Below are positions 1 through 64,000 of a stretch of DNA of 64,000 bases, piece after piece (the stretch's first letter is position 1; every line of letters begins with the position of its first letter). The notes beneath the pieces were generated by a model. The model was not told where the DNA came from, made no database searches, and saw only the letters and a program-made list of their open reading frames with translations. Source of the stretch: Candidatus Staskawiczbacteria bacterium (GTDB lineage: Bacteria > Patescibacteriota > Minisyncoccia > Minisyncoccales > Staskawiczbacteraceae). The translations under genes were made by a program, and so were the position numbers. Location: NCBI GenBank assembly GCA_903831095.1, contig CAIKWD010000011.1, positions 5,706 to 69,705 of the forward strand, given 5' to 3'.

Positions 1-1574
1 ATAGAAATATTAGCAGAACCTGCGCTCATTGCCGAAATAGTTACTGCGCTTGAAGCTATAGATGCGGAGGCAACGCTTACCCCAGTATTATTTCCAACAT
101 AATAACCCCCATTGCCCGAGACATAAACTGTTGTTTGTTGGCCCGTAGTCATTAAAATATTATTCTGGCTGAATGTTGGCGGAGTTGTTGACGAAACTAC
201 ATTATTTACTGTTATTGATAAATTGGTGCATCCAACAGAAGAACAAACATTAGCTGTGGCCGTTCCAGGATTGACGCCATAAATAGTTAAAATGTTCCCA
301 TTTACAACACCATTGAAAATATTTCCTGAACTTGAAGAAGAGACATTGTATGGAGTTGAGCCTCCTGAAATTGTGATATTAGAGCTTTGTCCAGCTAAAA
401 TTGAAATAGAGGTTTGGCTAAGAGATAACAAGTTTCCACTGCTTGTATTGCTTACATTTGCAGTTAAAGATGCACAACTGCCGGCAAATGCGCAAATACT
501 TATTGTTGAAGTGCCAACACTGGCGTTTGCAATTAAAGTTAAAATATTGCTATTTATGTTGGCTTGCACAATGCTTGGATTGGAATTTGAAGCTACATAA
601 AAATTACTGCCCGTTCCGCCATAAATAGTTACTGTAGTGCTTTGACTAAGTTGTACAACTGGATTTGTTTGGCTTAAAGTGACAGCTGTAGAATTTACAG
701 CGCTTGCGTTGACATTTATAATCCCACAGTAATTCATATCAGTTGTGCATATTGTTATTGAAGCCGATCCAGAGCCAGAAGAAACTCCTCCATTAGCTAT
801 AAGAGTCACTGTAGAACCGCTTAAATTGGCCTGTACGGCAGTTGAATTTGAATTGTTTGATATAGTATAAACGCCAGATCCTCCGGTTATTGTAACAGCA
901 ACACTTTGCCCAGAGTAAATTGAAAAATTATTCTGACTGAAAGTAAGCTGTTGAGCCCCAGAATTTTGAACTGTTATAGTTATACTGGCGCAGTTTGTTG
1001 TACTTCCAACAATGCAAACATTGGTTACTGTTGACCCATAAGTATTAGCTGTAACAGTTATTTGATTTGCATTTAAATTTATGTTGGCAATTGCCGGGTT
1101 TGTATTGCTTAAAACATAAAGATAATTTGCACTAGCTGTCACCACAGAAGTTTGACCAGCATTCAACAACAATGCCAAAGTTGAGGTTGACACTCCCCCA
1201 TTTTGACTTAAGGTTAAATTACTTGCCGTAGATGTGCCTGAAATATAAGGCCAATTAGTGCTTGAAGATTGTGACCCATTGATTCCTCCTGTTTTTACAT
1301 AAACAACGGCATTTGAAGAAATATTATAAGTTGCAGAACTTATTACAGTTGAAAATATCCCGCTTGAATTAGTATTTCCTAAAAGTACTGTTTGTGAGCC
1401 GGCAAAAAGCAAAACCCCTGTATTTGGGTCTCCATTAACATTTATTTGTACGCTATCTCCGCTGCCAGTTGATAAAACAGATAACGTTGGAGTCATCGCA
1501 TTAGCTGAAGAAAAAATACAAAATAAAGCTAAAAAAACAACTGGTATAAACAAAAAAAACTTATTTTTTGACAT
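1..1574 (-). CDS. Secreted repeat protein, N-terminal part only (gene runs off window start); signal peptide plus tandem Ig-like/beta-rich repeats
   Basis: Absent from the ORF track because there is no stop inside the window. Hand translation of the minus strand from the ATG at 1574-1572 gives MSKNKFFLFIPVVFLALFCIFSSANA/MTPTLSVL (Sec-type signal, AxA site) and stays open to position 1. At least five ~80-95 aa units follow, each starting L(T/S)(L/F)SQ and ending with a Cys pair (e.g. ICTTDMNYCGIINV, ICAFAGSCASLTANV, VCSSVGCTNLSITV). Confidence 0.75.
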   Translation of the reverse strand, partial: MSKNKFFLFIPVVFLALFCIFSSANAMTPTLSVLSTGSGDSVQINVNGDPNTGVLLFAGSQTVLLGNTNSSGIFSTVISSATYNISSNAVVYVKTGGINGSQSSSTNWPYISGTSTASNLTLSQNGGVSTSTLALLLNAGQTSVVTASANYLYVLSNTNPAIANINLNANQITVTANTYGSTVTNVCIVGSTTNCASITITVQNSGAQQLTFSQNNFSIYSGQSVAVTITGGSGVYTISNNSNSTAVQANLSGSTVTLIANGGVSSGSGSASITICTTDMNYCGIINVNASAVNSTAVTLSQTNPVVQLSQSTTVTIYGGTGSNFYVASNSNPSIVQANINSNILTLIANASVGTSTISICAFAGSCASLTANVSNTSSGNLLSLSQTSISILAGQSSNITISGGSTPYNVSSSSSGNIFNGVVNGNILTIYGVNPGTATANVCSSVGCTNLSITVNNVVSSTTPPTFSQNNILMTTGQQTTVYVSGNGGYYVGNNTGVSVASASIASSAVTISAMSAGSANIS

Positions 1575-1595
1575 TTTATTTAAGTTAATTAAAAG

Positions 1596-1847
1596 TTAAA
1601 ATTTTCTTAATTGAATTTCGTTTATTACTCTTTGATATTTTATTTCATCAAACTTCAAAACACCAGTTACTACTTTTGGCTCAGCTGTTTCAACTAATGC
1701 AACATATTTATAAAAAATAAATCCACCATAAATCAATTCCAAAAAAACAAACAGCAATATAAGCGAAAATGCATGTAACCCAAAAAACCAGATAATTTCC
1801 TTACTCTTTATGGCTAAATTTTTAGAGTAATCTTTTGAAGATTTCAT
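1596..1847 (-). CDS. Small single-pass membrane protein in the pilus operon
   Basis: 83-aa ORF. Its ATG overlaps the pilO-like stop (ATGA). One hydrophobic helix (IIWFFGLHAFSLILLFVFLELIYGGFIF). No family recognised. Confidence 0.5.
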   Translation of the reverse strand: MKSSKDYSKNLAIKSKEIIWFFGLHAFSLILLFVFLELIYGGFIFYKYVALVETAEPKVVTGVLKFDEIKYQRVINEIQLRKF

Positions 1848-2395
1848 TTTTTTGTAAAAACTTTTAAATTAAAAACAGCATCAACTTTTCTTAAGGAATA
1901 ATCTTTGGGAGCATTTTTGTCCTGTGAATTTTGAATATTGATATTTTCAATTTCCAGCAAATAAGGACCAGCTTCAATTTTACCCACAAAATTCAAAACA
2001 TCTGAAAAACTTCCTTTTGAAGAAAATTGCAGAACAATGAAATTCTGGCTTAGTTGAGGGTTTCCAGATGCTGGAGGCAAGGAAATCTGCGAAGTGATTT
2101 TATGACTTAAAGCAGTATTTTCTAAAAATTCTATAAAATCAACAGGATTGCTGGGATCTACAAATAACTTGTCTATTGATGCAAAATTTGGCTTATAACT
2201 TTTGTAATTCTGCTGAAATTTATCCACCTCATTCATTTGCGCGTCTAAAGTCACTATGTTATTTTTTGCTGTTATAAGATCATTAGAATTTTTACTTATA
2301 TTACTAATCAAAGGCCAAATAAAAAACAAAACCAAAATCAGCGATACTGCTGAAAATATTGAAGAAATTGTGTATATTTTATTCTTATTGTTCAT
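1844..2395 (-). CDS. pilO: PilO-like pilus assembly protein
   Basis: N-terminal TM helix, then a coiled-coil-like segment and an alpha/beta domain. It sits directly after pilM-pilN. The track start at 2410 is TTG; the first ATG is at 2395 (MNNKNK...). Assignment rests mainly on position and topology. Confidence 0.55.
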   Translation of the reverse strand: MNNKNKIYTISSIFSAVSLILVLFFIWPLISNISKNSNDLITAKNNIVTLDAQMNEVDKFQQNYKSYKPNFASIDKLFVDPSNPVDFIEFLENTALSHKITSQISLPPASGNPQLSQNFIVLQFSSKGSFSDVLNFVGKIEAGPYLLEIENINIQNSQDKNAPKDYSLRKVDAVFNLKVFTKK

Positions 2396-2939
2396 TTTGA
2401 GCAATTTCAAATGTTAACGAAAAATTAACGTTTTTGGGACTCACCCAACTGTCTGAAGAAAAACTTGGATTCAATATTTTCTTGTTTTTTTCTATGTTGT
2501 CCTTAAATATAAGCAAATTATCCCTTGTATCGCTAACACCAGAAACATTTGCCTGAATGTTTCCATTGTCTTTTCTTTCTAAAGAAAAATTAACCAAATT
2601 CAAACCCTTAGGATTTTGTACACCAGTTATTATTTCTAACGCACTATCAAAATATATTTCCTTTTTATAAAAAGAATCAAGCTGTGCTAAAGTAGTGTTG
2701 TATTTTTTAATCAAATTGCTTGAATTTACAAATTCTGATTTATTATTTTCCTGTTCCATTTTAGATAAAATACTTTTTTGGTTGTCAGTCTCTGCCAAAA
2801 TATAAAACTTAATGGAAAATAAAATCAAAGTTAAACAAACCAAAGTAACTAAAATTATAATGCCCAAAACCATGACCAATCTTTCCTTTTTTATTAAAAA
2901 TAATTTTCGCCTTTCCTCCAAAGGCAGAAGGTTTATCAT
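2385..2939 (-). CDS. pilN: PilN-like fimbrial assembly protein
   Basis: The N-terminus MINLLPLEERRK followed by a TM helix is the typical PilN start. It lies immediately downstream of pilM. Confidence 0.7.
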   Translation of the reverse strand: MINLLPLEERRKLFLIKKERLVMVLGIIILVTLVCLTLILFSIKFYILAETDNQKSILSKMEQENNKSEFVNSSNLIKKYNTTLAQLDSFYKKEIYFDSALEIITGVQNPKGLNLVNFSLERKDNGNIQANVSGVSDTRDNLLIFKDNIEKNKKILNPSFSSDSWVSPKNVNFSLTFEIAQNEQ

Positions 2940-2944
2940 ATTTT

Positions 2945-4033
2945 TTATTTGCTATCTGGCTGTCTTAATGCTAATCCTATGGCAGTTGTAAAAGACGCCA
3001 AGTCTTTTTTAATTATGCAATTCTGTTTTTTTTGCGAAAAATTTACCAAAGGGTCTCCTACTTCAACAGGAATATCCAATTTTTTAGACAAAAATTCAAC
3101 CAATCCTTTCAATCCTGCTCCTCCACCACACAATAAAATCTTTTCTGTTTTACCATCTGGCAAAAAATATTCGTATGAAGAATATTCCCGGTAAAAATTT
3201 ATATATTTTTTAATTTGAACTGCTAAATCTTCCAAAATTGGAGTTAAAATTTGAAATACTTTTTCCGATTTTACATTATCTTTTTTACCGCTTAATCCAT
3301 ATTCAATTTTAAACTTGTCAGCCTCACGAAAATCTATTTTTAATGAATCAGCAATTGCTTGTGTCAGCAATTGTGAGGAAATAGGTATTGAACAAGTAAA
3401 ACGAATAGAATGCCCGGAAAAAACAATAAAATCTGTATTATTCTCCCCAAAATCAACTAAAATAAGCAAAGACGAGTTAGTTTCATTTTTAACCAATGCT
3501 CTGGCAATTGCCTCAGATTCTGCTTCTAAAATTATTGGCGTAAGGCCGGCTTTTTTAAAACAAGAAACATAAGAATCAACTATTTTTTTAGGCATGGCAA
3601 CAAGCAATACCTCAGGATGATTGAAATATTCCTTTATTGGCGAAATAACCTGAAAATCCAAGTAAGCTTCGTCAATTGGCATTGGAATGTAATTTTCCGC
3701 TTCAAGAGGAACAGCAAGTTTCATTTCCTCCTCTGTCATTTTTGGCATTTGTATTACTTGAAGAAAAGATTTTTCCTCAGGCAAAGATGCAACTATGTAT
3801 TTGGTCTTAATTTTTTTTCCCTTAACAGTTTCACATGCAGACCTTATAATTTTTGCTAAAGCCTCTTCATTCTTTATTACTCCATCTTCAATTATATCGG
3901 GAGTTATTTTTTGTTCATTAAAAGAAACCAAACTAAAACTTTTGCCCCTTTTCTTGAGTTTTACAATTTTAAGCGACAAATCATTTATATCCAATCCGAA
4001 GGCTTCATCTTCTAATGATAAAATTTTGAACAT
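2945..4033 (-). CDS. pilM: Type IV pilus assembly protein PilM (actin-like ATPase fold)
   Basis: 362 aa. Starts with GLDINDLSLKIVKL and has a later LLCGGGAGLKGL segment. Size and the pilM-N-O order match. Confidence 0.85.
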   Translation of the reverse strand: MFKILSLEDEAFGLDINDLSLKIVKLKKRGKSFSLVSFNEQKITPDIIEDGVIKNEEALAKIIRSACETVKGKKIKTKYIVASLPEEKSFLQVIQMPKMTEEEMKLAVPLEAENYIPMPIDEAYLDFQVISPIKEYFNHPEVLLVAMPKKIVDSYVSCFKKAGLTPIILEAESEAIARALVKNETNSSLLILVDFGENNTDFIVFSGHSIRFTCSIPISSQLLTQAIADSLKIDFREADKFKIEYGLSGKKDNVKSEKVFQILTPILEDLAVQIKKYINFYREYSSYEYFLPDGKTEKILLCGGGAGLKGLVEFLSKKLDIPVEVGDPLVNFSQKKQNCIIKKDLASFTTAIGLALRQPDSK

Positions 4034-4061
4034 TTTTTATTCTTTCATATATTATACCATA

Positions 4062-4451
4062 TTATTGCTTTTCCAGAAGCTTGCGCTTTTTAGTAGCCAA
4101 AGAAAATAAATATGCAAAAAATACAAAAATTAAAATAAAAATTATAATCCACCAAAAGACATTTGTATTGAATATCTTTTTTGTAATTGACTTGTCTCCT
4201 TGAAAACCGCCGGCATTATTTTTCCCTGAAATATTCCCCAAAGGCTGATTATTAAAGCTGCCTAAGTTTTCATTGGAAATACTAGGGTTAGTATGCCAGT
4301 TTACATTCCCAGAAATATTTGGAACAACTCCCTCTGGTATTGGTTGCATTTTAACTTGGTTTGGAAAAACAGCTTTTTCTAATGCTAAAGTATTTCCAGC
4401 GCAAAAAAATGCAGAAACAACAAGAAATAAAATTATTTTTTTGAAATTCAT
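4062..4451 (-). CDS. Hypothetical exported protein with signal peptide and C-terminal TM anchor
   Basis: 129 aa. N-terminal MNFKKIILFLVVSAFFCAGNTLA, C-terminal WWIIIFILIFVFFAYLF followed by basic residues. Embedded in the pilus operon. Confidence 0.5.
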   Translation of the reverse strand: MNFKKIILFLVVSAFFCAGNTLALEKAVFPNQVKMQPIPEGVVPNISGNVNWHTNPSISNENLGSFNNQPLGNISGKNNAGGFQGDKSITKKIFNTNVFWWIIIFILIFVFFAYLFSLATKKRKLLEKQ

Positions 4452-4458
4452 ATTTAAA

Positions 4459-5847
4459 TTAATCGCTTGTCCAACTTAATATTTGATACCCCGAACTAGA
4501 CAATGGAAAACTTGGCGGAGGCCCATACAAAAGATTGCTGTCATAAGTGTCATAAGTGTTTCTATACCCAGATGTAGTGCCTCCAGAACCGTTTACCCAA
4601 GTCCAAGTCCATTGGCTAAATGTCATTATTGCTCCGTAAATAGAGATACTGTTCTTTATATTTCCAGTATAGTAAAAAAACTGTGCGCCCCCGTTTTGTG
4701 AAATCATAGCTGCATCAATTTCTATATCTGTTGGCGCGTGGTAAGTAACAACTATGTCTTTTTGAGCAATCAGCCCCAAAACATTTGTTCCATCTTTGGC
4801 TACATAAGTTATATTGTTTGGAACATATATTGTGGGAGCAGTTGAAGAATTATATGGAAGCAAAGAAGCAACTACAGTTACCCTGCCTTTTACTGTGCCT
4901 TCAACCCAGGTTTTATCTTCAACATAAATTATGCCGTTGGCTGGAATAGCATTAGTAAACTGCAAAGTCCTGTTGTTATAGTCAATATACTCGTTATGAG
5001 TGTTTCCAGCTGTATCCTGACCACTTGGATTAGATAAAAGGCTTGTTACTTTATAAACACTTACAGTGCCACTACTATTGAAAACCAGTGAATAACCTTG
5101 AGCGTTGGAAGGAGGTAAATAAATTCCCGCGCTTTGCGCGCTACTTTTCATGGTAGCTAAGTCCGAAGTTACTGAAGAAAAATCAACTGCAGGCACTGGA
5201 AACTGCCAAAAATTCTTAACATTTTGAGAGGCCGAACCCCAAACTCCATTTTCAAGCGCCGGACAAGGCGAACCTTGGTTTGAAGAACAAGTATATGTTG
5301 ATTTGGCAGATTGTATGGGTGCGTTACCTACTCCATCAAACCTAATTCCATTATTAGACTGCATTTGTCCGCTTACTGATTCATTGTTTCCAATCCAAAT
5401 AATATCGTTACTTAAAAATGCGTACTTTGCCAAAGAAGCAATTCCAAATCTTGCAGTTATTGTCCTAGTAACCCCAGGGTTTTCATTTGTCCAACCAGTT
5501 GACTTAATTGTCATAATTGTAGACCCTGTAGCTGGAGGCGTTATTATAAGGCTGAATTTTCCTATACTTTGCTGGGTGTCAGTATCCATATAATTATGGA
5601 CATATGGACCCGAAGCATTGGTGCCATCTTTGTAATCATTTGGAAAATGAGCCAAGTGCCACTGATAATAATTTACTCCCGCGTCAGCAATCTGCATCGC
5701 TTCTTCTCTTTGAATAGAAAGGCGCAACAATTTTATTTTCCCGGTAAAAATTGCAACAACTGGAAACATAACCATGGTAAAAATGGCTATGGCAATTATC
5801 AAATAAAGTAGAAGAGTTCCTTTTTGATTGTTTAATTTCGTAATCAT
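4459..5847 (-). CDS. PilX-N-like pilus-associated protein (large, putative minor pilin/tip factor)
   Basis: 462 aa. The N-terminus NQKGTLLLYLIIAIAIFTMV resembles a PilX-type hydrophobic segment but lacks Glu at +5. The rest is Ser/Thr/Gly/Asn-rich and beta-type. Tightly packed after two prepilin genes. Confidence 0.55.
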   Translation of the reverse strand: MITKLNNQKGTLLLYLIIAIAIFTMVMFPVVAIFTGKIKLLRLSIQREEAMQIADAGVNYYQWHLAHFPNDYKDGTNASGPYVHNYMDTDTQQSIGKFSLIITPPATGSTIMTIKSTGWTNENPGVTRTITARFGIASLAKYAFLSNDIIWIGNNESVSGQMQSNNGIRFDGVGNAPIQSAKSTYTCSSNQGSPCPALENGVWGSASQNVKNFWQFPVPAVDFSSVTSDLATMKSSAQSAGIYLPPSNAQGYSLVFNSSGTVSVYKVTSLLSNPSGQDTAGNTHNEYIDYNNRTLQFTNAIPANGIIYVEDKTWVEGTVKGRVTVVASLLPYNSSTAPTIYVPNNITYVAKDGTNVLGLIAQKDIVVTYHAPTDIEIDAAMISQNGGAQFFYYTGNIKNSISIYGAIMTFSQWTWTWVNGSGGTTSGYRNTYDTYDSNLLYGPPPSFPLSSSGYQILSWTSD

Positions 5848-5848
5848 A

Positions 5849-6478
5849 TTAATTTCCCAAGTTATCTTTTACAGACCTTATTGCCGAACCCGCAGAAATT
5901 GAAAACTTACTTGTGTCGTTCTGCTTTATATTGTTTAAAACCATCAAACTCATTTTAACAAATCTTACCTGATTAATATTAACTGGCTGGGCAAGAGCAC
6001 TGGTATTTCCATTGTAATTACCGTCATAATAATAAAACAGTGGACTGCCAGAATTTGATATTCCCGTAGCAACTACTTTTACTGATTCATTCAAAAGGTT
6101 GTAAGACAGCGGACTACCAGAAGGTAAAACAACTCCCTTGTACAAAATGTTTCCGTCTATATAATACCTGATTCTTGCAACTGCAGAATTGGAAACTTTA
6201 TAATTGGAAAAGAAAACTATCTGTGAATCTCCTGTTTGATTTAATGGATAAGATCCGTCAACTCCCGTAACTGAATTCCTAATTTCATTTGTGAAAGTTG
6301 AAAGCGCGGATCTCGCCTGGTCTATATTACTCATGGAAATTACTTCTTGATTGGAATTTATAAAAATATCGCTGAGCATTTTTGAAACTCCAAAAATTAG
6401 CATAACAAAAATTGCCAAAGCTATCATAACCTCTATTAAAGTAAAACCTTTTTGTTTTGCAAATTTATTTATTTCCAT
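5849..6478 (-). CDS. Type IV prepilin-like protein (N-terminal cleavage/methylation motif)
   Basis: MEINKFAKQKG/FTLIEVMIALAIFVMLIF is the canonical G/FTLIE prepilin motif. 209 aa. Confidence 0.85.
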   Translation of the reverse strand: MEINKFAKQKGFTLIEVMIALAIFVMLIFGVSKMLSDIFINSNQEVISMSNIDQARSALSTFTNEIRNSVTGVDGSYPLNQTGDSQIVFFSNYKVSNSAVARIRYYIDGNILYKGVVLPSGSPLSYNLLNESVKVVATGISNSGSPLFYYYDGNYNGNTSALAQPVNINQVRFVKMSLMVLNNIKQNDTSKFSISAGSAIRSVKDNLGN

Positions 6479-6479
6479 T

Positions 6480-9400
6480 TTAATGGCTTAATAAAATTTC
6501 CATCAAACCGTAACCTTGTACAGTAACAGGTCCAATAACTTTTGTTTGATAACCATTCATTGTAACTGTTATTTGGTAGTCGCGACTATTTTGCAATCCT
6601 GGAAACATAACTTGACCTGGAGCAAAACACCCTGAAACATAATTTATATTGGCGCTAGTTAAAACAGGAGTTTTGGATGCATTTGTTGTCGATAGGAAAA
6701 CTTTGTATCTTACATATCTTTTATTGTCTTGATTACTGATTGTAGTGCCGGGAACTGTATAAAAAGTCGAGCTTGTGCCATCTGGACCAAAATAATCCCA
6801 AGTTTTTTTGTCGTTGTTGGCGGCAATTTGAAACTTCACGCTGGCAGAAGGATCTTGCGAAGTTGGCTGCCAATTCAAAGTTGTATAAGCTGTCAGCCCG
6901 GTACCGGTATCATAAGTTGAAGATTCCAAAGAACCGTAAGAAACATAGGAATTACCATTTTTAGCAAGACGCAATCCAGTTGGAATTATATTGGTAGTTA
7001 TGTTCCCATCATCTTGGTAATACTTTGACTCATCGGAAAAATCTTCCTGCCCCGACCCACCTGTCCAGCTTTGCTGGCTCCATATGCTTCCACTAGTAAA
7101 CCCAGTGTCAACATATCCCCCGCTTATTACTATTGCTTCGAAAGTTGCTGAAACTACGTGGTCAGATGTTACATTATTAATTGTATAAGTCCCAGATGAA
7201 CCCACAGAACTACCGTCTACTTTTACGTCAGAAATATGATATCTATAATTAGGTGTAAAAATAAATGTTTGGCTGTCTCCGCTGTTCACTGCAACCAACC
7301 CTGAAGGAGTTATTGTTCCGTTTGCAGTTGCCGAAGTTGTAATTGTATAAGTGGTTATTTTATTTTCCTGAGAAGCAATAGTTAAATTATTTCCCGAGTC
7401 AGCAATATTATGATATTCAAATTTTATCCAGTCAGATGAGCGAACTGCATTAGAAACTCTAACCTCGTCAATTGGACCTTTGAAATAATGCCCATCTCCA
7501 GTTGTATCCAAACCAATATTTGTGCTATTTGAAGTTGTAATTGAGTCTACAGTTCCTTTGGTAACTGCTGTGGCGGAGTTTTCCAAACCATCAACATATA
7601 TTTTAGGTACAGAACCGTTCCACACTCCCACAACATAATGCCAGCCTGAGCTAAGTGTTGAAGAATCAATTCCATTATATCTATTACTACTTCGGGATAA
7701 TAAAAATCTTGCCTTATTAGAAGAACTTATTGCTAGCATATATCCGTAATCACTCCAGGTGTTTCCATAAATTACATCGCTGGTGGAATCCAGTGCCGGA
7801 TTAACCCACCCGGCAATTGTAAAATTACTAGACAAGGTGAAATTCCCCACATTGCTGCTGAAATTAACGTAGTCGCTGGTGCCGTTGAAAGTCAAAGCCT
7901 TGTCTATTTTTCCGGTTGTTGTTTTGGTATTAGTATTAACTTTTGCTGTACCATTATTTGTACTAATTGAATCGACAACTGTTTTAGTATTAGTGTTGTC
8001 CTCTAAATGCCAAACTCCTGAAAAATTTGAACCCCAAACCAATTGCGCATTTGTTGGGCTTCCAGTTGCAGTCCAATCTGTATTTGCTGAAGAATTGCCA
8101 TAATACATGTAAACAGTTGTTGCTAAAGAATGGCTAACTGTAGGAACTTTTACCCAAAAACTTGCTGTGACCGCGCTTCCACCTCCGCCAGACCAGCTTT
8201 CCCGTTCATATGGCAAAGTTGTATTTCCAGTTGAATCGGCAAACCTTATATCAAATCCAGAAGCTAAAGCCGAAGACATATTTGAATCTGCTGAAATTTT
8301 TACCAAAACTGGAAAATTAGAAAGGTCAGAACTAACATTTGCATTTGAAATTGTAATTTTTTTTCTGTACTGCCACCCGGAAAGCCAAGTATTATTTGGA
8401 GTAAAGCTGGCATATATGGCATGATCCTGAACGACATTTGTAAAAGTATAAGTTAAAACTGCTCCTACAGAAGCTCCATCAACTGAAACATCTTTTACAA
8501 CATACCCAGAATTTGCCGTAATTGTAAAAGTTTTATTTGATCCACTATTAACTAAATTAGATCCAGAAGGAGAAATAATTCCATTTGACCCGGCCAAGGC
8601 AGTTATTGAATAACTTGAAGGAGCAACTGAAGTTTGCAAGTCAACTTGTGCGCCCTGAATTGGATTTCCAGTTGAAGCATCTTTTACAATTGTCAGCAAG
8701 CTGTTGTCTGTTTTTGGTCCAAGTATTAAATTAAAGCTTTGATTTGTCCCAGGTAATATACTGGCTTGTTGAATTGGCGACGACCCATAAACCATGTATG
8801 GCCCAATTAAGCCAGGAGTATAACTATCCCATTCAATATCTCTCAAAGCAATGTTTCCAATTGAATCAGAACTATATGTATGATCAAACTTCAAAACACT
8901 GGGCGTGCCAATTATTTTAGACCCTCTTATTTCCATGCCTATTCCAAAAAGAGGCGCACAAGTCTGATTTAAGGTATTAAAAAACAAAGAACTTAATTTA
9001 TCAATAGAAAAACTAATGCGTGTTACCTGGCCGTTTAAAATTGTTGCGCTTGGCTTGGTTGGATTTGGATTTTCCAATGAAGTTGGAAAAGTTTGGTCTG
9101 TAGAATATCCTGATTTGGTTGCAACAACGCTGTAGCTGTTGGCGCTGTTTGGCAAGCCAACTTCAATCCAATTTCCACTGGCGTCTGCAGTCCTGTACAA
9201 GTTTATAGTAGGAGTGACGATGTTGTTTACAATATGTATTGATGCGCCTGGCACTGGCTGGCCTACTGCGTCAAAAACCTGCAAATAAAGCGCTCCCCCA
9301 TTTACCATACCTTCCAAACCTTTTGGTGAAGCTGATGTCAAAAAACTGCTTGTCAACCCAGTTTTGCTGTTTTTAATATAAAGTTTTATTTGCTTATAAT

Positions 9401-9788
9401 CGTTTGGTGCAGGATCTGTCCCAGCTAAAATTGTTCCGTCAGCTGGATCGTCCACATAACTGATTGCATAATAAACATTGTAAACAATTCCATTTACAAT
9501 CACATTGGTAGCATTAGGTAAATCGGGCAAGGAACCATTTGGATTTCCCTGTATTGTTCCAACTTTGGAATAAGGCAAATTTCTCACCACTTCCAAATAC
9601 TGGTCAGCAATGGAAGAAATTGTAGTTTTTTCCCTGTAAAAAACAATTCCATTAATAACCGCCAAAAAAAGTCCATATATACTCACACTGATAACGGCAA
9701 AAATTGCAACACAAACTATCACTTCAATAAGCGTCATTCCTTTTTGAGAACTGTTCAAATTATTTTTTCCCTTGTGCTTTTGTGCCAT
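6480..9788 (-). CDS. Giant modular type IV prepilin (1102 aa) with lectin-like modules
   Basis: N-terminus SSQKG/MTLIEVIVCVAIFAVISV (G-1, E+5). Two InlB-B-repeat-like units follow (YSITALAGSNGIISPSG...YASF; YTITTSATANGTITPSG...SATF). There is a DUF2341-like stretch (WQYRKKITISNANV..FPVLVKI..DIRFAD) and a LamG/ConA-like stretch (VWHLEDN..ALTFNGTSDYVNF..GWVNP..WHYVVGVWNG..IYVDG..IDEVRVSN). The ATG overlaps the pilC stop (TAATG). Confidence 0.85.
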   Translation of the reverse strand: MAQKHKGKNNLNSSQKGMTLIEVIVCVAIFAVISVSIYGLFLAVINGIVFYREKTTISSIADQYLEVVRNLPYSKVGTIQGNPNGSLPDLPNATNVIVNGIVYNVYYAISYVDDPADGTILAGTDPAPNDYKQIKLYIKNSKTGLTSSFLTSASPKGLEGMVNGGALYLQVFDAVGQPVPGASIHIVNNIVTPTINLYRTADASGNWIEVGLPNSANSYSVVATKSGYSTDQTFPTSLENPNPTKPSATILNGQVTRISFSIDKLSSLFFNTLNQTCAPLFGIGMEIRGSKIIGTPSVLKFDHTYSSDSIGNIALRDIEWDSYTPGLIGPYMVYGSSPIQQASILPGTNQSFNLILGPKTDNSLLTIVKDASTGNPIQGAQVDLQTSVAPSSYSITALAGSNGIISPSGSNLVNSGSNKTFTITANSGYVVKDVSVDGASVGAVLTYTFTNVVQDHAIYASFTPNNTWLSGWQYRKKITISNANVSSDLSNFPVLVKISADSNMSSALASGFDIRFADSTGNTTLPYERESWSGGGGSAVTASFWVKVPTVSHSLATTVYMYYGNSSANTDWTATGSPTNAQLVWGSNFSGVWHLEDNTNTKTVVDSISTNNGTAKVNTNTKTTTGKIDKALTFNGTSDYVNFSSNVGNFTLSSNFTIAGWVNPALDSTSDVIYGNTWSDYGYMLAISSSNKARFLLSRSSNRYNGIDSSTLSSGWHYVVGVWNGSVPKIYVDGLENSATAVTKGTVDSITTSNSTNIGLDTTGDGHYFKGPIDEVRVSNAVRSSDWIKFEYHNIADSGNNLTIASQENKITTYTITTSATANGTITPSGLVAVNSGDSQTFIFTPNYRYHISDVKVDGSSVGSSGTYTINNVTSDHVVSATFEAIVISGGYVDTGFTSGSIWSQQSWTGGSGQEDFSDESKYYQDDGNITTNIIPTGLRLAKNGNSYVSYGSLESSTYDTGTGLTAYTTLNWQPTSQDPSASVKFQIAANNDKKTWDYFGPDGTSSTFYTVPGTTISNQDNKRYVRYKVFLSTTNASKTPVLTSANINYVSGCFAPGQVMFPGLQNSRDYQITVTMNGYQTKVIGPVTVQGYGLMEILLSH

Positions 9789-11002
9789 TAAATATTTCCT
9801 AAAACCGAATATAACGGTCCTATTATGGAAACTGCAAAAACTCCAACAGCCGCGCCGATAATAACAATCATTGCAGGCTCAATAATTGCAGACAAATTTT
9901 CAGCTACGTTGGTAACTTCCTCCTCATAAAATTCTGCTAATTTTTTTAAAATTAAGGAAGTTTTTCCAGTTTCTTCTCCAATTTCCACCATTTCAATGGC
10001 TCCATAAGGAAAAATATCTTGATAAGGTTGCAAGCTGACAAACAACTTCTTACCTTTTTCTACATCTTTAGCAGCTCCAGAAAGAGCTTTTTTAAAATAA
10101 AAATTACTCACAATGCCAGAAGTTATTTGCAAAGACCTTATTAAGGGCACTCCTGAGGACAAAAGAGAACTCAAAGATCTTATCAACGCAGCTGAATTAC
10201 TTTTTTTTACCAAGGAAGAAACAAGAGGTATTTTTAAGGTGGCAGTATCTATTATAAACTTTCCCGTTTTTGTCTTTATTAAAAATAAAAATAAAATGCA
10301 CAAAACAATAAAAATTAAAATAAAAAAATACCAATACTGCATAACAAAATCTCCCGACCCAAGTATTATGCGGGTTGTAATTGGTAAATTGGCATGCAAA
10401 CTTGTAAAGAAAGTATTTATTTTTGGCAAAACAAATACTATAAGGAAAATACCCACAAATAACATTACAGTTATCAAAATAATTGGGTAAATAAGTGCTT
10501 TTTGTATTTTGGAATTCATTTCCTTTTCCTTCTCCAATTGTGAAGACAATACTTTAAGCACGTCTTCCAAAGTTCCAGATTCTTCTCCTGCTTGTATCAT
10601 ACTTTGAAATAAATCTGAAAAAATATCCGGATATTTTTTAAAAGAATCAGATAAATTTTTACCCTTACTTACATCTTGGCCGATACTAAGCAAGGCTGAC
10701 TTCATTTTTTTGCTTTTTGCCTGGGCAGACAAAATTGAAAACCCTTTTACCAAAGACAAACCTGTAGAGACCATTATCCACAAGTTTCTTGTCATTAACA
10801 TTTTTTCTGTTATGGAAACTTTTCCAGACAAAAAAGGTATATTAAATTTACCCTTTGTTTTGTTAACTTCAGAATCTGCTTTAACCAAAATCAAGCCCTC
10901 GCCTTTCAAGCTTTGAGCTAATTCCCTTATATCTTTTGCGTCTGCGTTTCCCATCTTTACCTGACCATCAAGAGACTTGGCAGTATATATGAAATTTGGC
11001 AT
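9788..11002 (-). CDS. pilC: Type IV pilus platform protein PilC (GspF family)
   Basis: 404 aa with the duplicated GspF-type cytoplasmic domain plus TM pattern (e.g. IQAGEESGTLEDVL and MVEIGEETGKTSLIL). Adjacent to pilB. Confidence 0.9.
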   Translation of the reverse strand: MPNFIYTAKSLDGQVKMGNADAKDIRELAQSLKGEGLILVKADSEVNKTKGKFNIPFLSGKVSITEKMLMTRNLWIMVSTGLSLVKGFSILSAQAKSKKMKSALLSIGQDVSKGKNLSDSFKKYPDIFSDLFQSMIQAGEESGTLEDVLKVLSSQLEKEKEMNSKIQKALIYPIILITVMLFVGIFLIVFVLPKINTFFTSLHANLPITTRIILGSGDFVMQYWYFFILIFIVLCILFLFLIKTKTGKFIIDTATLKIPLVSSLVKKSNSAALIRSLSSLLSSGVPLIRSLQITSGIVSNFYFKKALSGAAKDVEKGKKLFVSLQPYQDIFPYGAIEMVEIGEETGKTSLILKKLAEFYEEEVTNVAENLSAIIEPAMIVIIGAAVGVFAVSIIGPLYSVLGNI

Positions 11003-11027
11003 TATTTTATAAGTTTAAAATTTTCTG

Positions 11028-12779
11028 CTAATCCATTATCACGCGCAAAACTTCTTCTATTGAAGTTAATCCCCTTGCTGCCTTAACAAAACCGTCCTCA
11101 GCCATTGTCCGCATGCCATCTTGCACGGCCTGCTTTGTAATTTCAGCTGTTGAGGCTTTTTTATTTATCAAATCCTTTATTGCATTATTAATTGACAAAA
11201 CTTCAAAAATTCCTATTCTGCCTTTGTATCCTGAAACAGAATCTTTTGAAGGTTTAGGTCTGTAAAGCTCCAAATCTTTTATAGTGTCTTTTTCCTTTAA
11301 TATTTTTTCCTTCTTTAAAATACCAATCATTCTTTCCATGTCACAATATTTTTCCAAATTCTCAATGTCTGCAGGCTTTAATTTGTACTTTTCCTTTTCT
11401 CCGTAAAATTTTCTGACCAGCCTTTGCCCAATAATTATATTTATAGTTGAAGACAACAAAAATGGCTCTGTCCCCATGTCTATTAACCTTGGAATTGCTC
11501 CTCCAGCTTCTGTTGTGTGCAAAGTAGACAAAACCAAGTGTCCTGTCAAAGCTGCGTTAACAGCCAAGTCAGCAGTTTCCTTATCCCTGATTTCTCCAAC
11601 CATAATGACATTTGGGTCTTGCCTAACTAAAGACCGCAGTCCAGCAGCAAAAGTTAGCCCAATTTTTTCATTTACCTGAGTTTGGTTTATTCTTGGCATT
11701 CTGTACTCAACAGGATCTTCAATAGTGGAAATATTAACATTGGTTGTGTTTACAATTTCCATCATGGCGTAAAGCGTAGTTGTTTTTCCCGAACCAGTAG
11801 GCCCCGTAATAAGCACCATGCCTGTTGTTTTTAACAAACTCTTTTTTACCTTTTCCAAAGCTTCTCCAGAAAATCCTGAAGCTTCTAAAGAATAAGTTCC
11901 TGTGTCTTCAGCCAAAAGCCTCATAACAATTTTTTCTCCGTTTAAAACTGGTAAAACCGAAACTCTAATAGAATATTTGAAATCTTCAGTTTCAATTTTA
12001 AACCTTCCGTCTTGAGGAAGTCTGTGTTCGTCAAGCTTTAAATTGGACAAAACTTTTATTCTAGCAACAATTCCAGAAGCAGTGCTTGCTGGCAAAGACA
12101 TAACATCGTGCAATATGCCGTCTATTCTGTACCTTACAATAACTTCTTTTTCCAAAGGTTCAATATGCACATCTGAAGTTCTCTGCAAAATAGCGTGTTT
12201 TAACAAGGAATCTACAACCCTGATAATGGAAACTTCCTCGGCTGCTTTTTGCATTTCTTCCTTTCCCCCATGAGATTCTTCCTCTTTTATGTGCTTTATT
12301 GCCCCGGTTCCACCTTTCATGATGTCTCCAAATTCAGTTTCCAATGTTTCCTGATATTGTGACAAGGCATTTTTAATGCTTTCAGGAGTGGTCAGCCGGG
12401 CTAAAATTTTAAAAGATGGCGCAATTTTTTTTATGAACTCAATAGTTCTTAAATCTTCTGGGTCTAACATAGCCACTTCAAGATTATTGTCTTTCTTATT
12501 GAAAGAAACAATATTATGAGCCCTGGCAATTGATTCTGGAATAATCTTCAAAACATCTGAGGGAATTGTTTCCTCTTCTAGATTTATAAATGGTATGCCT
12601 AAAATGTAAGCTTCAATTTTTATAAGTTCTTTCTCAGAAATCAATTCCTCAGAAACCAAAACCTCTCCAATCCATTTCTTGGATTTTTCGCTTTTTGCCT
12701 TGGCCTCTTCAAGTTTCTTAGCATCTATAAGCCCGGCATCCAAAATAAATTGTTCAAGTTTTTTTGGTTCAACCTTCAT
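11028..12779 (-). CDS. pilB: Type IV pilus assembly ATPase PilB (GspE family)
   Basis: Walker A GPTGSGKTTT, Walker B/Asp box VMVGEIRD, His box TGHLVLSTLHT, and an N-terminal GspE-N type domain. Confidence 0.9.
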   Translation of the reverse strand: MKVEPKKLEQFILDAGLIDAKKLEEAKAKSEKSKKWIGEVLVSEELISEKELIKIEAYILGIPFINLEEETIPSDVLKIIPESIARAHNIVSFNKKDNNLEVAMLDPEDLRTIEFIKKIAPSFKILARLTTPESIKNALSQYQETLETEFGDIMKGGTGAIKHIKEEESHGGKEEMQKAAEEVSIIRVVDSLLKHAILQRTSDVHIEPLEKEVIVRYRIDGILHDVMSLPASTASGIVARIKVLSNLKLDEHRLPQDGRFKIETEDFKYSIRVSVLPVLNGEKIVMRLLAEDTGTYSLEASGFSGEALEKVKKSLLKTTGMVLITGPTGSGKTTTLYAMMEIVNTTNVNISTIEDPVEYRMPRINQTQVNEKIGLTFAAGLRSLVRQDPNVIMVGEIRDKETADLAVNAALTGHLVLSTLHTTEAGGAIPRLIDMGTEPFLLSSTINIIIGQRLVRKFYGEKEKYKLKPADIENLEKYCDMERMIGILKKEKILKEKDTIKDLELYRPKPSKDSVSGYKGRIGIFEVLSINNAIKDLINKKASTAEITKQAVQDGMRTMAEDGFVKAARGLTSIEEVLRVIMD

Positions 12780-12792
12780 AAAATTTTGAAAA

Positions 12793-13179
12793 TTACTTCA
12801 AACCAAGCTTTTCCTTAACTTTATCTACAATTTCACTTATTCTCAAATCAGCCTTAACCAAATAGTGAAACCCCATTTCTTCAATACTCCGGGTATAAGC
12901 TACATCCTTCATATTAGTTAAAAAAATAATTGGCACATTCTTGTCAGACAATCTTATTTTCTTTGCCATTTCCAAACCATCTACTTTGGGCATTAAAATG
13001 TCCGACAAAATTAAATCGGGCTTTTCCTTTTCTGCAATTACAACGCCCTCTTCACCATCACCGGCTTTTACAACAGAAAAGCCCTCACTTTTAAACTTTA
13101 GTTCCAAAATTGAACTAAAGTCCTCATCATCCTCTACAATTAATATTTTTTTACCTATATTATCTATTTTCTCTGCCAT
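12793..13179 (-). CDS. Single-domain response regulator (CheY-like receiver)
   Basis: KKILIVEDDEDF...PDLILSDILMPKVDGLE...PIIFLTN receiver motifs, 128 aa, no output domain. Paralogous to 19479-19874. Confidence 0.85.
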   Translation of the reverse strand: MAEKIDNIGKKILIVEDDEDFSSILELKFKSEGFSVVKAGDGEEGVVIAEKEKPDLILSDILMPKVDGLEMAKKIRLSDKNVPIIFLTNMKDVAYTRSIEEMGFHYLVKADLRISEIVDKVKEKLGLK

Positions 13180-13219
13180 TTTTTTATCTTTATTTTCTTA
13201 ATTATATAATTTAAAAAGG

Positions 13220-14878
13220 CTAAGCGCCAGGCTTGTTTTCAACTGGTTTCTCCACAGCTGCTTTCACTTCCTGTTTTACCGGCAACTCAATATTAAATGT
13301 AGAACCTTTGCCCTCGCCTTCGGACTCTGCCCAAATTTTGCCATTGTGAGCCTTGATAATTTGATTGGACAAATATAAGCCAATTCCCCTGCCAGAAACA
13401 AAGGTTTTCTTGGCCTCATCGGTTCTCTCAAAAGTGCTGTCAAACAATTTTGCCAATCTTTCCTTGGCAATTCCCATGCCAGTATCCTGAATTTCAATTT
13501 TTACTTTTTCACCAATAACTTTCATTCTCATTGTGACTCCGCCTTCCTTTGTATATTTTACCGAGTTGTCAAAAATATTAACCAAAGCTGCCTTAAGTTT
13601 TGATTCGTCAGCTGTAATTAAGAAATCTCCAGCTGGCTTTTCCAAAGCAAGCTTAATTCCCTTCTTTTCTGCTTCAAGCTTTATGTCGCTCACAATTTCT
13701 TCCAATATTGGAGGCAAATTTATTCCATCTTTAAGCGAAATAACCTGTTTGCCCAATTGAAACTGAGTAATATCCAAAAAGTCGTTTACCATTTTTATCA
13801 AGCTGGTCGTGGAAACCTCAAACCTTTTTATAACTTCCTCAATTTTCTTTGGCACTTTGCCAAATGTCCCGCTGAGCAACAAATCTGCATAACCTCTCAT
13901 AGATGTGAGAGGTGTTCGCAAGTGATGCTGAATTGTCATTAAAAACTGATTCTTAACCTCAGCCAACTGCTTTAATTCATAATTTGCCTGCCTTTCAATC
14001 ACATAAGCTTTTTCCAATTCTTTCTCAATCTTCTCAATCTTCTCCCTTTGCTTAACTTCTTTTATTACGCTTCTAATAAGCAAAATACCAACGACTACTG
14101 CAGCTATTAGAATACAAATGTTCAATGCTAAATCGCGCGGATTTTCCGAAACAAATATTTTTATAAACAAAGTTATCCAAAGAGCAAAATTAAATAATTC
14201 AGTTGCGATAACTTTGATATTAAATAAGTGATGCTTAAAAACAGCGTAACTTATAAAAACTATGTAAAAAATTACAAAACAATTACCTATTGCATAAGTA
14301 TTAATATCAAAATCCAGAAGAAAATTTGTCGAACCTCCTGCAAAACCAATCAATGCTGCATAATATACAAACTGTATTTGCTTTTGCATAGCGCCTTCAT
14401 ATTTTTTTGAATCGGCCTTAAGTAAAATAACAGAATAAACAGCATAAAATGCAAAATAAAGTAAAAATAAAAAATACAAAGAGCCAGTTTGAACCGGCCA
14501 ATAACCAAAATCTGCTCTGTTTTTAACTCCTAATATGAAAAGATTACTAAAAGAAAGAAGTAAAAATAAAAAAGCTAAAATAAAACCCGCTACTAACGAT
14601 TTTTTGTTTTTTCTCTCAAGTAAATTAACACAAAAATAAAAGAAAAATATAGGAATTAATATAGTCCCAATATATAATATTCTCTGCCAAAAAAGAGCAC
14701 TTTCTTTATCACCAACAATAATTGTCCCATATAAACCTATTTGCCATATAAGAATAGACAAACAAGTAAAGAACCAAGCAATATTACTTTTACCTTTAAT
14801 ATTATTTAGAAGAATAACACAACACATTATTGCTGTAAAAAGTGCTGTTATAATACATGAAATAGCAAAAAGGTTCAT
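13220..14878 (-). CDS. Sensor histidine kinase with multi-TM (7TM-type) N-terminal domain
   Basis: About 280 aa of repeated TM helices. H-box follows (FLMTIQHHLRTPLTSMRGYADLL), then N/G boxes (IFDNSVKYT, DTGMGI, GRGIGL). Confidence 0.85.
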   Translation of the reverse strand: MNLFAISCIITALFTAIMCCVILLNNIKGKSNIAWFFTCLSILIWQIGLYGTIIVGDKESALFWQRILYIGTILIPIFFFYFCVNLLERKNKKSLVAGFILAFLFLLLSFSNLFILGVKNRADFGYWPVQTGSLYFLFLLYFAFYAVYSVILLKADSKKYEGAMQKQIQFVYYAALIGFAGGSTNFLLDFDINTYAIGNCFVIFYIVFISYAVFKHHLFNIKVIATELFNFALWITLFIKIFVSENPRDLALNICILIAAVVVGILLIRSVIKEVKQREKIEKIEKELEKAYVIERQANYELKQLAEVKNQFLMTIQHHLRTPLTSMRGYADLLLSGTFGKVPKKIEEVIKRFEVSTTSLIKMVNDFLDITQFQLGKQVISLKDGINLPPILEEIVSDIKLEAEKKGIKLALEKPAGDFLITADESKLKAALVNIFDNSVKYTKEGGVTMRMKVIGEKVKIEIQDTGMGIAKERLAKLFDSTFERTDEAKKTFVSGRGIGLYLSNQIIKAHNGKIWAESEGEGKGSTFNIELPVKQEVKAAVEKPVENKPGA

Positions 14879-14880
14879 TT

Positions 14881-15528
14881 CTATTTTGCAATTAATGTTA
14901 ATAATTTCTCCGTAAGACTGTTCTTAGTATCTACTTTTTCAACTTTCTCTTTGCTTATTATAAAAGCTATATGCGTATCTTTTTTCATTTCCAAAAGATC
15001 ATTTGCAACAATTAGGTCAGCATTTGAATTTGTCATACTTTTTTTTGCAATTTTTATAAGCTCTTTTTCTTTAACACCTACCTGCAATTTAAACTTTACC
15101 AAAAATACAGAAGGATCCCATTTTTTAATGTAATCAACAATTTTAACTGTTGGCTTTAATTTTATAGTCAAATCTTTTTTCCCAGACTTTATTTTCCCTT
15201 TAAAAACCTTCTCTGGAACATAGTCTGGCACTGCTGCTGAATGTATCACAACGTCGTATTTTTTTGAAGATATTTCTTTTTTCATCAAGGAAAACAATTC
15301 ATCAAAATATTTAAATTTAACAACCTTTAAATTTTCACTTTCCTCAATTTTTACACGCCCAGGACCCATCAAAAATAAAACATCAGCTCCCATGTCTTTA
15401 GCTTTTTCTGCTATAACTGTTCCCAAAGTGCCTCCAAAAACACTGGTAATAATTCTAACTCTGTCTATTGGCACCCAGACTGGTCCTGACGTAATTAATA
15501 TTTTTTTCCCTTTTAAAATTTCTTCCAT
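14881..15528 (-). CDS. coaB: Phosphopantothenate-cysteine ligase (stand-alone CoaB)
   Basis: ILITSGPVWVPIDRVRIITSVFGGTLG matches the CoaB-domain signature ITAGPTxEPxDPVRxISNxSSGKMG (recalled). AAVPDY and IVAND motifs are also present. Confidence 0.75.
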   Translation of the reverse strand: MEEILKGKKILITSGPVWVPIDRVRIITSVFGGTLGTVIAEKAKDMGADVLFLMGPGRVKIEESENLKVVKFKYFDELFSLMKKEISSKKYDVVIHSAAVPDYVPEKVFKGKIKSGKKDLTIKLKPTVKIVDYIKKWDPSVFLVKFKLQVGVKEKELIKIAKKSMTNSNADLIVANDLLEMKKDTHIAFIISKEKVEKVDTKNSLTEKLLTLIAK

Positions 15529-16293
15529 TTAATTTGATTTTATATTTCTAAAAGCTGAGGTTAATTTGAACAAATAAAAATAAATTGGATATTTTTCTCT
15601 TAAATACTTTTTAAATAAAATCTCAACCTCATTAGCTCCAGAAACTCTTATATTATTATTCCTAACAAAATTAACATAAATATTTGCTACCTTTAACAAT
15701 AACCCCCTGGCATTTTTTGGTTTTTTTTCTATTAATACATCTATGTCAGCTTCGGGAAATTTATTGCTTATTATGTCATTCTCACTCAAATTAATAACTG
15801 AATCTACATATCCATCCCATTCAATAAGCTTGCTGGTCGGATTAAAATATGATGTATTATATGCAAGATTCTTATCAACATCTGGATCAACTTTTATCCA
15901 TTTGTTTTCCAGATAAACTAATGGATATATGTGAGTTGAAATCTCACCAATAAATTTTCTCAGCATTTCCAAAGCTATTGGACCAAAATAAGTTTGGCCG
16001 TAAACTTTCATAACTCCATAACCAGCTGGTATTTTTTTATATCTTAATAAAGAAACTAATAAATTTGCTTTGTTTGTACATGTGCCCTTTCTTTCAGTTA
16101 GAGTTTCTGAAGCTTTCTTTTGCCAATTCCCAACCGAATATAAAATATTATCCCTTACCCAATAAAAAGCAGAAACTGCAAATTCCCTATCGCCTTTACA
16201 GTTTTTCCCTATTTGTTCAGCTAATTCTGTAATATTATTATTTGAAAAATCACAGAATTTTGTTTCTTTTAAAAAACTCTCAACATTATCCAT
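15529..16293 (-). CDS. Transglutaminase-like cysteine protease superfamily protein
   Basis: Cys motif RKGTCTNKANLLVSLLRYKKIPAGY, and a His/Asp region HIYPLVYLENKWIKVDPD. Its ATG directly follows the coaC TAA, and its TAA directly precedes the coaB ATG. Confidence 0.75.
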   Translation of the reverse strand: MDNVESFLKETKFCDFSNNNITELAEQIGKNCKGDREFAVSAFYWVRDNILYSVGNWQKKASETLTERKGTCTNKANLLVSLLRYKKIPAGYGVMKVYGQTYFGPIALEMLRKFIGEISTHIYPLVYLENKWIKVDPDVDKNLAYNTSYFNPTSKLIEWDGYVDSVINLSENDIISNKFPEADIDVLIEKKPKNARGLLLKVANIYVNFVRNNNIRVSGANEVEILFKKYLREKYPIYFYLFKLTSAFRNIKSN

Positions 16294-16848
16294 TTATTTT
16301 TTTGCCAAAATTTTTCTGGCCTCCTCCAAAATGTCGTCATTGTCTGCTATTTTTCCTGCTCCCTCATCTCTACATGCCAAAATTCCCTTTCTGGTTTCTA
16401 CAAACTTATATTTTTTATATCCTACCAATGTTTCTATATTCCTTTGAGTAATGGGATTTTCCCACATATTTGTATTCATGGCTGGAACTATCAAAACATC
16501 TGTTTCTTTTGGAAGAGCCATTATTACTGTTGTTAAAAGATTGTCTGCTATTCCACAGGCAACTTTACCAATTACGCTGGCAGTAGCAGGAGAAATAATC
16601 ATAATATCTGCCCATTTTGCCAAAGAAATATGTTCAACTTCTTCCTTATTATAAGTTTGCCACATATCAATATACACAGGGTGATTTGTTAAAGCTTGAA
16701 AAGTCAAAGGAGTTACAAATTTTGTTGCCCCCTCCGTCATAATTACTTTGACATCTGCTCCCTCTTTTAAAAACATATTCACCAAAGAACATGTCTTATA
16801 AGCTGCTATTCCACCTGTAACTCCAATTAATATTTTTCGATTTTTCAT
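16294..16848 (-). CDS. coaC: Phosphopantothenoylcysteine decarboxylase flavoprotein (stand-alone CoaC)
   Basis: KILIGVTGGIAAYK..., PATASVIGKVACGIADNLL and PAMNTNMW are flavoprotein/CoaC signatures. Confidence 0.85.
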   Translation of the reverse strand: MKNRKILIGVTGGIAAYKTCSLVNMFLKEGADVKVIMTEGATKFVTPLTFQALTNHPVYIDMWQTYNKEEVEHISLAKWADIMIISPATASVIGKVACGIADNLLTTVIMALPKETDVLIVPAMNTNMWENPITQRNIETLVGYKKYKFVETRKGILACRDEGAGKIADNDDILEEARKILAKK

Positions 16849-16877
16849 GTTATTTACTTAATTAATTTTATAATGTA

Positions 16878-16906
16878 ATTATCGCTTATTTTTGGGCATT
16901 TTTCAA
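16878..16906 (-). promoter_or_regulatory. Candidate sigma70-type promoter upstream of coaC and the long pilus cluster
   Basis: The minus strand reads TTGAAA-N17-GATAAT (plus-strand tttcaa at 16901-16906, attatc at 16878-16883), about 30 nt upstream of the coaC ATG. Sequence match only. Confidence 0.35.
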
Positions 16907-16911
16907 TTTAA

Positions 16912-18672
16912 TTATCCACACCCATTTTTGAGCTTGTTGTCATACATGCAATCAATAGTTTTCTGGTAATGCTTCTCTATAATATGCCTTCTTAATTTGA
17001 GTGTTGCAGTAAGTTCTTCTTTTTCCTGAGAAAATTCCTGAGGCAAAATTGCAAATTTCCTAATTTGCTCAAACTCGTGTAAATTGGGATTTATTTTATC
17101 ATTAATTCTATCTTGAATAATTTTCAGAAGAACAGGATTTTTTATCATCTTTTCATGCTCTTCCAATTTAATGTTGTTTTGTTTGAAGTAAATTTCCACT
17201 TCCTGCCAATCTGGAACTATTAAGGCAGAAATAAACTTGCGTTTGTTTCCTATAGCCATGGCCTGGGAAATAAAACGATCGTTATTTAAAAAGTTTTCAA
17301 CTTTTTCTGGAGAAACATTCTTGCCACCAGAAGTTATAATCATTTCCTTTGACCTGCCAGTAACAGTCAAAAAGCCGTCCTTATCAATAAAACCAAGGTC
17401 ACCAGTGTAAAACCAGCCTTCTTTGTCAAAGCATTTTGCAGTTTCGTCTTTATTATTATAATATTCGCAAAAAACATTTGGACCTTTAACTAAAATCTGC
17501 TTTTCCCTGGTAATTTTCAATTCAACATCGGGAAGCACTTTTCCAACAGTTCCAAAACGAAAATTTTCAACTAAATTCAAAGCTATGACAGGAGAGGTTT
17601 CTGTCAATCCATAACCTTCTATAATTAAAATTCCAATTTTAGAAAAAAACTTGGCAATATTGTCGCTCAGGGAAGCTCCGCCAGAAACAATAAAACGAAA
17701 ATTACCCCCCATTTGATTTCTTATTTTTTTAAATACAAGAATATTAGCCAGCTTATATGATAGTGTGTCTTTCTTTTGTTTTAGAGCCCATTTAAAAATA
17801 ACTTTCTTAAATTTTGATGAGCTGTTAATTTTGTCCCAAACTGCGTCGTAAAATTTTTCAAAAACCCGTGGGACCGAAACCATTATGGTTGGCTTGATTT
17901 CCTTTAAATTAACCGGCAATTGTTTTATACCTTCGGCATAAGCAATGGTAGACCCGCAATAAATAGGAGTGTAATATCCTGCCAGCCTTTCCAAAACATG
18001 AGACAATGGCAAAAAAGACAAAAAAACATCGCTTTCCCTTATTGGTACAGCTTTATTTATTGATTCTATATTGCTTATAAAATTACTATGCGATAAAACA
18101 ACTCCTTTTGGATCTCCAGTAGTTCCCGACGTATATATTATAGAACAACAGGCATTGGCATCTAAAAATATTTTTTCATTTTTTGTTTTGTAATTTTTAG
18201 AAAAAATATCGCTCCAGCCAATTATTTTGCTGCCAAGTTTTTCCTTTTGAGAATTTGCAAGGTTATCAATAAAAATTATTTTCTCAACTTTTTTAAGGTC
18301 ATTTTCCTCAAGCAAAATTTTATTCAGAAGGTCTCCACTAGAAACAACAACAACTTTTGCTTCGCAATGGTTTAAAACCGCACAGACAGCCCTAGGATTA
18401 AATGTTGTATGTAAAGGCACTGTAACGGCCCCAATAGACATTACTGCCAGGTCAGAAATTGCCCATTCAGGCCTGTTTTCAGACAAAATTGCCACCTTGT
18501 CTCCCTTGCCCAGCCCCAAAGTCAAAAGATAAGAGCTAAAAACTTCAACTTTTTGAGCAAATTCCGCATAGCTTATAGGAAAATAAACACCCTCTTTCTT
18601 ATACAAGAGAGCGGGCTTATTTGGATATTTCCTTGCGTTTTCAAAAAATATTTCCGGGATTGTCTTGTTCAT
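16912..18672 (-). CDS. Long-chain fatty-acid-CoA ligase (AMP-forming acyl-CoA synthetase family)
   Basis: AMP-binding signature IIYTSGTTGDPKGVVLSH, plus later GYGLTETS and TGDLG motifs. 586 aa. Confidence 0.85.
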   Translation of the reverse strand: MNKTIPEIFFENARKYPNKPALLYKKEGVYFPISYAEFAQKVEVFSSYLLTLGLGKGDKVAILSENRPEWAISDLAVMSIGAVTVPLHTTFNPRAVCAVLNHCEAKVVVVSSGDLLNKILLEENDLKKVEKIIFIDNLANSQKEKLGSKIIGWSDIFSKNYKTKNEKIFLDANACCSIIYTSGTTGDPKGVVLSHSNFISNIESINKAVPIRESDVFLSFLPLSHVLERLAGYYTPIYCGSTIAYAEGIKQLPVNLKEIKPTIMVSVPRVFEKFYDAVWDKINSSSKFKKVIFKWALKQKKDTLSYKLANILVFKKIRNQMGGNFRFIVSGGASLSDNIAKFFSKIGILIIEGYGLTETSPVIALNLVENFRFGTVGKVLPDVELKITREKQILVKGPNVFCEYYNNKDETAKCFDKEGWFYTGDLGFIDKDGFLTVTGRSKEMIITSGGKNVSPEKVENFLNNDRFISQAMAIGNKRKFISALIVPDWQEVEIYFKQNNIKLEEHEKMIKNPVLLKIIQDRINDKINPNLHEFEQIRKFAILPQEFSQEKEELTATLKLRRHIIEKHYQKTIDCMYDNKLKNGCG

Positions 18673-19421
18673 TTTATCCCCTTTATAAATTCGTAAATTT
18701 TAGAAAACAAATCTTCATTTCCTCCACCAACAATATCGTGTTTTTTATAATTAAACCAAAAAATTTCTCTAATAGACGAACCAACATTATTAAAAATATA
18801 CTCAACGCTTTTTGGGTGAACTAATGGGTCAAAACTTGCAGACGCAATTAAAATAGGAACTTTAATTTTCTGCAGATTTGGTTTTGTCTCTTTCTCAACA
18901 AATGAAATAAATTCAACAACATTTTTTATAGGTAAAAATGGATAAGCAATATTATCAACAACACTTTTTGGCTTACGCTTGAAAAACCTGAATGGTTTTT
19001 TATAATATTTCATAAATCTGCCATAAGTAAAAAGACGAAGCTTTATCAAATTATGGAATCTAAGATATATTGGGGCGCCAAGCACAACTATTCCTGCAGG
19101 CTCATTATTTAACTCCTTCAAAAGCCACATACCCAAATTGGCCCCAAATGAATTGCCAACAATAAATATTTTGTCAGATATTTTTTTCAATTCTGCATAC
19201 GCGTCCATCACAGACTTTGTCCAATCTTTTGGCGAGGTGTTGATAAAATCCTCTGGAGAAGTTCCATGTCCAGCAATTACTGGGGCTGATATGTTATATC
19301 CCTTTTCAGACAAATAAACTGCCAATTTTTCAAACTGCCTTGGAGCACTAGAAAAACCATGAAGCATTAAAATGCCCACTTTTGAATTATTATTTATGAA
19401 AATAGGCTTCTCTGTTTTCAT
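18669..19421 (-). CDS. Alpha/beta hydrolase (carboxylesterase/lysophospholipase-like)
   Basis: ILMLHGFSSAPRQF...GHG, then nucleophile elbow GNSFGA. The stop overlaps the acyl-CoA ligase start (ATGA). The track start at 19439 is TTG and overlaps a terminator hairpin; the first ATG (MKTEKP) is at 19421. Confidence 0.75.
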   Translation of the reverse strand: MKTEKPIFINNNSKVGILMLHGFSSAPRQFEKLAVYLSEKGYNISAPVIAGHGTSPEDFINTSPKDWTKSVMDAYAELKKISDKIFIVGNSFGANLGMWLLKELNNEPAGIVVLGAPIYLRFHNLIKLRLFTYGRFMKYYKKPFRFFKRKPKSVVDNIAYPFLPIKNVVEFISFVEKETKPNLQKIKVPILIASASFDPLVHPKSVEYIFNNVGSSIREIFWFNYKKHDIVGGGNEDLFSKIYEFIKGIK

Positions 19422-19440
19422 TGTTCTATTATAGCACAAA

Positions 19441-19466
19441 ACCCAAGCTAAAAGCCTGGGTTTTTA
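19441..19466 (-). terminator. Rho-independent terminator after the response regulator gene
   Basis: Minus strand: AAAAACCCAGGC-TTTTA-GCTTGGGTTTTGTG (8-bp stem with one mismatch, then a U-run). Confidence 0.5.
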
Positions 19467-19478
19467 ATATGCACAAAA

Positions 19479-19874
19479 TCATACTATACCTAGCTTCTTT
19501 TTTACCTGTACAATTATCTGGTCAACCGGCACATCGGACTTGATTATATAATCAGACTGAATGGTTTCTATGGCCTTGCTCATATGTTCGACATCTCCCA
19601 TATTTGTTAAAAATATTATTGGCGTGGTTACTCCTTTCAACTTCATTTGCTGAGCCATTTCAATGCCATTCATTTTTGGCATCATAATATCCAACAAAAT
19701 CAAATCTGGTTTTTCCTCCTCAATCATTTTTAGGCCCTCTTCCCCGTCTCCAGCGCTGACAACCGGAAACCCAACTGCAGAAAAGCTCTGGCGTATAATC
19801 CAAAGAAATTGTTCATCGTCCTCTACTATTAATATTTTTTTACCTGTACCCCGAGGGGTATTTATTTGATTCAT
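19479..19874 (-). CDS. Single-domain response regulator (CheY-like receiver), paralog of 12793-13179
   Basis: KKILIVEDDEQF..AGDGEEG..EKPDLILLDIMMPKMNGIEMA..PIIFLTNM. The track start is TTG; the first ATG is at 19874 (MNQINT). Confidence 0.85.
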   Translation of the reverse strand: MNQINTPRGTGKKILIVEDDEQFLWIIRQSFSAVGFPVVSAGDGEEGLKMIEEEKPDLILLDIMMPKMNGIEMAQQMKLKGVTTPIIFLTNMGDVEHMSKAIETIQSDYIIKSDVPVDQIIVQVKKKLGIV

Positions 19875-19985
19875 ATATTTCAAGCATTTTACATTATTGC
19901 CTGTACTCTAATAATAGCGCTAAACCAAACCAAGAGCAAGAAAGATATCAACATATCAGCATTAAAAAGCTAGGCAAGACTTTAC

Positions 19986-20692
19986 TTATGATCTAAGCTT
20001 TTTAATCCAATCTTCTGCAACCTCAAGCGCTTTATTTTTATTTAAAACTTCATTGTGCCCAGGAAAGATAAGATCAAAATTTAGATTAGATATGTTTTTA
20101 AGTGACTTTACAAATTTATTTTTATTATAATTTGGAAAATCAAAATATATTTTACCATTATATAAGGCGTCTCCAGTTACTAAAATCTCTTTTTCCTTTT
20201 CATAATATGCCACACAATCATCTGTATGGCCTGGCACGTTAATTAAGTCAAAATAAAAAGACCCTATATCTAATTTATTAACAACCATGGCTCCATTTTT
20301 CCAATAACCTCTTTGCAATCTTCAAATATATCCATATTACTTAAATTTGGTAAAACCTCTTTATCAAAATCCTTAAATTTTAAATATTCAAATCCCCACA
20401 TTTTTTTGTCTTTTAAATTCTTATATATTTTCTGCGTAACTATGATATCTTGTGGCAAAAAATGCTTAATCCCACCAATATGATCAAAATGTGAGTGGGT
20501 CAGAACAACCTTGATATTTTTAAAACCTTTCTTGTTTAGAAACTCCTTAAGATTAAATAGTCCCAATCCGCAGTCAAACAAAATATTTATTTTTTTATCA
20601 TGGAATAAATACAAATTAGCGTGCTCTTTAAACCACGGCTCTTCTATTTTATATATATTTCTGTTATTTTTTTTAATATTAAATTTTTTCAT
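19986..20692 (-). pseudogene. MBL-fold metallo-hydrolase interrupted by a frameshift in an A5 run
   Basis: ORF 20270-20692 carries THSHFDHIGG (HxHxDH). ORF 19986-20318 carries the C-terminal half (PGHTDD, TGD, PGH). The frames join if one A is added to the A5 run (T5 on plus at 20296-20300), giving ..CKEVIGK|NGAMVVNKLD. Confidence 0.6.
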
Positions 20693-20695
20693 AAA

Positions 20696-21415
20696 TTAGA
20701 TAGAAAAAATATTTTTAATAGAATAATCAACCGCTGATTGGACTATTATCTCTATCGTATTAAAAAGTTTAATATCTGTGTGTGTTTGATTTATTGCCAA
20801 TGGAATTTCCGTGCAACCCATAACAATGGCTTCTACTCCCTTCTTGATATAATCTCGTGCCACATCCTTCAACAAAATAATATCATCATCCTTTTGATTA
20901 CCTCCCATAACGTGTTCTATTACTAAATTTAATATTTTTTGCTGGCTAAGATTTGGAGAAATAACTTCAATATTGCTTTTGCCAAATTTATTCTGATATA
21001 AACCAGATTTAACTGTGCTTTCCGAGGCAAATAGTCCAACTTTTTTATAACCAAATTCAATTACTTTATTTTTTGTTTCCTCAACAATATTCAAAATTGG
21101 TATTTTTACAGCTGCCTGCATTTTTTCATAAAGTATATGAACTGTATTACATCCAATAATTATCAGATCACATCCTGCCGCTTCTAATTTCTTGACTCCA
21201 ACCACAAGCTGATCTTCAACCAACTTTATATTTGTAATTCCAGTTTCATCAAAACCATCTAGAGGCAAACTGTAGATTATTATAGGCGGATAATCAGTGT
21301 CTTGAATTGCATTGTATTTATGCTGTGAATATTTAATAATTTCCATGTATAGGTTGGCAGAAGCACCCGGACCCATACCGCCCAATACTCCAATTGTTTT
21401 ATTTTTGCTTTTCAT
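20696..21415 (-). CDS. Aspartate/glutamate racemase family protein
   Basis: IGVLGGMGPGASANLY, with the two catalytic Cys contexts IIIGCNTVH and VMGCTEIP. Confidence 0.8.
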   Translation of the reverse strand: MKSKNKTIGVLGGMGPGASANLYMEIIKYSQHKYNAIQDTDYPPIIIYSLPLDGFDETGITNIKLVEDQLVVGVKKLEAAGCDLIIIGCNTVHILYEKMQAAVKIPILNIVEETKNKVIEFGYKKVGLFASESTVKSGLYQNKFGKSNIEVISPNLSQQKILNLVIEHVMGGNQKDDDIILLKDVARDYIKKGVEAIVMGCTEIPLAINQTHTDIKLFNTIEIIVQSAVDYSIKNIFSI

Positions 21416-22083
21416 AATTCTATGCTTTTATAAATTGAATATTTTTTATTTAAGACCGCCGCCCAATATCTATCGCCAAACGACCAATGCCACCATTCAG
21501 TCGGATAATTTACAAACCCTGCCTTCTCCATGACTTTTATCAATATCTTTCTGTTCATTTTGACTATATTTGATACACTATTCGAATTGGTCATGGTTTT
21601 TTCCAAATGCATATCTGCTCCAATTTTTGTTCCCATATCCAATTGTTTGCCATTATTCCCAATTATAGAAATATCCACTGCACCTCCAGTTGAATGTGGA
21701 GGGACAATATCCAATGGGGCAACAAATTTACTTGTTTCTTCTCGCAATTTGTCCAAACTCCAATCTGGATGGCCACACTTAATTTTATTGTATGTTTTCT
21801 GATAAATTTCTTTTTGAATTTTTATAGACCGATAACCGCAACGCAAAAGAATTTTATAACCTTGAGGTAATAATTTTTGTGCTATTTTTAATCTCTTTGC
21901 TACTCCAATTCTTACCATTAAGGTTTGCTTAACAAATTTATTTCCTTCACATTCAATATATTTTGGTACTTTGATTATTATTTCGGGAATTAAATCTTTA
22001 ATAAAAACAATTTTTTCCCCATTGTCTTTTATAGGTATTTTTATAAGTTTCTTATCTGAAATTAATTTTATATTTTTAGTCAT
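21412..22083 (-). CDS. ddpX: D-alanyl-D-alanine dipeptidase (M15D, VanX/DdpX-like)
   Basis: LRCGYRS, HSTGGAVDISI and EWWHWSFGD motifs. The start is set at ATG 22083 (MTKNIKL) because the longer track ORF runs through a terminator hairpin at 22099-22131. Confidence 0.8.
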   Translation of the reverse strand: MTKNIKLISDKKLIKIPIKDNGEKIVFIKDLIPEIIIKVPKYIECEGNKFVKQTLMVRIGVAKRLKIAQKLLPQGYKILLRCGYRSIKIQKEIYQKTYNKIKCGHPDWSLDKLREETSKFVAPLDIVPPHSTGGAVDISIIGNNGKQLDMGTKIGADMHLEKTMTNSNSVSNIVKMNRKILIKVMEKAGFVNYPTEWWHWSFGDRYWAAVLNKKYSIYKSIEL

Positions 22084-22098
22084 GATTTTTAATTTATA

Positions 22099-22131
22099 TA
22101 ATAAAACAGACGGCTTATTTAAGACCGTCTG
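22099..22131 (-). terminator. Rho-independent terminator downstream of rpmG
   Basis: Minus strand: CAGACGG-TCTTAAATAAG-CCGTCTG followed by TTTTATTAT (7-bp perfect stem). Confidence 0.6.
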
Positions 22132-22361
22132 GTAATGTTCAAATAAATTGTAATTAGAAACTCCTAAAAATTTAAACGCTAACAAACAGTCTCAAATTGT
22201 TTGAGTTCCTTCTCCTGATTAAGGTTTTGACTGTTTGATTAATATTCATGTTTTTTACTTATAATTAACACTACACCTATAAGATAACTCTGTCAATATT
22301 TTACCTGAAACAAAAAGCCCGAGCTTTTGGCTCAGACTTTTCCGTCGCACAATAGATAAAT

Positions 22362-22523
22362 TTATCTCTTGCTCTCTTTATGCTTTGTGTGCTTTCTGCA
22401 AGTAGAACAAAACTTGCTCAACTCGAGTTTTTTTTCGGCTGTTGCTTTTGATTTTTTTGTAAAATAGTTTGTATTTTTACAAGTTGCACACTGAATTTTT
22501 ATATACGGTTTTTTTACTGCCAT
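22362..22523 (-). CDS. rpmG: 50S ribosomal protein L33
   Basis: 53-aa ORF below the track cutoff, translated by hand: MAVKKPYIKIQCATCKNTNYFTKKSKATAEKKLELSKFCSTCRKHTKHKESKR*. It has the two CxxC pairs and the KHTxHKE motif typical of L33. Confidence 0.85.
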   Translation of the reverse strand: MAVKKPYIKIQCATCKNTNYFTKKSKATAEKKLELSKFCSTCRKHTKHKESKR

Positions 22524-22556
22524 AATGATTTTTACTGTTAATTATTAAATTATCTG

Positions 22557-22628
22557 AGCCGATGGCCAGAATTGGACTGGCGACCTTTTTCTTACCAAGA
22601 AAATGCTCTACCACTGAGCTACATCGGC
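22557..22628 (-). tRNA. tRNA-Thr (anticodon GGU), no encoded CCA
   Basis: Minus strand: GCCGATG TA GCTCAGTGGTAGAGC A TTTTC TTGGTAA GAAAA AGGTC GCCAG TCCAATT CTGGC CATCGGC T. Full cloverleaf. The T-loop is non-canonical. Confidence 0.8.
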
Positions 22629-22676
22629 AAATCGCTCGACGTAGCCTGCACTTCTTGTGCGGAGCGAGTCGAAGTG
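22629..22676 (-). repeat. GC-rich palindromic spacer between the two tRNAs
   Basis: Minus strand: CTTCGAC TCGCTC CGCAC AAGAA GTGCAGGCTAC GTCGAGCGAT. Arms TCGAC/GTCGA or TCGCTC/GAGCGA, inner GCAC/GTGC. Shares the CTTCGAC and GAGCGA words with other GC-rich elements in the window. Confidence 0.4.
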
Positions 22677-22759
22677 TGGGCGCGGTAGGACTTGCACCTA
22701 CGAAGGGGAAACCCCGTTAGATTTACAGTCTAATGCCTTTGCTGCTCAGCCACACGCCC
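22677..22759 (-). tRNA. tRNA-Tyr (anticodon GUA), long variable arm, no encoded CCA
   Basis: Minus strand: GGGCGTG TG GCTGAGCAGCAAAGGC A TTAGA CTGTAAA TCTAA CGGGGTTTCCCCTTC GTAGG TGCAAGT CCTAC CGCGCCC A. Type II tRNA architecture as in bacterial tRNA-Tyr. Confidence 0.8.
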
Positions 22760-22784
22760 AATACTAATACTTTTACCACGAAAT

Positions 22785-23456
22785 TTAATCTTTTTCAATA
22801 ACCTTGCCGTGACTTCGCTTCCATTCGTCTATTTTCTTATGGTCGCCAGACAAAAGCACAGCTGGAACCTTCCATTTCTTGCCCTTTTGCGGCTCATAAA
22901 TTTCTGGCCGGGTATACTGCGCATATTCTAAAAATCCACCCGACTTAGAAATTCTTTCTTCCAATAATTGCTTTTTTCCAATAACTCCCGGAACAAGCCT
23001 TGAAATTGTTTCAATTACCACCATGGCTGGCAATTCCCCACCCATTAAGTCATAGTCGCCAATAGAGACTTCCATGTCGGCAATTTTTTCTGCAACTCTT
23101 TCGTCTACTCCCTCGTATCTTCCGCAAATAAAAATTATTTGATTTTCTTTAGCTAATTTATATGCCATAGTTTGATCAAACTTTTGTCCGCGTGGAGTAA
23201 AAAGTATAATTTTTGCCTTCTTGTCCTTATTTACCTGTTTTACAGCCTTGTATATAGGATCCACTTTTAAAACCATTCCTAATCCCCCGCCAAATGGCCT
23301 GTCGTCTACAGTCTGATGATTGTCTGTTGTCCACTTTCTTAAATTGTGCAAATTTATTTTTATAAACTTTTTTTCTATGGCTCGTGCAATCAAACTTTCG
23401 CCCATATAGGACTTAAACATTTCCGGAAAAATTGTAATTACATCAAACTTAATCAT
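22785..23456 (-). CDS. trmD: tRNA (guanine37-N1)-methyltransferase
   Basis: MIKFDVITIFPEMF..., IFICGRYEGVDERV and GDYDLMGGELPAMV are TrmD signatures. Confidence 0.9.
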   Translation of the reverse strand: MIKFDVITIFPEMFKSYMGESLIARAIEKKFIKINLHNLRKWTTDNHQTVDDRPFGGGLGMVLKVDPIYKAVKQVNKDKKAKIILFTPRGQKFDQTMAYKLAKENQIIFICGRYEGVDERVAEKIADMEVSIGDYDLMGGELPAMVVIETISRLVPGVIGKKQLLEERISKSGGFLEYAQYTRPEIYEPQKGKKWKVPAVLLSGDHKKIDEWKRSHGKVIEKD

Positions 23457-23465
23457 GTAAAACTA

Positions 23466-23560
23466 AAGCGAGGTAATAAACTTTTTGAAGTCCCTGGTCC
23501 ACTTGTCCCGCAGGACAAAGGGGGTTACCAGCAGACGGAAAAAAGTTTATTGCCGAGCGA
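23466..23560 (+). repeat. Copy A of a ~95-nt imperfect-palindromic repeat element
   Basis: AAGCGAGGTAATAAACTTTTTGAAGTCCCTGGTCCACTTGTCCCGCAGGACAAAGGGGGTTACCAGCAGACGGAAAAAAGTTTATTGCCGAGCGA. Near-identical to 53318-53412, and shares both termini with 25381-25458. The outer stem GGTAATAAACTTTTT/AAAAAGTTTATTGCC is perfect except for one U:G pair. Confidence 0.7.
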
Positions 23561-23586
23561 AAATGAAAACCGCGCCTTTCGGCGCG
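23561..23586 (-). terminator. Rho-independent terminator after the KH-protein gene
   Basis: Minus strand: CGCGCC-GAAA-GGCGCG followed by GTTTTCATTTT. Confidence 0.65.
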
Positions 23587-23602
23587 ATGTTCACTCTTTA
23601 AA

Positions 23603-23923
23603 TTATAAAGAAATATTGTCGATGTCGTCTGCTGGGGAAACTTCTTTCCTCTCAGCTCTTGGAGCACGTCCGCCCTCTGGTTCCTCAATCTTGAGGTTTA
23701 CCCTGGCGTGGTTCTTTAATCCGACTATTCGGACCAAGTTCCTGATTGCCTTAGCAGTTGATCCTTCTCTTCCTATGATTTGACCCATATCTTCTGGGTT
23801 TACTTTCAATGAAAGCAATACTCCCATTTCGTCAACCTTTCTCTCGCATTTGACGTCCTTAGGATTATCAACTAATGCTTTGACAATGTACTCAAGAAAT
23901 TCTAAATCCAATTCTTTTGCCAT
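23603..23923 (-). CDS. KH-domain RNA-binding protein (YlqC-like) with charged C-terminal tail
   Basis: The core GQIIGREGSTAKAIRNLV carries the KH GxxG motif. It sits in the conserved position between rpsP and trmD. About 25 extra C-terminal residues. Confidence 0.8.
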   Translation of the reverse strand: MAKELDLEFLEYIVKALVDNPKDVKCERKVDEMGVLLSLKVNPEDMGQIIGREGSTAKAIRNLVRIVGLKNHARVNLKIEEPEGGRAPRAERKEVSPADDIDNISL

Positions 23924-24023
23924 ATTTTCTTGAATCTTTTATCAATTAATCATTATATCGTAGCTCTCGACCTGTATTAGAACTACATTTATTATTTTAC
24001 TAAATTATATCCATATGTCAATA

Positions 24024-24512
24024 TCATATCCAAAAAATTGGGTTCAAATATATTACCCAGGCAGCGGCAGATGGCACAAAAACTAATAAATAAAAAATCA
24101 ATCCAGCTAATAGACTAAGTGCCAAAATCCATATATTAACAGCAATGTTTCCCTGCTTCTTCGCTAATACAATAATTGTTTTAATAATAATCCCAATTAA
24201 AATTACCGAAATTACAAAAAAACCCATCATCATAAAGCTATCCAAATTACTTTGGTCAATTTGAGTGGGAGCTTGGTCTCTAAAACCCCAAAGAATCATA
24301 TAAATAGGCATTATTATTATACCCGGAATTGCAAAATAAAGGCCAATGATAGTTCTAATAATTGCGCTTTTACCATATATAAAAATAATTATCAAAGAAA
24401 GTAAAACATTAGCAATCAAAAAAATATCTCCACTGATAAGGTTATAATAAAACCAAGCCCATAAAAAAACATACATAAAAAACCATGTTAAAACTTTAGA
24501 CTTTGAAATCAT
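24024..24512 (-). CDS. Hypothetical multi-pass membrane protein
   Basis: 162 aa with about five hydrophobic helices. No family recognised. It lies inside the rpsP-KH-trmD neighbourhood where rimM often sits. Confidence 0.6.
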   Translation of the reverse strand: MISKSKVLTWFFMYVFLWAWFYYNLISGDIFLIANVLLSLIIIFIYGKSAIIRTIIGLYFAIPGIIIMPIYMILWGFRDQAPTQIDQSNLDSFMMMGFFVISVILIGIIIKTIIVLAKKQGNIAVNIWILALSLLAGLIFYLLVFVPSAAAWVIYLNPIFWI

Positions 24513-24574
24513 CTTTATTTTATTTAATGTTAATTACCTTATTTTATCACAACTACAAAAAATTACACACTAAA

Positions 24575-24743
24575 AAAGGCGCTGAGGGTCTGAAACAGAA
24601 TTAGAATCATTTTAGCTAAACAAAAAAGGCGCTTGGGTGATTTCTTCTATTTTTTGATAGCCTAGTCGCTCGTGTCCCGCAGCCGGAACCGCAGGATCGG
24701 TTGATAAAGCCCGATGTGTCGAAGAAATCGCCTAAACGCCTTT
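24575..24743. other. Candidate structured RNA / palindromic element with alternative arms (strand unresolved)
   Basis: AAAGGCGCTTGGGTGATTTCTTC (24625-24647) pairs with GAAGAAATCGCCTAAACGCCTTT (24721-24743), about 23 bp. A second copy of the left arm, AAAGGCGCTGAGGG, lies at 24575-24588. The interior is GC-rich with an ATCGG/CCGAT hairpin. Confidence 0.35.
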
Positions 24744-24876
24744 GTTTCTCAATCTACTCTATATAATTACTCATTCCGTTCAAAATGAAAATAAATTTTC
24801 ATTCCTCACTTCATATCCTAATTATAGCATATACAAGAAGTCTTGTCAATAGATGCTATATGTTTGTACTACCAAC

Positions 24877-24899
24877 TAAAAAACCTGCTTTCCAGCAGG
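24877..24899 (-). terminator. Rho-independent terminator after rpsP
   Basis: Minus strand: CCTGCT-GGAA-AGCAGG followed by TTTTTTAG. Confidence 0.7.
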
Positions 24900-24916
24900 C
24901 TTTCAGATTTAAAATC

Positions 24917-25354
24917 TTATGCTGCTGCCTCGCCCGTAGGCGTAGCCTCAGGGCTACGGCCGAGGGGTTTTTCCTCTGCAGGTGCTGCTGGAGCTGGGGC
25001 TGGTGCTGCGGCCGGTGCAGCTGCTGGTGTAGCCTCGGCTGCATGTTTTGCCTCGCCCGTAGGCGTGGCCTCTGGGCTACGGCCGAGGGGCTTTTTGGAA
25101 ACGTTGATTTTCTTTGCGTCTATAATCTTTTCAGAAACCAAGAGGTTGTGTATTGAGGCCGAAGGCTGTGCGCCTTTGGATATCCAGTACAATATTCTTT
25201 CTTTGTTAAAGCTTTTCTTTTTTGTGAGCGGGTCTACATATCCCAAATCTTCAACAGCTCTTCCGCCTGTTGACGACCTTCTCTTATCTATTACAACCAC
25301 TCTGAAAAATGGCTGATTCTTTTTACCTTTTCTTGTTAATCTTATTGTAAGCAT
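24917..25354 (-). CDS. rpsP: 30S ribosomal protein S16 with ~60-aa Ala/Pro-rich C-terminal extension
   Basis: MLTIRLTRKGKKNQPFFRVVVIDKR... is the S16 core. The tail contains KKPLGRSPEATPTGEA twice and an (A/P)n run, all encoded by GC-rich repeat DNA. Confidence 0.9.
   Translation of the reverse strand: MLTIRLTRKGKKNQPFFRVVVIDKRRSSTGGRAVEDLGYVDPLTKKKSFNKERILYWISKGAQPSASIHNLLVSEKIIDAKKINVSKKPLGRSPEATPTGEAKHAAEATPAAAPAAAPAPAPAAPAEEKPLGRSPEATPTGEAAA
24927..24972. repeat. GC-rich palindromic unit, copy 1 (inside the rpsP 3' end)
   Basis: Plus strand: GCCTCGCCCGTAGGCGTAGCCTCAGGGCTACGGCCGAGGGGTTTTT. Inner stem CGTAGCC/GGCTACG, outer CCTCG/CGAGG. Confidence 0.7.
25050..25096. repeat. GC-rich palindromic unit, copy 2 (inside rpsP)
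   Basis: Plus strand: GCCTCGCCCGTAGGCGTGGCCTCTGGGCTACGGCCGAGGGGCTTTTT. It lies 123 nt (41 codons) from copy 1 with only a few substitutions. Confidence 0.7.
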
Positions 25355-25380
25355 GTTTTTATTATTTTTATTATTTAATT

Positions 25381-25458
25381 AAGCGAGGTAATAAGCTTTT
25401 TGCAGGCCTCTGAGACACGAAGTGCCAGATAGCCGGAAAAAAGATTGTTGCCGAGCGA
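25381..25458 (+). repeat. Copy B of the palindromic repeat element (same termini, different core)
   Basis: AAGCGAGGTAATAAGCTTTTTGCAGGCCTCTGAGACACGAAGTGCCAGATAGCCGGAAAAAAGATTGTTGCCGAGCGA. It fills the rnc-rpsP intergenic region, and its last base abuts the rnc stop codon. Confidence 0.65.
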
Positions 25459-26151
25459 TTATTCCCATTTCTTCACACCAAGAGCTAATTCTGCTGCTGC
25501 TTCCTCGGCTTCCCTCTTAGATGTTCCATGGCCTTCGGCAACCAATTCTGAACCAAGATATACTCCCACCACAAACTGCTTTTCGTGGTCTGGCCCTGAC
25601 TCTTTCATTACTTTATAATTTGGCGTGATTGAAACTCTTTCTTGTGCCTCTTCCTGAAATTTTGACTTAGCATCTTTATAAGAACCGTCTTGTATAATGT
25701 CTGCTAATTTCACCAACAAATATTTTTCAATAAATTCATCACATGGTTTGAAACCAGAATCCAAGTAAAGCGCTCCAAGCAATGCTTCAAATGCGTTTGC
25801 TAAAATATATGCTCTGGCTTTTCCTAATTCTTTTGACTCCCCTTTTGAAAGCAATAAGAATTCGTTAAACCCCAATTCTTCGGCAACGCTGGTTAACATT
25901 TTAGCATTTACCAGGGCAGCTCTCCAATTAGTCAGGTCGCCCTCTGCTTTTTCTGGAAAATCCTTATAAAGATGTGAAGTAACAATAAGTTCCATTACTG
26001 CGTCGCCCAAAAACTCCAACCTCTCATTGTGATCTAGTTTGAAATCCGGGTTTTCATTAAGGTAAGACCTGTGCGTAAAAGCTTGTTCCAGTAAGTCCTT
26101 GTTTTTAAATTTTAATCCCAGCTTTTTTTCTAGGATTGAAAAGTCTTTCAT
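25459..26151 (-). CDS. rnc: Ribonuclease III
   Basis: The RNase III signature NERLEFLGDAV and a C-terminal dsRBD (KSKFQE...). Confidence 0.9.
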   Translation of the reverse strand: MKDFSILEKKLGLKFKNKDLLEQAFTHRSYLNENPDFKLDHNERLEFLGDAVMELIVTSHLYKDFPEKAEGDLTNWRAALVNAKMLTSVAEELGFNEFLLLSKGESKELGKARAYILANAFEALLGALYLDSGFKPCDEFIEKYLLVKLADIIQDGSYKDAKSKFQEEAQERVSITPNYKVMKESGPDHEKQFVVGVYLGSELVAEGHGTSKREAEEAAAELALGVKKWE

Positions 26152-26637
26152 TTATTTTTTTTCTTTTTCTAATTTTTCCTCTTTATCTTTTTTTTCCTGT
26201 TCGTCGGCTTGTTCCTTATCTCCTCCCAATTCCTTGTAAACTGTTCCTAAAACTCCGTTTACAAATTTCCCCGATGTCTGCCCTGAAAATGTTTTTGCTA
26301 ATTCAATTGATTCGTTTATGGCAACTTTTGGCGGAACTTCTTTCTTATCTGCGTATAACAATTCAAACAATCCTATTCTTAGAACATTCCTATCTATTAC
26401 TGCTATTTGAGCCAAAGGCCATTCTGGTGCTGCAGTTTCAATAATCTTGTTAAGCTCGGCTAAATGCTTTTCAATGCCCTCTATCAACTGCCAGATAAAT
26501 CCCAATTCTTCCAAGCCAGGCCCAAAATCCTTGATATTTCTTTCGACAATACTTTTTAATGCGGGTTTACAATTATAGAAATCCCACTCGTACAGCGATT
26601 GCAATACTATTGAACGTGATAAGTGCCTTGAAGCCAT
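26152..26637 (-). CDS. nusB: Transcription antitermination factor NusB
   Basis: [14 protein letters not shown]..., [15 protein letters not shown] and [10 protein letters not shown]. Has a Lys/Glu-rich tail. Confidence 0.85.
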
Positions 26638-26645
26638 GTATTAAA

Positions 26646-26933
26646 TTACTTCTTTTGAGACATTTCTTCCATTGTTAGTGGATTGTCTTTTTTCTGCTCT
26701 TTTTCTACTTGCTGAATTTCTTTTTCTCTAGCTTTCTTGTCTTTCTTGGTAAGCTTTGCCATTACATTTAAAACCTCATTTCCCTTGTAAAATCCGCAAT
26801 TTAAACAAACTGTATGGGACAAAATTGGTTTTTTGCATTTTGGACAAACGCTCAAGTACACCTTTTTGATGTATTTGTGCATTCGGCTCTTGCCGACTTT
26901 CGCACGTGTATGACCTTGTTTTGGTACTGCCAT
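26646..26933 (-). CDS. rpmF: 50S ribosomal protein L32 with Lys/Glu-rich C-terminal extension
   Basis: MAVPKQGHTRAKVGKSRMH...CPKCKKPILSHTVCLNCGFYKG is the L32 core. About 35 extra residues. Confidence 0.85.
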   Translation of the reverse strand: MAVPKQGHTRAKVGKSRMHKYIKKVYLSVCPKCKKPILSHTVCLNCGFYKGNEVLNVMAKLTKKDKKAREKEIQQVEKEQKKDNPLTMEEMSQKK

Positions 26934-27003
26934 GTCTATGTATATTTAAGCTAATTTTTAATATTTATATTGTATAACAAATATTGGAAAGTTGCAATAG
27001 TCG

Positions 27004-27031
27004 CAAACAAAAAGCCCTTAGCATGGGGCTT
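27004..27031 (-). terminator. Terminator after the giant-protein gene cluster
   Basis: Minus strand: AAAAGCCCC-ATGCTAA-GGGCTTTTTGTTTG (short GC stem plus U-run). T-runs on both sides. Confidence 0.55.
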
Positions 27032-27042
27032 TTTGATAGATT

Positions 27043-30000
27043 TTACTGGAATGGAGATATTTCCTTCCACTCTGGCACCGCAGTATTATGGATTGAAATA
27101 GATAAATTAGTTGTTTTACTACAATTTCCAAAATTACCAAATACATCTGGAAGGGTTTTGTCAGTAATTGTTAACGTAATAACATGTACTCCTGCAGTAT
27201 CAAAAGTAATAGGACCAGGGTCAAAAGAAAGAACATTTTGGGAAATAATTTTTTCAATTTTATTATGTCCATTAGCATCTATTCCTCCACCAAAATCCCA
27301 ATCATATACAAAGTTTTTCTCTGCTTCTAGATGATTTGCTACCAAATCTTTACACAAAGGAGATTCAATACCATGAGTATCATTGTAATAACAAATAGAA
27401 TTATCAACAATTGTTATTGGTTCTTTAATCAAGAAATTCTGTTTGTTATTCTCAATGCTTATAGATGGAGCAGGCCATGGATGTGGGCCTTTATTAATAA
27501 GAGCACTTGCCCCAGCTGCAGCCAATGAACCTTTGCTATAGCTTACTGTTACGTTTTGTCCTTCGAATATAGTGCTAGAACTATCCAATGCCAAATTCAC
27601 AATATTTGGGTGAACAAGGTCTAATGAAGCACTAGCAATATTGTATTCAACTCCGCCAACTTTTACTGTAAACTGAGATTTTACCAAAGTTTGAGGATCG
27701 ATAACTTTATCAAAAGATACTGCAACAATTGTACCTTGCTCATTTACTACAATGTTAGTAATTTTAGGAGCTGCAACTGTTGTGGTAAAGGTTAAATAAG
27801 CAGACGCCCAAGTTGTACCAATACTATTAGATGCTTTAGCTGAAAAATAATATAATTTTTCAGAAGTCAAACCTGTAATATCTTTGGAAAAATCTGCTGC
27901 TCCCTGAGCCTGAGAATATGTATAACTATGATCCCATACTCCAGGAGTTTGTCCGCCGTCGTTGTCCCCCCAGTAAACTGTGACAGTTGGATTTTCTCCT
28001 CCTGTATCTGAAATACTTCCATTTATAGTAGCAGTATCTGATGCTACGTTTGTCGCAGGACTTAATGAAATATCAGGAGCTGTTTTCACATTTTCCGCAG
28101 ATTGAGGATAACTTATAAGTACAACTCCAGAACCTCCGCCTGCACAAGCGCCTCCTCCACCTCCTGTATTTGCCATTCCACCAACACTCATATTTCCTCC
28201 TCCACCATATCCACCAACGCCATTATGCCCACTTCCATAGCCGCCTCCGCCTCCTGCAAAATATCCACTTTGACCAAAGTCAATAAATTGAGGAAAATAT
28301 AATCCAACACCTCCATTGCCTCCATACTCTCCATAGCCTGCATTTTCTCCAACCCCTCCAGCGCCTCCTCCACCACTAGCACCAACATCTTCTCCGCAAG
28401 TTCCATGTCCACCATCATTACCTTGGCCAGGAGTCCCAACAGCAGTTCCACAATTCCAATCTTTACCTCCTCCTCCGCCAGAACCACCAGAACCACCATC
28501 ACTATAAGTTGCTCCACCCAAACCTCCACCTATTGCAACAATTCCATCAAAAACTGAATTTTGTCCTTTGCTTTGCCCACCTCCGCCAGCTCCGATTGTT
28601 ACGTTATATGTATTAAAAATTCCTGATGAAAGAACATGAGCATCATAATGTAACAAACCACCAGCTCCTCCTCCGCCACCAATCCAATAACCAGAACAAC
28701 CACCACCTCCACCTCCTGCTACAACAAGAGTTTCAACTTTTTTCAAAATAGCACTGGTGTTGGTAAATACTCCATTAGAATTAAATGCATGGACACATCT
28801 CATATTAGGAGTTGAGGTTCTACTAATATTCACAAGTTTTACATCTCCTCCAGAAGCAGAACAACTTGCCACAAAATCTAAAGAAGCAGTTGGCCAGCTT
28901 GTGCCAATACTGTTGGTTGCAGAAGCAGAAAAATAATACTTTGTACCAGGAATTAATCCGGAAATATTTTTACTGAAGTTGCCCAATCCTTGAGGTTGTG
29001 AATAAGTATATTTATGATCCCAATTGCCTACTATTTTCTTTCCATCATTATCACCCCAGTAAACTGTAACTATTGGATTTTCTCCACCAGTAGAACCAAT
29101 GTTTCCATTTAAAGTAGCAGCATTTAATCCCATATTTGTCGGTACATTTAAATTGACAGACGGAGTTGAAGCACCATAACTTACAATAACAATACCCGAA
29201 CCTCCATTTCCACCTTTATTATTTGCGTTATAATGAGATCCTCCGCCTCCCCCTCCGCCAGTATTTGCCCCAGCATCTCCTCCAGGCATATTAGTCTGGC
29301 TGTTTGGTGAACCACCTCCACCCCCATTTCCATTATTATATCCTGCACCTCCATAAGTTGTACCAACAGCTCCTCCTCCGCCACCTCCTATTCCGCCATT
29401 TCCTCCAGTTGACAAAGTATATGAAGCTCCCCCGCCTCCACCGCCCCAATAATAATCAGTTCCTAAAATATTATTTAAAATTCCAGGCCCCCCATTTGGT
29501 TGATTTGGACCATCTGCACCAGCTCCGCCAGCTCCTCCTCCACCGCCAGAATAATAATTGCTATTATTACTATTTCCTCCTCTATAACCTTGTCCAGAAA
29601 CCCCAACTCCACCAGCTACAGATCTGCTTGGCGTGTATCCTGAAGCTCCTCCGCCTGAACCACCAGCTGCGCCTGCTGCACCTGGAGCGTAGTCTTGATA
29701 TGAACTGCCACCATGTCCTCCACCTATTGCGGTTAAATTTCCAAAACTAGAATTACCGCCATTTGTCGCTGGAATAGAATATTGATGGCTTCCTGGTTGT
29801 CCTTCAGTCCCTGCAGCTGGCGCTCCTTTTCCACCGGCACCAACTACAACAGGCACTGCTGTTCCTGGGGTTAATCCAATTGATTGCCTATAAACTACTC
29901 CTCCGCCTCCGCCTCCACCACCCATATCCATTCCTCCACCTCCACCGCCAGCAACAACAAAAACCTCTGCATAAGATACTCCACTAGCAGGGACAAATGT

Positions 30001-33000
30001 CCCGCTTGATGTAAAAGTGTTTATGCATCTCCCATTATGAGACGTAATAGTTCCTCCCGTACTTGGACATCCTTCCACATGAGTGTAATCGGGGGTAGTA
30101 AAACTTGCTGAATATGGAGCCCACGTAGTACCTGCGGTATTTTTACCTCTTGCAGAAAAATAATATTTAGTTTTAGGATTTAAACTACCTATGTCTATAC
30201 TGAATTTTCCTATTCCTTGAGGTTGAATTGGAGTATCTGGAATAAAACTATGTTGCCATTTCCCTGCTGCTTTCAAACCATCCTCTGTGCCCCAAAATAC
30301 TGTAATAGTTGCATCCAAACCTGTGCTACCCAATGTTCCATTTAATGTGGCAGTTGATGGAGCTATGTTAGTAGCATCATCCATCAATAAATTAGGCTTT
30401 GCTTGTAAATCTATAAAGAAATCATCCTTCAAATTAAAATAACTATTGTAATCTGGATGGGAAACACATGGTATTGTATGCACGCCTCCGCATCCGCTGT
30501 ACCCCCAATATGACCACCAATAACATCCCGATATCGTAGAACAACTCGTTGGGTCTCCATAATAATCCCCACAATTTATATTCCAATCAGGTTCCCAGCA
30601 AGTGCAATCGCTTGTAGTCACACTTCTTCCTAATCTTTTAGCTGAAGGACAATACAATTGCTGGCTGAAATAAGAATCCCAATAATTTGCCACGCAGTTT
30701 CCGTCAGAAGTTCCTTTTACTCCTACACTATCACAATTTCCATCAGCCAAAACATAATTAGACATATAATCTGAACATTGTCCACCCCAATAAGACCAAT
30801 CACTCCCAGGATTATTAGTAAACAAATTTTTGCAGGCTGAAGAGCAGGCGCCATTTGCAGGGTCGCAGGTGCTAGCAGGAGGAATATCTTCACCTGGCAA
30901 AGCATCTCCTAAGACAAATCTCTGATATTGAAATCCTGTAAAATCTCCAGAAGAGATAGTATCTGCTTCACCATATCCATCAAAAAGAAAATCTTTGATT
31001 ATACTCCCACTAGAAGTATTAATTTTTACAAAGTACGGGATATAATATCCATAAGTTGCACCTTCATATTGGTAAGAAGCACCATACAAACTAACAACCC
31101 AGAGATTTTCACTATCATCAATGCTTATTGCGCTTGGGTTATATGAATAATAATGACCCATATAACTGCCAGTAGAGCCATTTATTTTTACTATTCCACT
31201 TTGATTAGTAATATAAACATTATCAGAGCCGTCTATTGCTATTTTACCAAAAACGCCACTAGTGTCACGATCACCGGCCCCGAATGTCCCAATTAAATTT
31301 CCCGTATAACCATCCAATTTTGTAACTGTTCCATCGTAATTATTTACAACCCAAACATTGTTTAAACTATCAACTGCAACTGCTCCAGGCCAAGCTCCAA
31401 CAGTATATGTTCCTAATATAGTTCCAGACTGGTTAACTTTCATAACAACTCCGCCACTTGGATGTGCACCAGCGCCAGTACCATCTGGTTGGTTGGTAAT
31501 CCAGACATTTCCATTGGCATCAGCGGCAATTCCACTGCCAGTGATAGGATAACTTCCTATTAACATCCCTGCTGCACTATATTTTGCGATACCAGAAGTC
31601 AACCTGTAATTAACGTAATTACTATAACTACTCCAGATATTTCCATAAATATCAATTGCTATACCTATATTAGATTCATCTGATAAATAACGAAAATCAT
31701 TATTTCCAGTAGTTGAAGCGCATGTATCTGCGATATGAACATTTCCTAATTCATCTAAGGCTATACCTCCTCCACCTGCATGTCCTTTATTATTGCCTAT
31801 GCCGTCACGATTTCCAGTTTCATAATGATCAACCAAATTCCCAGTTGAGTTGTCAAATTTGGCAACTAAACCATTAGCGTTTGTACACCACCAATCTGGT
31901 GGCACGTATCCCCCCGGGTTATTCATTTGTGCTTCATCATAAGATGTTGGCCCTACTTGAGCACTGTTTAAATAAATATAAGGGGTAGAAACATATGTTG
32001 TTTTGGCAACAAAACTTTTTGATGCTCCTCCTGCCCAAACATCTCCACCTGCATTAGTAACTTTGGCAAAATAATAATATGTTTCTCCTGTCTCCAACTC
32101 AGTAATATTTTGATAAAAATCTCCAGATGTACTAATTTGAGAAACTACAGCACTGTAATCCCAAGAATTGGAATTTGTCCACATATTAGTTGTACCCCAA
32201 TATACAGTGACAATTAAATTGGTTAAGTCAGATGCAGCAATATTTCCTTTTATAACTGCTGAAGAAGACCTTATCTTTGTTGCAGGAAAAAGAGTAATAT
32301 TGCTAGGCAAAGTAGTAAAGTTAGCTGAAGTTAAAGACCAGGCAGTTCCAATACTGTTTGTAGCAGAAACTGTGTAATAATATCTAGTATCAGTATTTAG
32401 TCCTGGAATAAACTTATTAAAATTTCCCATTCTTTGAGGCTGAACTGGGCTTGTGGGTACAGAACTGTGTTGCCAATTGCCTGGCACTTTCCCGCCATCG
32501 CTTGTGCCCCAATATACAGTGACAGTTGGCTTGTCTTTTCCAGTAGATGTAACTTTTCCATTAATAATTGCTGAATTAGGCGCTATATCGGAAGTAGTAT
32601 TTAAACTGACAGCAGGAGGAGCATCTTCTCCAACAAAAAATTTATTTTCCAAATTGAAATATTCCTCGTAATTAGGCAAAACAACACAAGGCAAATTTGT
32701 AGTAAGATCTTTGCATGAGCAATCATCAATATCTATTGTTCTAGCTACTCTTTCACTTGAAGGACATCCAAATCTAGAATTGGTTGTATAATCAAAAATC
32801 CATGCGCAGTCTCCATCTGTGCCAGATATTCCTAATCTGTCGCATAATGGATCTCCACTTATATTGGTATCTAAAGACCAATCATATATGTCGTTACACG
32901 AATTGTCATAGCTATAAGAAAAATCATCACTCCATAAATCACCCAAGTAGAAAATATCTTTACATGTATTAGAACAGCTATTTATAGAAGGATCACATCC

Positions 33001-35637
33001 AAAAGTGCCAGGCAATGTTGTAAAATTCAATGAAGATGCCGGCCAGCTATCTCCAAATTTATTGTGCGCCTTTACAGTAAAATAATATTTGGTTGCATGA
33101 TTTAAACCCATTATATTTTTTAAAAAAGCTCCAACGCCTTGTGGCTGGTCTGGACTTGAAACAACTGAACTGTGTTGCCAGCCAGAAGAATTTTTTTGCC
33201 CATCTATTGTGCCCCAGTATGCAGTGACTGTTGGATTCTCTCCGCCAGTATTGGAAATATTTCCATTAATAGTTGCTACCATTTTTCCTACTTTAGTTGC
33301 AGCACTAATAACAACAGTTGGAACACTAAAAGTAGTAAAACTAAAAAAGGAAGCTGTTGGCCAAGAAATCCCAGCACTATTTGTTGCTCGGGCAGTAAAA
33401 TAATACTTAGTTCCTGGATTTAAACCATTAATAGTTTTACTGAAAACACCAACTCCTTGGGGCTGGTATGGATCAGATACAACAGAACTACTATCCCAAC
33501 CTACCGAAGTATTTCCCTTATTAGTGGTACCCCAAAAAATCATTACAGTTGAATTATCTACTCCAGTATTAGTAATACTTCCGTTTATTGTAGCACTATT
33601 TGAGGTAATATTAGTTACATATGTAGTATAAACAATAGGAAAAGGAGTGGCAGCTAAAGTAGTGAAATTTAAGGAAGATGTAGCCCATATAACCCCAGTG
33701 TCATTAATTGCTCTTGCAGTAACATAATATTTAGTTCCTGGAGTTAATCCAGAAAAATTTTTATAAAAACTTACTACTTCCTGGGGCTGAATTGATGGAC
33801 TGGTTGGATATGAACTATGATCCCAATTTATTGGATTTTTCCCTCCATCTGTAGAACCCCAAAATACTGTTACAGTATTACTGCTACCAAAATAATCTGA
33901 AAAACCTCCACTGACAGTAGCTGTTGTTTGTGTTATAGCCGAGGTACTCAAACTTATTGGTATTACTCCAGCAACAAAACTTAAAGACTGATTAGCCCAA
34001 CTGGTTCCTATATCATTGCTTGCCTTGGCAGTAAAATGATATCTAGTCCCAGCAGTTAATCCGCTGATATTTTTTTCAAATAATCCTGTTTGATTCCCCA
34101 AAACAAAATTATTTTCCCATTTTGATGCATCATTTCCAAAATCATTTTTTCCCCAATATATAGTAACAGACGTGCTACTTCCTCCATCACTAACTACGTT
34201 TCCATTAAGGGTAGCTGTTGTTCCTACTGTATTTGTGGCATCACTCACAGTTACTGTTGGTGGACCATTAGTTTTAAAACCAAGTGAAACAGATGGCCAA
34301 ACAGTTTCAGCAACATTTGTCGCTTTTGCCGTAAAATAATAATTTCTTCCAGGAATCAACCCACTGACATTTAATGAAAAATTTCCAATACCCTGCGGTT
34401 GAGAAGGACTGCTGACAACAGAACTATGTTCCCAGTTTTCTGAAATTTGCCCACCATCGGTTGTGCCCCAATACATGGTAACAGTAGGATTGACTCCTCC
34501 TGTTGATATCACACGACCATTCAAAGTGGCAGTTGTAGACCCAACGGCAGCAGAATTAGTCAAAGCTATATTAAGTCCTCCATTATATGCGACAAGTGTA
34601 GGCGCAGGGGCATTACCACGAAAAATTATCCATCCAGTCAATGGCGGAGTAGAGCTGGTAATACAATTAGTATGGTTCTGTATATCACACAAATAATAAG
34701 GAGTGAATGTTGTATCTGTTGTAGGCATCAATTGCCATCCAGAATCAAATAATATTATATGAGTATCATCTTTGGTATACATTACATGACCATCAGGAGC
34801 TATGTTATTCCAATAAAAACCATTCCAATCAGAAGATCCGGCGTCTTTAACAATATATCCTAAGTTTGATTTTTCAAGTTGAGTATAAAAACTTAAAGAA
34901 GCGGTTGGCCAAATAATATCTTCTGATAAAATGTTTATTGTATTGCTACGTGTTAGATCACTATCTATCCTATCTGACGCAGAAAAATAATATTTAGTGC
35001 CAGGAATCAAATCCGAAACATCCAATAAAAAACTATTACTAGGGCCAGATGTAAGTTGAGTAGAACTGTGTTGCCAATTCTCAGGTACTTTTCCTCCGTC
35101 GGTTGTGCCCCAATACATAGTTATATTATGACCTACTGAATCATCGGTAAAAGCACACTTTAAGGTAGAAGTCGACGACGTTATGCTGACAGCATTATTT
35201 GGTGCGATATCAGTATAATAATCGGTAAAAGTTAAAGGGGCCGAAGGCCATGATATACCTGCACTATTCTCAGCAGAAGCTGAAAAATAATATTTGACCC
35301 CAGAAGTTAAACCATAAAAATCATTAATAAAATTACTTATAGGCTGAGGCTGAGGAGGATTAGTTGGTGCAGAACTGTGTTGCCAATTTCCAGGTACCCT
35401 TCCTCCATCGGTTGTCCCCCAATATATAGTAACACGAGGATTACCTCCAACACTACCAGTTATGTTTCCATTTACACGTATTCGGGAATAATCTGTAAAG
35501 CCAGATGAAATACTAAGAGTAACTGTTAGAGGATCAGACGTAGCAAAAACAGTGTTGCAAATAAAAAAAGCAAAAAACAAGGAAGCTAAAACTACTAGAA
35601 ATAGCTGAACTTTTATTTTTGCTTTTTTAAGTGACAT
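27043..35637 (-). CDS. Giant secreted mosaic surface protein (2864 aa): FN3-like repeats, NHL-type beta-propeller, two glycine-rich domains, Ig-like and PKD-like C-terminus
   Basis: Signal/anchor MSLKKAKIKVQLFLVVLASLFFAFFICNTVFA. Twelve units carry (V/I)T(V/I/M)(Y/F)WG..DGG....W.HS...PQ...PGTKYYF.A.A.N..G..W. Six NHL-like blades (GIALDELGNVHIAD, GIAIDIYGNIWSS, GIAADANGNVWITN, AVAVDSLNNVWVVN, KIAIDGSDNVYITN, AISIDDSENLWVVS). Two blocks start ..F.S.G.F.......(V/L)VVAGGGGGG followed by long G-runs. C-terminal YDWDFGGG. Confidence 0.85.
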   Translation of the reverse strand: MSLKKAKIKVQLFLVVLASLFFAFFICNTVFATSDPLTVTLSISSGFTDYSRIRVNGNITGSVGGNPRVTIYWGTTDGGRVPGNWQHSSAPTNPPQPQPISNFINDFYGLTSGVKYYFSASAENSAGISWPSAPLTFTDYYTDIAPNNAVSITSSTSTLKCAFTDDSVGHNITMYWGTTDGGKVPENWQHSSTQLTSGPSNSFLLDVSDLIPGTKYYFSASDRIDSDLTRSNTINILSEDIIWPTASLSFYTQLEKSNLGYIVKDAGSSDWNGFYWNNIAPDGHVMYTKDDTHIILFDSGWQLMPTTDTTFTPYYLCDIQNHTNCITSSTPPLTGWIIFRGNAPAPTLVAYNGGLNIALTNSAAVGSTTATLNGRVISTGGVNPTVTMYWGTTDGGQISENWEHSSVVSSPSQPQGIGNFSLNVSGLIPGRNYYFTAKATNVAETVWPSVSLGFKTNGPPTVTVSDATNTVGTTATLNGNVVSDGGSSTSVTIYWGKNDFGNDASKWENNFVLGNQTGLFEKNISGLTAGTRYHFTAKASNDIGTSWANQSLSFVAGVIPISLSTSAITQTTATVSGGFSDYFGSSNTVTVFWGSTDGGKNPINWDHSSYPTSPSIQPQEVVSFYKNFSGLTPGTKYYVTARAINDTGVIWATSSLNFTTLAATPFPIVYTTYVTNITSNSATINGSITNTGVDNSTVMIFWGTTNKGNTSVGWDSSSVVSDPYQPQGVGVFSKTINGLNPGTKYYFTARATNSAGISWPTASFFSFTTFSVPTVVISAATKVGKMVATINGNISNTGGENPTVTAYWGTIDGQKNSSGWQHSSVVSSPDQPQGVGAFLKNIMGLNHATKYYFTVKAHNKFGDSWPASSLNFTTLPGTFGCDPSINSCSNTCKDIFYLGDLWSDDFSYSYDNSCNDIYDWSLDTNISGDPLCDRLGISGTDGDCAWIFDYTTNSRFGCPSSERVARTIDIDDCSCKDLTTNLPCVVLPNYEEYFNLENKFFVGEDAPPAVSLNTTSDIAPNSAIINGKVTSTGKDKPTVTVYWGTSDGGKVPGNWQHSSVPTSPVQPQRMGNFNKFIPGLNTDTRYYYTVSATNSIGTAWSLTSANFTTLPSNITLFPATKIRSSSAVIKGNIAASDLTNLIVTVYWGTTNMWTNSNSWDYSAVVSQISTSGDFYQNITELETGETYYYFAKVTNAGGDVWAGGASKSFVAKTTYVSTPYIYLNSAQVGPTSYDEAQMNNPGGYVPPDWWCTNANGLVAKFDNSTGNLVDHYETGNRDGIGNNKGHAGGGGIALDELGNVHIADTCASTTGNNDFRYLSDESNIGIAIDIYGNIWSSYSNYVNYRLTSGIAKYSAAGMLIGSYPITGSGIAADANGNVWITNQPDGTGAGAHPSGGVVMKVNQSGTILGTYTVGAWPGAVAVDSLNNVWVVNNYDGTVTKLDGYTGNLIGTFGAGDRDTSGVFGKIAIDGSDNVYITNQSGIVKINGSTGSYMGHYYSYNPSAISIDDSENLWVVSLYGASYQYEGATYGYYIPYFVKINTSSGSIIKDFLFDGYGEADTISSGDFTGFQYQRFVLGDALPGEDIPPASTCDPANGACSSACKNLFTNNPGSDWSYWGGQCSDYMSNYVLADGNCDSVGVKGTSDGNCVANYWDSYFSQQLYCPSAKRLGRSVTTSDCTCWEPDWNINCGDYYGDPTSCSTISGCYWWSYWGYSGCGGVHTIPCVSHPDYNSYFNLKDDFFIDLQAKPNLLMDDATNIAPSTATLNGTLGSTGLDATITVFWGTEDGLKAAGKWQHSFIPDTPIQPQGIGKFSIDIGSLNPKTKYYFSARGKNTAGTTWAPYSASFTTPDYTHVEGCPSTGGTITSHNGRCINTFTSSGTFVPASGVSYAEVFVVAGGGGGGMDMGGGGGGGGVVYRQSIGLTPGTAVPVVVGAGGKGAPAAGTEGQPGSHQYSIPATNGGNSSFGNLTAIGGGHGGSSYQDYAPGAAGAAGGSGGGASGYTPSRSVAGGVGVSGQGYRGGNSNNSNYYSGGGGGAGGAGADGPNQPNGGPGILNNILGTDYYWGGGGGGASYTLSTGGNGGIGGGGGGAVGTTYGGAGYNNGNGGGGGSPNSQTNMPGGDAGANTGGGGGGGSHYNANNKGGNGGSGIVIVSYGASTPSVNLNVPTNMGLNAATLNGNIGSTGGENPIVTVYWGDNDGKKIVGNWDHKYTYSQPQGLGNFSKNISGLIPGTKYYFSASATNSIGTSWPTASLDFVASCSASGGDVKLVNISRTSTPNMRCVHAFNSNGVFTNTSAILKKVETLVVAGGGGGGCSGYWIGGGGGAGGLLHYDAHVLSSGIFNTYNVTIGAGGGGQSKGQNSVFDGIVAIGGGLGGATYSDGGSGGSGGGGGKDWNCGTAVGTPGQGNDGGHGTCGEDVGASGGGGAGGVGENAGYGEYGGNGGVGLYFPQFIDFGQSGYFAGGGGGYGSGHNGVGGYGGGGNMSVGGMANTGGGGGACAGGGSGVVLISYPQSAENVKTAPDISLSPATNVASDTATINGSISDTGGENPTVTVYWGDNDGGQTPGVWDHSYTYSQAQGAADFSKDITGLTSEKLYYFSAKASNSIGTTWASAYLTFTTTVAAPKITNIVVNEQGTIVAVSFDKVIDPQTLVKSQFTVKVGGVEYNIASASLDLVHPNIVNLALDSSSTIFEGQNVTVSYSKGSLAAAGASALINKGPHPWPAPSISIENNKQNFLIKEPITIVDNSICYYNDTHGIESPLCKDLVANHLEAEKNFVYDWDFGGGIDANGHNKIEKIISQNVLSFDPGPITFDTAGVHVITLTITDKTLPDVFGNFGNCSKTTNLSISIHNTAVPEWKEISPFQ

Positions 35638-35684
35638 TATTTATTTTTATTTCTGTTAATATTTGCTTATTATAACTTATTTTT

Positions 35685-38600
35685 TTAGTTGTTAACACTG
35701 TATATTCCGGTTGTTCCAAGCACGCCAGTATCAGCTGAGGTGACTGTGCCCTTTATGTATATGAATGTCACATCTTGCCCTTTTATTATATATCCCATAA
35801 GTTTTAAATCTATAATTTTAGAATTTCCAGATCTTAAAGAGACAGAAGATATCAAATCTCTTTGCCCATCAACAGTCACCACAAATTGATCTTGCTTGCC
35901 AACTGGATTTGCCATTGCCTTATCAAATGTCAAAGACATAATTGTCCCAGAATTGTTTACAGTAATATTTTCTATTTGTGGGGGTACATTTATTTTACTA
36001 TTATTTGAAGCAGGACTATTGGCGAAAGGATCAATAAACAAGGAGGCATTTTTTCCAGCGTCATAATTTGTCCAACTAGAACATTTATTATCAACATCGC
36101 AAACCTGTATTCTGACATAATAATTAGTGCCATAAGCAATACAATATTCACTATTAAGCAAATTACAATCAAAATCAGGATTCATTTTTACATACAACGT
36201 TTGTTGGTTTGTAGAACCATTCCTAGTTATATCAAGATCCCAGTTAGAAAAATCCGGTTTACTATTTGCATCTAAATTTTTAGTTACCTGTATTTCAGAT
36301 TTTAATTCAGCATTTTTACCATTATAATTCCATTGAATTGTAAAATTATCTTCACCAGCAACTTCACAAGTATTACTTGGATTTACTAAAATATTACTAA
36401 CAGTTGGCCTATTATTGCAATCAGTTTCATCAACACCTGGCGTTGTAACACAAACCTGGTTGCCATCTTGGCACTCTAAATGATGTGAACCATCATTACA
36501 ACAAGCAGGATCATTAACATTATTAGCATCACATTTTGGATCAGGTGTACCATGTTCCTCATAGCATTGTCGTGCATTATTACATTTTCCAAAAGTAAAA
36601 TTGCACTCTTCTGGAAAACCAACATTACTACACAAAACCTCACCTGGAGTTCCAGAGCCCTGAATTGTTGTACAAGTTCCATTTACACATGCATTATGCG
36701 TTACAGTTTCATTACAACTATTTGGATTGTTAATATCGCAATCTATTCTTGCTGGAGAATCAGTTCTTATACATGTATCACCAGAGCATGTTGTATATGG
36801 CAAATTATTACAGTTGTCGCCAGTACAACACTGTTGGCCTTGGTCTGGCAAAACTCCGGTACCACAATCTTTTTGCTGAGTTGAATCATTTGTTGTCACA
36901 CATTGGTTGCTACTGTTACAAGTAGTAAATGTACTTCTACAAGTTTCACCAACACATGTACAAGCAGACCCAGTTTCAACACCATCACCGCAGTAATAAT
37001 TATCATACACATTAGTAGTTGTAGTACATATATTATTAACGCAAGTAGGATATTCAATTTTCCAACCACAAGAACCATTGTCTCCGCATATTGGGTCTAA
37101 GTTGTTGGTGTAGACACCCATACTGCAACCACATCCGTCGAAAGCTCCATAAACACATTTCTTGGCTGATAAATCGCATTGAGTACATTTTGGATTGTTA
37201 ACTCCATTAGAATTATTGGCAGCAGGATCACAATCAGAACCATCATCACTTAGAGAATCAGTTGCTTCACAACCTCCTTGAGAGTTACATTTGTAATGTG
37301 CGCCTCCACAAGAACCATTGTCTCCGCATATTGGGTCTAAGTTGTTGGTGTAGACACCCATACTGCAACCACATCCGTCGAAAGCTCCATAAACACATTT
37401 CTTGGCTGATAAATCGCATTGAGTACATTTTGGATTGTGTCCATTGGCGTTAGAAGAAGGAGAACAATCAGAACCATCATCACTTTGAGCATTTGTATAT
37501 ATACACTTTCCCGAAGAGTCACAGCGAGAATATGGGGAGTTACCACAGGCAATATTTCCAGTTAAAAGATTAGCACTTAACAAACAATCTGTGCTGTCAT
37601 AAAATCCTTGAACACATCTTGGATATTGTGTGCTGTAATCACAGTGAGTACACTTTGAATCGTCTCCAATTGTACATCCAGATGCATCAGCTTTTCCTGG
37701 ATCAGCTGTGGCTATACAATGTCCACTATTATCACAATAAGTAAATGGATTAGGACATCTTTCGTTTCCAGTTGGAATATTAGCATTTATTAAACAATCT
37801 GTACTATCATAAATTCCTTTAACACATTTTGGATATTCTGTGCTGTAATCGCAGTGAGTACATTTGGAGTCATCACCTATGGTACAACCAGATGCATCTG
37901 CTAAACTAACATCTGTAGTTTCCTTACATGTTCCACTGTCATCACAATAAGTATATGTTAAAGGAGGACATGAATCCTCTCCAATTGTATTATTGTCACC
38001 AATAACACAATTGAAACCATCATAAGGTCCTTGCATACATTTTGGAAAAATGGGATTAGTATAATCGCAAAATGTGCATTTAGAATTATCACCAATTGTA
38101 CACCCAGACTGGTCAGCCAAGGTTTGATCATTTGTGCCCTGACAAGTTCCAGCGCTGTCACAATATGTATAAGCAAATAGGCAATCGTTATCAGTCTTAC
38201 ACTCGTCTGTTCCAGCGCCATCAACTACTTTACACTGTTTGGAATCATTACAAATGGTGTGACCATTGATTTTACAACTTGTAACATCTGATTCGACACA
38301 CGAGTCATCACCAGCTGTTGCCAAACAAGCGCAATCTTTTTCCCCCTTGTCATTGGCCGTGCATTCTGAGTGGCTGGCACATGTTGACCACTTGCAACCA
38401 GAATCACAAGTCTTTTTTCCGCCACAAGCGCAATCTTTTGTTTCTCCAGGCTTGCAAGCTCCCGCGGTAGAGCATAAATTAGCGCATGTGCCTCCAGACT
38501 GCAAACAGGCACCTCCAGAACACCCGCATTTACAAATAGTTACTGACAATACTTGGTCAACAGGATGAACATCACAATAAGGAAAAGATCTAGACATAGG

Positions 38601-40028
38601 AGCCACTAAAAAAGAACCGGGAGACCAAGCATCATCTCCACACGATTTAGTACCTCCATTGTGAGTATTAGGATCTCCCCCGGTAACTGAAATATTACCA
38701 CCGCCACAATCTATTTCGCACGATTGTGTCATACCTACTTTTTTTACAATTAGGGCGCCTCCCTGACAAGTCATAACTGTATGGTCACCTCCGCTAGGAC
38801 AGGTGTAGAGATATTCCCAACCCTCACTAGATGGCCGTACACAAACACCATCATCGCATTTTACAGCTGTCCATTTTTGCATAATGTCATTTCCTTTACA
38901 CTCTTGTTCTCCAGTGTAATATTTACCTCCGCCAAAAAGTGGATGGTATATCCAACCCCCTTTCATAGTAATATCATTAAACAAATTTCCATTACACTCG
39001 AAATCTTTATATAAATAGTTTTCTTGAAAAAACGAATTCTCCGCACAACAATCTGTCACTTCCCATTTGGTTGCGCCAGGGACACAACTCATTGTAGTAC
39101 CAGATATCTGACATTGCTCATATTGCTTTTGGGTCTGCACTGCGCCAAATGTGCTACATTGTGTTTTTCCCGTACTTTTGGCGTTTTCAGAACAAGTAAG
39201 AGTTTTCTTCCAATATTTATTGTGATCGCATTGCAAAGTCGAAGTATTGCAAGAATTCTTTGTATATAATTGATACCCCAAAGCTGGAATCATGGGATTT
39301 AGAGTATCTGGATCTTTATTTGTACAACTAAAGCTATCTTTAGTCACGGGGGTCACAGGAGCATCACTCACCCCGCAATCCTCAACTTGTGCATCCTGGC
39401 AAGTTGCATTTACGCATTTAGATTTCTTGGCCATTAATTTCTGTCCTTCACAATATTTTTCAGCGCTTTCAGGATGGCAATCAGCGTCACTAGAACATCT
39501 TTTTGTACATTTAGGATCATTAAAGCAAACTGGATCTTCACAATCAGTCAAACAATTACAATCATTATCAATTCCATCTGTGCATGAAAATTCAGTTGTA
39601 CCGAGATTGCTGCATAACCCCATAGATCTAAGCGTTCCTGATACAACATTAAACAATCCTCCCTCATGGCTGGTAAATCCAATATGAAAATTCATACTTT
39701 TACCACTGCCATTAGTTATTATAATATCCTCTAAAGTTGCTTCTCCTCCACAACACTCCCAATAATCAACGCTTATATTACTATCACATTTTACAGCAAA
39801 AGGACCATATGTTACGTCATGAGGACCACTCGGACTTTCACCAGGATAAACAACGGCACCATCAATTGATATTCTAATATCGTCATCCAAATGAGTTGCA
39901 GTTACTGTTATAGAATCTGTACAACCTGCAGCTTCAATTTTTTGATTGTTATAACAAAAAAACAGTACAAAAAATAGACATAAGACAATAATTTTAAAAA
40001 CCTTTATTCTCCCAGAAAAATTAAACAT
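35685..40028 (-). CDS. Giant secreted cysteine-rich repeat protein (1447 aa)
   Basis: Signal MFNFSGRIKVFKIIVLCLFFVLFFCYNNQKIEA, and a DGIDNDC motif near the N-terminus. Many ~65-80 aa Cys-rich modules (YCDxSGxCxxTxDxxxADxSGCTIGDDSKCTHCDYSxxYPKC...). The C-terminal Ig-like module is similar to that of the 2864-aa protein. Confidence 0.85.
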   Translation of the reverse strand: MFNFSGRIKVFKIIVLCLFFVLFFCYNNQKIEAAGCTDSITVTATHLDDDIRISIDGAVVYPGESPSGPHDVTYGPFAVKCDSNISVDYWECCGGEATLEDIIITNGSGKSMNFHIGFTSHEGGLFNVVSGTLRSMGLCSNLGTTEFSCTDGIDNDCNCLTDCEDPVCFNDPKCTKRCSSDADCHPESAEKYCEGQKLMAKKSKCVNATCQDAQVEDCGVSDAPVTPVTKDSFSCTNKDPDTLNPMIPALGYQLYTKNSCNTSTLQCDHNKYWKKTLTCSENAKSTGKTQCSTFGAVQTQKQYEQCQISGTTMSCVPGATKWEVTDCCAENSFFQENYLYKDFECNGNLFNDITMKGGWIYHPLFGGGKYYTGEQECKGNDIMQKWTAVKCDDGVCVRPSSEGWEYLYTCPSGGDHTVMTCQGGALIVKKVGMTQSCEIDCGGGNISVTGGDPNTHNGGTKSCGDDAWSPGSFLVAPMSRSFPYCDVHPVDQVLSVTICKCGCSGGACLQSGGTCANLCSTAGACKPGETKDCACGGKKTCDSGCKWSTCASHSECTANDKGEKDCACLATAGDDSCVESDVTSCKINGHTICNDSKQCKVVDGAGTDECKTDNDCLFAYTYCDSAGTCQGTNDQTLADQSGCTIGDNSKCTFCDYTNPIFPKCMQGPYDGFNCVIGDNNTIGEDSCPPLTYTYCDDSGTCKETTDVSLADASGCTIGDDSKCTHCDYSTEYPKCVKGIYDSTDCLINANIPTGNERCPNPFTYCDNSGHCIATADPGKADASGCTIGDDSKCTHCDYSTQYPRCVQGFYDSTDCLLSANLLTGNIACGNSPYSRCDSSGKCIYTNAQSDDGSDCSPSSNANGHNPKCTQCDLSAKKCVYGAFDGCGCSMGVYTNNLDPICGDNGSCGGAHYKCNSQGGCEATDSLSDDGSDCDPAANNSNGVNNPKCTQCDLSAKKCVYGAFDGCGCSMGVYTNNLDPICGDNGSCGWKIEYPTCVNNICTTTTNVYDNYYCGDGVETGSACTCVGETCRSTFTTCNSSNQCVTTNDSTQQKDCGTGVLPDQGQQCCTGDNCNNLPYTTCSGDTCIRTDSPARIDCDINNPNSCNETVTHNACVNGTCTTIQGSGTPGEVLCSNVGFPEECNFTFGKCNNARQCYEEHGTPDPKCDANNVNDPACCNDGSHHLECQDGNQVCVTTPGVDETDCNNRPTVSNILVNPSNTCEVAGEDNFTIQWNYNGKNAELKSEIQVTKNLDANSKPDFSNWDLDITRNGSTNQQTLYVKMNPDFDCNLLNSEYCIAYGTNYYVRIQVCDVDNKCSSWTNYDAGKNASLFIDPFANSPASNNSKINVPPQIENITVNNSGTIMSLTFDKAMANPVGKQDQFVVTVDGQRDLISSVSLRSGNSKIIDLKLMGYIIKGQDVTFIYIKGTVTSADTGVLGTTGIYSVNN
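37066..37438. repeat. Tandem coding duplication: 133-nt perfect repeat at 240-nt spacing
   Basis: 37066-37198 is identical base for base to 37306-37438. Both encode KCTQCDLSAKKCVYGAFDGCGCSMGVYTNNLDPICGDNGSCG in the 1447-aa protein. Confidence 0.9.
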
Positions 40029-40091
40029 GTAATAATAACAAATCTGTAAATTACTTATTATAACTTAATATTTTCAAAAAATAAAATAACA

Positions 40092-43000
40092 CTACGGACA
40101 TACGCTTACAGGCATGCATTGCGTTTGCTCTTTAGGCGTTGTAGTATGCGAACATTTGCTTTGCGCGGTACCAGGATTGGTGCATGTGTAAACAAAATAG
40201 TTTCTCCACGGCACCTTATTACTATCACAAAACACTGCACCATTATAACCGTCCGTTCCGCATTGAAGGTTAGTAGTGCATTCAATTGTCTGACAAGTTC
40301 CACCAACACAATGCGCGCCAACCAAACAGGAGGTTTGCATTTTTTCCTCTTCTGTCTTAGTACAAACGCTTGCTGTGGTTCCAGGATTGTTGCAAGTCCA
40401 TGTTCTGTATGTTTTATATGTATGACCAGGATCATTTGCCAAGCAATGTACGTCTCCAATATAACCGCTTGCGCCACAGTCAGTAGCAACCGTGTTTGTA
40501 TTGCATTTTACTTCCTTGCACGCACCATTTTCACATACTTCCCAACTTGTACATGGATCTTCTACAACCACTGTATTTTTCAATTCACAATTGTTTAGAA
40601 ACGGCTGGTCATCATTTTTATTGCAAACCCATGTATGATTGTCATATACAACATCTCTTTTATTATCACTACATTTAAGTAAACTTGTATAATTAGAACC
40701 GCAGTCAGTATTAGCAAGACAATCTACGCAATAAAAATGTACGCTCTCACAAGCTATGGGGCATGACCTTATTACTTCATTTTCTTTTATATAGGACGAA
40801 CATTTATTATCAGTGCAGGAATATGCCAATTTGTTTGCAGTAACTACACCATCATTGCAAGCTTCTGTCCCATCTATAACACTTTCTGTTCCACAATCTT
40901 CAGGTTTACCGCATTCAACATCTGAACATACTCCACTTACGCAAGCAGTTCCTGATGGACAAGAAGGTTCTTTTTTGAGAGTTATATAAGAGCTTGCGCA
41001 GTAACTTTTGGTTTCTCCAGGATACATGCAAGCATAATAATGAGTATAATTTTGATATACGTCTGCTAAACCGTTCACGCAAAATGGAGAGCCAATAGGC
41101 ACGTCAGCTGGACAATCAGAAATACCAAAACATTTAATATTCGGCGGATTTTCGCAAGTATGTGTAGTTTCATTGCAAACTTTTCCACCAGTACAAGCTT
41201 GTGACAAAGAAGGAGTGTCTGGCCACGAACAAGTTCCTATACTGCAAGTGCTGTTATAATGATGGCTCCAAATATTTCCATTCTGGCAATACAGAGAATC
41301 GACCTTATTTAAAGGTCTCAAAGCATTACAATCAGACGGAGTATCATCACAACACTGGGCGCTTGAAACAGCTGTACAATGAGGTTCATTATGCAATTGA
41401 TCATAAGTGCAAGTTTCGCATCCTTGTCTGCAAGGAGTTGTCTTTAAATAAGAGGCAACTTGATATGAACATTCATTAACAAGACAAATGCCTTTATATG
41501 TAGTTGTATAAATACCAGCTATTCCACAGCTATAAGTTGGATCTGGCACATTTGTACATTTACTATTGTCACCTGCACAACTTCCAGGGATAGGCTGGCA
41601 TGTCCAAGTTTTAGGGTCACATGCCTTACCTGCAGCGCATGTTTCATTTACAACATCATTTACAGGATATGAACATATTTTAAGAATTGGGTCGCAATTT
41701 TCATCATACATAACACTATGCACCGACCCTCCTCCAGAACTGCAATAGAAATAGCTAAGTGGCTTTTTCGGTAAACAATCAACTGGCTGATCACAATCAG
41801 GCGCACCTATGCACATTGGGACATTACCAGTTAAATCTGAATTATCGCACATTTCATATGTTTCACATTTCTTAGTTTGTTTTGGCGTATCAGACCATGT
41901 ACAAGTTCCAGTAGGACCACAATTTCCATTATAACTATGCTGCCAAATACTGCTTACTCCACAATATAAATAATTAACTGGTTTATTTGTTCGACTATCG
42001 CAATCAGTATTATTACAACAAGCTCCAGCTATATCTTCGCATGTAGAACCATCTAAAGAGCACCTATGGCAAGAGTCATTGCAATCTGTTATAGGATCAT
42101 TTCTATCTGTATAAGCGCAACTTCCATTAGTAGTACAATAGCCATCATAATAATGATGCCAAATTTTTCCTAAAGCACAATAATAAGTGTCACTATGTCC
42201 ATTGTCTTGTTTAGTTTTTGTATCATTACACATTGCAGAAGTGCAACACGTTTTTCCCTCTATAGGTTTGCAAGTTGCAGTGCCACTGCTGTCGTCGCAG
42301 GTTTGACAAGACATATCACAATTTCCAAGTATTTTTCTGGTGTCAGAATTAATACCATCTGTTTTACAAGAACCGTTTGCATTATTACAAGTAGCCTTAT
42401 AAGTAATAATATGAATTCCGTCGCTTTCACATTTTTCAACAGAAGAATCTGCAGTACAATCAGCATCTACACAGCATTTACTATTATCTCTTTTACAATA
42501 AGGACCGTCTGAAGGGTCATATGCACAAGATTCACAGCCAATTTTGCAAGGCGTCACAGTAGGCGTATCTGGCCAATCACAATTTCCCGAAGGTAAACAG
42601 ACATTTCCATATACGTGTCTTATTATGGAATCATTTCCAACGGTTCCAGTTGAACATTCTGAAGTATTATAAATATTATTAACTTCTCTTAATGGGTTTT
42701 CACAAATAGCATTGCTTCCTGCGCAGCCACCTGCTGGCTGGCAGTAATAACTACCTGTTGGACATGTTGTGCCAGTAGGACAATCAGCTCCGGTGTCTGT
42801 TACTGGATAATTACACTTTCCAAGGCTACAGGTTTCATCATAAACAACATTATGCACTCTACCAGCACTGCAGTAGGAATAATTACTTGGCTTGAATGGG
42901 ATACAATCTACATATGAACCGCAACCTACTACTTGACAAGAAGGAGGTGTCCCCTTCACACATGTTTTACCTTGCGTAATACAATCGCTATTTAATATAG

Positions 43001-43211
43001 GTGCATCTGTCCAACTGCAAAACCCAACATCGCAATGGCTTGTCCATTTATGCTGATAAACTTTTCCATAGGCACAATATAAAGTATCTGTTTTACCGTT
43101 GGCTATTTTTAAATCGTCACATTGCCCAACATCAAGACATGCATTTGCCGTAAACGGAAAAAACACAACTGCAAAAAAGAAAATTAAAATTGTGAGTTTG
43201 AGCTTATTCAT
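40092..43211 (-). CDS. Secreted cysteine-rich repeat protein (1039 aa)
   Basis: Signal MNKLKLTILIFFFAVVFFPFTANA. Repeated modules of the type YC..G.(V/I)..H.....C..G.C.(W/Y).DTP......C, e.g. LYCAYGKVYQHKWTSHCDVGFCSWTDAP and LYCQNGNIWSHHYNSTCSIGTCSWPDTP. Confidence 0.85.
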   Translation of the reverse strand: MNKLKLTILIFFFAVVFFPFTANACLDVGQCDDLKIANGKTDTLYCAYGKVYQHKWTSHCDVGFCSWTDAPILNSDCITQGKTCVKGTPPSCQVVGCGSYVDCIPFKPSNYSYCSAGRVHNVVYDETCSLGKCNYPVTDTGADCPTGTTCPTGSYYCQPAGGCAGSNAICENPLREVNNIYNTSECSTGTVGNDSIIRHVYGNVCLPSGNCDWPDTPTVTPCKIGCESCAYDPSDGPYCKRDNSKCCVDADCTADSSVEKCESDGIHIITYKATCNNANGSCKTDGINSDTRKILGNCDMSCQTCDDSSGTATCKPIEGKTCCTSAMCNDTKTKQDNGHSDTYYCALGKIWHHYYDGYCTTNGSCAYTDRNDPITDCNDSCHRCSLDGSTCEDIAGACCNNTDCDSRTNKPVNYLYCGVSSIWQHSYNGNCGPTGTCTWSDTPKQTKKCETYEMCDNSDLTGNVPMCIGAPDCDQPVDCLPKKPLSYFYCSSGGGSVHSVMYDENCDPILKICSYPVNDVVNETCAAGKACDPKTWTCQPIPGSCAGDNSKCTNVPDPTYSCGIAGIYTTTYKGICLVNECSYQVASYLKTTPCRQGCETCTYDQLHNEPHCTAVSSAQCCDDTPSDCNALRPLNKVDSLYCQNGNIWSHHYNSTCSIGTCSWPDTPSLSQACTGGKVCNETTHTCENPPNIKCFGISDCPADVPIGSPFCVNGLADVYQNYTHYYACMYPGETKSYCASSYITLKKEPSCPSGTACVSGVCSDVECGKPEDCGTESVIDGTEACNDGVVTANKLAYSCTDNKCSSYIKENEVIRSCPIACESVHFYCVDCLANTDCGSNYTSLLKCSDNKRDVVYDNHTWVCNKNDDQPFLNNCELKNTVVVEDPCTSWEVCENGACKEVKCNTNTVATDCGASGYIGDVHCLANDPGHTYKTYRTWTCNNPGTTASVCTKTEEEKMQTSCLVGAHCVGGTCQTIECTTNLQCGTDGYNGAVFCDSNKVPWRNYFVYTCTNPGTAQSKCSHTTTPKEQTQCMPVSVCP

Positions 43212-43243
43212 TAAGAAGGGCTGAATATTTTTTCTTAAATTTC

Positions 43244-43666
43244 TTATTTAACAATAGTAACTGAAGAACCTTCAACTTGTCCATCTGCAGATAATTTTAT
43301 AGTAACGTTTACACTATCACCAATTTTAATATCATTAAACGTTGCTGCAGTTTGGCTTGGAACTCCAACTGTTGCACCTGATCCAGAAGCAGAAGTTCCG
43401 TATAAATAAATTATCGCATCACTTTTAATTGTAACATCAAATGTTTCTCCATTGTATTCCAATGTTATAGTTCGCCCTGAGATTTTAGAAACCTTGCCAA
43501 AAGATCCAACCATGGTTATTGATTTGGAATTCAATATCTTTTCCATATTCGCTGTCTTTTGAAGTTCGGGTTTGCTAACTGAAATTCCCATTGAATAACC
43601 AATTATAAAAAGTCCCAATCCAACTAAAACCAATACAGTAACAATTATTATTTTTTTGTTGATCAT
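43244..43666 (-). CDS. Hypothetical membrane-anchored beta-rich protein
   Basis: 140 aa. N-terminal TM IIIVTVLVLVGLGLFIIGY, then a small beta-type domain. It is the first gene of the giant-protein run. Confidence 0.6.
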   Translation of the reverse strand: MINKKIIIVTVLVLVGLGLFIIGYSMGISVSKPELQKTANMEKILNSKSITMVGSFGKVSKISGRTITLEYNGETFDVTIKSDAIIYLYGTSASGSGATVGVPSQTAATFNDIKIGDSVNVTIKLSADGQVEGSSVTIVK

Positions 43667-43700
43667 ATAAATTAAATAAATTACTAATTATTTATTAATT

Positions 43701-44390
43701 TTACCTGTTATTGTTTTTCAAAACAAGTGGCAAACAGTGGATAACTTTTTTCATTTTTTTTTCCCAATTGAAGGACTCACGATGAATTGGGCAATTACCG
43801 ATTTTTCTTAGGACTTTCATATGCGCTTCTGTTCCATAGCCCTTATGTTTATCAAAACCGTAATGTGGATATTTTTTGTGCATTTCTTCCATAATTCTGT
43901 CTCGTGTAACTTTAGCAATTATCGAAGCGGCGGCAATGGACATTACTTTTTGATCCCCTTTTACTATTGCTTTTTGCAAAATATATTGCTCGCCCTGAGC
44001 TTGCCGAAGGGTAAAATTTCCGTCAATTAATAAATAATCAACTTTATTATTTATTTTTTTCTCGATTTGGGCAACAGCCTCACACATAGCTAACTTTGTT
44101 GCCTCTAAAATATTAATTTTGTCTATTACTTTTTCAGAAACTATGCCAATACCCCATTCTATATCTTTATTATTTGTAATTAATTCGTATAATTTATTTC
44201 TATTTTTTTCTGAAACTTTTTTTGAGTCATTTATTCCATCTATTAAAATTTCCACATTTGCCTTAATTAAAACTGCGCCAGCTACAACAGGACCGGCCAA
44301 TGGCCCCCTGCCAACTTCATCTAAACCCACAACATATTCAAAACCCTGTTGCCATAATATTTTTTCCTCGTCAAAATTTGGTTTACTCAT
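43701..44390 (-). CDS. rnhB: Ribonuclease HII
   Basis: GLDEVGRGPLAGPVV, LLIDGN and SIAAASIIAKVTRD. The track start at 44417 is GTG; the first ATG (MSKPNF) is at 44390. Confidence 0.85.
   Translation of the reverse strand: MSKPNFDEEKILWQQGFEYVVGLDEVGRGPLAGPVVAGAVLIKANVEILIDGINDSKKVSEKNRNKLYELITNNKDIEWGIGIVSEKVIDKINILEATKLAMCEAVAQIEKKINNKVDYLLIDGNFTLRQAQGEQYILQKAIVKGDQKVMSIAAASIIAKVTRDRIMEEMHKKYPHYGFDKHKGYGTEAHMKVLRKIGNCPIHRESFNWEKKMKKVIHCLPLVLKNNNR
43984..44012. repeat. 29-nt GC-rich motif inside rnhB, shared with miaB
   Basis: The rnhB coding strand reads ACCCTTCGGCAAGCTCAGGGCGAGCAATA, against miaB ACCCTTCGACGAGCTCAGGGCAAGCCATA (25 of 29 identical by eye). Confidence 0.5.
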
Positions 44391-44461
44391 ATAATATATT
44401 CTACCACGAATAAACACTTGTAAAAATTATGCCAAAAGGTAAAATGGTATATTAAGCTAAT

Positions 44462-47400
44462 ATGTCAAAGTTTACTCATTTACACGTTCACACACATTAT
44501 TCGCTATTAGACGGTTTGCCAAAAATCGACGAGCTTTTAGACCATGCAAAAGAATTGGGCATGGATTCAGTTGCCATAACGGACCACGGCGTAATGTATG
44601 GCGCAATTGAGTTTTACAAAAAAGCCAAAGCCAAAGGAATAAAGCCAATAATTGGATGCGAAGTTTATACTGCTTTTGAAAAGCTTACAGACAAGCGTCC
44701 AAATGTAGACGCCAAAAGAAACCACTTAATTTTGCTTGCAAAAAATGAACAAGGATACAAAAACCTTACAAAGCTGGTAACAATTGCCCATTTAGAAGGA
44801 TTTTATTACAAGCCAAGAATTGATGAAGAAATTTTAGAAAAATATGCTGAAGGCTTAATTGGATTATCTGCCTGCGTACAGGGAAAGATACCACGTCTTT
44901 TAATATCAAATCAATTAGAGGAAGCAGAAAAAACTGCCTTAAAATATGAAAAGTTTTTCGGTAAAGGAAATTTTTATTTAGAACTCCAACACCACCCAAA
45001 TATTCCAGACCAAATAACTGCCAATAAAAAACTCATTGAACTTTCCAAAAAAACCGGCATTCCTTTGGTTGCTACAAATGACATTCACTATTTGAGAAAA
45101 GAAGATTCTGAAGCCCAGGATGTTTTGACTTTAATTAATACCGGAGCTGATGCAGACGACCCAGAAAGACTAAACATGACTCATGAAAACTTTGCCATGT
45201 TGACTCAGGAAGAAATGATTGAACATTTCAAGGATGTTCCCGAGGCAATTGAAAACACCCAGAAAATTGCCGACATGTGCAATATAAAAATTGAGCTTGG
45301 CAAAACAAAGCTCCCAAAATTTCCTTTGCCAGAAGGAAAAACTGCAGAAGAATATTTGGAGGAAATCTGCTGGGATGGAATAGAAAAAAGATATACCAAA
45401 AATGATCCTAAGGTTGTAGAGAGATTAAAATACGAGCTTTCTGTTGTTGAAAAAACCGGATTTGCAGGATACTTTTTAATTGTTTGGGAATTTGTGAAAT
45501 GGGCCAAAGACAACAGAATAATTGTGGGCCCTGGCAGAGGATCTGTTGGAGGATCCATTATCGCCTACTTGTCTGGAATTACCAACGTTGACCCTTTAAA
45601 GCACAATTTGCTTTTTGAGAGATTTTTAAACCCTGAAAGAATTTCCATGCCCGATATTGATATGGACTTTGCCGATAGAAGGCGCGACGAAGTTATTAAA
45701 CACGTAGCTGAAAAATACGGAGCTGACCATGTAGCTCAAATTATTACTTTTGGAACAATGGCAGCTAGGGCTGTTGTAAGAGATGTGGGCAGAGCCTTGA
45801 AATACACTTATTCTTATTGCGACGCTTTAGCAAAAATGATTCCAATGGGAATGGATTTGGCTGAAACTTTGGAAAAAGTAGACGAATTCAAAAACTTGTA
45901 TGATGCTGACCCAATGGCCAAACGCCTAATAGACTTAGGTAAAAAATTAGAAGGAGTTGCCAGACATGCTTCAACACATGCTTGTGGTGTTGTGATTTCA
46001 GCTGACCCTCTTACAGACTCTGTGCCTTTACAAATGCCAACCAAATCTGAGGAAGGGGTAATAACTCAATATGAAGGCCACAGTATTGAAGACCTGGGGC
46101 TTTTAAAAATGGATTTCTTGGGCCTAAAAAACCTCACTATAATAGAAGACACTTTAGCTAGAATTTATGTTTTGCACGACAATTTGAAAATTGACTTAAA
46201 CAAAATCCCATATGACGACGAAATAACATTTGAACTTTTGCAACAAGCTTTAACAACTTCCGTATTTCAGCTTGAATCTGATGGAATGAAAAGATATTTG
46301 AAAGAATTGGTGCCTTCGCAATTTGAAGACATTACAGCTATGGTGGCTTTATACCGCCCAGGTCCTATGCAGTTTATCCCAGATTATATTGAAAGAAAGC
46401 ACGGCAACCAGACAATTGAATATATTCACCCGAAGCTTGAGCCAATTTTAAAAGACACATACGGAATTTGTATTTACCAGGAACAATTAATGAAAATTGC
46501 CCAGGAAGTTTGCGGGTTTACTTTGGGAGAGGCCGATGTATTGAGAAAAGCTGTTGGAAAAAAAATAAAAGAGCTTTTGGATGCTCAGGAAACAAAATTT
46601 ATTAATGGAGCAATTGAAAACGGAGCTTCAAAAAAAGTGGCCAAGGAATTATGGCAGTGGATTTTGCCTTTTGCAGCTTACGGTTTTAACAAGTCACACT
46701 CTGCAGCTTATGCCACAATTGCCTACCAAACTGCATATTTAAAGGCTCACTACCCAGTTGAATTTATGGCTTCGGTTTTAACTTCAGAAAGAGCTGACGT
46801 TGAAAGAATTTCCTTTTTAATAGACGAATGTAAAAAAATGGATGTGAAAGTTTTAGCTCCAAATATAAATGAATCTTTAAAAAACTTTACAGTTGTTGTG
46901 GGAAAAAATGAAATTAGATTTGGATTGCTGGCAATTAAAAATGTTGGAATAAATATAATTGATGCAGTTGTAGAAGAAAGAAAAACAAATGGTCCGTTTA
47001 AATCAATTGGCGATTTCATACATCGAGTAAAATCAAAAGATTTGAATAAAAAATCAATGGATGCCTTAATCAAGGCCGGAGCTTTTGATCAATTTGCCGA
47101 ACGAAACCAGCTTTTGCATAATTTGGAAAAAATGCTTGAAATTGCCAGAGAAAACAATAAAAATGCCAACACAAACCAAATGGGGCTTTTTGCCAGTACA
47201 AAAGCAATTAACAACGACATAAAGCTAGAACCCGCAACTCCTGCAACAGACTTTATAAAACTTGGCTGGGAAAAAGAACTTTTGGGCCTTTATGTAAGTT
47301 CTCACCCTCTAAAAGGTTTTAAAAAGCTTTTTGAATCTAGAACAACTCCAATTGCAAAAATTGATGTAACATATGTCGACCAAAAAGTGATTATTGGAGG

Positions 47401-47641
47401 ATTAATTGCCAACGTTAAAAAAATTATTACTAAAAAAGGCCAGCCAATGCTTTTTATAAAAGTTGAAGATTTGTCAGGAAAAGCCGAGGTTGTTATATTC
47501 CCAAACCTTTTGGAAAGAAATCCCTCAGCTTTGCAGGAAAACAAAATTGTCTTTATAGCTGGCCGAGTAGACGACCGCAATGGAGAAATTAAAATTGTAG
47601 CTGACGACGTCCAGGAAATCCTTGTCCCAAAGGAAGCCTAA
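44462..47641 (+). CDS. dnaE: DNA polymerase III alpha subunit
   Basis: PHP domain FTHLHVHTHYSLLDG, 1059 aa, with polymerase core and OB-fold tail patterns. Confidence 0.95.
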   Translation: MSKFTHLHVHTHYSLLDGLPKIDELLDHAKELGMDSVAITDHGVMYGAIEFYKKAKAKGIKPIIGCEVYTAFEKLTDKRPNVDAKRNHLILLAKNEQGYKNLTKLVTIAHLEGFYYKPRIDEEILEKYAEGLIGLSACVQGKIPRLLISNQLEEAEKTALKYEKFFGKGNFYLELQHHPNIPDQITANKKLIELSKKTGIPLVATNDIHYLRKEDSEAQDVLTLINTGADADDPERLNMTHENFAMLTQEEMIEHFKDVPEAIENTQKIADMCNIKIELGKTKLPKFPLPEGKTAEEYLEEICWDGIEKRYTKNDPKVVERLKYELSVVEKTGFAGYFLIVWEFVKWAKDNRIIVGPGRGSVGGSIIAYLSGITNVDPLKHNLLFERFLNPERISMPDIDMDFADRRRDEVIKHVAEKYGADHVAQIITFGTMAARAVVRDVGRALKYTYSYCDALAKMIPMGMDLAETLEKVDEFKNLYDADPMAKRLIDLGKKLEGVARHASTHACGVVISADPLTDSVPLQMPTKSEEGVITQYEGHSIEDLGLLKMDFLGLKNLTIIEDTLARIYVLHDNLKIDLNKIPYDDEITFELLQQALTTSVFQLESDGMKRYLKELVPSQFEDITAMVALYRPGPMQFIPDYIERKHGNQTIEYIHPKLEPILKDTYGICIYQEQLMKIAQEVCGFTLGEADVLRKAVGKKIKELLDAQETKFINGAIENGASKKVAKELWQWILPFAAYGFNKSHSAAYATIAYQTAYLKAHYPVEFMASVLTSERADVERISFLIDECKKMDVKVLAPNINESLKNFTVVVGKNEIRFGLLAIKNVGINIIDAVVEERKTNGPFKSIGDFIHRVKSKDLNKKSMDALIKAGAFDQFAERNQLLHNLEKMLEIARENNKNANTNQMGLFASTKAINNDIKLEPATPATDFIKLGWEKELLGLYVSSHPLKGFKKLFESRTTPIAKIDVTYVDQKVIIGGLIANVKKIITKKGQPMLFIKVEDLSGKAEVVIFPNLLERNPSALQENKIVFIAGRVDDRNGEIKIVADDVQEILVPKEA

Positions 47642-47705
47642 AAACACTACCAAACTACCTCTAAAAGTGCTAATATTATCAAATATATAAAATTTAACTC
47701 AAATT

Positions 47706-49436
47706 ATGGAAACTAACATCGAAAAAATACGACATTCACTATCGCATATTATGGCTTCGGCTGTTTTGGAACTTTTTCCAAAAACAAAACTTGGAATTGG
47801 GCCTGCAATTGAAAATGGATTTTACTATGACCTTCAAATTCAGAAACCCCTTGAAGAAAAAGATTTGGCAGAAATTGAGAAAAAAATGAAGGAATTGATT
47901 GGGCAAAATCTTAAGTTTGAGAAAAAGAACATAAACAAAAGACAAGCTAAAAAACTTTTTGCCATACAACCTTATAAATTAGAACTTATTAAAGAATTAC
48001 CAGGAGACACTGTTTCCATATATACTACTGGAGAGTTTGTTGATTTGTGTAAAGGGCCTCATATAAAATCTACAAAAGATATTACTCCAAATACTTTTAA
48101 ACTTACAAAACTTGCCGGAGCATATTGGAAAGGAGACGAAAAAAATAAAATGCTAACACGTATTTACGGGTTAGCTTTTGAAAGCGAAAAACAACTTCTA
48201 GACCATTTAGCAATGTTAGTTGAGGCTGAGAAAAGAGACCACCGAAAACTGGGAAAAGAATTAAAGCTGTTTACCTTGTCTGAACTTATTGGCGCTGGAC
48301 TTCCTATGCTGCAACCGAAAGGAATGGTTATAAGAAAAGAAATTGAAGACTATTTGTGGAGTTTGCATAAAAATAAAGGATATGACAGAGTTTGGACTCC
48401 CCACATTACCAAAAAGGCGCTATATGAAACTTCCGGACATGCTGCAAAATTTGGCGAAGAACTCTTTAGAGTAAAGGGCGGAAATGAAGAGTTTTTTATG
48501 AAACCAATGAATTGCCCCCATCACATGCAGATATTCTGTGACAACCAATTCTCATACAGAGATATGCCTGTTAGATATTTTGAACCAGCAACCGTTTACA
48601 GATATGAAAAAGCAGGACAATTATCCGGCTTAACAAGAGTGAGGGCAATAACTCAAGACGATGGACACTTATTTTGCAGGGTAGACCAAATATCCCAAGA
48701 AGTCAGCACCATAGTTGAAATTATCAAATCCTTCTACACAACTATGAACATGATGAATGGGTATTGGGTTAGATTATCTGTGCGTGGAAAAGATAAGAGT
48801 CTATACTTAGGCAAAGATGACGTTTGGAAAAAAGCAGAAGCCGCTCTAGAAAAAGCAGCTAAAGAAAACAACTTAAATTATAAAAGAATAGAAGGAGAGG
48901 CCGCATTCTATGGGCCAAAACTAGACTTTATGTTTAAGGACGCAATAGGAAGAGAATGGCAGTTAGCCACAATACAATGTGACTTTAATTTACCGGAAAG
49001 ATTTGATCTTTCTTTTGTAAACGAAGCTGGCGAAAAAGAAAGGCCAGTTGTTATACATCGCGCTATTTCAGGGTCGCTTGAAAGGTTCATGGCTGTTATG
49101 ATTGAGCACTATGCAGGAGCTTTTCCAGTGTGGCTATCACCTATTCAGGTTTCCATAATCCCTATTTCAGAAAAACATTTAGACTACGCCAAAAAAGTTG
49201 CTGATAACCTAAAAAATAACGACGTGCGTGTTGAAATTAGAAGTGAAAATGAAACTTTGGGCAAGAAAATCAGAACAGCTGAAATACAGAAAATCCCATA
49301 TCTACTTATAATTGGCGACCGAGAAATTGAAGCCAAAGCAGTAGGAGTAAGACAAAGAGGCAAGGGAGACCTTGGACAGATGCAATCTGACGCATTTACT
49401 GCTAAAATAAAGGAAGAGATTATTAATAAGAAATAA
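47706..49436 (+). CDS. thrS: Threonine-tRNA ligase (lacks N-terminal TGS domain)
   Basis: Starts at IRHSLSHIMASAV (the editing-domain HxxxH region). Has class II motifs and HRAISGSLERFMAVMIEHYAGAFPVWLSP. 576 aa. Confidence 0.9.
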   Translation: METNIEKIRHSLSHIMASAVLELFPKTKLGIGPAIENGFYYDLQIQKPLEEKDLAEIEKKMKELIGQNLKFEKKNINKRQAKKLFAIQPYKLELIKELPGDTVSIYTTGEFVDLCKGPHIKSTKDITPNTFKLTKLAGAYWKGDEKNKMLTRIYGLAFESEKQLLDHLAMLVEAEKRDHRKLGKELKLFTLSELIGAGLPMLQPKGMVIRKEIEDYLWSLHKNKGYDRVWTPHITKKALYETSGHAAKFGEELFRVKGGNEEFFMKPMNCPHHMQIFCDNQFSYRDMPVRYFEPATVYRYEKAGQLSGLTRVRAITQDDGHLFCRVDQISQEVSTIVEIIKSFYTTMNMMNGYWVRLSVRGKDKSLYLGKDDVWKKAEAALEKAAKENNLNYKRIEGEAAFYGPKLDFMFKDAIGREWQLATIQCDFNLPERFDLSFVNEAGEKERPVVIHRAISGSLERFMAVMIEHYAGAFPVWLSPIQVSIIPISEKHLDYAKKVADNLKNNDVRVEIRSENETLGKKIRTAEIQKIPYLLIIGDREIEAKAVGVRQRGKGDLGQMQSDAFTAKIKEEIINKK

Positions 49437-49441
49437 ATCAT

Positions 49442-51064
49442 ATGCAAGAACTTTCTGAATCAACAAAAAAATTAATAATGCAGTACAAGCTGGCTCAGCA
49501 ACAAAATCTCCCAAAGTCTGGGGCTGTTACCATTCACGTTGATGAAGTGGCCAAAAAAGTTGCAGCTTTTTACGAGCAAATAAGGACAATAGTTGACTGG
49601 AAAGAAGAGCACTTAATGCGCAGAGCGGCAATTATCAGAAAACTTAAAAGAAAGTTTTTTGACTTGGGGTTAAGTAATTATTCTGAAACTGGAAACGCAG
49701 CTGAATCTTTAGTTTTAGAGTTGATAAGAGGAGGACATTTTCCAAATGACAAAATTGAGGAAACAAAAATTGGAGAAGTGCAAAGAATTATAAACAAATA
49801 CGTTTATATACTCAAAAATAATCCTGAAAACAAAGCCGGAAAAGCTGGAATGAATTTCTCCGCTTGGTTATTGGACGTTGCAGCCTGTGAAGTGGAAGAA
49901 ACCTTGTCACCTGCAATAAAAGAAATGGCTTTAATTGACTACATGTTTGGGTCAATGAAGGAAAAAATAAAAGTTTCAGACAAAATTTTTGAATCTGGAC
50001 TTTTAAAGCGCGAAGACAAAGATATACAAATTTACATTGCAATATGTTTGGCGCTTTTTAAACTGGATAAACCAATAATCAGCTACAACTTAATCAAATA
50101 CAAATACCCAGGATGGAAAAATGGCGACGAAAGACTGATATCTGTCATATCAGACAACGCCTATAAAATATGGCACGAAATTGAAACAGACTTAAATAGC
50201 CCACTGGCAAATAAATTCTATTATCTTTGCGAAAAATACGATACTCCATATTTGATTATAGGAGATATTTTGTCTACTGAAGATGAAGGCCAAGTCGCCA
50301 AAGAAATTGCAGAACCATCTGCCTTGGAAACCCTTATAAAAAATGTTTATACAAAAAGATCAGCGACACTAAAAACAAGAATTCATCGAGCTGCAATTTA
50401 TTCCACTGTTTCCATATTCGTCACAAAAGTTTTATCCTTACTTCTTCTTGAGGTTTTAATAGAAAGAGCAATGGGTTCGGAAATAAACACCGGAATACTT
50501 ATTGCTGACATATTAATCCCAACTTTCTTAATGTTTATGATAGTAATAAGTATAAGGCGTCCTTCAAAGAAAAATTTGAATTTAGTGACAATGGAAACAA
50601 TGAAAATAGCCTACAAAAAAGATTCAGCAGATACTTATGAAATAAAAATGAGCAAGAAAAAAGGAGCTTCTGTTAAAATATTCCTTTCCCTTATTTATAC
50701 AATATCAGCTTTTATAACTTTTGGAGCCATATATTACGTATTAAATTACTTCAAATTTCCTATTACCTCAATTTTTATAGACGTCATATTTATTGCTGTA
50801 ATCCTTTTTGCTGGAACAGCTGTTTCAAAGCGCGCTCAAGAACTTACCATGGAAGACGAGAAAGAAGGATTTTTAAGCTTCTTAGCTGACATATTCTTCT
50901 TACCAGTCCAAGGACTTGGAAGATGGATTTCCAACAAATGGAAAAGATACAATGCCCTTGCTGCCTTGTTTAATGCCTTAATAGATATGCCATTTTCAGT
51001 ATTTGTGGAATTCCTAGAAAAATGGAGATATTTCATCAAAGATAAAAAAGAAGAGATAAGATAA
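49442..51064 (+). CDS. Hypothetical membrane protein
   Basis: 540 aa. Soluble N-terminal half, C-terminal half with several TM helices. No family recognised. Confidence 0.6.
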   Translation: MQELSESTKKLIMQYKLAQQQNLPKSGAVTIHVDEVAKKVAAFYEQIRTIVDWKEEHLMRRAAIIRKLKRKFFDLGLSNYSETGNAAESLVLELIRGGHFPNDKIEETKIGEVQRIINKYVYILKNNPENKAGKAGMNFSAWLLDVAACEVEETLSPAIKEMALIDYMFGSMKEKIKVSDKIFESGLLKREDKDIQIYIAICLALFKLDKPIISYNLIKYKYPGWKNGDERLISVISDNAYKIWHEIETDLNSPLANKFYYLCEKYDTPYLIIGDILSTEDEGQVAKEIAEPSALETLIKNVYTKRSATLKTRIHRAAIYSTVSIFVTKVLSLLLLEVLIERAMGSEINTGILIADILIPTFLMFMIVISIRRPSKKNLNLVTMETMKIAYKKDSADTYEIKMSKKKGASVKIFLSLIYTISAFITFGAIYYVLNYFKFPITSIFIDVIFIAVILFAGTAVSKRAQELTMEDEKEGFLSFLADIFFLPVQGLGRWISNKWKRYNALAALFNALIDMPFSVFVEFLEKWRYFIKDKKEEIR

Positions 51065-51070
51065 ATAAAA

Positions 51071-51093
51071 AAACCGCCTTTGGGCGGTTTTTA
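51071..51093. terminator. Bidirectional terminator between convergent genes
   Basis: AAACCGCC-TTTG-GGCGGTTTTT, flanked by an A-run and a T-run. Lies between the 49442-51064 gene (+) and glmS (-). Confidence 0.7.
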
Positions 51094-51103
51094 ATTACAA
51101 TTG

Positions 51104-52933
51104 TTATTCTACGGTGACGGACTTGGCAAGATTTTTTGGTTTATCTACATCTATGCCTTTTAAATTAGCAATGTGATACGCCAAAAGTTGCAAAGGAACA
51201 GTATTTATTATTGGCATTAATTCCTCTCGGCATTTTGGAACCATTATTATGTTTTCAGTTAAATTGGAAACACTGTTGTCAGTTTCACTTAGTAGAGCAA
51301 TAACCTGCCCACCTCTGGCATGCACTTCCTCCATATTGCTTAAAATTTTACTATACGTGCTGTCTTTTGTGGCAATAAACACCACAGGCATCTCACTGTC
51401 TACCAAGGCAATCGGACCGTGTTTCATTTCAGCTGCCGGATATCCCTCGGCATGTATGTATGAAATTTCCTTCAATTTTAAAGCTCCTTCCAAAGCAACT
51501 GGGAAATTTAATCCTCGGCCAAGATAAATAAAATTTTTACTATCTTCAAATTTTTCTGCAAGTAAAAGTATCTTATCTGATTGTTTTAATGTTTCTTCAA
51601 CTTTTTGTGGTAAATCTCTTATATCGTCAAAGAATTCTTTTGAAATAACTTTTCCTTTTTGCTGAGCCAAATACAAAGCCAATAGTAATAGAGCTGTAAC
51701 CTGGCATGAAAAAGCTTTTGTTGAAGCAACTCCAATTTCAGGACCCGCATGCAAATATATTCCAGAATCAACTTCCCTGGAAATGGTCGAACCAACTACG
51801 TTTATTATACCCAAAGTCTTAGCTCCCTTGGCCTTAGCTTCGCGCAAAGCAGCCAAAGCGTCAGCTGTTTCTCCAGACTGGGAAATCACCAAAAGTAAGT
51901 CGCCTGTTCCTATAATTGGATTTCTGTATCTGAATTCAGAAGCATAATCAACATCAACTGAAAATCCAGCCAGCTTTTCTATGAGATATTTCCCAATCAA
52001 AGCTGAATGCCAACTTGTACCACAAGCAACAATGACTATTCTTTTTATAAGGTTAAAATCAATGTCTATGCTCAACTTAATTTTATTCTCAGAGTCTATT
52101 CTTCCGCGTAAAGTGTTTTCGATAGCATTTGGCTGTTCAAAAATTTCCTTGAGCATGAAATGTTTAAATCCTTTTTTCTCAATTTCTGTTGCAGTCCATT
52201 TTATTTCGTCTATGACCTTTTCCACTGCCTGCCCTTCGAAATTTTTTATAGAATAATTACCCTCAGTCAGCACAATCATTTCGTTATCATTGATATAAAC
52301 AACTTTTTTGGTAAATGGCAAAACTGCTACGGCGTCGGAAGCAACAATATTTTCCTCTTCGCCAACGCCCAAAACAATTGGCGAGCCTTTTCTGGCAACT
52401 ACAATCTTGTTTTCTTTGCTACACAACACAGCTATGCCAAATGTTCCTTCAACCAATTTCAAAGCTTTAACAACTGCATTTTCCAGATTGCCATCGTAAA
52501 ATTTTTCTATTAAATGGCTCAATACTTCTGAATCTGTTTTAGAAACAAATATATGGCCTTCACGCTCTAAAATTTCTTTCAAAGCACTATAATTTTCAAT
52601 AATTCCATTATGCACCACTGCTATTTCTGGTTTATCCCGCGTAGCGGGATCCCGCCCTGCGGGACACCCAAAATGCGGATGAGCATTAACCTCATTCGGC
52701 TCTCCGTGAGTTGCCCATCTGGTATGAGCTATCCCGATATTGGCCGGATTCAAACCTAGAGCAAGCTTTTCCAGCTCAGAAACGCGCCCCTTAACCTTTG
52801 CCGACTGTAATTTCCCATTGTTAAGTAAACAAACTCCAGCAGAGTCGTATCCTCTGTATTCGAGCTTTTTTAAGCCATCTATAAGTATTGGCGCTACATT
52901 TTTCTTACCAAAATAAGCAATTATTCCACACAT
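51104..52933 (-). CDS. glmS: Glutamine-fructose-6-phosphate aminotransferase
   Basis: MCGIIAY N-terminal nucleophile, two SIS domains, C-terminal ..LAKSVTVE. Confidence 0.95.
   Translation of the reverse strand: MCGIIAYFGKKNVAPILIDGLKKLEYRGYDSAGVCLLNNGKLQSAKVKGRVSELEKLALGLNPANIGIAHTRWATHGEPNEVNAHPHFGCPAGRDPATRDKPEIAVVHNGIIENYSALKEILEREGHIFVSKTDSEVLSHLIEKFYDGNLENAVVKALKLVEGTFGIAVLCSKENKIVVARKGSPIVLGVGEEENIVASDAVAVLPFTKKVVYINDNEMIVLTEGNYSIKNFEGQAVEKVIDEIKWTATEIEKKGFKHFMLKEIFEQPNAIENTLRGRIDSENKIKLSIDIDFNLIKRIVIVACGTSWHSALIGKYLIEKLAGFSVDVDYASEFRYRNPIIGTGDLLLVISQSGETADALAALREAKAKGAKTLGIINVVGSTISREVDSGIYLHAGPEIGVASTKAFSCQVTALLLLALYLAQQKGKVISKEFFDDIRDLPQKVEETLKQSDKILLLAEKFEDSKNFIYLGRGLNFPVALEGALKLKEISYIHAEGYPAAEMKHGPIALVDSEMPVVFIATKDSTYSKILSNMEEVHARGGQVIALLSETDNSVSNLTENIIMVPKCREELMPIINTVPLQLLAYHIANLKGIDVDKPKNLAKSVTVE
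52635..52664. repeat. Two tandem 15-nt GC hairpins inside glmS (in-frame 10-codon block)
   Basis: Plus strand: TCCCGC-GTA-GCGGGA then TCCCGC-CCT-GCGGGA. They encode CPAGRDPATRD between the conserved HPH and VVHNG motifs. Confidence 0.7.
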
Positions 52934-53011
52934 AATAATATAAGTTTAAACCTATATAAGCAAAAGTACAACTCCTTTCCAAAACATGAAAATTGTTGTA
53001 TTATTATCTCC

Positions 53012-54328
53012 ATGCAATACCACATTATAGTGTACGGTTGCCAAATGAACATAAGCGATGCGGAACGTGTTTCTGCTGTTTTAGAATGTATAAAATACAA
53101 AAAAACCTCAAATATGTCTGAAGCTGATTTAATTGTTGTAGTAATGTGCTCTGTGCGCCAATCAGCTGTTGACCGAGTTCACAGCTTGGCAGAAAAATTC
53201 CAAGAAATTAAGAAAAAAAATCCAAAACTTAAAACTATTTTAACTGGATGCATTTTAAAAAAAGACAAGAGAATTTTTGTTAACAACTTTGATTATATTT
53301 TAAACATAAAAGACTTAAAGCGAGGCAATAAACTTTTTGCAGTCCCTGGTCCACTTGTCCCTCAGGACAAAGGGGGTTACCAGCAGACGGAAAAAAGCTT
53401 TTTGCCGAGCGATTATTTAAACATAACGCCAAAATATTCCTCCAAGTTTTCTGCTTGTGTGCCAATTATGACAGGATGCAATAATTTTTGTGCTTATTGC
53501 GTTGTACCTTATGCCAGGGAAAGAGAAGTTTCCAGATCTGCAAAAGAAATAATTTCAGAGATAAAAAATTTAATTAAAAAAGGATACAAAGAAATTTGGC
53601 TTTTGGGGCAAAATGTAAATAGTTATAAGGACCCTTCGACGAGCTCAGGGCAAGCCATAAATTTTCCAAAGCTTTTAAATATGGTAAACAACATTCCCGG
53701 AGAATTTTGGATAAGATTTACATCCTCTCACCCAAAGGATTTCACAGAAGAAGTTATAAATGCGATGTCTGCCTGCAAAAAAATTACCCCCTATTTGAAT
53801 TTGCCAATTCAAGCTGGTGACGACCAAGTTTTAAAATCAATGAACCGACATTATACAGTTAAAGAGTACAAAGCAAAAATAAAAAAATTAAGAGAAAAAA
53901 TTCCTGATATTAGCCTTTCTACAGATATTATTGTAGGATTCCCCGGCGAAACAAGAAAACAATTTAACAATACTGCCAAGCTTTTTTATGAAGTAAAATA
54001 TGATTTTGCCTACATTAATAAATACTCTAAAAGAGCTGGAACTGCGGCCTTCAAGCTTAAAGACGACGTTTCTACAGACGAAAAGAAAAGACGAGAAAAA
54101 GTTTTGACTAACATACTTAAAAAAACAGCCTTAGAAAAAAATAAAAAACTTATTGGAAAAGAAACTACAGTTTTAATAAATGAAAATCGTGACGAAGAAT
54201 ATTTCGGCAAAAATGAACAATATAAAACTATCAAAGTAAAATCAAAGAAAAATATTATAGGACAACTTGTTAAAGTAAAAATTAATCAAGTTTCACCATT
54301 CACCTTGACCGGAAAATTATATGAATAA
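53012..54328 (+). CDS. miaB: tRNA methylthiotransferase MiaB (radical SAM MTTase) carrying an in-frame repeat-element insertion
   Basis: N-terminal MTTase domain Cys contexts YGCQMN, MCSVR, TGCILKK. Radical-SAM GCNNFCAYC and a TRAM-like C-terminus. Overlaps miaA. The stretch KRGNKLFAVPGPLVPQDKGGYQQTEKSFLPSD is encoded by the repeat. Confidence 0.85.
   Translation: MQYHIIVYGCQMNISDAERVSAVLECIKYKKTSNMSEADLIVVVMCSVRQSAVDRVHSLAEKFQEIKKKNPKLKTILTGCILKKDKRIFVNNFDYILNIKDLKRGNKLFAVPGPLVPQDKGGYQQTEKSFLPSDYLNITPKYSSKFSACVPIMTGCNNFCAYCVVPYAREREVSRSAKEIISEIKNLIKKGYKEIWLLGQNVNSYKDPSTSSGQAINFPKLLNMVNNIPGEFWIRFTSSHPKDFTEEVINAMSACKKITPYLNLPIQAGDDQVLKSMNRHYTVKEYKAKIKKLREKIPDISLSTDIIVGFPGETRKQFNNTAKLFYEVKYDFAYINKYSKRAGTAAFKLKDDVSTDEKKRREKVLTNILKKTALEKNKKLIGKETTVLINENRDEEYFGKNEQYKTIKVKSKKNIIGQLVKVKINQVSPFTLTGKLYE
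53318..53412 (+). repeat. Copy C of the ~95-nt palindromic repeat element, inside miaB
   Basis: AAGCGAGGCAATAAACTTTTTGCAGTCCCTGGTCCACTTGTCCCTCAGGACAAAGGGGGTTACCAGCAGACGGAAAAAAGCTTTTTGCCGAGCGA. Flanked by TTA on both sides. Confidence 0.75.
53631..53659. repeat. 29-nt GC-rich motif inside miaB, shared with rnhB
   Basis: ACCCTTCGACGAGCTCAGGGCAAGCCATA, encoding DPSTSSGQAI. The same nucleotide motif in rnhB is read in another frame (TLRQAQGEQ). Confidence 0.5.
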
Positions 54329-55205
54329 ATTAATTGTCATTTTAGGACCAACTTCATCTGGAAAAACAGACCTTTCTGTTAAGCTAGCCAAAAAATTCAA
54401 AGGCGAGGTGGTTTCAGCTGATTCAAGGCAAGTTTATAAAGGAATGGACGTGGGATCTGGCAAAGTTACAAAAAAGGAAATGGCAGGAATTCCGCATTAT
54501 TTACTTGATGTTGCCAGCACGCGCCAAAGGTTTTCAGTTGCCCAATACCAAAAACTAGCCATGAAAGCCATAAAAAAAATACAGACAAATAATAAAATTC
54601 CATTTGTAGTTGGAGGCACAGGTTTTTATATACAATCAATAACCGATGGAGTTGTAGTACCTGAAGTTAAGCCAGACTGGAGACTTAGAGAAAAGCTAGA
54701 AAAAATGACAGTTGTAGAAATGTTTGAAAAATTAAAAAAACTCGACCCAAAAAGAGCTGAATCAATCGACCAAAAAAATCCAAGAAGGCTTGTCAGAGCC
54801 TTGGAAATTGTTCTAAAAACCGGAAAAGCCGTGCCTTCCCTGGGAAAAAATCAAAACAAAAAATTTGAAATTTTAGAAATTGGAATTATAAAATCAAGAA
54901 CAGAATTAAAGAATAGAATACACTTGAGACTGGTAAAAAGATTGAAGAATAATTTGATGGTTAAAGAGATAGAAAAATTGCATAAAATTTTGTCATGGAA
55001 AAGACTTGAAGAATTTGGCCTAGAATACAGATTTGTCGCACAATACTTGCAAGGTAAAATTACCTACCAAGAAATGATGGACAAAATAGAAATAGAATCT
55101 ATACAATATGTAAAAAGGCAGGAAACCTGGTTTAAAAGAGATAATCGCATTAAGTGGGTAAAGAATTATATAGAAGCTGAAAAATTAATCAAAAAATTTA
55201 TTTAA
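54321..55205 (+). CDS. miaA: tRNA dimethylallyltransferase
   Basis: P-loop ILGPTSSGKTDLS, DSRQVYKGMDVGSGK and GGTGFY. Confidence 0.9.
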   Translation: MNKLIVILGPTSSGKTDLSVKLAKKFKGEVVSADSRQVYKGMDVGSGKVTKKEMAGIPHYLLDVASTRQRFSVAQYQKLAMKAIKKIQTNNKIPFVVGGTGFYIQSITDGVVVPEVKPDWRLREKLEKMTVVEMFEKLKKLDPKRAESIDQKNPRRLVRALEIVLKTGKAVPSLGKNQNKKFEILEIGIIKSRTELKNRIHLRLVKRLKNNLMVKEIEKLHKILSWKRLEEFGLEYRFVAQYLQGKITYQEMMDKIEIESIQYVKRQETWFKRDNRIKWVKNYIEAEKLIKKFI

Positions 55206-55206
55206 C

Positions 55207-55232
55207 AAAAAACCGCCTAATAGCGGTTTTTT
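55207..55232. terminator. Bidirectional terminator between miaA and gatB
   Basis: AAAAAACCGC-CTAATA-GCGGTTTTTT. Confidence 0.7.
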
Positions 55233-55236
55233 AATT

Positions 55237-56688
55237 TTACAATAATTTCTTAAGCAACTCCTGCACTTTGTCAGGTTTTGCAGTACCTCTTGTAACTGCC
55301 ATAACTTGTCCGGCTAAAAATTGCAATGAATTCTGTTTGCCGGCTTTATAATCCTCAATTGCCTTTGGATTTTTTGCCATAACTTCCTTAATAATTTTTT
55401 CAAGCTCAGAATCGTCTGACATCTGTCTCCAATTGTTGTTGTCCACAACTTCAGAAGGGTCAGACCCAGTGTTAAACATATCAACAACAACCATTTTAGC
55501 TACTTTACTGGAAATTTCCCCTTTATAAATCATCTTCACAAACTCGGCAAAATTTTCCGGAGTAATTTTAAACTCAGCCTCAACAAATTCTTTTCCACCT
55601 AAAAGTCCTTGTACATCAGAAATTAAGTAATTAGCAACCAGCTTTGAAACTTTTTTATGAGCTTCACCTTTTTCCTCTTCTGTTGTCCATTCTTCAAATT
55701 CAGAAACAACCTTCTCAAAATATTCGCTCAAATCTTTGTTGACAACAAAAAACTCAACAGACTTCTCGTCCAAACCAAATTCTTTTTTAAACCTTTCTCT
55801 TTTTTCTTCTGGTAATTCAGGCATACCTAATTCTACCTCTTTTATATAATTTTTGTCAAAATGCATTAAAGGCAAATCAGGTTCTGGAAAATATCTGTAG
55901 TCATGTGCCTCCTCTTTTTCTCTTTGGGAAAATGTAATTTCCTTCTTGTCATGCCAACCTCTGGTTTCTTGTACAATTTTTTCTCCAGCTTCCAAAATTT
56001 CTTCCTGACGCTTTATTTCAAAATCAACTGCCTTTTCAACAACCTTAAAAGAATTTAGATTTTTAATTTCAACTTTAGTGCCCAATTTATCATTTTTACT
56101 TATACTTATATTTACTTCAACCCTCATTTGCCCTTTTTCCATATTGGCATCGGAAACTCCCAAATATTTCAAAATCATCTGAAGCTCCTGTGCGAATTCT
56201 CTAGCTTCTTTCCCAGATGTAATATCTGGTTCTGTTACTAATTCCATTAATGGTACTCCTGCTCTATTTAAGTTGACCAAAGAATAATCTGCGCCTTCGG
56301 GATGCATTAAGCTTCCAGTATCTTCTTCCAAGTGTATCCTAGTTATTCTTATCTTATGCCCCTCAACTTCCAAATATCCACCCTCACACAAAGGCTGGTC
56401 GTACTGGGAAATCTGGTATCCTTTCGGCAAATCTGGATAAAAATAATTTTTTCTATCAAACTTGGAATTTTCTGCAATTTTACAGTGCAAAGCCAACCCT
56501 GTTTTAATAACCTTTTTAATTGCCTCTTCGTTGGCAACAGGTAAGGTTCCAGGCTGAGCCGAACAAACTGGGCAAATATTGAAATTTGGCCTTTTTTCAT
56601 CGGGATCATTTTTGCATGAGCAAAACATCTTGGTATTTGTTTTTAACTCTGCGTGTATTTCCAATCCTATTGTTACTTTATATGCCAT
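55237..56688 (-). CDS. gatB: Asp-tRNA(Asn)/Glu-tRNA(Gln) amidotransferase subunit B
   Basis: YKVTIGLEIHAELKT.., NRAGVPLMELVTEPD and a C-terminal YqeY-like tail. Confidence 0.9.
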   Translation of the reverse strand: MAYKVTIGLEIHAELKTNTKMFCSCKNDPDEKRPNFNICPVCSAQPGTLPVANEEAIKKVIKTGLALHCKIAENSKFDRKNYFYPDLPKGYQISQYDQPLCEGGYLEVEGHKIRITRIHLEEDTGSLMHPEGADYSLVNLNRAGVPLMELVTEPDITSGKEAREFAQELQMILKYLGVSDANMEKGQMRVEVNISISKNDKLGTKVEIKNLNSFKVVEKAVDFEIKRQEEILEAGEKIVQETRGWHDKKEITFSQREKEEAHDYRYFPEPDLPLMHFDKNYIKEVELGMPELPEEKRERFKKEFGLDEKSVEFFVVNKDLSEYFEKVVSEFEEWTTEEEKGEAHKKVSKLVANYLISDVQGLLGGKEFVEAEFKITPENFAEFVKMIYKGEISSKVAKMVVVDMFNTGSDPSEVVDNNNWRQMSDDSELEKIIKEVMAKNPKAIEDYKAGKQNSLQFLAGQVMAVTRGTAKPDKVQELLKKLL

Positions 56689-56700
56689 GTTATTATTTTA

Positions 56701-56934
56701 CTATTTTTTATCTTTATAAAACCAATTATAAATTCCTAAAGCCCAACTAAAAAGATATATTATACTTAGAAAAAATACTCCCCACTGTTTGTTTAAATAA
56801 GAAGTGATAAGCCAAAATGGTTGTGAAGCCAAGCCAAGTACAAATCCCCACTTGTTCTTTTTTGCAACCAATATAACAGCGGCTACTCCAAATATTGCAA
56901 TTCCTATTTGAGCGATTGTATCTAGCGAAATCAT
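56701..56934 (-). CDS. Small 3-TM membrane protein, pattern reminiscent of one triple-helix repeat of PnuC-family transporters
   Basis: 77 aa: TM1, then AKKNKWGF, TM2, NKQWG, TM3, GIYNWF. Compare the recalled PnuC C-terminal repeat (..TRKYVENWLLW..., ...G..MW). Last gene of the nucleotide cluster. Confidence 0.4.
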   Translation of the reverse strand: MISLDTIAQIGIAIFGVAAVILVAKKNKWGFVLGLASQPFWLITSYLNKQWGVFFLSIIYLFSWALGIYNWFYKDKK

Positions 56935-56949
56935 TTATAAGTAATTAAA

Positions 56950-57654
56950 TTATTTTAACTGAGCCTTTACCAACGTGGCGCTCTGGCCATCTTCTGCTAT
57001 TTGAAAATCGTCAAAAAGCACTGGCACACGCTGTTTTACTTCTTTTAACAACTTTACCATAACTTGTCTTATTTCCCAATGAGCATCCATTGCGCACCTC
57101 ATTTTGAATATGTGCCTCCATTCCCTTAAATTGGCAGTAACCACTATTTGTGCCTCTATTCCATTTGGAAGTATTTGCCTGGCGTCTTGAGGCAACCAGC
57201 CTTGCTGGCGCAAACCCTTGTACATTTGTTCATTTAATTCTACAAAATCTTTAAAGGAAACTTTAACTGGAGCGTCTGACCCAGGTATTTTCAACTCAAC
57301 TGCTTTAGTTTCCAAATCTCTATTTGGCGGAGCAATTACTGTAAAATCTTTTTCGTCTACATATCTTGTAGACTCCTGTGTAAAGGAAGCTATTCTATGC
57401 CTTACCAATTCATGAGTCAATCCGCGTGAGACACCATTTAACTCAACAATCATACAAGAATGTTCAAATACAGATTCGTGGCCCCTTTTCCTAAGAAATT
57501 CTATGAATTTCAAGGATGACTCATCTGTAATTTTTTCTCTGCTTTGATAAGCTGTTCTTCCAGCTGTTTCCATTAACTGTAAGGGATTTTCACCACTGAC
57601 CCCAGTCATTAAAGCTAAAATTTTAAAACTTCCCTCATTTTGTAAAATTTTCAT
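56950..57654 (-). CDS. thyX: Flavin-dependent thymidylate synthase
   Basis: ThyX motif HELVRHRIASFTQESTRY (RHR-x7-S). 234 aa. Confidence 0.9.
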   Translation of the reverse strand: MKILQNEGSFKILALMTGVSGENPLQLMETAGRTAYQSREKITDESSLKFIEFLRKRGHESVFEHSCMIVELNGVSRGLTHELVRHRIASFTQESTRYVDEKDFTVIAPPNRDLETKAVELKIPGSDAPVKVSFKDFVELNEQMYKGLRQQGWLPQDARQILPNGIEAQIVVTANLREWRHIFKMRCAMDAHWEIRQVMVKLLKEVKQRVPVLFDDFQIAEDGQSATLVKAQLK

Positions 57655-58355
57655 AATTTTTGTTTTACTACTTCTATTATTTTTTGACTTATTATTTCTG
57701 GTGATAATAAATTACCTTTTTCTAGACATTCAATAACTTTAAAATCTTTAGGAAATTCCTTTGAGGCCAACAAATAAGAATTTAAGGCATTAGCTAAATG
57801 ATTCTCGCTTTTTTCGTGTATATCCTGCTTTCCTGAATTTCCAAGATAACTTTTTCTTCTTGCCTGCTTTTTTTTGTCAGTTATTTTGTGAGACATTTTC
57901 AAGGAAAATTCCGGAGATGTTTTCAATATAAAAGTGTAATCTGGTTTGGGAATTCCAAAAATGCCATATTCCAAATCATAAAGCCAACTGACATATTTTT
58001 TCCAATCTTTTTTATTTTTTAGTTTTCCTCCTTGGTGACCTATGTTTGAAACTAAATACCTATCGGCAACAACTATTTTTCCTTCGCTTAACCATTTTTT
58101 AATTTTAAAACTTGCGTCATATCTATCAATTGCATAAAAAATAGAAGCCACATAAGGACCAACTTCTTCTGCATTTCCATATTTTCCAGTCAAATAGTCG
58201 TCAACCATAGCAGAAGATCTCTCTCCATGCTGAGGAAAATCTATTTTTTCTACCTTATATCTGTTTTTCATACAATAATCAGCCAACAGTTTTGTCTGAG
58301 TAGCCTTACCACATCCGTCGATACCTTCAAAAACAAAAAATTTTCCCTTTTTCAT
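57651..58355 (-). CDS. tmk: Thymidylate kinase-like (dTMP kinase family)
   Basis: P-loop FVFEGIDGCGKATQ and DRY motif VVADRYLVSNIGHQGG. Overlaps thyX by ATGA. Confidence 0.75.
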   Translation of the reverse strand: MKKGKFFVFEGIDGCGKATQTKLLADYCMKNRYKVEKIDFPQHGERSSAMVDDYLTGKYGNAEEVGPYVASIFYAIDRYDASFKIKKWLSEGKIVVADRYLVSNIGHQGGKLKNKKDWKKYVSWLYDLEYGIFGIPKPDYTFILKTSPEFSLKMSHKITDKKKQARRKSYLGNSGKQDIHEKSENHLANALNSYLLASKEFPKDFKVIECLEKGNLLSPEIISQKIIEVVKQKL

Positions 58356-58972
58356 AATAAAATTTCTTCTAATTCTTTAATATTGTGTACTAAATAGTCT
58401 GGATTCTTCGATTTTAAATATTCCTCAGTGTTAAAGCCCCAAGTTACTGCAATTGTTTTTATGCCATTTTCTCTACCAGCAATAATTTCATGATTGCTAT
58501 CACCAATAAAACAAGTATCCTCTGGATTTAAATTAAATTTTAAAGCCATTTCTTTCAACGATACACCTTTAATTAGAGACCGCGCTACTACATTATCAAA
58601 AACATCTTCCAATCCGTATTCTTTTAATTCAGGAAAAATAGTTTCTGATAAATCAGTACTTATCACGCCCAAAAAATAACCTTTTCCCTTTAACCTTTTT
58701 ATTAACTCACACATTCCGGGAATAGATTTTGATTTCGGACAATCTCTTCCTAAAATTATTTTTTTATATACTGGTAATTGTTCTTCTTCAGTTAAATTGG
58801 GTAAATATTTATTATAGAAAAGCATGTGAGGCTGTTCCCAATTTTCCTGCAATTCTTTCTCCGAAATTTCTTTGATTCCAAATTCTTTAAAAATATTGTT
58901 AACAACCCATAAATGGCACTCTAGTGCGTCTTTTATTACGCCAGACCAGTCAAAAATAACATTCTTAAACAT
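58352..58972 (-). CDS. HAD-superfamily hydrolase (phosphatase-like)
   Basis: Motif I VIFDWSGVI (the residue at D+2 is Ser), motif II GVISTD, motif IV FIGDSNHEI. Overlaps tmk by ATGA. Confidence 0.65.
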   Translation of the reverse strand: MFKNVIFDWSGVIKDALECHLWVVNNIFKEFGIKEISEKELQENWEQPHMLFYNKYLPNLTEEEQLPVYKKIILGRDCPKSKSIPGMCELIKRLKGKGYFLGVISTDLSETIFPELKEYGLEDVFDNVVARSLIKGVSLKEMALKFNLNPEDTCFIGDSNHEIIAGRENGIKTIAVTWGFNTEEYLKSKNPDYLVHNIKELEEILL

Positions 58973-59517
58973 TAAATTGAACCAATTATTGTTTTAATTT
59001 GCTCTTGTAGTTGTTCCTTTGAGCCATTATTATCTATCCTAAAATCTGCTTCTGCCCCAATAGTTGTTATTAAAGATTCAGCTTCAGCTTTTCCCATTTC
59101 AATAAATTGTTCGAATGTAACGTCGTCGTCGGCCTTCTCACCCCTTATCTTCATTCTTTCCCATCTTATTTTTGGATCTGCAGTTATATAAATAAGTTTT
59201 CCCCCAATTGATTTTAATGCCTTAAAGTCGTCTGGCCTTCTGACGCCATTCAAAATAACAATTCCATCGCTGATTTTTTCAATTTTCTTTACCAAGGCTT
59301 TCACCAAAATGTCTCCGCCAAACCTTTCACGCAAGGCCGAACTTATCCATTGTTGGTCTTCCCTTTTAACGTCATCAAAAAATATTTTCAAAATATCTGT
59401 GAGAGCGTCTGAAAACCTAAGAAAATACACATCCTTATAGTTTGCCTTTAAATATTCACAGACTGTGTCTTTACCTGAAGCCATTTCTCCAACAATGCCA
59501 ATTATTTTTTTTGCCAT
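58972..59517 (-). CDS. P-loop kinase, deoxynucleoside-monophosphate-kinase-like
   Basis: IIGIVGEMASGKDT P-loop, of the GxxxSGKDT type recalled from phage T5-type dNMP kinases and dephospho-CoA-kinase-like proteins. 181 aa. Confidence 0.5.
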   Translation of the reverse strand: MAKKIIGIVGEMASGKDTVCEYLKANYKDVYFLRFSDALTDILKIFFDDVKREDQQWISSALRERFGGDILVKALVKKIEKISDGIVILNGVRRPDDFKALKSIGGKLIYITADPKIRWERMKIRGEKADDDVTFEQFIEMGKAEAESLITTIGAEADFRIDNNGSKEQLQEQIKTIIGSI

Positions 59518-59531
59518 ATTATTTTTAGTAA

Positions 59532-59891
59532 TTAATTTGTTTTTTCATTCCAATCTATTCTATCGCGTTTACCAGCGTCTTTTTCCGTAAAAACTCCGCT
59601 TGAATATCTCTTCTTTAGTTTATCTACATTTTCATTAAATAAGTCCTGCATATCCCAGCCATAGAAATTGCATATTGCAGCTATGTACCATAATGTATCT
59701 CCCAAGTTTTCCCTTATGCCCGGCTTTTGGTCGTTATTGTGCGAATACGTCTTTTTAATGCACCCAGCTACGTCACCAGCTTCTCCGCTTATTCCCAGGC
59801 CCCATGTCATTATCTCCTTCTCCGGGTCTTCATATTTTTTAGTAACTGATTTGCAAAACTCTTGATAATTTTTGAAAAAATCTTTTTCCAT
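59532..59891 (-). CDS. MazG-like nucleoside triphosphate pyrophosphohydrolase (small all-alpha type)
   Basis: LGISGEAGDVAG and ENLGDTLWYIAAI metal-binding helices (the EaGE...E..GD.LWY pattern). Confidence 0.7.
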   Translation of the reverse strand: MEKDFFKNYQEFCKSVTKKYEDPEKEIMTWGLGISGEAGDVAGCIKKTYSHNNDQKPGIRENLGDTLWYIAAICNFYGWDMQDLFNENVDKLKKRYSSGVFTEKDAGKRDRIDWNEKTN

Positions 59892-59893
59892 TT

Positions 59894-60502
59894 TTATAAT
59901 TTAGATAAATAATCCCTATATACTATTTGGACCCAGACTCCCGGGTTTCCCTTTATATGCTCGCCTATGTCTTTTATATCCATAAGTTGGCCTACAATGT
60001 TTTCTGTTTCCTTAACTGAAATTTCTGGGCTGTCTCCAACAAAAAGATAAACCAATCCTATATGTACGCTCTCAACTGGGCGGGAATTGTCGCTTATTAT
60101 GCCAATGAATTTCTTTTCTGTTATGTTTCCCTTAAAACTAACTTCTTCGTTCCACTCACGCATTGTACCTGCTTCTATAATATCCTGGCCTTCTGTAACA
60201 TCTTCCTTATTTATATGCCCGCCCAAACCAATCTGATAATTGTCTATTAGCCTTTTTTCTGTGATATTTTTTAAATAATTAAAGACAAAATATTTGTCCT
60301 GATACTTGAAAATTATGTGCGGTATTATCTGCTGAAAAGAAGTGTCATTCTCCATGTCTCCCCTTCTTTTAAATTCACAATTATTTTTAATCAAATCAAT
60401 ATAATAATCCAAGTTGTCAGTTTTCAATCCCTGCCATTTTCCTTTTTTAAAAAGAATATCTGACTTTATTACTAAAACTTGTTCGTCGTCTTTATTGGGC
60501 AT
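59894..60502 (-). CDS. Nudix-like phosphoesterase (MutT-family-like)
   Basis: FQQIIPHIIF..., then GLGGHINKEDV...EAGTMREWNEEVSF, resembling a degenerate Nudix box (REx2EE). Confidence 0.5.
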   Translation of the reverse strand: MPNKDDEQVLVIKSDILFKKGKWQGLKTDNLDYYIDLIKNNCEFKRRGDMENDTSFQQIIPHIIFKYQDKYFVFNYLKNITEKRLIDNYQIGLGGHINKEDVTEGQDIIEAGTMREWNEEVSFKGNITEKKFIGIISDNSRPVESVHIGLVYLFVGDSPEISVKETENIVGQLMDIKDIGEHIKGNPGVWVQIVYRDYLSKL

Positions 60503-60503
60503 A

Positions 60504-61025
60504 CTATTGATTTTTATACTCTACTACAGTGTTTTCTAAAGCAACAAATTGTATTCCTGTTTTTGCAAACAATTCAACGGATTTTGCGTCTGAATGGTAC
60601 CGCTTTATAGCCACTAGTTTTTTAATACCAACACGCAATATTCTCATAGCACAATTGTAACAAGGAGCCATTTTGCAATACATAGTAGCCCCTTCAAGCC
60701 TTATTCCATCTTTAGCACATTGCAATATAGCATTTTCCTCAGCATGTAAAGTTCTAACGCAATGTTGAGATTGTGTGCCATCTTCATGGATAACTGTATT
60801 CATCATATGGCCAACTTCATCGCAATGAGGCATTCCTGGAGGAGCTCCAGCATATCCAGTTGCTAAAATAGTATTATGCGGGCTGACAATAACAGAAGCT
60901 GCACGGCCTCTGTCGCAAGTGCCTCTTCTACCTAGTGGCTCTAGTAAGGCCAAAAAATATTTATCCCATGATGGACGAACATATTTTTCTTTTATTTCCT
61001 GGGGAGTTTGTTTTACTTCTTCCAT
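60504..61025 (-). CDS. dCMP deaminase (ComEB/CDA zinc-deaminase family)
   Basis: Zinc motifs LHAEENAI and PCYNCA. The N-terminal SWDKYFLAL is typical of dCMP deaminases. Confidence 0.85.
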   Translation of the reverse strand: MEEVKQTPQEIKEKYVRPSWDKYFLALLEPLGRRGTCDRGRAASVIVSPHNTILATGYAGAPPGMPHCDEVGHMMNTVIHEDGTQSQHCVRTLHAEENAILQCAKDGIRLEGATMYCKMAPCYNCAMRILRVGIKKLVAIKRYHSDAKSVELFAKTGIQFVALENTVVEYKNQ

Positions 61026-61073
61026 GTTTTATTTTTTTATTTAATAGTTAGATTATTTTAACACTTATGCAAA

Positions 61074-61102
61074 ACAAAAAGCAAGAGTTTTTTCCCCTTG
61101 CT
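61074..61102 (-). terminator. Terminator after rplK
   Basis: Minus strand: AGCAAG-GGGAAAAAACT-CTTGCT followed by TTTTGTTTTG. Confidence 0.55.
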
Positions 61103-61122
61103 TTTTTGTATATTTATTGTGT

Positions 61123-61548
61123 TTATCCAATAACTTCTACTCCCATGTTTTTTGCTGTCCCAGCAATTATTTTAATTGCCTGTTCTATGTCTGTTGTATT
61201 CAAGTCTGGCATTTTCTTTATTGCAATTTCCTTTAGCTGAGCCTTGGTAATTTTTCCAACTTTTGTCTTATTAGGTGTCCCTGATCCTGTTTCAATTCCA
61301 ATTGCCTTCTTTATCAATTCTGATGCCAAAGGTGTTTTCAATATGAAAGTGAAAGACCTGTCCTTATAAATTGTAACTTCTGCTGGAATTGTATAACCTG
61401 CCATTGCCTGAGTTGCTGCGTTGAACTTTTGGCAGAACTCGGAAATGTTCAATCCATGAGGAGCCAATGCTGGTCCAATTGGAGGAGCTGGAGTTGCCTT
61501 GCCTGCTGCTATTTGTACTTTTACTTTGGCTTTAATTTCTTTTGCCAT
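61123..61548 (-). CDS. rplK: 50S ribosomal protein L11
   Basis: [35 protein letters not shown]. The track start is TTG; the ATG is at 61548. Confidence 0.9.
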
Positions 61549-61621
61549 ATTTTTTACCAAATACTATGTTATAGATTAATGTCTTTCGAAATATATCTAT
61601 AAGCAATATTCAGCTGTTTAT

Positions 61622-62170
61622 TTATTGAACTTTTTTAATTTGTAATGAATCCAATTCTACTGGCGTGTCTCTTCCAAACATATTTACCAATACTTTTATC
61701 TTTCCTCTTTCTTTGTCTATTTCTGAAACCTTTCCTTCAAATCCTTTAAATGGTCCATCATTTACCTTAACTGTAGCACCAATCTCAAAATCAATCGTAA
61801 ACTCAGGCTCACCCATTTCCATTCTCTTCATTAAGTCAGCCATGTCTGGGGCTGAAACTGGAATTGGAGTTGTTCCTGCTCCCAAAAATCCTGTAACCCT
61901 TGGAGTGTTTCTAACAACATACCACGATTCATCAGTAACTACCATTTGAACCAATACGTATCCTGGGTAAATCTTTTCTTCTACTGTTTTTCTCTTTCCA
62001 TTTTTAATTTTTATCTTTTTTTCCTTTGGCACTATTACGTCAAAAATCTTATCTTCCATGCTCAAACTCTCAATCCTTTGTTTGAGGTTTTTTGCAACTG
62101 CGTCTTCATATCCTGAATAAGTGTGAATAACGTACCAATTTTTTTCCTGTTCTATGACTTGTTTTGGCAT
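61622..62170 (-). CDS. nusG: Transcription termination/antitermination factor NusG
   Basis: NGN domain WYVIHTYSGYE, KOW motif VKVNDGPFKGFEGKVSEID. Confidence 0.9.
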   Translation of the reverse strand: MPKQVIEQEKNWYVIHTYSGYEDAVAKNLKQRIESLSMEDKIFDVIVPKEKKIKIKNGKRKTVEEKIYPGYVLVQMVVTDESWYVVRNTPRVTGFLGAGTTPIPVSAPDMADLMKRMEMGEPEFTIDFEIGATVKVNDGPFKGFEGKVSEIDKERGKIKVLVNMFGRDTPVELDSLQIKKVQ

Positions 62171-62171
62171 T

Positions 62172-62366
62172 TTACTTTATGATTAACTTCTTAATAATCT
62201 CAGTGAAAATAAAGTCCAATCCGCCTAAAAATGCGGACACTGCAATGGTAATTCCCAAGACTATAAGAGTGTATCTTATAACATCTTTTTGGGAAAGCCA
62301 GCTGACTCTTTTCATTTCTACCCAAACTTCCTTAAAAAATACATTTACTTTTTGTGTTATTGTCAT
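62172..62366 (-). CDS. secE: Preprotein translocase subunit SecE
   Basis: 64 aa: FFKEVWVEMKRVSWLSQKDV followed by one TM helix. In the conserved position upstream of nusG. Confidence 0.75.
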   Translation of the reverse strand: MTITQKVNVFFKEVWVEMKRVSWLSQKDVIRYTLIVLGITIAVSAFLGGLDFIFTEIIKKLIIK

Positions 62367-62370
62367 GGTT

Positions 62371-62392
62371 TTTAAAACCCCGCTTGGCGGGG
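62371..62392 (-). promoter_or_regulatory. GC hairpin plus U-run in the secE leader, ending 4 nt before the ATG region
   Basis: Minus strand: CCCCGC-CAA-GCGGGG followed by TTTTAAAAACC-ATG. The only G-rich (SD-like) run lies in the 3' arm. Confidence 0.45.
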
Positions 62393-62406
62393 CTATTTAT
62401 ACATAT

Positions 62407-62435
62407 ATAATAGCCGAATATATCTAATAAGTCAA
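62407..62435 (-). promoter_or_regulatory. Candidate sigma70-type promoter for secE-nusG
   Basis: The minus strand reads TTGACT-N17-TATTAT (plus-strand agtcaa at 62430-62435, ataata at 62407-62412). Confidence 0.4.
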
Positions 62436-62483
62436 TATATTTAACAATTATAGCACAATTTACCATAAATCCAACAATTTACA

Positions 62484-62508
62484 ATAAAAAAGCGCTCCTT
62501 TCGAACGC
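62484..62508 (-). terminator. Terminator directly after the 62509-63030 gene
   Basis: Minus strand: GCGTTC-GAAAG-GAGCGC followed by TTTTTTATT. Begins right after the TAG stop. Confidence 0.55.
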
Positions 62509-63030
62509 CTATGTATTTTTGTAAATCTGATGTTTCTCCCTGGCCTTTATTATTAAATCATAAATAGCCTGAGTATCCTGATTTAATTCTTCATTTAAAA
62601 TGCGTTTTGTGATGTCGTTATCCGGAATATAGTTCCAGTTGCCGTATGCAAGCCAGTCACCTTTTTTCGGGATTAGCAACACATCCCATGTGATAACTCC
62701 AATAGGACAAGGGTCTATAATTGCTCCGTCGGGAGTCTCCAGCCACGAATGATCGCAGAAAGTATGGCCTATCTTTACTTGATCCCCTGATTCCTCTCTA
62801 CTTATTCCCATATAATGACCGTCAATTACTTTAAGTTCAGGCATAATTTTAGAAAAAGCCCGACATGTAGAATGACAGCAATATCTTATATGCTCATATT
62901 GGGGATTATTTTTAATATATCTCCCCATATATTTTCGAATATTAATCATTCTTACCCTCAACCTTTGATCAAGATCAGTTGTATTTTCCAACAAATTATC
63001 TCTTTCAAATGTAAAAAACGTAGCATACAT
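62509..63030 (-). CDS. Hypothetical Cys/His-containing protein
   Basis: The ATG at 63030 is preceded by GGAGGA four nt upstream; the track start at 63042 is TTG. Contains CCHSTCRAF and HTFCDHSW. No family recognised. Confidence 0.6.
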   Translation of the reverse strand: MYATFFTFERDNLLENTTDLDQRLRVRMINIRKYMGRYIKNNPQYEHIRYCCHSTCRAFSKIMPELKVIDGHYMGISREESGDQVKIGHTFCDHSWLETPDGAIIDPCPIGVITWDVLLIPKKGDWLAYGNWNYIPDNDITKRILNEELNQDTQAIYDLIIKAREKHQIYKNT

Positions 63031-63118
63031 TCTATCCTCCAAATTATTTTAGGTTTTCAAATATCAGCGTCCTTAGATAATATCACAATATATATTTAAT
63101 GTCAATCACATGACGTAA

Positions 63119-63141
63119 CAAAAAACCAGGCTTCCACCTAG
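63119..63141 (-). terminator. Possible terminator after the ybaB-like gene
   Basis: Minus strand: AAAAACTAGG-TGGAAG-CCTGGTTTTTTG (5-bp stem including one G:U). Confidence 0.45.
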
Positions 63142-63157
63142 TTTTTTAAATTATTTA

Positions 63158-63415
63158 TTAGAAGCCGATTCCGGAGGCCATCATCATTTTGGCCAGCTTT
63201 TTCTGAATGCTTTCTCTGGCTTCATTGAGACATCTCTTTAAAACTTCCTGTTGCTGTTCTGTACTAAGCTGCGGATTCAATTTTATATTCTCAACTTCAA
63301 AATTTCCATTTATTTCAACAGAAACCCCATCTCTCTCAACTATTTCCTTTTCTTTTTTGAAGCTATCTTGAAGTTTTTTCAACTCCGCCATCTTTTTTAA
63401 ATTATCGAATATCAT
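63158..63415 (-). CDS. YbaB/EbfC-family nucleoid-associated protein (short)
   Basis: 85 aa. N-terminal helix MAELKKLQDSFKKEKE, then a beta segment VSVEINGNFEVENIKLNP and a C-terminal helix. Its size and its position next to gyrB fit the family. Confidence 0.6.
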   Translation of the reverse strand: MIFDNLKKMAELKKLQDSFKKEKEIVERDGVSVEINGNFEVENIKLNPQLSTEQQQEVLKRCLNEARESIQKKLAKMMMASGIGF

Positions 63416-63430
63416 ATATAAATTATTTAA

Positions 63431-64000
63431 TTAAATATCAATGTTTTTAGCGGCTTTGGCGTGGGTCTGGATGAATTTCTTTCTTGGTTCAACTTCGTCA
63501 CCCATAAGAATTTCCAAAGTTTTGTCAGCTAAATGCGCATCTTCAGCTGAAACCTGTAGCAAAGTCCTATTTTGTGGATTCATAGTTGTTTCCCAAAGCT
63601 GTTCTGGATTCATTTCTCCCAAACCTTTATACCTTTGAATTATTGGATTGGTTTTTCCAATTTCCTTTAAAATTTTATCTCTTTGATCATCAGAATATGC
63701 ATACTGATTATTTTTCCCATAAGAAATTTTATACAAAGGTGGTTGTGCAATATAAATATGACCTGCTTCTACAATTGGCTTAAAATGCCTATAGAAAAAT
63801 GTTAAAAGCAAAGTCCTAATATGAGCTCCATCAACGTCAGCATCGGTCATAATTACAATTCTGTGATATCTCAATTTCTCAATGTCAAAATCTTCTCCTA
63901 TGCCAGTACCCATGGCAATAATAAGAGCCTTAATTTCTTTTGAGGCCAACATTTTATCTAACCTGGCTCTTTCAACATTTAAAATCTTCCCGCGCAAAGG
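63431..64000 (-). CDS. gyrB: DNA gyrase subunit B, C-terminal part (gene continues beyond window end)
   Basis: [49 protein letters not shown], and the tail [25 protein letters not shown]. Confidence 0.9.

What the first reader, a model, noticed from the sequence alone, without database searches (positions are those of the whole stretch)
6480..9788. An 1102-aa type IV prepilin carrying lectin-like and repeat modules, a candidate adhesive 'modular pilin'
Seen directly: a textbook prepilin leader and hydrophobic helix (QKG/MTLIEV...) is fused to about 1050 aa. This region contains two InlB-B-repeat-like units, a DUF2341-like segment and a LamG/concanavalin-A-like segment, plus further beta-rich regions. 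Ordinary pilins are 130-200 aa. Pilins with grafted functional modules are known from a few monoderm systems (established knowledge), but this one stacks several modules. It is translationally coupled to pilC (TAATG) and followed by a normal 209-aa prepilin and a 462-aa PilX-like protein, suggesting a tip or minor-pilin complex that displays a carbohydrate-binding head. For an episymbiotic CPR-type cell this is a plausible host-attachment device (inference).
Basis: partly seen in the sequence, partly recalled or inferred. Interest (0 to 1): 0.6.

Follow-up and report, generated by a model that had tools for sequence, protein, structure and literature searches.

The report
Lectin-carrying tip pilin of a Patescibacterium
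This gene encodes a giant type IV pilus subunit in which a sugar-binding-type module has been spliced into a pilin scaffold shared by many ultra-small (CPR/Patescibacteria) bacteria, making it a plausible but untested attachment device and one more variant of the already known "modular pilins".

Summary
A 1102-aa ORF lies at 6480-9788 on the minus strand. It has a curated-threshold prepilin motif (QKG|MTLIE), a CarboxypepD_reg domain, two InlB-B-like units, DUF2341 and LamG_3. Its ATG overlaps the pilC stop (TAATG).

The protein is not a pilin with modules stacked on its end. It is a conserved ~606-aa Patescibacteria minor pilin (755 clusters at 50% identity). That scaffold is a small pilin head, a stalk of beta-sandwiches, and a CBM/discoidin-like jelly roll nested in the split last sandwich. 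A ~500-aa cassette (InlB-B / DUF2341-LamG / InlB-B) is inserted in the same loop, in one Staskawiczbacteria subclade only.

The gene trio big pilin -> 209-aa pilin -> 462-aa PilX_N-like, Glu5-less protein recurs in 73-76 of 79 related loci. I read it as an I-J-K-type priming/tip complex.

Relatives carry DUF2341-LamG at other sites: an inter-domain linker, the C-terminus, or inside the 209-aa-type pilin. Others carry different inserts, such as ice-binding-like domains. About 28% of family clusters are expanded.

Best reading: a tip-displayed adhesin with two putative glycan-binding modules. Binding and host contact are inferred, not shown. Modular and lectin pilins are published, including in CPR, so this is a new variant of a known kind.

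The parts
6480..9788 (-). Whole gene: 1102-aa modular minor pilin (stop codon included)
   Evidence: ORF list and translation. Full-length orthologues share 54-91% identity.
9675..9788 (-). Class III (prepilin) signal peptide. It has a 17-aa leader ending in Gly, then MTLIE with Glu5 and a hydrophobic tract (residues 1-38).
   Evidence: Pfam N_methyl scores 29 bits against a cutoff of 21.2. TIGR02532 scores 27.3 against 16.3.
9309..9737 (-). Pilin module: a long alpha1 helix (residues 20-69) plus a small 4-strand head (residues 70-160)
   Evidence: AF2 model: helix H20-69 and strands 94-98, 101-112, 131-140 and 146-153, pLDDT about 80-90. A family profile matches the alpha1 helices of solved pilins only.
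9003..9296 (-). Stalk domain D1, a CarboxypepD_reg / transthyretin-like beta-sandwich (residues 165-262)
   Evidence: Pfam PF13620, E 5e-10. pLDDT is 86-94. Foldseek matches tandem Ig/CnaB-like domains of Gram-positive pilins, down to E 2.8e-10.
8709..9002 (-). Stalk domain D2, an all-beta domain with no Pfam match. It contains the family-invariant Cys277 (residues 263-360).
   Evidence: AF2 strands with pLDDT 85-94. Invariant columns are listed.
8631..8708 (-). D3a: the first two strands of a split CarboxypepD_reg-like sandwich (residues 361-386)
   Evidence: In-silico splice test: residues 362-386 joined to 1053-1102 match PF13620 over profile positions 5-70 of 82 in the window protein (4-77 in two of the homologues). 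E is 6e-7 for the window protein and 5e-9 to 2e-7 for three short homologues.
8328..8555 (-). InlB-B-like unit A (Flg_new_2), the outgoing arm of the inserted cassette (residues 412-487)
   Evidence: PF18998, E 1.4e-6, 28.6 bits against a cutoff of 23.6. It is 52% identical to unit B.
8034..8327 (-). DUF2341 domain (residues 488-585; Pfam match 511-570)
   Evidence: PF10102, E 7e-11 on the whole protein and 2e-12 on the isolated segment.
7419..7886 (-). LamG_3 / concanavalin-A-like domain (residues 635-790)
   Evidence: PF13385, E 1e-20, covering 150 of 151 profile positions. The nearest solved sequence is the pappalysin-2 LamG-like region, E 0.0014. The AF2 model is poor here, pLDDT 35-70.
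7125..7355 (-). InlB-B-like unit B (Flg_new_2), the returning arm of the cassette (residues 812-888)
   Evidence: PF18998, E 1.8e-6, 28.3 bits.
6633..7097 (-). Family-wide conserved jelly-roll domain of CBM6/CBM32/discoidin type. It has no Pfam match and is nested in the same D3 loop (residues 898-1052).
   Evidence: The AF2 domain model has pLDDT 89. All top 50 Foldseek PDB hits are beta-sandwich/jelly-roll domains, mostly galactose-binding-like (CBM6/32, F5/8-C2, PNGase C-terminal domain, APC10). E values are 1e-3 to 2e-2 and the best TM (target-normalised) is 0.55. Viral hits reach E 9e-6; those that are named are mostly phage tail, fibre or tip proteins. The domain is present in 86 of 102 complete family representatives.
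6483..6632 (-). D3b: the remaining strands of the split CarboxypepD_reg-like sandwich. It starts at the invariant Cys1054 (residues 1053-1102).
   Evidence: Splice test. A weak direct PF13620 hit covers profile positions 38-70.
5849..6478 (-). 209-aa canonical prepilin (KG|FTLIE). It is the second gene of the conserved trio and occupies the J/PilW position.
   Evidence: N_methyl, E 7e-9. NCBIfam gives only sub-threshold ComGE, ComGF and GspJ N-terminal hits. The gene is present next to the big pilin in 76 of 79 loci.
4459..5847 (-). 462-aa PilX_N-type protein with a non-canonical signal (QKG|TLLLY, no Glu5). It is the putative K-type cap of the tip complex.
   Evidence: 19 of 35 family members match PF14341 PilX_N, best E 1e-7. 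N-termini are listed. It is present in 73 of 79 loci at 53-79% identity.
9788..11002 (-). pilC (platform protein). Its stop codon overlaps the pilin start codon (TAATG).
   Evidence: T2SSF, E 3e-57. GspF and PilC models match.
11028..12779 (-). pilB (extension ATPase with an MshEN N-terminal domain)
   Evidence: T2SSE, E 9e-120, plus MshEN. TIGR02538 scores 518.7 bits.
1844..4033 (-). pilM-pilN-pilO alignment-complex genes, which close the operon
   Evidence: PilM_2, E 1e-54, and a weak PilO match. Gene gaps range from -26 to 28 nt.

Best explanation
The gene encodes a minor pilin of a type IV pilus and most likely sits in the priming/tip complex.

Shown by sequence:
- It has a class III signal peptide with Gly-1 and Glu+5.
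- It lies in a tightly packed operon: HK-RR-pilB-pilC-[1102 aa]-[209-aa prepilin]-[462-aa PilX_N-type, no Glu5]-129 aa-pilM-pilN-pilO.

Shown by comparison:
- The protein is a Patescibacteria-specific ~606-aa scaffold. It consists of a small pilin head, two beta-sandwich stalk domains, and a third CarboxypepD_reg-like sandwich that is split.
- The beta2-beta3 loop of that third sandwich carries a conserved CBM/discoidin-like jelly roll.
- In one Staskawiczbacteria subclade, a ~500-aa cassette has been inserted into the same loop. The cassette is a DUF2341-LamG_3 unit flanked by two 52%-identical InlB-B-like domains.

Inferred mechanism:
1. Prepilin peptidase removes the 17-residue leader.
2. 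The alpha1 helix docks with the 209-aa pilin and the Glu5-less 462-aa cap. Together they form an I-J-K-like complex on PilC that primes polymerisation and therefore ends up at the pilus tip.
3. [quoted passage not shown]
4. The sandwich stalk and the paired InlB-B arms hold the LamG head and the jelly roll away from the filament.
5. These two beta-sandwich modules bind surface glycans of a partner cell or substratum.
6. The conserved jelly roll supplies a common function: either a shared ligand or contact with the other tip subunits. The lineage-specific insert supplies specificity.
For: - Prepilin motif above curated cutoffs, and the residue pattern itself.
- AF2 gives a 50-residue alpha1 helix plus a 4-strand head at pLDDT 80-90, and a confident scaffold at 85-95.
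- T4P machinery genes are adjacent with -26 to 40 nt spacing, including the TAATG overlap.
- The trio big pilin -> 209-aa pilin -> 462-aa protein is conserved in 76 and 73 of 79 species-level Patescibacteria loci, while the position of pilB/pilC varies.
- The 462-aa family matches PilX_N (19/35) and mostly lacks Glu5. Lack of Glu5 is the published hallmark of the capping K subunit (PMC9934059).
- The insertion architecture is shown by alignment and by the splice test, which restores a near-complete CarboxypepD_reg match.
- LamG_3 E 1e-20 and DUF2341 E 7e-11.
- The insert is as conserved among 19 orthologues (61-75% identity) as the scaffold (60-79%). It is therefore under selection, not decaying.
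- The jelly roll resembles CBM6/CBM32/discoidin domains and phage tail-fibre domains.
- DUF2341-LamG is a recurrent type IV pilus tip module. It occurs at three other positions in relatives, in catalogued pilins, and at the N-terminus of some PilY1 adhesins (PMC8179133 Datasets S1/S2). DUF2341 proteins also occur in archaeal T4P loci (PMC4858521).
- Precedents: the S. sanguinis PilC lectin pilin binds glycans (PMC9934059), and lectin-like minor pilins are implicated in host binding of Saccharibacteria (PMC11623550).
Against: - No binding, processing or localisation data exist.
- The LamG region is poorly modelled (pLDDT 35-70), and pTM is only 0.53. Domain arrangement and any binding site are therefore unknown.
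- The fold match of the jelly roll is weak in the PDB (no hit with E <= 1e-3).
- The I/PilV assignment of the pilin head rests on gene order only. GspI and GspJ hits are sub-threshold and limited to the helix, and a family profile finds no solved minor pilin beyond alpha1.
- No major pilin, PilD or PilT was found in the 64-kb window: motif scans over all ORFs found only the two operon prepilins and one PilB-type ATPase, and PilD was checked only in a subset of ORFs.
- LamG_3 and CarboxypepD_reg folds are not restricted to carbohydrate binding.
- The lifestyle of Staskawiczbacteria is not established.
Confidence: 0.6

Rival explanations
1. The pilus is used for DNA or polymer capture (competence or nutrient scavenging) rather than for attachment to a host cell. 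On this reading the beta-sandwich modules bind environmental polysaccharide, extracellular DNA or debris.
For: - Only an extension ATPase is present in the window, and no PilT was found.
- CPR type IV pili have been discussed in relation to DNA uptake and motility as well as attachment (PMC11623550 and PMC11665869).
- The jelly roll is conserved family-wide at 58% identity. This suits a common ligand better than a host-specific one.
Against: - The PilM/N/O alignment complex and a PilX_N-type subunit point to a T4aP-like machine rather than a Com pilus.
- No DNA-binding domain was detected.
- Lineage-specific module swapping fits variable targets.
Confidence: 0.2
2. The extra domains are structural only. 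The large subunit would be a priming plug and a spacer that carries the tip through the thick envelope or S-layer, with no ligand-binding role.
For: - The scaffold, including the jelly roll, is highly conserved and always co-encoded with the two partner pilins. This fits an assembly role.
- HIJK-type minor pilins are needed for filament initiation (PMC9934059).
- Sixteen of 102 representatives are shorter than 500 aa, and most of these lack the jelly roll altogether.
Against: - A purely structural role does not explain the repeated, independent acquisition of lectin-type, ice-binding-like and other surface-interaction modules at many sites.
- It also does not explain the purifying selection on the insert.
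Confidence: 0.1
3. The DUF2341-LamG head is an enzyme (a glycan hydrolase or lyase of the concanavalin-A-like superfamily). It would be delivered on the pilus tip to breach a target cell wall.
For: - The concanavalin-A-like superfamily includes glucanases, as the Pfam description of PF13385 states.
- The full-length Foldseek search also matches trypanosome trans-sialidases/sialidases and a GH43 arabinanase; which part of those targets aligns was not inspected.
- Peptidase-bearing pilins exist in the census (PMC8179133).
Against: - The match is to the non-catalytic LamG_3 family over its full length.
- By inspection, residues 635-790 contain no GH16-type ExDxxE motif (sequence).
- No glycoside hydrolase or lyase family was hit.
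Confidence: 0.06
4. The protein is not a filament subunit. It would use the prepilin signal only for export and membrane anchoring, as the sugar-binding proteins of the archaeal bindosome do, and act as a cell-surface binding protein.
For: - Class III signal peptides are used by non-filament surface proteins in archaea (my own knowledge).
- PilB gives a weak hit to the bindosome ATPase model (E 1.6e-9, far below its cutoff).
Against: - The trio with a PilX_N-type, Glu5-less partner is conserved, and the gene is translationally coupled inside a pilB-pilC-pilMNO operon.
- Glu5 is retained.
- The bindosome ATPase hit is generic.
Confidence: 0.04

Closest known systems
Streptococcus sanguinis PilC, a modular minor pilin with a concanavalin-A-like lectin module (Shahin et al. 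2023, PMC9934059)
   Same: Both combine a class III signal peptide, a short pilin moiety, an Ig-like spacer and a ConA-like beta-sandwich. Both are proposed to lie at the tip together with an I-like partner and a second modular pilin. Both come from cells without an outer membrane.
   Different: - There is no detectable sequence homology: phmmer against all PDB chains, where the PilC crystal structures of that paper should be deposited (not verified), found only pappalysin-2.
- Here the lectin-type unit is DUF2341 plus LamG_3, inserted inside a split domain rather than grafted at the C-terminus.
- This protein is about twice the size and carries a second, conserved jelly roll.
- Glycan binding is proven for PilC and untested here.
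Census class 'IPR012902-PF13620' and 'IPR012902-(IPR013378)-IPR018765-PF13385' modular pilins (Raynaud et al. 2021, PMC8179133, Dataset S1)
   Same: The same building blocks are already catalogued. Pilin plus CarboxypepD_reg has 66 proteins, with CPR examples figured. Pilin plus DUF2341 plus LamG_3 has 3 proteins. Pilin plus InlB-B plus DUF2341 plus LamG_3 has 1 protein.
   Different: - The combined architecture (pilin - CarboxypepD_reg - ... - DUF2341 - LamG_3) is not in that list.
- The census treats modules as linear grafts.
- It does not describe the conserved 606-aa scaffold, the nested insertion, the conserved gene trio or the movement of the cassette between sites.
Saccharibacteria (TM7x) PilX1 and PilX2, lectin-like minor pilins (Grossman et al. 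preprint, PMC11623550)
   Same: Both are CPR type IV pili whose largest minor pilins carry beta-jelly-roll or propeller domains resembling lectins. Both are proposed as tip adhesins for glycans of the host cell wall.
   Different: - PilX1 and PilX2 have C-terminal add-ons and are reported to lack a predicted PilD signal.
- The window protein has a canonical prepilin motif and an internal cassette.
PilY1/PilC and MshQ, non-pilin tip adhesins of diderm T4aP and MSHA pili
   Same: They share the functional logic of a carrier plus variable effector modules at the tip, next to V-W-X / I-J-K minor pilins. Some PilY1 proteins carry DUF2341-LamG_3 at their N-terminus (PMC8179133 Dataset S2). MshQ follows the IJK homologues in the operon (PMC12918778).
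   Different: - No PilY1 C-terminal beta-propeller was detected.
- The window protein is itself a pilin with an alpha1 helix, so the effector is fused to a core minor pilin rather than docked by beta-strand complementation.
GspK / PilX (K subunit) and CofB / TcpB (T4b minor pilins with extra domains)
   Same: These are minor pilins enlarged by extra structural domains. In GspK the extra domain is inserted within the pilin fold. All are restricted to the filament tip.
   Different: - In this locus the K-like subunit (no Glu5, PilX_N) is the neighbouring 462-aa protein.
- The window protein keeps Glu5.
- Its insertions lie in a downstream sandwich domain, not in the pilin sheet.

Membership tests
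Type IV pilin (class III signal peptide protein) | N-terminal prepilin cleavage/methylation motif that passes curated models | tested here: met
   PF07963 scores 29.0 bits against a cutoff of 21.2. TIGR02532 scores 27.3 against 16.3.
Type IV pilin (class III signal peptide protein) | Gly at -1, Glu at +5, about 20 hydrophobic residues, and an extended alpha1 helix followed by a beta-sheet head | tested here: met
   The sequence is QKG|MTLIEV.... AF2 predicts helix 20-69 plus a 4-strand sheet.
Type IV pilin (class III signal peptide protein) | Encoded with type IV filament machinery | tested here: met
   pilB, pilC, pilM, pilN and pilO are in the same operon.
Type IV pilin (class III signal peptide protein) | Processing by prepilin peptidase and incorporation into filaments | not testable with these tools
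   Experimental. No PilD gene was found among the window ORFs scanned against Pfam; not all ORFs were scanned.
Modular pilin (as defined by Raynaud/Pelicic 2021) | An N-terminal pilin module plus at least one domain that is not specific to T4P biology | tested here: met
   CarboxypepD_reg, Flg_new_2 (twice), DUF2341 and LamG_3 are present. The definition is quoted.
Modular pilin (as defined by Raynaud/Pelicic 2021) | [quoted passage not shown] | tested here: not met
   The cassette is an insertion into a split CarboxypepD_reg-like domain, not a terminal graft. The protein works like a modular pilin but has a different topology.
S. sanguinis PilC lectin-pilin family | Sequence homology to PilC | tested here: not met
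   phmmer against all PDB chains at E <= 1 found only pappalysin-2 and a chance hit.
S. sanguinis PilC lectin-pilin family | Demonstrated glycan binding by the ConA-like module | not testable with these tools
   This needs glycan-array or ITC measurements.
LamG_3 (PF13385) / DUF2341 (PF10102) | Match above the Pfam gathering score | tested here: met
   LamG_3 scores 74.9 bits against 27.6. DUF2341 scores 42.8 bits against 23.4.
GspI / PilV (I-type core minor pilin) | Match to GspI or PilV models, or fold similarity of the head | tested here: inconclusive
   TIGR01707 GspI scores 22.4 bits against a cutoff of 44.35, on the helix only. A family profile against the PDB matches alpha1 only. The assignment rests on gene order (first of three, ahead of a PilX_N protein).
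PilY1 / PilC tip adhesin | C-terminal PilY1-type beta-propeller | tested here: not met
   The Pfam scans reported no propeller or PilY1-family hit, and the AF2 model shows beta-sandwich domains only.
Galactose-binding-domain-like CBM / discoidin fold (for residues 898-1052) | Significant structural similarity to CBM6/32 or F5/8-C domains | tested here: inconclusive
PilX (PF14341) for the neighbouring 462-aa protein | PilX_N match and absence of Glu5 | tested here: inconclusive
   19 of 35 orthologues match PilX_N (best E 1e-7), but the window copy does not match at E <= 1. Glu5 is absent in the window copy and in most orthologues.

The most novel reading that the evidence does not exclude
The conserved three-gene set (big pilin, 209-aa pilin, PilX_N-type cap) may be the universal tip complex of Paceibacteria/Parcubacteria-type pili. 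It may act as a hyper-modular display platform. Surface-recognition cassettes (DUF2341-LamG, ice-binding-like beta-helices, InlB-B repeats and unknown domains) are inserted independently at many permissive loops of two of its subunits, the big pilin and the 209-aa-type pilin. This would resemble module exchange in phage receptor-binding proteins. On this reading the inserts set the host or substrate range of these ultra-small bacteria, and the window protein is a dual-lectin version.
Probability: 0.3. Interest if true: 0.7.

Novelty: new variant of a known kind. Interest (0 to 1): 0.45.

Why it matters
How CPR/Patescibacteria cells find and hold on to partners is largely unknown outside a few cultivated Saccharibacteria. 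This locus provides three things:
- a concrete, widely conserved candidate tip complex for the much larger Parcubacteria side of the radiation;
- a map of where evolution tolerates inserted modules;
- defined recombinant targets (the LamG cassette and the conserved jelly roll) for glycan-binding tests that do not require cultivation.

It also extends the 'modular pilin' idea from terminal grafts to nested insertions in a downstream domain. The gain is incremental rather than conceptual.

Tried and rejected
- Foldseek with the full-length model mostly returned tandem Ig/CnaB pilins and lectin-domain enzymes at very low TM. This helps only for the stalk.
- A profile of the pilin module against all PDB sequences matched only the alpha1 helices of major pilins, so the I/J/H type could not be settled.
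- A profile of the 462-aa family against the PDB found nothing.
- The NCBIfam scan of the cassette found nothing.
- The promoter and terminator scan of the operon was at chance level for promoters and gave no clear operon boundary.
- The window contains no second prepilin that could be a major pilin, no PilD and no PilT.
- I considered that the cassette moved recently between sites within Staskawiczbacteria. I rejected this because cassettes at different sites are only 32-41% identical to the window's. That is no closer than non-pilin copies, which are 41-43% identical.
- I considered the insert to be a decaying or chimeric assembly artefact. I rejected this because 19 orthologues from independent assemblies keep it at 61-75% identity.
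- A complex prediction with the 209-aa and 462-aa proteins is not possible with the single-chain tool.

Full report

Yes. The ORF 6480..9788 is on the minus strand and encodes 1102 aa. The N-terminus reads MAQKHKGKNNLNSSQKG|MTLIEVIVCVAIFAVISVSIYGLF. It has a 17-residue hydrophilic leader ending in Gly, Glu at +5 and a hydrophobic tract. Both curated prepilin models are passed: PF07963 at 29.0 bits against 21.2, and TIGR02532 at 27.3 against 16.3.

Pfam also reports Laminin_G_3 (635-788, E 1e-20), DUF2341 (511-570, E 7e-11) and CarboxypepD_reg (170-246, E 5e-10). The two InlB-B-like units pass Flg_new_2 when scanned as isolated segments (28.6 and 28.3 bits against 23.6). They are 52% identical to each other (E 8e-19).

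The start codon shares a base with the pilC stop codon (TAATG). The next two genes each follow after 1 nt. Full-length orthologues at 54-91% identity rule out a chance ORF.

**2. Anatomy**

Aligning the protein with its relatives changes the picture. Most relatives are ~606-620 aa Patescibacteria proteins that match residues 1-386 and 893-1102 of the query. The window protein is that scaffold plus a ~500-aa insertion.

The AF2 model (mean pLDDT 78, scaffold 85-95) gives the following layout:
- an alpha1 helix at residues 20-69;
- a small four-strand pilin head ending near residue 160;
- all-beta domains for the rest of the protein.

Foldseek matches the stalk to the tandem Ig/CnaB-like domains of Gram-positive pilins and the B. 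anthracis TIE protein (E down to 2.8e-10).

The last stalk domain is split. Residues 362-386 spliced in silico to 1053-1102 give a near-complete CarboxypepD_reg match (profile positions 5-70 of 82 in the window protein, up to 4-77 in homologues). E is 6e-7 for the query and 5e-9 to 2e-7 for three short homologues.

Two things sit in that domain's beta2-beta3 loop:
- A family-wide conserved ~155-aa domain (898-1052) with no Pfam match. Modelled alone, it has pLDDT 89. Its top 50 PDB matches are all beta-sandwich/jelly-roll domains, mostly galactose-binding-like (CBM6, CBM32, F5/8-C2/discoidin, PNGase C-terminal domain, APC10). The scores are weak: E 1e-3 to 2e-2 and TM up to 0.55. Its viral matches reach E 9e-6; those that are named are mostly phage tail-fibre, tip or neck-appendage proteins.
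- In the window protein only, upstream of that domain, the cassette InlB-B / DUF2341 / LamG_3 / InlB-B.

Two cysteines, C277 and C1054, are invariant across 106 family members. They may staple the base of the loop. This is inference, because no coordinates were available.

**3. Distribution and context**

- A profile search of 1.84 billion cluster representatives finds 755 family clusters at E <= 1e-30.
- A scan of one genome per species finds 160 relatives. All 79 retained loci are labelled as Patescibacteria lineages or as unclassified 'bacterium' MAGs (lineage).
- In those loci, the order big pilin -> 209-aa prepilin -> 462-aa protein is kept in 76 and 73 of 79 cases. The exceptions lie at contig ends. 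By contrast, pilB/pilC lie upstream on the same strand or downstream on the opposite strand.
- The 462-aa family has a conserved Gly followed by a hydrophobic stretch that usually lacks Glu5. Nineteen of 35 members match PilX_N.
- The 209-aa protein is a canonical prepilin.

Gene order resembles pilV-pilW-pilX, gspI-J-K and comGE-GF-GG (Table 1 of PMC12918778). The K subunit caps the complex and lacks Glu5 (PMC9934059). I therefore infer an I-J-K-type priming/tip complex in which the big pilin occupies the I/PilV position. The head's own type could not be confirmed.

**4. The cassette is a mobile tip module**

The internal-cassette form occurs only in a subclade of Candidatus Staskawiczbacteria (P0001-P0019; loci L001-L004). 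Other Staskawiczbacteria have the short form, or a form with DUF2341-LamG appended at the C-terminus (P0020-P0023; L031, L037, L042).

Other variants:
- P0064 carries DUF2341-LamG, without InlB-B arms, in the D2-D3 linker.
- P0228 is a homologue of the neighbouring 209-aa pilin (34% identity, E 3e-30). DUF2341-LamG is inserted before its last strand. In its operon, the big pilin is 1263 aa with a different extension and an unsplit third sandwich.
- Doudnabacteria homologues carry an ice-binding-like beta-helix at two different loops (P0095, P0101).

The DUF2341-LamG cores at these different sites are only 32-41% identical to the window's core. That is no closer than copies in proteins not recognised as pilins, at 41-43%. 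The acquisitions were therefore independent.

Among 102 N-terminally complete cluster representatives:
- 57 have the basic length;
- 16 are shorter than 500 aa, and most of these lack the jelly roll;
- 29 (28%) are expanded, up to 1443 aa. Gaps lie inside the pilin module, the stalk, the jelly roll or at the C-terminus;
- only 3 carry DUF2341-LamG.

Within the window's clade, the insert is as conserved as the scaffold (61-75% against 60-79% identity). One orthologue, P0019, has a diverged LamG at 31% identity.

**5. How it most likely works**

Shown:
- the prepilin motif;
- the operon;
- the scaffold-plus-insert architecture;
- the conserved trio.

Inferred:
- cleavage of the leader;
- docking of alpha1 with the two partners on PilC to prime polymerisation, which places the complex at the tip;
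- projection of the LamG head on paired InlB-B arms from a three-sandwich stalk;
- glycan binding by the LamG module and/or the jelly roll, with the conserved jelly roll giving a common function and the inserts giving specificity.

Precedents:
- S. sanguinis PilC, a lectin pilin;
- the lectin-like PilX1 and PilX2 of Saccharibacteria;
- DUF2341-LamG at the N-terminus of some PilY1 adhesins;
- DUF2341 proteins in archaeal T4P loci.

Rival readings are scored separately. They are a polymer- or DNA-capture pilus, a purely structural role, an enzymatic head, and a non-filament surface protein.

**6. Comparison with what is known, and novelty**

Modular pilins are an established class. A census lists 1,219 proteins in 264 architectures. 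Pilin-LamG_3 (229 proteins) and pilin-CarboxypepD_reg (66 proteins) rank first and third, CPR examples are figured, and small numbers of pilin-DUF2341-LamG_3 are listed. The exact combination found here is not in that list. A search for papers linking CPR, pilins and concanavalin-A-like domains found none.

What this analysis adds:
- the definition of the conserved scaffold;
- the split-domain nested insertion;
- the conserved three-gene tip set;
- evidence that cassettes were inserted repeatedly and independently at different sites in two of the three subunits.

This makes it a new variant of a known kind. It is moderately interesting and is not a new principle.

**7. Limits**

- No experiment supports processing, location or binding.
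- The LamG region is poorly modelled.
- Complexes could not be modelled.
- No major pilin, PilD or PilT was found within the window; the PilD check covered only a subset of ORFs.
- My recollection that MshQ itself carries LamG/DUF2341 domains was not verified here. I use it only as a lead.

Noticed in passing
window 27043-43211 (minus strand): Three consecutive giant ORFs of 2864, 1447 and 1039 aa. The first has fibronectin-III and glycine-rich (Gly_rich_2) domains. The second has a weak SWM_repeat match. The third has no Pfam match. They may be a second set of large surface proteins in the same genome.
   Followed up: partly
window 12793-14878 (minus strand) and 19479-19883: A histidine kinase and a stand-alone receiver-domain protein lie directly upstream of pilB, with gaps of 13-40 nt. 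This suggests that the pilus operon is co-transcribed with its own two-component system. Homologues flank the locus in 7-10 of 79 related loci. The N-terminal sequence of a second ORF at 19479-19883 resembles the stand-alone receiver (by eye; not scanned).
   Followed up: partly
window 11028-12779 (pilB): PilB has an MshEN N-terminal domain and a sub-threshold match to the MshE-type c-di-GMP-binding motif (26.8 bits against a cutoff of 38).
   Followed up: no
L046:5379-6995, L053:7977-9425, L054:7860-9320, L067:3422-4873, L071:7846-9135: Homologues of the 209-aa pilin are enlarged to 429-538 aa in several lineages. Inserts include an InlB-B-like domain (L071), EPTP-type repeats (L046) and domains with no Pfam match. 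The second tip pilin is therefore also a module carrier.
   Followed up: partly
P0095 (821 aa) and P0101 (789 aa), Doudnabacteria homologues; locus L076: An ice-binding-like (PF11999) beta-helix is inserted into the same pilin scaffold at two different loops (E 4e-36 and 3e-62).
   Followed up: partly
window residues C277 and C1054 of the 1102-aa protein (nt 8956-8958 and 6625-6627): Two cysteines are invariant in all 106 aligned family members. One is in stalk domain D2 and the other is at the restart of the split domain D3. They may form a disulfide that clamps the insertion loop.
   Followed up: no
P0019 (1109 aa orthologue): This orthologue keeps the DUF2341 domain (74% identity) and the InlB-B arms, but its LamG region is only 31% identical to the window's. 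This suggests that the LamG head diverged or was replaced within the cassette.
   Followed up: no
window 4062-4451 (minus strand): A 129-aa protein lies between the PilX_N-type gene and pilM. By eye its sequence has a hydrophobic N-terminal stretch resembling a Sec signal and a hydrophobic C-terminal segment (no predictor was run). Weak homologues occupy the same position in about 10 related loci, and an ORF of identical length occurs in L080.
   Followed up: partly
family representatives P0250, P0286, P0362-P0385 (425-465 aa): A minimal form of the scaffold lacks the jelly-roll domain altogether. The profile match ends near position 400. The jelly roll is therefore itself an ancient insertion rather than part of the core.
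   Followed up: partly
window, all 64 kb: A motif scan of all ORFs found no second prepilin that could be a major pilin and only one PilB-type ATPase, so no PilT. No prepilin peptidase turned up among the ORFs scanned against Pfam, which did not cover every ORF. Those parts of the system appear to be encoded elsewhere.
   Followed up: partly

Follow-up and report, generated by a model that had tools for sequence, protein, structure and literature searches.

How does an essential ribosomal protein come to end in a segment of GC-rich DNA that stands out from an AT-rich genome? The question is raised by rpsP of a Candidatus Staskawiczbacteria bacterium (assembly GCA_903831095.1, contig CAIKWD010000011.1), located in the 64,000-nt stretch of DNA that was analysed, called here the window, to which all coordinates refer (Table 1). 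The product is a bS16 protein: residues 8-65 match Pfam Ribosomal_S16 (PF00886, E 3.7e-18, 65.6 bits versus a curated cutoff of 27), and the top match among 1654 S16 homologues is named S16 of Candidatus Staskawiczbacteria. AlphaFold2 pLDDT values, in 10-residue blocks, are 84-97 for residues 1-80 and 78 for residues 81-90, and fall to 43-62 in the C-terminal tail, where secondary structure is absent and disorder is predicted. The unusual composition of this tail, described in a first-pass annotation of the same DNA, is borne out, with a GC content of 0.65-0.72 versus 0.355 across the window (0.58-0.67 when measured over 100 nt, and a maximum of 0.72 over 60 nt). The annotation was also right in placing the genuine stop (24917-24919) and a minus-strand terminator (24878-24903, z -3.3) after the tail.

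Table 1. Features of the rpsP region, in window coordinates; L001 is the closest relative among the matches listed and R1 is a covariance model of the hairpin.
Feature	Position	Strand	Basis
rpsP CDS (ribosomal protein bS16, 145 aa, stop included)	24917..25354	minus	ORF list and Pfam PF00886
Conserved S16 core, residues 1-88	25091..25354	minus	conservation across the 120 homologues listed and AlphaFold2
C-terminal tail, residues 89-145, Ala/Pro/Glu/Lys-rich, predicted-disordered, with both inserts	24920..25090	minus	GC, pLDDT, homologues
Hairpin copy 1, 39 nt, CCTCGGCCGTAGCCCAGAGGCCACGCCTACGGGCGAGGC (mRNA strand), read (P)LGRSPEATPTGE(A)	25050..25088	minus	absent from L001; R1 54.1 bits, E 7.6e-10
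Insertion point of copy 1, AAAAAGCC^AAAACAT			
Ala/Pro-rich spacer (KHAAEATPAAAPAAAPAPAPAAPAEEKP) separating copies 1 and 2, ancestral tail sequence	24966..25049	minus	aligns with L001 KHPAEAAPAVAPAATPVPAAEKP
Hairpin copy 2, 39 nt, CCTCGGCCGTAGCCCTGAGGCTACGCCTACGGGCGAGGC, read (P)LGRSPEATPTGE(A)	24927..24965	minus	absent from L001; R1 53.7 bits, E 9e-10
Insertion point of copy 2, GAAAAACC^AGCAGCATAA, two codons ahead of the stop			
rpsP stop codon	24917-24919	minus	
rpsP intrinsic terminator (AAAGCCUGCUGGAAAGCAGGUUUUUU)	24878..24903	minus	inverted repeat; -15.2 kcal/mol, z -3.27
Sigma-70-type promoter TTGACA-17-TGnTATAAT of the downstream membrane-protein gene	24821..24849	minus	12/12 consensus match

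Within the tail, two near-identical palindromic units of ~46 nt had been proposed. A direct-repeat search found two 47-nt copies (24926-24972 and 25049-25095) that share 94% identity at a distance of 123 nt (41 codons); the 12-nt inverted repeat inside each (CCTCGCCCGTAG / CTACGGCCGAGG) is perfect but for one mismatch. The palindromic structure and the spacing of the two units hold; their length has to be revised, because the extra shared flank, AAAA(A/G)CC...A, is part of two similar target sites and lies outside the unit proper, which measures 39 nt. In each unit a variable interior is enclosed by a 12-bp stem with a fixed G.G mismatch (a 38-nt interior class of the hairpin is CCCWGAGGCYACG). 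Each corresponds to 13 codons lying wholly inside the rpsP ORF and read in frame, the two contributing 26 of the ~57 tail residues. The translated copies are indeed parted by an Ala/Pro run, but their peptides had to be corrected to KKPLGRSPEATPTGEA and EKPLGRSPEATPTGEA, which share the same 14 residues, and the three nucleotide differences between the copies are all at synonymous third positions. In the 64 kb, a 41-nt degenerate pattern allowing up to three mismatches matches the two rpsP copies only (and nothing in 100 shuffles), the covariance model run with its filters off finds the same two, and no further GC hairpins were found.

The origin of these units becomes apparent when the gene is compared with its relatives. 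Among the matches listed, the closest one (L001), 90% identical in nucleotides over the whole gene, has an rpsP without either unit and with the gene end GAAAAACCAGCAGCTTAA. When both 39-nt units are deleted from the present tail, the remaining ...INVSKKPKHAAEATPAAAPAAAPAPAPAAPAEEKPAA is collinear, with exact junctions, with the counterpart ...KKPKHPAEAAPAVAPAATPVPAAEKPAA in that relative, and since their removal makes both genes collinear, the units are best described as clean in-frame insertions into an older tail. A tail rich in Ala/Pro/Glu/Lys, variable in both length and sequence, is present in all 120 homologues among the matches listed (113-191 aa), the other 119 of which lack the hairpin motif, and only one of 80 related S16 loci, from a second species (L073), contains it. 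The statement that the tail is built from palindromes has to be abandoned: to judge from these alignments, the two units are insertions into an older Ala/Pro/Glu/Lys tail common to the whole clade. A 123-nt tandem duplication as the source of the second copy was considered and rejected, because the intervening sequence is unrepeated and the closest relative has both flanks free of inserts. The reverse history, with ancestral units that were both deleted exactly, between short repeats, in this relative, would fit the proneness of palindromes to deletion, and the one-base ambiguity (C) at the S16 junctions would agree with slippage; we nevertheless hold it to be highly improbable, as every other lineage would require two independent precise deletions. 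The units are missing from 119 of the 120 homologues listed and from 79 of the 80 related loci, and many tails among those listed terminate in ...(E/V)KPAA just as that of the relative does.

The hairpin recurs well beyond this gene. An exact-stem pattern of 24 specified bases, for which we estimate less than one match by chance, located the same-stem palindrome at 42 sites in 39 other genome loci, nearly all from Patescibacteria; as the pattern itself fixed the stems, their conservation is partly a matter of ascertainment. The annotation's central proposal, captured repeat DNA read in frame, is in this way sustained by the absence of the units from the closest relative, by collinearity once they are removed, and by the occurrence of the same palindrome in 39 other genomes. 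Loci of 8 kb carry one to three copies each, the interiors of which differ between genomes in consistent contexts. About 30 of the sites fall in the D-loop of a duplicated tRNA-Gln 5' fragment, at GATCGTC^TAATGG, and at 24 of the 42 a gene for a GIY-YIG nuclease of ~80 aa, consisting of the catalytic domain only, lies within 1 kb. In the usual order, the broken tRNA-Gln 5' fragment is directly followed by the GIY-YIG gene, which abuts an intact tRNA-Gln; this cassette of hairpin, tRNA 5' fragment and GIY-YIG ORF was seen in L011, L026, L048 and L129-L136. Sampling from the GIY-YIG side, which does not depend on the hairpin, found it again in L129-L134, in a small sample of four tRNA-Gln cassettes. 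In the literature searched, we did not find a tRNA-Gln cassette with a hairpin-disrupted 5' duplicate.

All the D-loop copies could stem from a single insertion moving with its cassette. Other copies can be taken as evidence of movement of the hairpin itself: they occur in tandem (L013, L023), in T-loops (L015, L048), elsewhere in the tRNA fragment (L133) or inverted (L024, L033, L034, L045), and the hairpin is probably mobile. The S16 copies are solo hairpins, as the window has neither a tRNA-Gln nor a GIY-YIG homologue (best tblastn E 2.3), and accordingly no tRNA fragment or GIY-YIG ORF accompanies them. The hairpin pattern had no match in viral contigs, and neither the hairpin nor its tRNA-fragment context matched any Rfam family. 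At the S16 junctions there is no target-site duplication beyond the one-base ambiguity, and the junction motif, YC^R, is weak, features that point to no particular transposition mechanism.

A few of the dispersed copies also lie within genes, and these obey a rule. All five coding copies have lengths divisible by 3 nt, versus 7 of the 40 non-coding ones (p = 6.5e-4). One is found in frame in the tail of a ClpB-type ATPase (L039, ...FDS-PLGRSLKASPTGEA-NISRLAKAKK*), another in RuvX (L028), where the hairpin is read in the opposite orientation as ASPVGTGLRPRG, and a third is the S16 tail of the second species, with the copy LGRSSEAKPTGEA and a 1-nt frameshift close by. This frameshift, together with the shortness of the contigs around rpsP in many samples, could be held to indicate that the units arose during sequencing or assembly, for example from an adapter-like hairpin or a chimeric join. 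Such an origin is extremely improbable: two assembly pipelines, applied to several samples, yielded the identical 145-aa S16 allele on 11-12 independent metagenome contigs, copy interiors vary between genomes while their contexts are consistent, and the copies preserve the reading frame. The S16 allele with the hairpin units is real.

It may also be asked whether the peptide, rather than the DNA, is what has been kept, that is, whether PLGRSPEATPTGEA arose by internal duplication and was retained for a ribosomal or other protein role, with the palindrome as a by-product. The identity of the 14 residues in both copies, with only synonymous differences between them, would agree with this, as would the use of the same frame in the ClpB-type and second S16 proteins. 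However, a TAG is present in one of the three hairpin frames in each orientation, so the DNA limits which frames can be used; two of the three differences fall inside the 39-nt element, in a part that also varies among non-coding copies, and thus give no pointer to protein-level selection. Moreover, about 37 of the 42 other copies are non-coding and RuvX reads the opposite strand, the sequence between the S16 copies is unduplicated with both flanks insert-free in the closest relative, and the region is predicted to be disordered, all of which leaves a selected peptide very unlikely. A protein-database search with the four open-frame translations joined by X gave four candidates, none with E <= 10, a result that is uninformative because 14-residue motifs cannot be significant among 5.8 billion sequences.

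The units had also been likened to plus-strand intrinsic terminators, with which they share a GC hairpin followed on that strand by a T-run. The resemblance proves coincidental, because the T-run reads, on the opposite strand, the Lys-Pro codons AAA AAG CC and GAA AAA CC of the target, both of which are present at matching sites in the insert-free relative and so are older than the insert. The strand is the wrong one for rpsP, no U-run follows the hairpin 3' on the mRNA strand, no plus-strand gene upstream would need a terminator, and a terminator scan calls neither S16 unit. A broader version of this idea would make the hairpins selected functional RNA, whether as 3'-proximal exonuclease stabilisers, as translation-pausing elements or as antisense-blocking plus-strand terminators, with translation being incidental. 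Each unit does fold with ~-19.5 kcal/mol on either strand, and REP-type hairpins are thought to be RNA elements 3' of genes (PMC3733652). For about 15 of 74 related S16 tails, moreover, comparison with codon shuffles gave z below -2.2, meaning more stable folding. Against it, the 61-nt stretches around the units have z-scores from -0.5 to -1.75, unexceptional for such GC-rich sequence, which folds well anyway, so the fold energy is no evidence for the unit, for which the evidence, as far as the genome comparisons go, is the repeat itself and its recurrence elsewhere. Besides, neither the closest relative nor the bulk of the clade has the units, a strong conventional terminator already lies 3' of the rpsP stop, and the same DNA is found in either orientation, be it within tRNA fragments or within other proteins, and occupies no shared transcript position. 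We regard an RNA role as unlikely. A structural requirement in S16 tails across the clade was likewise rejected, because the mean z of the tails (-0.9) equals that of the S16 core and only the subset mentioned exceeds its codon shuffles. Many related S16 tails contain other in-frame GC hairpins, which advocates of an RNA role could also invoke.

We therefore return to insertion, and hold with good confidence that the palindrome belongs to a dispersed family and that the S16 tail carries two in-frame 39-nt insertions of it, as tolerated passengers in a disordered segment. The usual home of the family is the D-loop of a non-functional tRNA-Gln 5' duplicate, upstream of a GIY-YIG gene, and copies land elsewhere now and then; within genes, only those survive that add a number of nucleotides divisible by three, keep an open frame and sit where additional residues do no harm, as in the disordered Ala/Pro-rich S16 tail. 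Translated there as PLGRSPEATPTGEA, the hairpin is most likely a neutral passenger, neither a terminator nor a selected peptide. It would have been copied as DNA, as a non-autonomous mobile or gene-converting element, and the second S16 copy could have been templated from the first through the AAAA(A/G)CC microhomology. The GIY-YIG nuclease, acting via break-induced repair, suggests itself as the driver of the copying, a part of the scheme that we consider rather doubtful. Tentatively, and as a possibility short of an even chance, a wider and undescribed mobile system of the Candidate Phyla Radiation (CPR) may be envisaged, in which ~80-aa GIY-YIG genes would home into tRNA genes (tRNA-Gln, and Ser and Tyr with other hairpins) and duplicate their 5' part. 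The duplicate would always be broken by sequence-conserved GC hairpins in its loops, which would then be copied alone to permissive sites, namely tRNA-like loops, the loops of other hairpins and disordered protein segments, and could supply new coding sequence to essential proteins (S16, ClpB, RuvX).

Comparable palindromes are known from other organisms. The Rickettsia palindromic elements (RPE) and intragenic REPs are short hairpin-forming repeats, both intergenic and within ORFs (Ogata et al. 2002, Claverie & Ogata 2003, as cited in PMC3733652; Di Nocera et al. 2013), which are inserted in frame, sometimes twice per gene, in orthologues that may have or lack them, and which sit in termini, loops and linkers of conserved proteins, where they are regarded as neutral (PMC3733652). 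The S16 units resemble them in being hairpins read in frame in an ORF, twice in one gene, with a unit-free orthologue collinear over the rest of the protein, and in belonging to a family dispersed at unrelated coding and non-coding sites. No sequence relationship to RPE is apparent, and the CPR hairpin differs in its host, in being rare over the stretch analysed (two in 64 kb) and in having identical stems across many genomes. REPs of the GTAG and CGTC super-families carry, by definition, a short tail and, at one terminus, an unpaired tag (PMC3733652), and membership was discarded: the S16 hairpin has neither the terminal tag nor the CCA tail, its GTAG lies inside the stem, and CGTC belongs to the tRNA sequence flanking the D-loop copies and is missing from the S16, ClpB and RuvX sites. 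The partner of REPs is a RAYT (IS200/IS605-like tyrosine) transposase, whereas the gene adjoining the CPR hairpin is a GIY-YIG one at tRNA-Gln.

In yeast mitochondria, optional 46-bp GC clusters occur inside var1, the gene for a small-subunit ribosomal protein. Like them, the S16 hairpin shows presence/absence polymorphism and is tolerated in a ribosomal-protein gene. With the cluster GC42 it shares a length of ~40 nt, GC-richness in an AT-rich genome, conserved stems, variable loops and an unsettled transposition mechanism. GC42 is flanked by an AG target-site duplication and abundant per genome (PMC4478555), unlike the S16 hairpin, which has a YC^R junction only, low copy number over 64 kb, a bacterial host and no homology to it. 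Closer to the tRNA-Gln cassette, with its small GIY-YIG gene in or beside a conserved RNA gene, are SegB of phage T4, a free-standing GIY-YIG homing endonuclease in a tRNA region (PMC2330249), and the GIY-YIG-encoding non-intron inserts in CPR rRNA genes, which are accompanied in CPR genomes by many short ORF-less inserts at rRNA stem-loop tips (PMC11270868). The S16 units differ from these insert systems in having no nuclease gene.

The case thus shows clearly how a disordered protein segment can acquire sequence: every base of one part of an essential ribosomal protein gene can be followed back to a small DNA hairpin, selfish or structural, that normally resides beside nuclease genes at tRNA loci. 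Ala/Pro/Lys-rich C-terminal extensions of bS16 exist in Actinobacteria and others, also as low-complexity, disordered tails of variable length after the conserved fold; here, in contrast, a particular DNA insert, also present at non-coding loci, can be named as the source of part of the tail. Protein-coding palindromes, known from Rickettsia and yeast mitochondria, are extended to the CPR, which suggests a general link between reduced AT-rich genomes and GC hairpin invaders. The hairpin also leads to a GIY-YIG/tRNA cassette of fixed architecture that is biochemically testable, and if the wider mobile system outlined above were true, the S16 tail would be the visible trace of an active source of protein novelty in reduced genomes. 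On the practical side, such inserts matter for CPR phylogeny: the tails of ribosomal proteins become longer and scrambled, and assemblies break at the marker genes on which it relies. Beyond the terminator, the sigma-70-type promoter of the downstream gene is kept in the closest relative and in L003; it lies outside the hairpin element and marks the end of the rpsP unit.

The rpsP gene of the window lies downstream of an RNase III gene and upstream of genes for a small membrane protein and a KhpA-type KH protein. Residues 8-65 of its product match the Pfam Ribosomal_S16 domain (E 3.7e-18), and its best named homologues are S16 proteins from Candidatus Staskawiczbacteria, in the CPR/Parcubacteria lineage. 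The last 57 codons have a GC content of 0.58-0.67 when measured over 100 nt and of up to 0.72 over 60 nt, versus 0.355 for the whole window. A repeat search found there two direct 47-nt copies (24926-24972 and 25049-25095; 94% identical), so that this search and the GC profile confirm the first-pass annotation of a GC-rich tail with two near-identical palindromic units 123 nt apart. Each copy contains an inverted repeat (CCTCGCCCGTAG / CTACGGCCGAGG) with one mismatch, the mRNA-strand readings are KKPLGRSPEATPTGEA and EKPLGRSPEATPTGEA, and all three differences between the copies fall at synonymous third positions. Within the 64 kb, a 41-nt pattern with up to 3 mismatches recovers only these two copies, and none in 100 shuffles. 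Their fold energy is unexceptional for comparably GC-rich sequence (z -0.5 to -1.75), and therefore was not used as evidence. The only other GC-rich spot of the window, near 29631, falls within a single minus-strand ORF of 2864 aa (27043-35637), with many repeated domains of ~100 aa (..TVTxYWGTTDGG..WxHSS..) and long Gly-rich stretches.

An Ala/Pro/Glu/Lys-rich tail follows ...SEKIIDAKK in all 120 homologues listed (total lengths 113-191 aa), so the tail as such is old. The nearest relative, the 114-aa protein P0005, shares a 98% identical core and ends in the tail KKPKHPAEAAPAVAPAATPVPAAEKPAA, with neither unit. Its DNA (locus L001) comes from sample ERZ27313568, which also gave the window allele (locus L003), and in the DNA alignment with L001 the first unit is a clean gap of 39 nt, the real size of a unit first put at ~46 nt. 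After in silico removal of CCTCGGCCGTAGCCC(A/T)GAGGC(C/T)ACGCCTACGGGCGAGGC from both sites, the gene of the window reads ...INVSKKPKHAAEATPAAAPAAAPAPAPAAPAEEKPAA to its stop, and is collinear with L001 up to the common end GAAAAACCAGCAGC(A/T)TAA (90% nucleotide identity overall). Very probably, members of a dispersed hairpin family inserted here twice in frame, and were kept by their compatible length and frame and by the disordered tail. Of the earlier idea of a tail made from captured repeat DNA, the in-frame reading of repeat DNA stands, while the tail predates the inserts. That the units were ancestral and lost in relatives is very unlikely, since they are absent from 119 of the 120 homologues listed and from 79 of 80 related loci. 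A 123-nt tandem duplication as the source of the second copy is excluded because the stretch that separates the copies occurs once only; one copy could plausibly have been templated from the other through the common AAAA(A/G)CC microhomology.

The unit-bearing allele is genuine: 11-12 contigs, assembled from several samples and with two pipelines, encode the identical protein, and this recurrence in independent assemblies makes an assembly artefact scarcely credible. Most samples yield only very short contigs in the rpsP region. Alleles with and without inserts occur together in ERZ27313568, and with a nucleotide difference of ~10% they come from two separate, related populations, not from strains within a single one.

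The likeness of the units to plus-strand terminators turned out to be coincidental, because the supposed T-run corresponds to A-runs at the insertion sites; these form part of the target's Lys-Pro codons and are present where there is no insert. The stop and terminator proposed to follow the tail were borne out (see the table). A role of the units as functional RNA structure or antisense terminator is improbable, given their absence in relatives, the real terminator after the stop and a T-run older than the insert. The promoter that follows is conserved between the window, L001 and L003; the gene it presumably drives encodes a 162-aa membrane protein (24024-24512).

Features of the rpsP region, related coding hairpins and tRNA cassettes
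Feature	Position	Strand	Details
rpsP (S16), 145 aa	24917..25354	minus	ORF
39-nt units	25050-25088 and 24927-24965	gene on minus	inserts relative to L001
Unit insertion sites			AAAAAGCC^AAAACAT and GAAAAACC^AGCAGC
rpsP stop codon	24917-24919	minus	
rpsP terminator	24878-24903	minus	convincing; z -3.3
Extended -10 sigma-70 promoter	24849-24821	minus	TTGACA-17-TGcTATAAT, 12/12 consensus; directly after rpsP terminator
Unit in ClpB-type ATPase, L039 (Staskawiczbacteria)	C-terminal tail, after D2-small domain		...IVFDS-PLGRSLKASPTGEA-NISRLAKAKK-stop; frame as in S16
Unit in RuvX, L028 (Adlerbacteria)	inside protein	opposite	ASPVGTGLRPRG
Unit in S16, L073 (second species, core identity 85%)	S16 tail		...ESKPVEEA-LGRSSEAKPTGEA-KQEKPAG...EKPV-stop
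Other S16 tail hairpin			DLPAQAG = CCTGCCTGCGCAGGCAGG
Other S16 tail hairpin			SLAPEG = GCCTCGCCCCCGAAGGGGCGGG
Other S16 tail hairpin			APQSGAP = AGCCCCGCAAAGCGGGGCT; classic terminator-like
Other S16 tail hairpin			TIPPKADL = ATTCCGCCAAAGGCGGAT
tRNA cassette (tRNA-Gln in many genomes; tRNA-Ser(GGA) in L135, tRNA-Tyr in L136)	L011:5610-6010; L026:1380-2140; L048:3700-4310; L129-L136	L026: minus	

Beyond this gene, the pattern CCTCGGCCGTAG-N(8-20)-CTACGGGCGAGG (24 specified bases; chance expectation <1 by our own estimate) was scanned in a GTDB set with one genome per species. It recovered 42 copies in 39 loci, nearly all in Patescibacteria MAGs, with hosts that include Parcubacteria/Paceibacterota, Nealson-, Adler-, Nomura- and Staskawiczbacteria, several of the NCBI labels being doubtful. 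No match was found in the viral collection, and no Rfam family matches the palindrome. A covariance model built from 38 copies detected nothing in the window beyond the two rpsP copies when run with filters off; in other loci it found a few additional copies, shorter or diverged. One contig labelled Candidatus Woesearchaeota archaeon (L034, JAGVYX010000048.1) carries the same hairpin with a GIY-YIG gene (P0152); either the contig was misbinned, or these sequences have passed between CPR bacteria and DPANN archaea.

Coding copies are filtered by length: all five are multiples of three (39, 39, 39, 39 and 33 nt, counting the terminal C) versus 7 of 40 non-coding ones (hypergeometric p = 6.5e-4). 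Each hairpin orientation has a TAG in one frame, and the four sense-oriented coding copies are all read in the one frame that gives a Pro/Gly/Ser/Thr/Glu/Ala peptide. A selected peptide repeat is a most unlikely explanation, as this DNA seldom codes for protein elsewhere, and in RuvX it is the opposite strand that is translated. In the second S16 species, a 1-nt frameshift lies just upstream of the element (L073:1170-1240; GAGGGAA, where GAGGAA would keep the frame), and the ORF as assembled stops at a TAG within the hairpin; either the assembly is wrong at this point or the tail is truncated.

In the AlphaFold2 model (65-sequence alignment), pLDDT is 84-97 for residues 1-80 and 43-62 for the tail, which has no predicted secondary structure. 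Tails vary widely over the 80 related S16 loci, and several hold other in-frame GC hairpins. Such unrelated hairpins were seen in L049, L053, L057, L060, L064, L069, L077, L086, L091, L092 and L098, and some are shared between species (e.g., DLPAQAG, SGGPVTIPPKxDL). Compared with codon shuffles, folding is unusually favourable in about 15 of 74 tails, the window among them (z -2.3), while the insert-free L001 tail is not unusual (z +1.5). As only these stand out and the clade mean (z -0.9) equals that of the S16 core, tail inserts are sporadic rather than a general requirement.

Most copies of the family have another setting. About 30 of the 42 are flanked as ..TTGSGRGATCGTC[hairpin]CTAATGGTAGGACA.., where the flanks are the acceptor and D-arm of tRNA-Gln, the hairpin sits in the D-loop and the tRNA fragment ends at the anticodon stem. 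An ~80-aa GIY-YIG ORF (PF01541, E 1e-12 to 1e-16) begins 15-50 nt later, followed by an intact tRNA-Gln; in 24 of the 42 copies a GIY-YIG gene lies within 1 kb. Since a hairpin-based search alone would be circular, a second sampling started from the protein side (47 GIY-YIG homologues, eight contexts). It gave tRNA-Gln cassettes with exact stems (L131/L132 and L134), a 25-nt short form (L129/L130) and a perfect-stem variant in the acceptor stem of the tRNA fragment (L133). More distant GIY-YIG genes (42-47% identity) show the same layout at tRNA-Ser(GGA) (L135) and tRNA-Tyr (L136), but there the D-loop or anticodon loop of the duplicated tRNA part holds other GC hairpins. What recurs is therefore, in this order, a 5′ tRNA duplicate broken by GC hairpins in a loop, a GIY-YIG ORF and the intact same tRNA. 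In L131, L133 and L134 (each 1441-1455) the ORF extends into the tRNA-Gln gene that is intact: the acceptor, D-stem and D-loop TAA of this tRNA serve as the five final codons (..QCGVV / ..DSGIV) and stop of the ORF.

The position of the hairpin is not fixed: extra hairpins lie in T-loops (L026, L048, L015), and there are head-to-tail tandems (L013, 1460-1536; L023, 348-413; L018, 7884-7921 and adjacent sequence) and inverted copies (L024, L033, L034, L045). Shorter forms of 25-30 nt without the inner helix (L129, L048:4238-4262, L015:7121-7144, L133), together with the tandems, suggest hairpins nested within the loops of others. Junctions show a weak YC^R motif only (GTC^TAA, TTC^GA, GCC^AAA, ACC^AGC, TCC^AAA), with no visible target-site duplication. 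The stems are unchanged across GIY-YIG proteins 59-76% identical to each other, an invariance due in part to the search pattern, and with the fixed G.G mismatch they suggest recognition by a protein.

In yeast mitochondria, optional GC clusters lie inside var1, which encodes a ribosomal protein. The S16 hairpin behaves much like the protein-coding palindromes of Rickettsia (RPE) and other intragenic REPs, which are found in loops or at termini, in some genes twice, and are considered neutral (PMC3733652). It also behaves like yeast mitochondrial GC clusters such as GC42, which combine conserved stems with variable loops and whose mechanism is unresolved (PMC4478555). Lacking a terminal tag and an AG duplication, the hairpin falls outside the GTAG/CGTC REP families and the GC42 type. 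GIY-YIG genes are known from tRNA regions (phage T4 SegB, PMC2330249), and CPR rRNA genes carry non-intron inserts encoding GIY-YIG proteins, with many short ORF-less inserts at stem-loop tips (PMC11270868). In the literature that we searched, neither the tRNA-Gln cassette nor its hairpin is described, and nor is the presence of the hairpin within CPR proteins.

The rpsP units are most likely neutral passengers. The family may have spread as a hairpin that is copied non-autonomously; a second, rather doubtful route would be repair, break-induced or microhomology-templated, tied to the GIY-YIG nuclease. Within the cassette, one might speculate that the hairpin blocks recombination between the tRNA direct repeats or destroys the nuclease's own target. 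Only tentatively, all this could reflect a GIY-YIG/tRNA homing system present throughout the CPR, with hairpins that give rise to new coding sequence. Two S16 relatives have a short or degenerate GIY-YIG gene between rnc and rpsP (L099:1216-1480; L097:1257-1463), and in L099 a 13-nt GC-rich inverted repeat (ACCCCGCCCTCTA ... TAGAGGGCGGGGT) encloses this gene, as if it were placed in the loop of a long hairpin.

Follow-up and report, generated by a model that had tools for sequence, protein, structure and literature searches.

The genomes of CPR/Patescibacteria are tiny and streamlined, and they are commonly regarded as poor in repetitive or selfish DNA. The 64-kb stretch of DNA analysed here (the window), which its MiaB protein places in Candidatus Staskawiczbacteria, ultra-small bacteria of the CPR/Parcubacteria lineage, raises the question of why a gene for a tRNA methylthiotransferase, miaB, contains a 95-nt palindromic sequence that also occurs between genes, and whether that sequence is read as protein. 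The original prediction saw in it an interspersed hairpin element that had entered miaB in frame, in the manner of the palindromic elements of Rickettsia, and it described the gene as "essential-type", which is an overstatement for miaB. The 95 nt are a copy of a lineage-specific hairpin repeat family of Staskawiczbacteria and close CPR relatives, and they are probably read through as the linker between two MiaB domains. The original prediction missed that this family is overwhelmingly intergenic in a fixed orientation, that the miaB copy lies in the opposite orientation, and that the same linker has been invaded repeatedly elsewhere.

A hairpin repeat in frame within miaB

The miaB open reading frame runs through the repeat without interruption, as had been proposed (Table 1). 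Codon 103 starts at position 53318, and the element (AAGCGAGGCAATAAACTTTTTGCAGTCCCTGGTCCACTTGTCCCTCAGGACAAAGGGGGTTACCAGCAGACGGAAAAAAGCTTTTTGCCGAGCGA) together with one further base supplies 32 residues without a stop; the peptide is the one expected, KRGNKLFAVPGPLVPQDKGGYQQTEKSFLPSD. The host protein matches the solved MiaB structure 7MJZ at E = 7e-79. Pfam assigns residues 3–92 to UPF0004, 150–324 to Radical_SAM and 379–436 to TRAM, and the element-encoded residues 103–134 fall within the UPF0004/Radical_SAM interdomain linker, in agreement with the predicted location between the N-terminal MTTase domain and the radical-SAM part. In an AlphaFold2 model of the window MiaB (mean pLDDT 73.5), the N-terminal domain is confident and block means drop to ~43–58 across residues 101–140; the low values are weakly suggestive of a flexible loop, the cluster-binding loop at residues 144–174 being modelled poorly as well.

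Table 1. Window coordinates of the miaB host gene, the three repeat copies and the structural parts of copy 1
Feature	Position	Strand	Details
miaB, tRNA methylthiotransferase (host gene)	53012..54328	+	438 aa; PF00919, PF04055, PF01938; 7MJZ match
Repeat copy 1, long type, in miaB	53318..53412	+	95 nt; sense, in frame; codons 103–134 including T53413
GCGA, 5' of outer-stem arm, copy 1	53320–53323	+	pairs with GAGC at 53407–53410 (G-C/C-G plus tandem G·A mismatch), closing the hairpin
Outer stem, 5' arm GGCAATAAACTTTTT, copy 1	53324..53338	+	from the fold; 98.6% pairing in helix 1 among 58 distinct copies
Apical stem-loop TTGTCC-CTCA-GGACAA, copy 1	53355..53370	+	from the fold; compensatory variants in other copies
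Outer stem, 3' arm AAAAAGCTTTTTGCC, copy 1	53392..53406	+	differs from the family consensus AAAAAGTTTGTTGCC by two substitutions
Repeat copy 2, long type, intergenic	23466..23560	+	95 nt; R1 112 bits; 9 nt from trmD ATG (minus strand)
Repeat copy 3, short type	25381..25458	+	78 nt; R1 60 bits, E = 2e-11; handle common to family

Copy 1 begins with AAGCGAGG and ends with CCGAGCGA. Its resemblance to the intergenic copy 2 had been put at about 90% by eye; blastn aligns it with positions 23464–23560 at 92 of 97 nucleotides (94.8% identity, E = 5e-40). The match to positions 25381–25463, for which shared termini had been claimed, is indeed restricted to the two ends (25 and 30 nt, 92–93% identity). 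The RNA of copy 1 folds as the long imperfect hairpin that had been described (−35 kcal/mol, z = −3.3), and a covariance model of the family (R1, below) scores it at 109 bits (E = 5e-23). The two substitutions in its 3' arm produce one A·C and one T·T mismatch, and it is one of three copies among 37 whose "+" strand folds no better than the complement.

A repeat family of Staskawiczbacteria and close CPR relatives

A left-terminus scan with one genome per species returned 33 loci. Complete copies are present at ~25 of these, in nine Staskawiczbacteria MAGs, three Saccharibacteria-labelled MAGs and one Patescibacteria-labelled MAG; nine matches without a right end, eight from Firmicutes/Bacteroidetes and one from a Saccharibacteria-labelled MAG (L021), were discarded as chance. 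The covariance model R1 was built on 22 long copies and yielded further copies when run over the scan loci. A metagenome scan for the handle-only pattern gave 80 loci, ~31 of which passed the covariance model; most of the 80 are chance matches, many of them 88 nt long and from soil samples. The expectation that related genomes would hold further copies is thus borne out: nine Staskawiczbacteria MAGs, four further CPR-labelled MAGs and numerous metagenomes together supply ~68 distinct copies. The densest array, in L017, has five copies within 8 kb, all on one strand.

Every copy carries a conserved handle, AAGCGAGGYAATAAACTTTTTG ... AAAAAAGTTTGTTGCCGAGCGA, with a left-end consensus of (A)AGCGAGG-Y-AATAAACTTTTTG and a right-end consensus of AAAAAAGTTTGTTGCCGAGCG(A). 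The extreme ends pair as GCGAGG/CCGAGC (G-C, C-G, tandem G·A, G-C, G-C), and the outer stem is an imperfect, A/T-rich inverted repeat of 15–17 bp. The handle arms enclose a single hairpin core, which is drawn from at least six unrelated types, and copies accordingly measure 72–104 nt; copies within a genome are near-identical, yet the cores are interchangeable. Flank logos of 68 copies show sharp element boundaries in AT-rich surroundings, and neither a conserved target nor duplicated flank bases. The TTA on both sides of the miaB copy, which the original prediction considered a possible target duplication, is accordingly coincidental. Two further target-duplication models, TA and AGCGA, were rejected on the flank logos as well; under the AGCGA model the added length would be 89 nt, a number not divisible by three.

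Covariation supports the hairpin. When 58 distinct copies are aligned on the model, standard pairs fill 94.7% of cells, versus 38–52% in slid-partner controls, and 21 of the 32 pairs change on both sides (151 cells); the observed values are reached by none of 500 shuffles, and they are generous figures, the alignment being fitted to the model and the copies related by descent. Compensatory variants can also be read in the raw sequences, both in the apical stem (TTGTCC/GGACAA, TTGTTC/GAACAA, TTGCC/GGCAA and TTGTCTC/GAGACAA) and in a further pair, CTGG/CCAG versus CAGG/CCTG. The structure is strand-specific: in 34 of 37 copies the "+" strand has a more stable fold than its complement, the mean difference being 5 kcal/mol (Wilcoxon p = 5e-7), and it holds 89 G·T pairs versus 10 A·C single mismatches, and kinship among the copies means that these strand statistics, like the covariation, overstate the number of independent observations. 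On average 3.05 of the six frames of a copy are stop-free, compared with 1.5 in shuffles and 1.9 in random window segments, an average that reflects only a handful of independent observations as the copies are related.

Incomplete elements are also found. Duplicated right handles occur in L001, L010 and L026, and solo left handles in L020 and L035; both suggest repeated insertion and deletion at the same spots. A long autonomous element or cognate IS was sought as a handle pair 150–4000 nt apart, and none is present in the loci examined. In Rfam, only tRNAs reach the gathering score within the window, the best sub-threshold matches scoring 8–15 bits. No transposase was noticed beside the copies examined.

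Placement and orientation between genes

A covariance-model search of the 64-kb window found no copy besides the three in Table 1. Copy 2 directly follows the intrinsic terminator of the KH-protein gene (terminator at 23588–23569, minus strand) and folds at −41.2 kcal/mol (z = −5.5). Copy 3, with a core (GGCCTCTGAGACACGAAGTGCCAGATAGCC) that differs from that of copies 1 and 2, abuts the rnc stop codon (25459–25461, minus strand), lies 26 nt from the rpsP ATG and folds at −28.6 kcal/mol (z = −4.5). Another genome, L023, has a repeat copy (5633–5732) at the same position of the same KH-gene/trmD gap as copy 2, the two belonging to different subfamily variants. We do not claim this pair as a case of in-situ compensatory evolution: the two copies differ in the way that the subfamilies of their genomes do, which makes replacement or concerted evolution just as likely at this site.

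An intrinsic terminator is a G+C-rich hairpin with a U tract right behind it; a terminator scan called none of the copies, and copy 2 follows a separate canonical terminator. As for a small-RNA promoter of their own, sigma-70-like matches occur in the region at chance level; one of them ends 7 nt short of copy 3, whereas copy 2 is preceded by none.

The context of the copies was tallied from 69 matches, which, after removal of one duplicate locus, comprise 64 intergenic copies and four inside ORFs. In 31 of the intergenic copies both neighbouring genes are antisense to the element "+" strand, and in another 24 one side is antisense and the other undetermined or ambiguous; two copies lie clearly between sense genes, one lies between convergent genes, and six have an undetermined context. 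More than 85% of intergenic copies share one orientation relative to the neighbouring genes. Their position is similarly stereotyped: the median distance is 3 nt between the right end and the upstream gene's stop codon (range −1 to 28), and 10 nt between the left end and the next ATG (range 2 to 31). The neighbours form conserved housekeeping operons such as rnc-rpsP-KH-trmD and L11-nusG. The miaB copy of the window is sense, opposite to the usual antisense orientation.

Replication direction does not set this orientation, as the three copies within 21 kb of L157 are not all oriented alike. Two of them are antisense: the miaB copy, a minus-strand element inside a plus-strand gene, and the L11/nusG copy, a plus-strand element flanked by minus-strand genes. 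The third, in the thrS gap, is sense, as both it and its neighbouring genes are on the plus strand.

Copies inside genes and the history of the MiaB linker

About 6–8% of the copies found sit inside genes. Six copies are located in conserved genes; each of them keeps the reading frame and has no stop, and between them they use three frames and both orientations. Out-of-frame copies would escape detection as spanning ORFs. Four of these are in miaB. The window and L001 have sense copies, both read in the frame KRGNKLF..., and L157 and L158 have antisense copies read as ARQ...KNLLPRS (E = 4e-11) and ARQ...KNLLPSS (E = 8e-8), respectively. The remaining two, also antisense, are in mnmA of L035 (SLGNKLF...) and tgt of L060 (SLGNQNF...), each host being confirmed by Pfam; in tgt the insert splits the PF01702 match.

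Comparison of 118 MiaB orthologues reveals that ~65 have a basal linker of 18 residues, of the type IKKLPEILGIKKIKNADN, and that the rest have linkers of 19–52 residues. Among these longer linkers are peptides encoded by this repeat family, some read in its sense frame and some in its antisense frame, as well as short remnants, of which LLARQQTFSMPSD is one, and peptides of other palindromic repeats, for example NPRQILRHGVRSDEG and HPVKCRKTVILPKAKLFNGV. The nearest orthologues of the window MiaB, P0002 and P0003 (79% and 77% identity), have the basal linker and lack the element, and a neighbour-joining tree computed with the linker masked places the window MiaB as their sister. The L001 protein (P0010) and five antisense-type MiaB proteins fall in different clades beside basal-linker proteins, and insert-bearing proteins are scattered over the tree. 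The MiaB linker appears to have acquired repeat inserts at least seven separate times, in both orientations, a number that is an estimate, the neighbour-joining tree being crude for proteins that are 62–79% identical.

These comparisons uphold one part of the expectation that the element forms a clean insertion of ~32 residues at the domain linker, and correct another. The position in the linker and the absence from P0002 and P0003 stand. The insertion is not clean: only the first of the 18 native linker residues is kept and the other 17 are missing, so that the 32-residue element segment amounts to a net gain of 15 aa. With 17 native residues missing, the locus is not fully accounted for by a simple insertion. 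The L001 MiaB keeps the first eight native linker residues and the native C-terminal KLLPSD; as the junctions differ, we argue that the sense inserts of the window and L001 arose in independent events.

Comparison with known repeat systems

Rickettsia palindromic elements (RPEs; Ogata et al. 2000, summarised in PMC10969869) are hairpin repeats located between genes and in frame inside genes, and in-frame insertions of MITEs as well as RPEs are known from other bacteria. The analogy with RPEs drawn in the original prediction holds at the level of behaviour. Similar to RPEs, the family consists of short, palindromic, interspersed hairpin repeats of a reduced genome that lie both between genes and in frame in unrelated housekeeping genes (miaB at four loci, mnmA and tgt); the inserted peptide occupies permissive surface or linker positions, several frames are stop-free, and copies are numerous (~68 overall, up to five in 8 kb and three in the window). 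However, the hosts are CPR MAGs and not Alphaproteobacteria, which makes the family an analogue and not a member on host lineage. It also differs in its size (72–104 nt versus about 100–150 nt for RPEs), in its intragenic fraction (~6–8% versus nearly half for some RPE families), in its modular handle and variable core, strict orientation and stereotyped position by stop codons, and in the repeated invasion of one linker of one protein.

Bacterial MITEs such as Correia/NEMIS, ERIC and BOX/RUP are small non-coding hairpin repeats with terminal inverted repeats (PMC10969869, PMC3184786). The present family shares with them its small size (72–104 nt), the lack of a transposase, a 15–17-bp imperfect terminal inverted repeat, and a mostly intergenic location with probable co-transcription with the neighbours and occasional intragenic copies with open frames. 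Unlike MITEs, it has no target-site duplication or conserved target and no same-ended IS in the loci examined, its ends contain a conserved non-Watson-Crick G·A tandem, and its orientation bias exceeds 85%. REP elements, often in alternating orientation as BIMEs, are 20–40 nt long, G+C-rich and linked to RAYT transposases (PMC2817692). The family resembles them as an abundant, lineage-specific set of extragenic palindromes with strand-specific hairpins and no target duplication, a likeness that is compatible with single-strand (HUH-type) mobilisation. It departs from the REP/BIME format, in which the palindrome also has a conserved 5' tetranucleotide and the repeats flank the gene for RAYT, a Y1 HUH transposase, in having copies of 72–104 nt, an A/T-rich stem and a single orientation.

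Integron attC sites also share some features with the family. The core sites of attC elements are RYYYAAC ... GTTRRRY, and these elements lie behind promoterless cassette ORFs whose content varies, beside intI. As in attC sites, the boxes at the stem base are conserved, the variable centre is kept by structure and not by sequence, and one strand folds better; copies also sit immediately behind the stop codon that ends the preceding ORF, their orientation is fixed, and same-orientation arrays occur (five in 8 kb, L017). Unlike attC, the copies contain no RYYYAAC/GTTRRRY, all of them having the AAGCGAGG ... CCGAGCGA termini, and in place of cassettes they are flanked by core housekeeping genes whose synteny is conserved (rnc, rpsP, the KH-protein gene and trmD; L11 and nusG). 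Full-text literature searches found no palindromic or in-frame repeats described for CPR/Patescibacteria, consistent with the original prediction, which was aware of no equivalent in CPR-like genomes; the family is previously undescribed.

Origin of the miaB segment and nature of the family

Under the preferred reading, the family is a non-coding interspersed repeat that behaves like MITE/REP-type repeats, its design being a handle (terminal G-C/C-G clamp, tandem G·A and A/T-rich stem of 15–17 bp) that carries one of at least six cores. Its usual home is the few-nucleotide gap between consecutive genes, in one orientation. An occasional copy may land, or survive, in a gene at a structurally permissive place. 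Intragenic survival would require a length that keeps the frame and a stop-free frame, about three of six frames being open on average. In the window, ribosomes would read through the miaB copy, such that the 32-residue linker replaces the native one of 18 residues with the net gain of 15 aa. We infer that the cell translates and tolerates this segment, that the family moves or once moved, and that a deletion during or after insertion removed the native linker residues that are now missing. Classical transposition as the route of mobility is unsupported, because there is no target duplication and no autonomous partner in the loci examined.

The orientation bias and the strand-specific folding suggest that the intergenic copies may be functional and not merely selfish. 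It is possible, if on balance doubtful, that the family is primarily a host-functional structured element between operon genes, whether an intercistronic RNA, a small antisense RNA or a recognition site in single-stranded DNA. On that view the copy in miaB would be a by-product, or else an additional regulatory copy, an account that overlaps with the preferred one for miaB itself and differs on the nature of the family. Consistent with such a role are the strong covariation across subfamilies, the better folding of one strand in 34 of 37 copies with its excess of G·T over A·C (89 versus 10), the single orientation of more than 85% of intergenic copies right after stop codons, and the occupation of the KH-gene/trmD gap in two genomes by different subfamily variants. 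The independence of orientation from replication direction, with two of the three L157 copies antisense to the adjacent or host gene, points the same way. However, the operon mRNA carries the weaker of the two hairpins, as the strand that folds better is antisense to it. Promoter and terminator signals are not above chance and no Rfam family matches, and the near-identity of copies within a genome combined with interchangeable cores is typical of spreading repeats or concerted evolution. Intragenic copies in both orientations, and solo and duplicated handles that resemble insertion/deletion debris, also fit a host function poorly.

The G·A-clamped handle, the swappable cores, the antisense position of the better-folding strand and the placement after stop codons are, in combination, explained by none of the models tested. 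A bolder and less probable proposal is that the family may be more than junk, namely a strand-specific, structure-recognised CPR element, a G·A-clamped handle with swappable cores set antisense after stop codons by a single-strand mechanism. If true, its copies would be either a novel class of sites at which a recombinase or an HUH enzyme recognises a hairpin, or antisense or intercistronic RNA modules that organise expression within the extremely compact Patescibacteria operons; by spilling over into the linkers of tRNA-modification enzymes, the element would also provide reduced genomes with new protein segments.

Two further readings concern the miaB segment alone. Programmed bypass is exemplified by phage T4 gene 60 and mitochondrial "byp" elements. 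A stable, GC-richer hairpin in an AT-rich gene with TTA on both sides could recall such systems, the segment being either removed from the mRNA or skipped by the ribosome with the flanking TTA codons as take-off and landing sites. This is very improbable. Unlike in gene 60 and byp, the TTA after the miaB element is out of frame and no stop codon follows the would-be take-off codon; landing directly on that TTA would shift the frame and destroy the conserved YLxITPKY motif, and landing on the next in-frame TTA would skip Y135, which is invariant in the MiaB alignment. All six intragenic copies are stop-free and frame-keeping (out-of-frame cases escape detection), properties needed only if they are translated, and the flanks of other copies share no matched codons.

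That the segment is instead an assembly artefact or an ancestral peptide of the native MiaB linker is scarcely credible: although the linker of the solved Bacteroides MiaB, 7MJZ, is about as long as the element-containing linker of the window MiaB, it has no similar peptide at this site; the closest orthologues and ~65 of 118 orthologues overall lack the insert; the DNA is 95% identical to an intergenic sequence; a related copy is present in miaB of a different organism (L001); and a scaffold from another sample (L002) is 100% identical to window positions 52098–55160 (3063 nt), which rules out an artefact of assembly.

A family of hairpin repeats read through as the MiaB linker, as preferred here, bears on how CPR genomes are viewed, since a structured repeat family here fills many of their intergenic gaps and repeatedly enters proteins. 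It offers a second, phylogenetically remote example of Rickettsia-type palindromic elements inside genes. The MiaB linker amounts to a natural experiment on insert tolerance, with many independent insertions in both orientations and later partial deletions, and the strict orientation and strand-specific folding of the family point to an undiscovered mechanism or function. For annotation, the elements explain lineage-specific "insertions" in CPR proteins. The repeats also create spurious ORFs, for example at window positions 23346–23783.

Host genes of in-frame copies

All three genes found to host in-frame copies of the hairpin-forming repeat family (miaB, mnmA and tgt) encode tRNA-modification enzymes. 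This could reflect chance, as CPR genomes are translation-heavy, or a permissive architecture of the host genes.

Location of repeat copies, extra handles and other features
Feature	Sequence	Position	Strand	Remarks
In-frame copy, mnmA	L035	2633-2732		
In-frame copy, tgt	L060	5274-5359		
In-frame copy, miaB	L157	10290-10371		
In-frame copy, miaB	L158	1526-1610		
Duplicated right handle	L010	1208-1309		
Duplicated right handle	L026	5480-5581		
Duplicated right handle	L001	5195-5320		
Solo left handle	L020	4564		
Solo left handle	L035	upstream of 2633		
Second short miaB insert, PSTSSGQA	window	53627-53659		CCTTCGACGAGCTCAGGGCAAGCC; GC-rich
glmS	window	51104-52933	minus	extra segment at 52626-52685
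rpsP C-terminal tail	window	24916-25104	minus	
145-aa ORF	window	23346-23783	+	spans intergenic copy 2
Sigma-70-like match, TTGTAA-18-TATTAT	window	25345-25374	+	ends 7 nt before first base of copy 3
Diverged tandem-like repeats	window	27800-35450	minus (ORFs)	very large region
133-nt direct repeat	window	37066-37198, 37306-37438		100% identity, 240 nt apart
193-nt repeat	window	37555-37747, 37765-37957		78% identity, 210 nt apart

Duplicated and solo handles

Immediately outside full family copies lie solo left handles and duplicated right handles, the handles being the conserved ends that enclose the hairpin core. In the duplicated right handles, TTGCCGAGCGA is followed after 7-10 nt by a second CCGAGCGA, with or without a leading TTG or G. 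These extra handles suggest that the same sites have been hit by repeated insertion or partial deletion.

Other inserts and extra segments in coding sequences

The second MiaB insert, PSTSSGQA, is positioned in the radical-SAM domain and is common to six orthologues (P0002, P0003, P0013, P0032, P0038 and P0042); most MiaB orthologues are without it, and others carry PTSPRLRGA or LPAGRQV inserts at different sites. In GlmS, an extra FGCPAGRDPATRDKPE is flanked by AHPH and IAVVHNG, and the DNA that encodes it comprises a pair of GC-rich hairpins that overlap, ATCCCGC-GTA-GCGGGAT and TCCCGC-CCT-GCGGGA. This segment looks like a further in-frame palindromic insertion, of a repeat family other than that in miaB. 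The S16 protein bears a long C-terminal extension containing KPLGRSPEATPTGEA twice, each copy encoded by a GC-rich palindrome; the genome is 35% GC.

Features near the intergenic copies

The 145-aa ORF across copy 2 is antisense to trmD and the KH-protein gene, overlapping both; it is almost certainly spurious, and illustrates how false gene calls arise from a stop-poor repeat. The sigma-70-like match before copy 3, in the rnc/rpsP gap, would suit transcription of that copy’s + strand; such matches occur around copy 3 at a frequency expected by chance in the region, and copy 2 has none.

Other repetitive regions of the window

The tandem-like repeats comprise up to 12 copies with 60-80% identity and a unit spacing of ~300-1100 nt, and low-complexity stretches rich in Gly and Pro, with GGAGG-type runs on the reverse strand, are also present there. 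The region probably encodes a giant repetitive surface protein. The 133-nt and 193-nt repeats are either internal to a coding region or the product of recent duplication.
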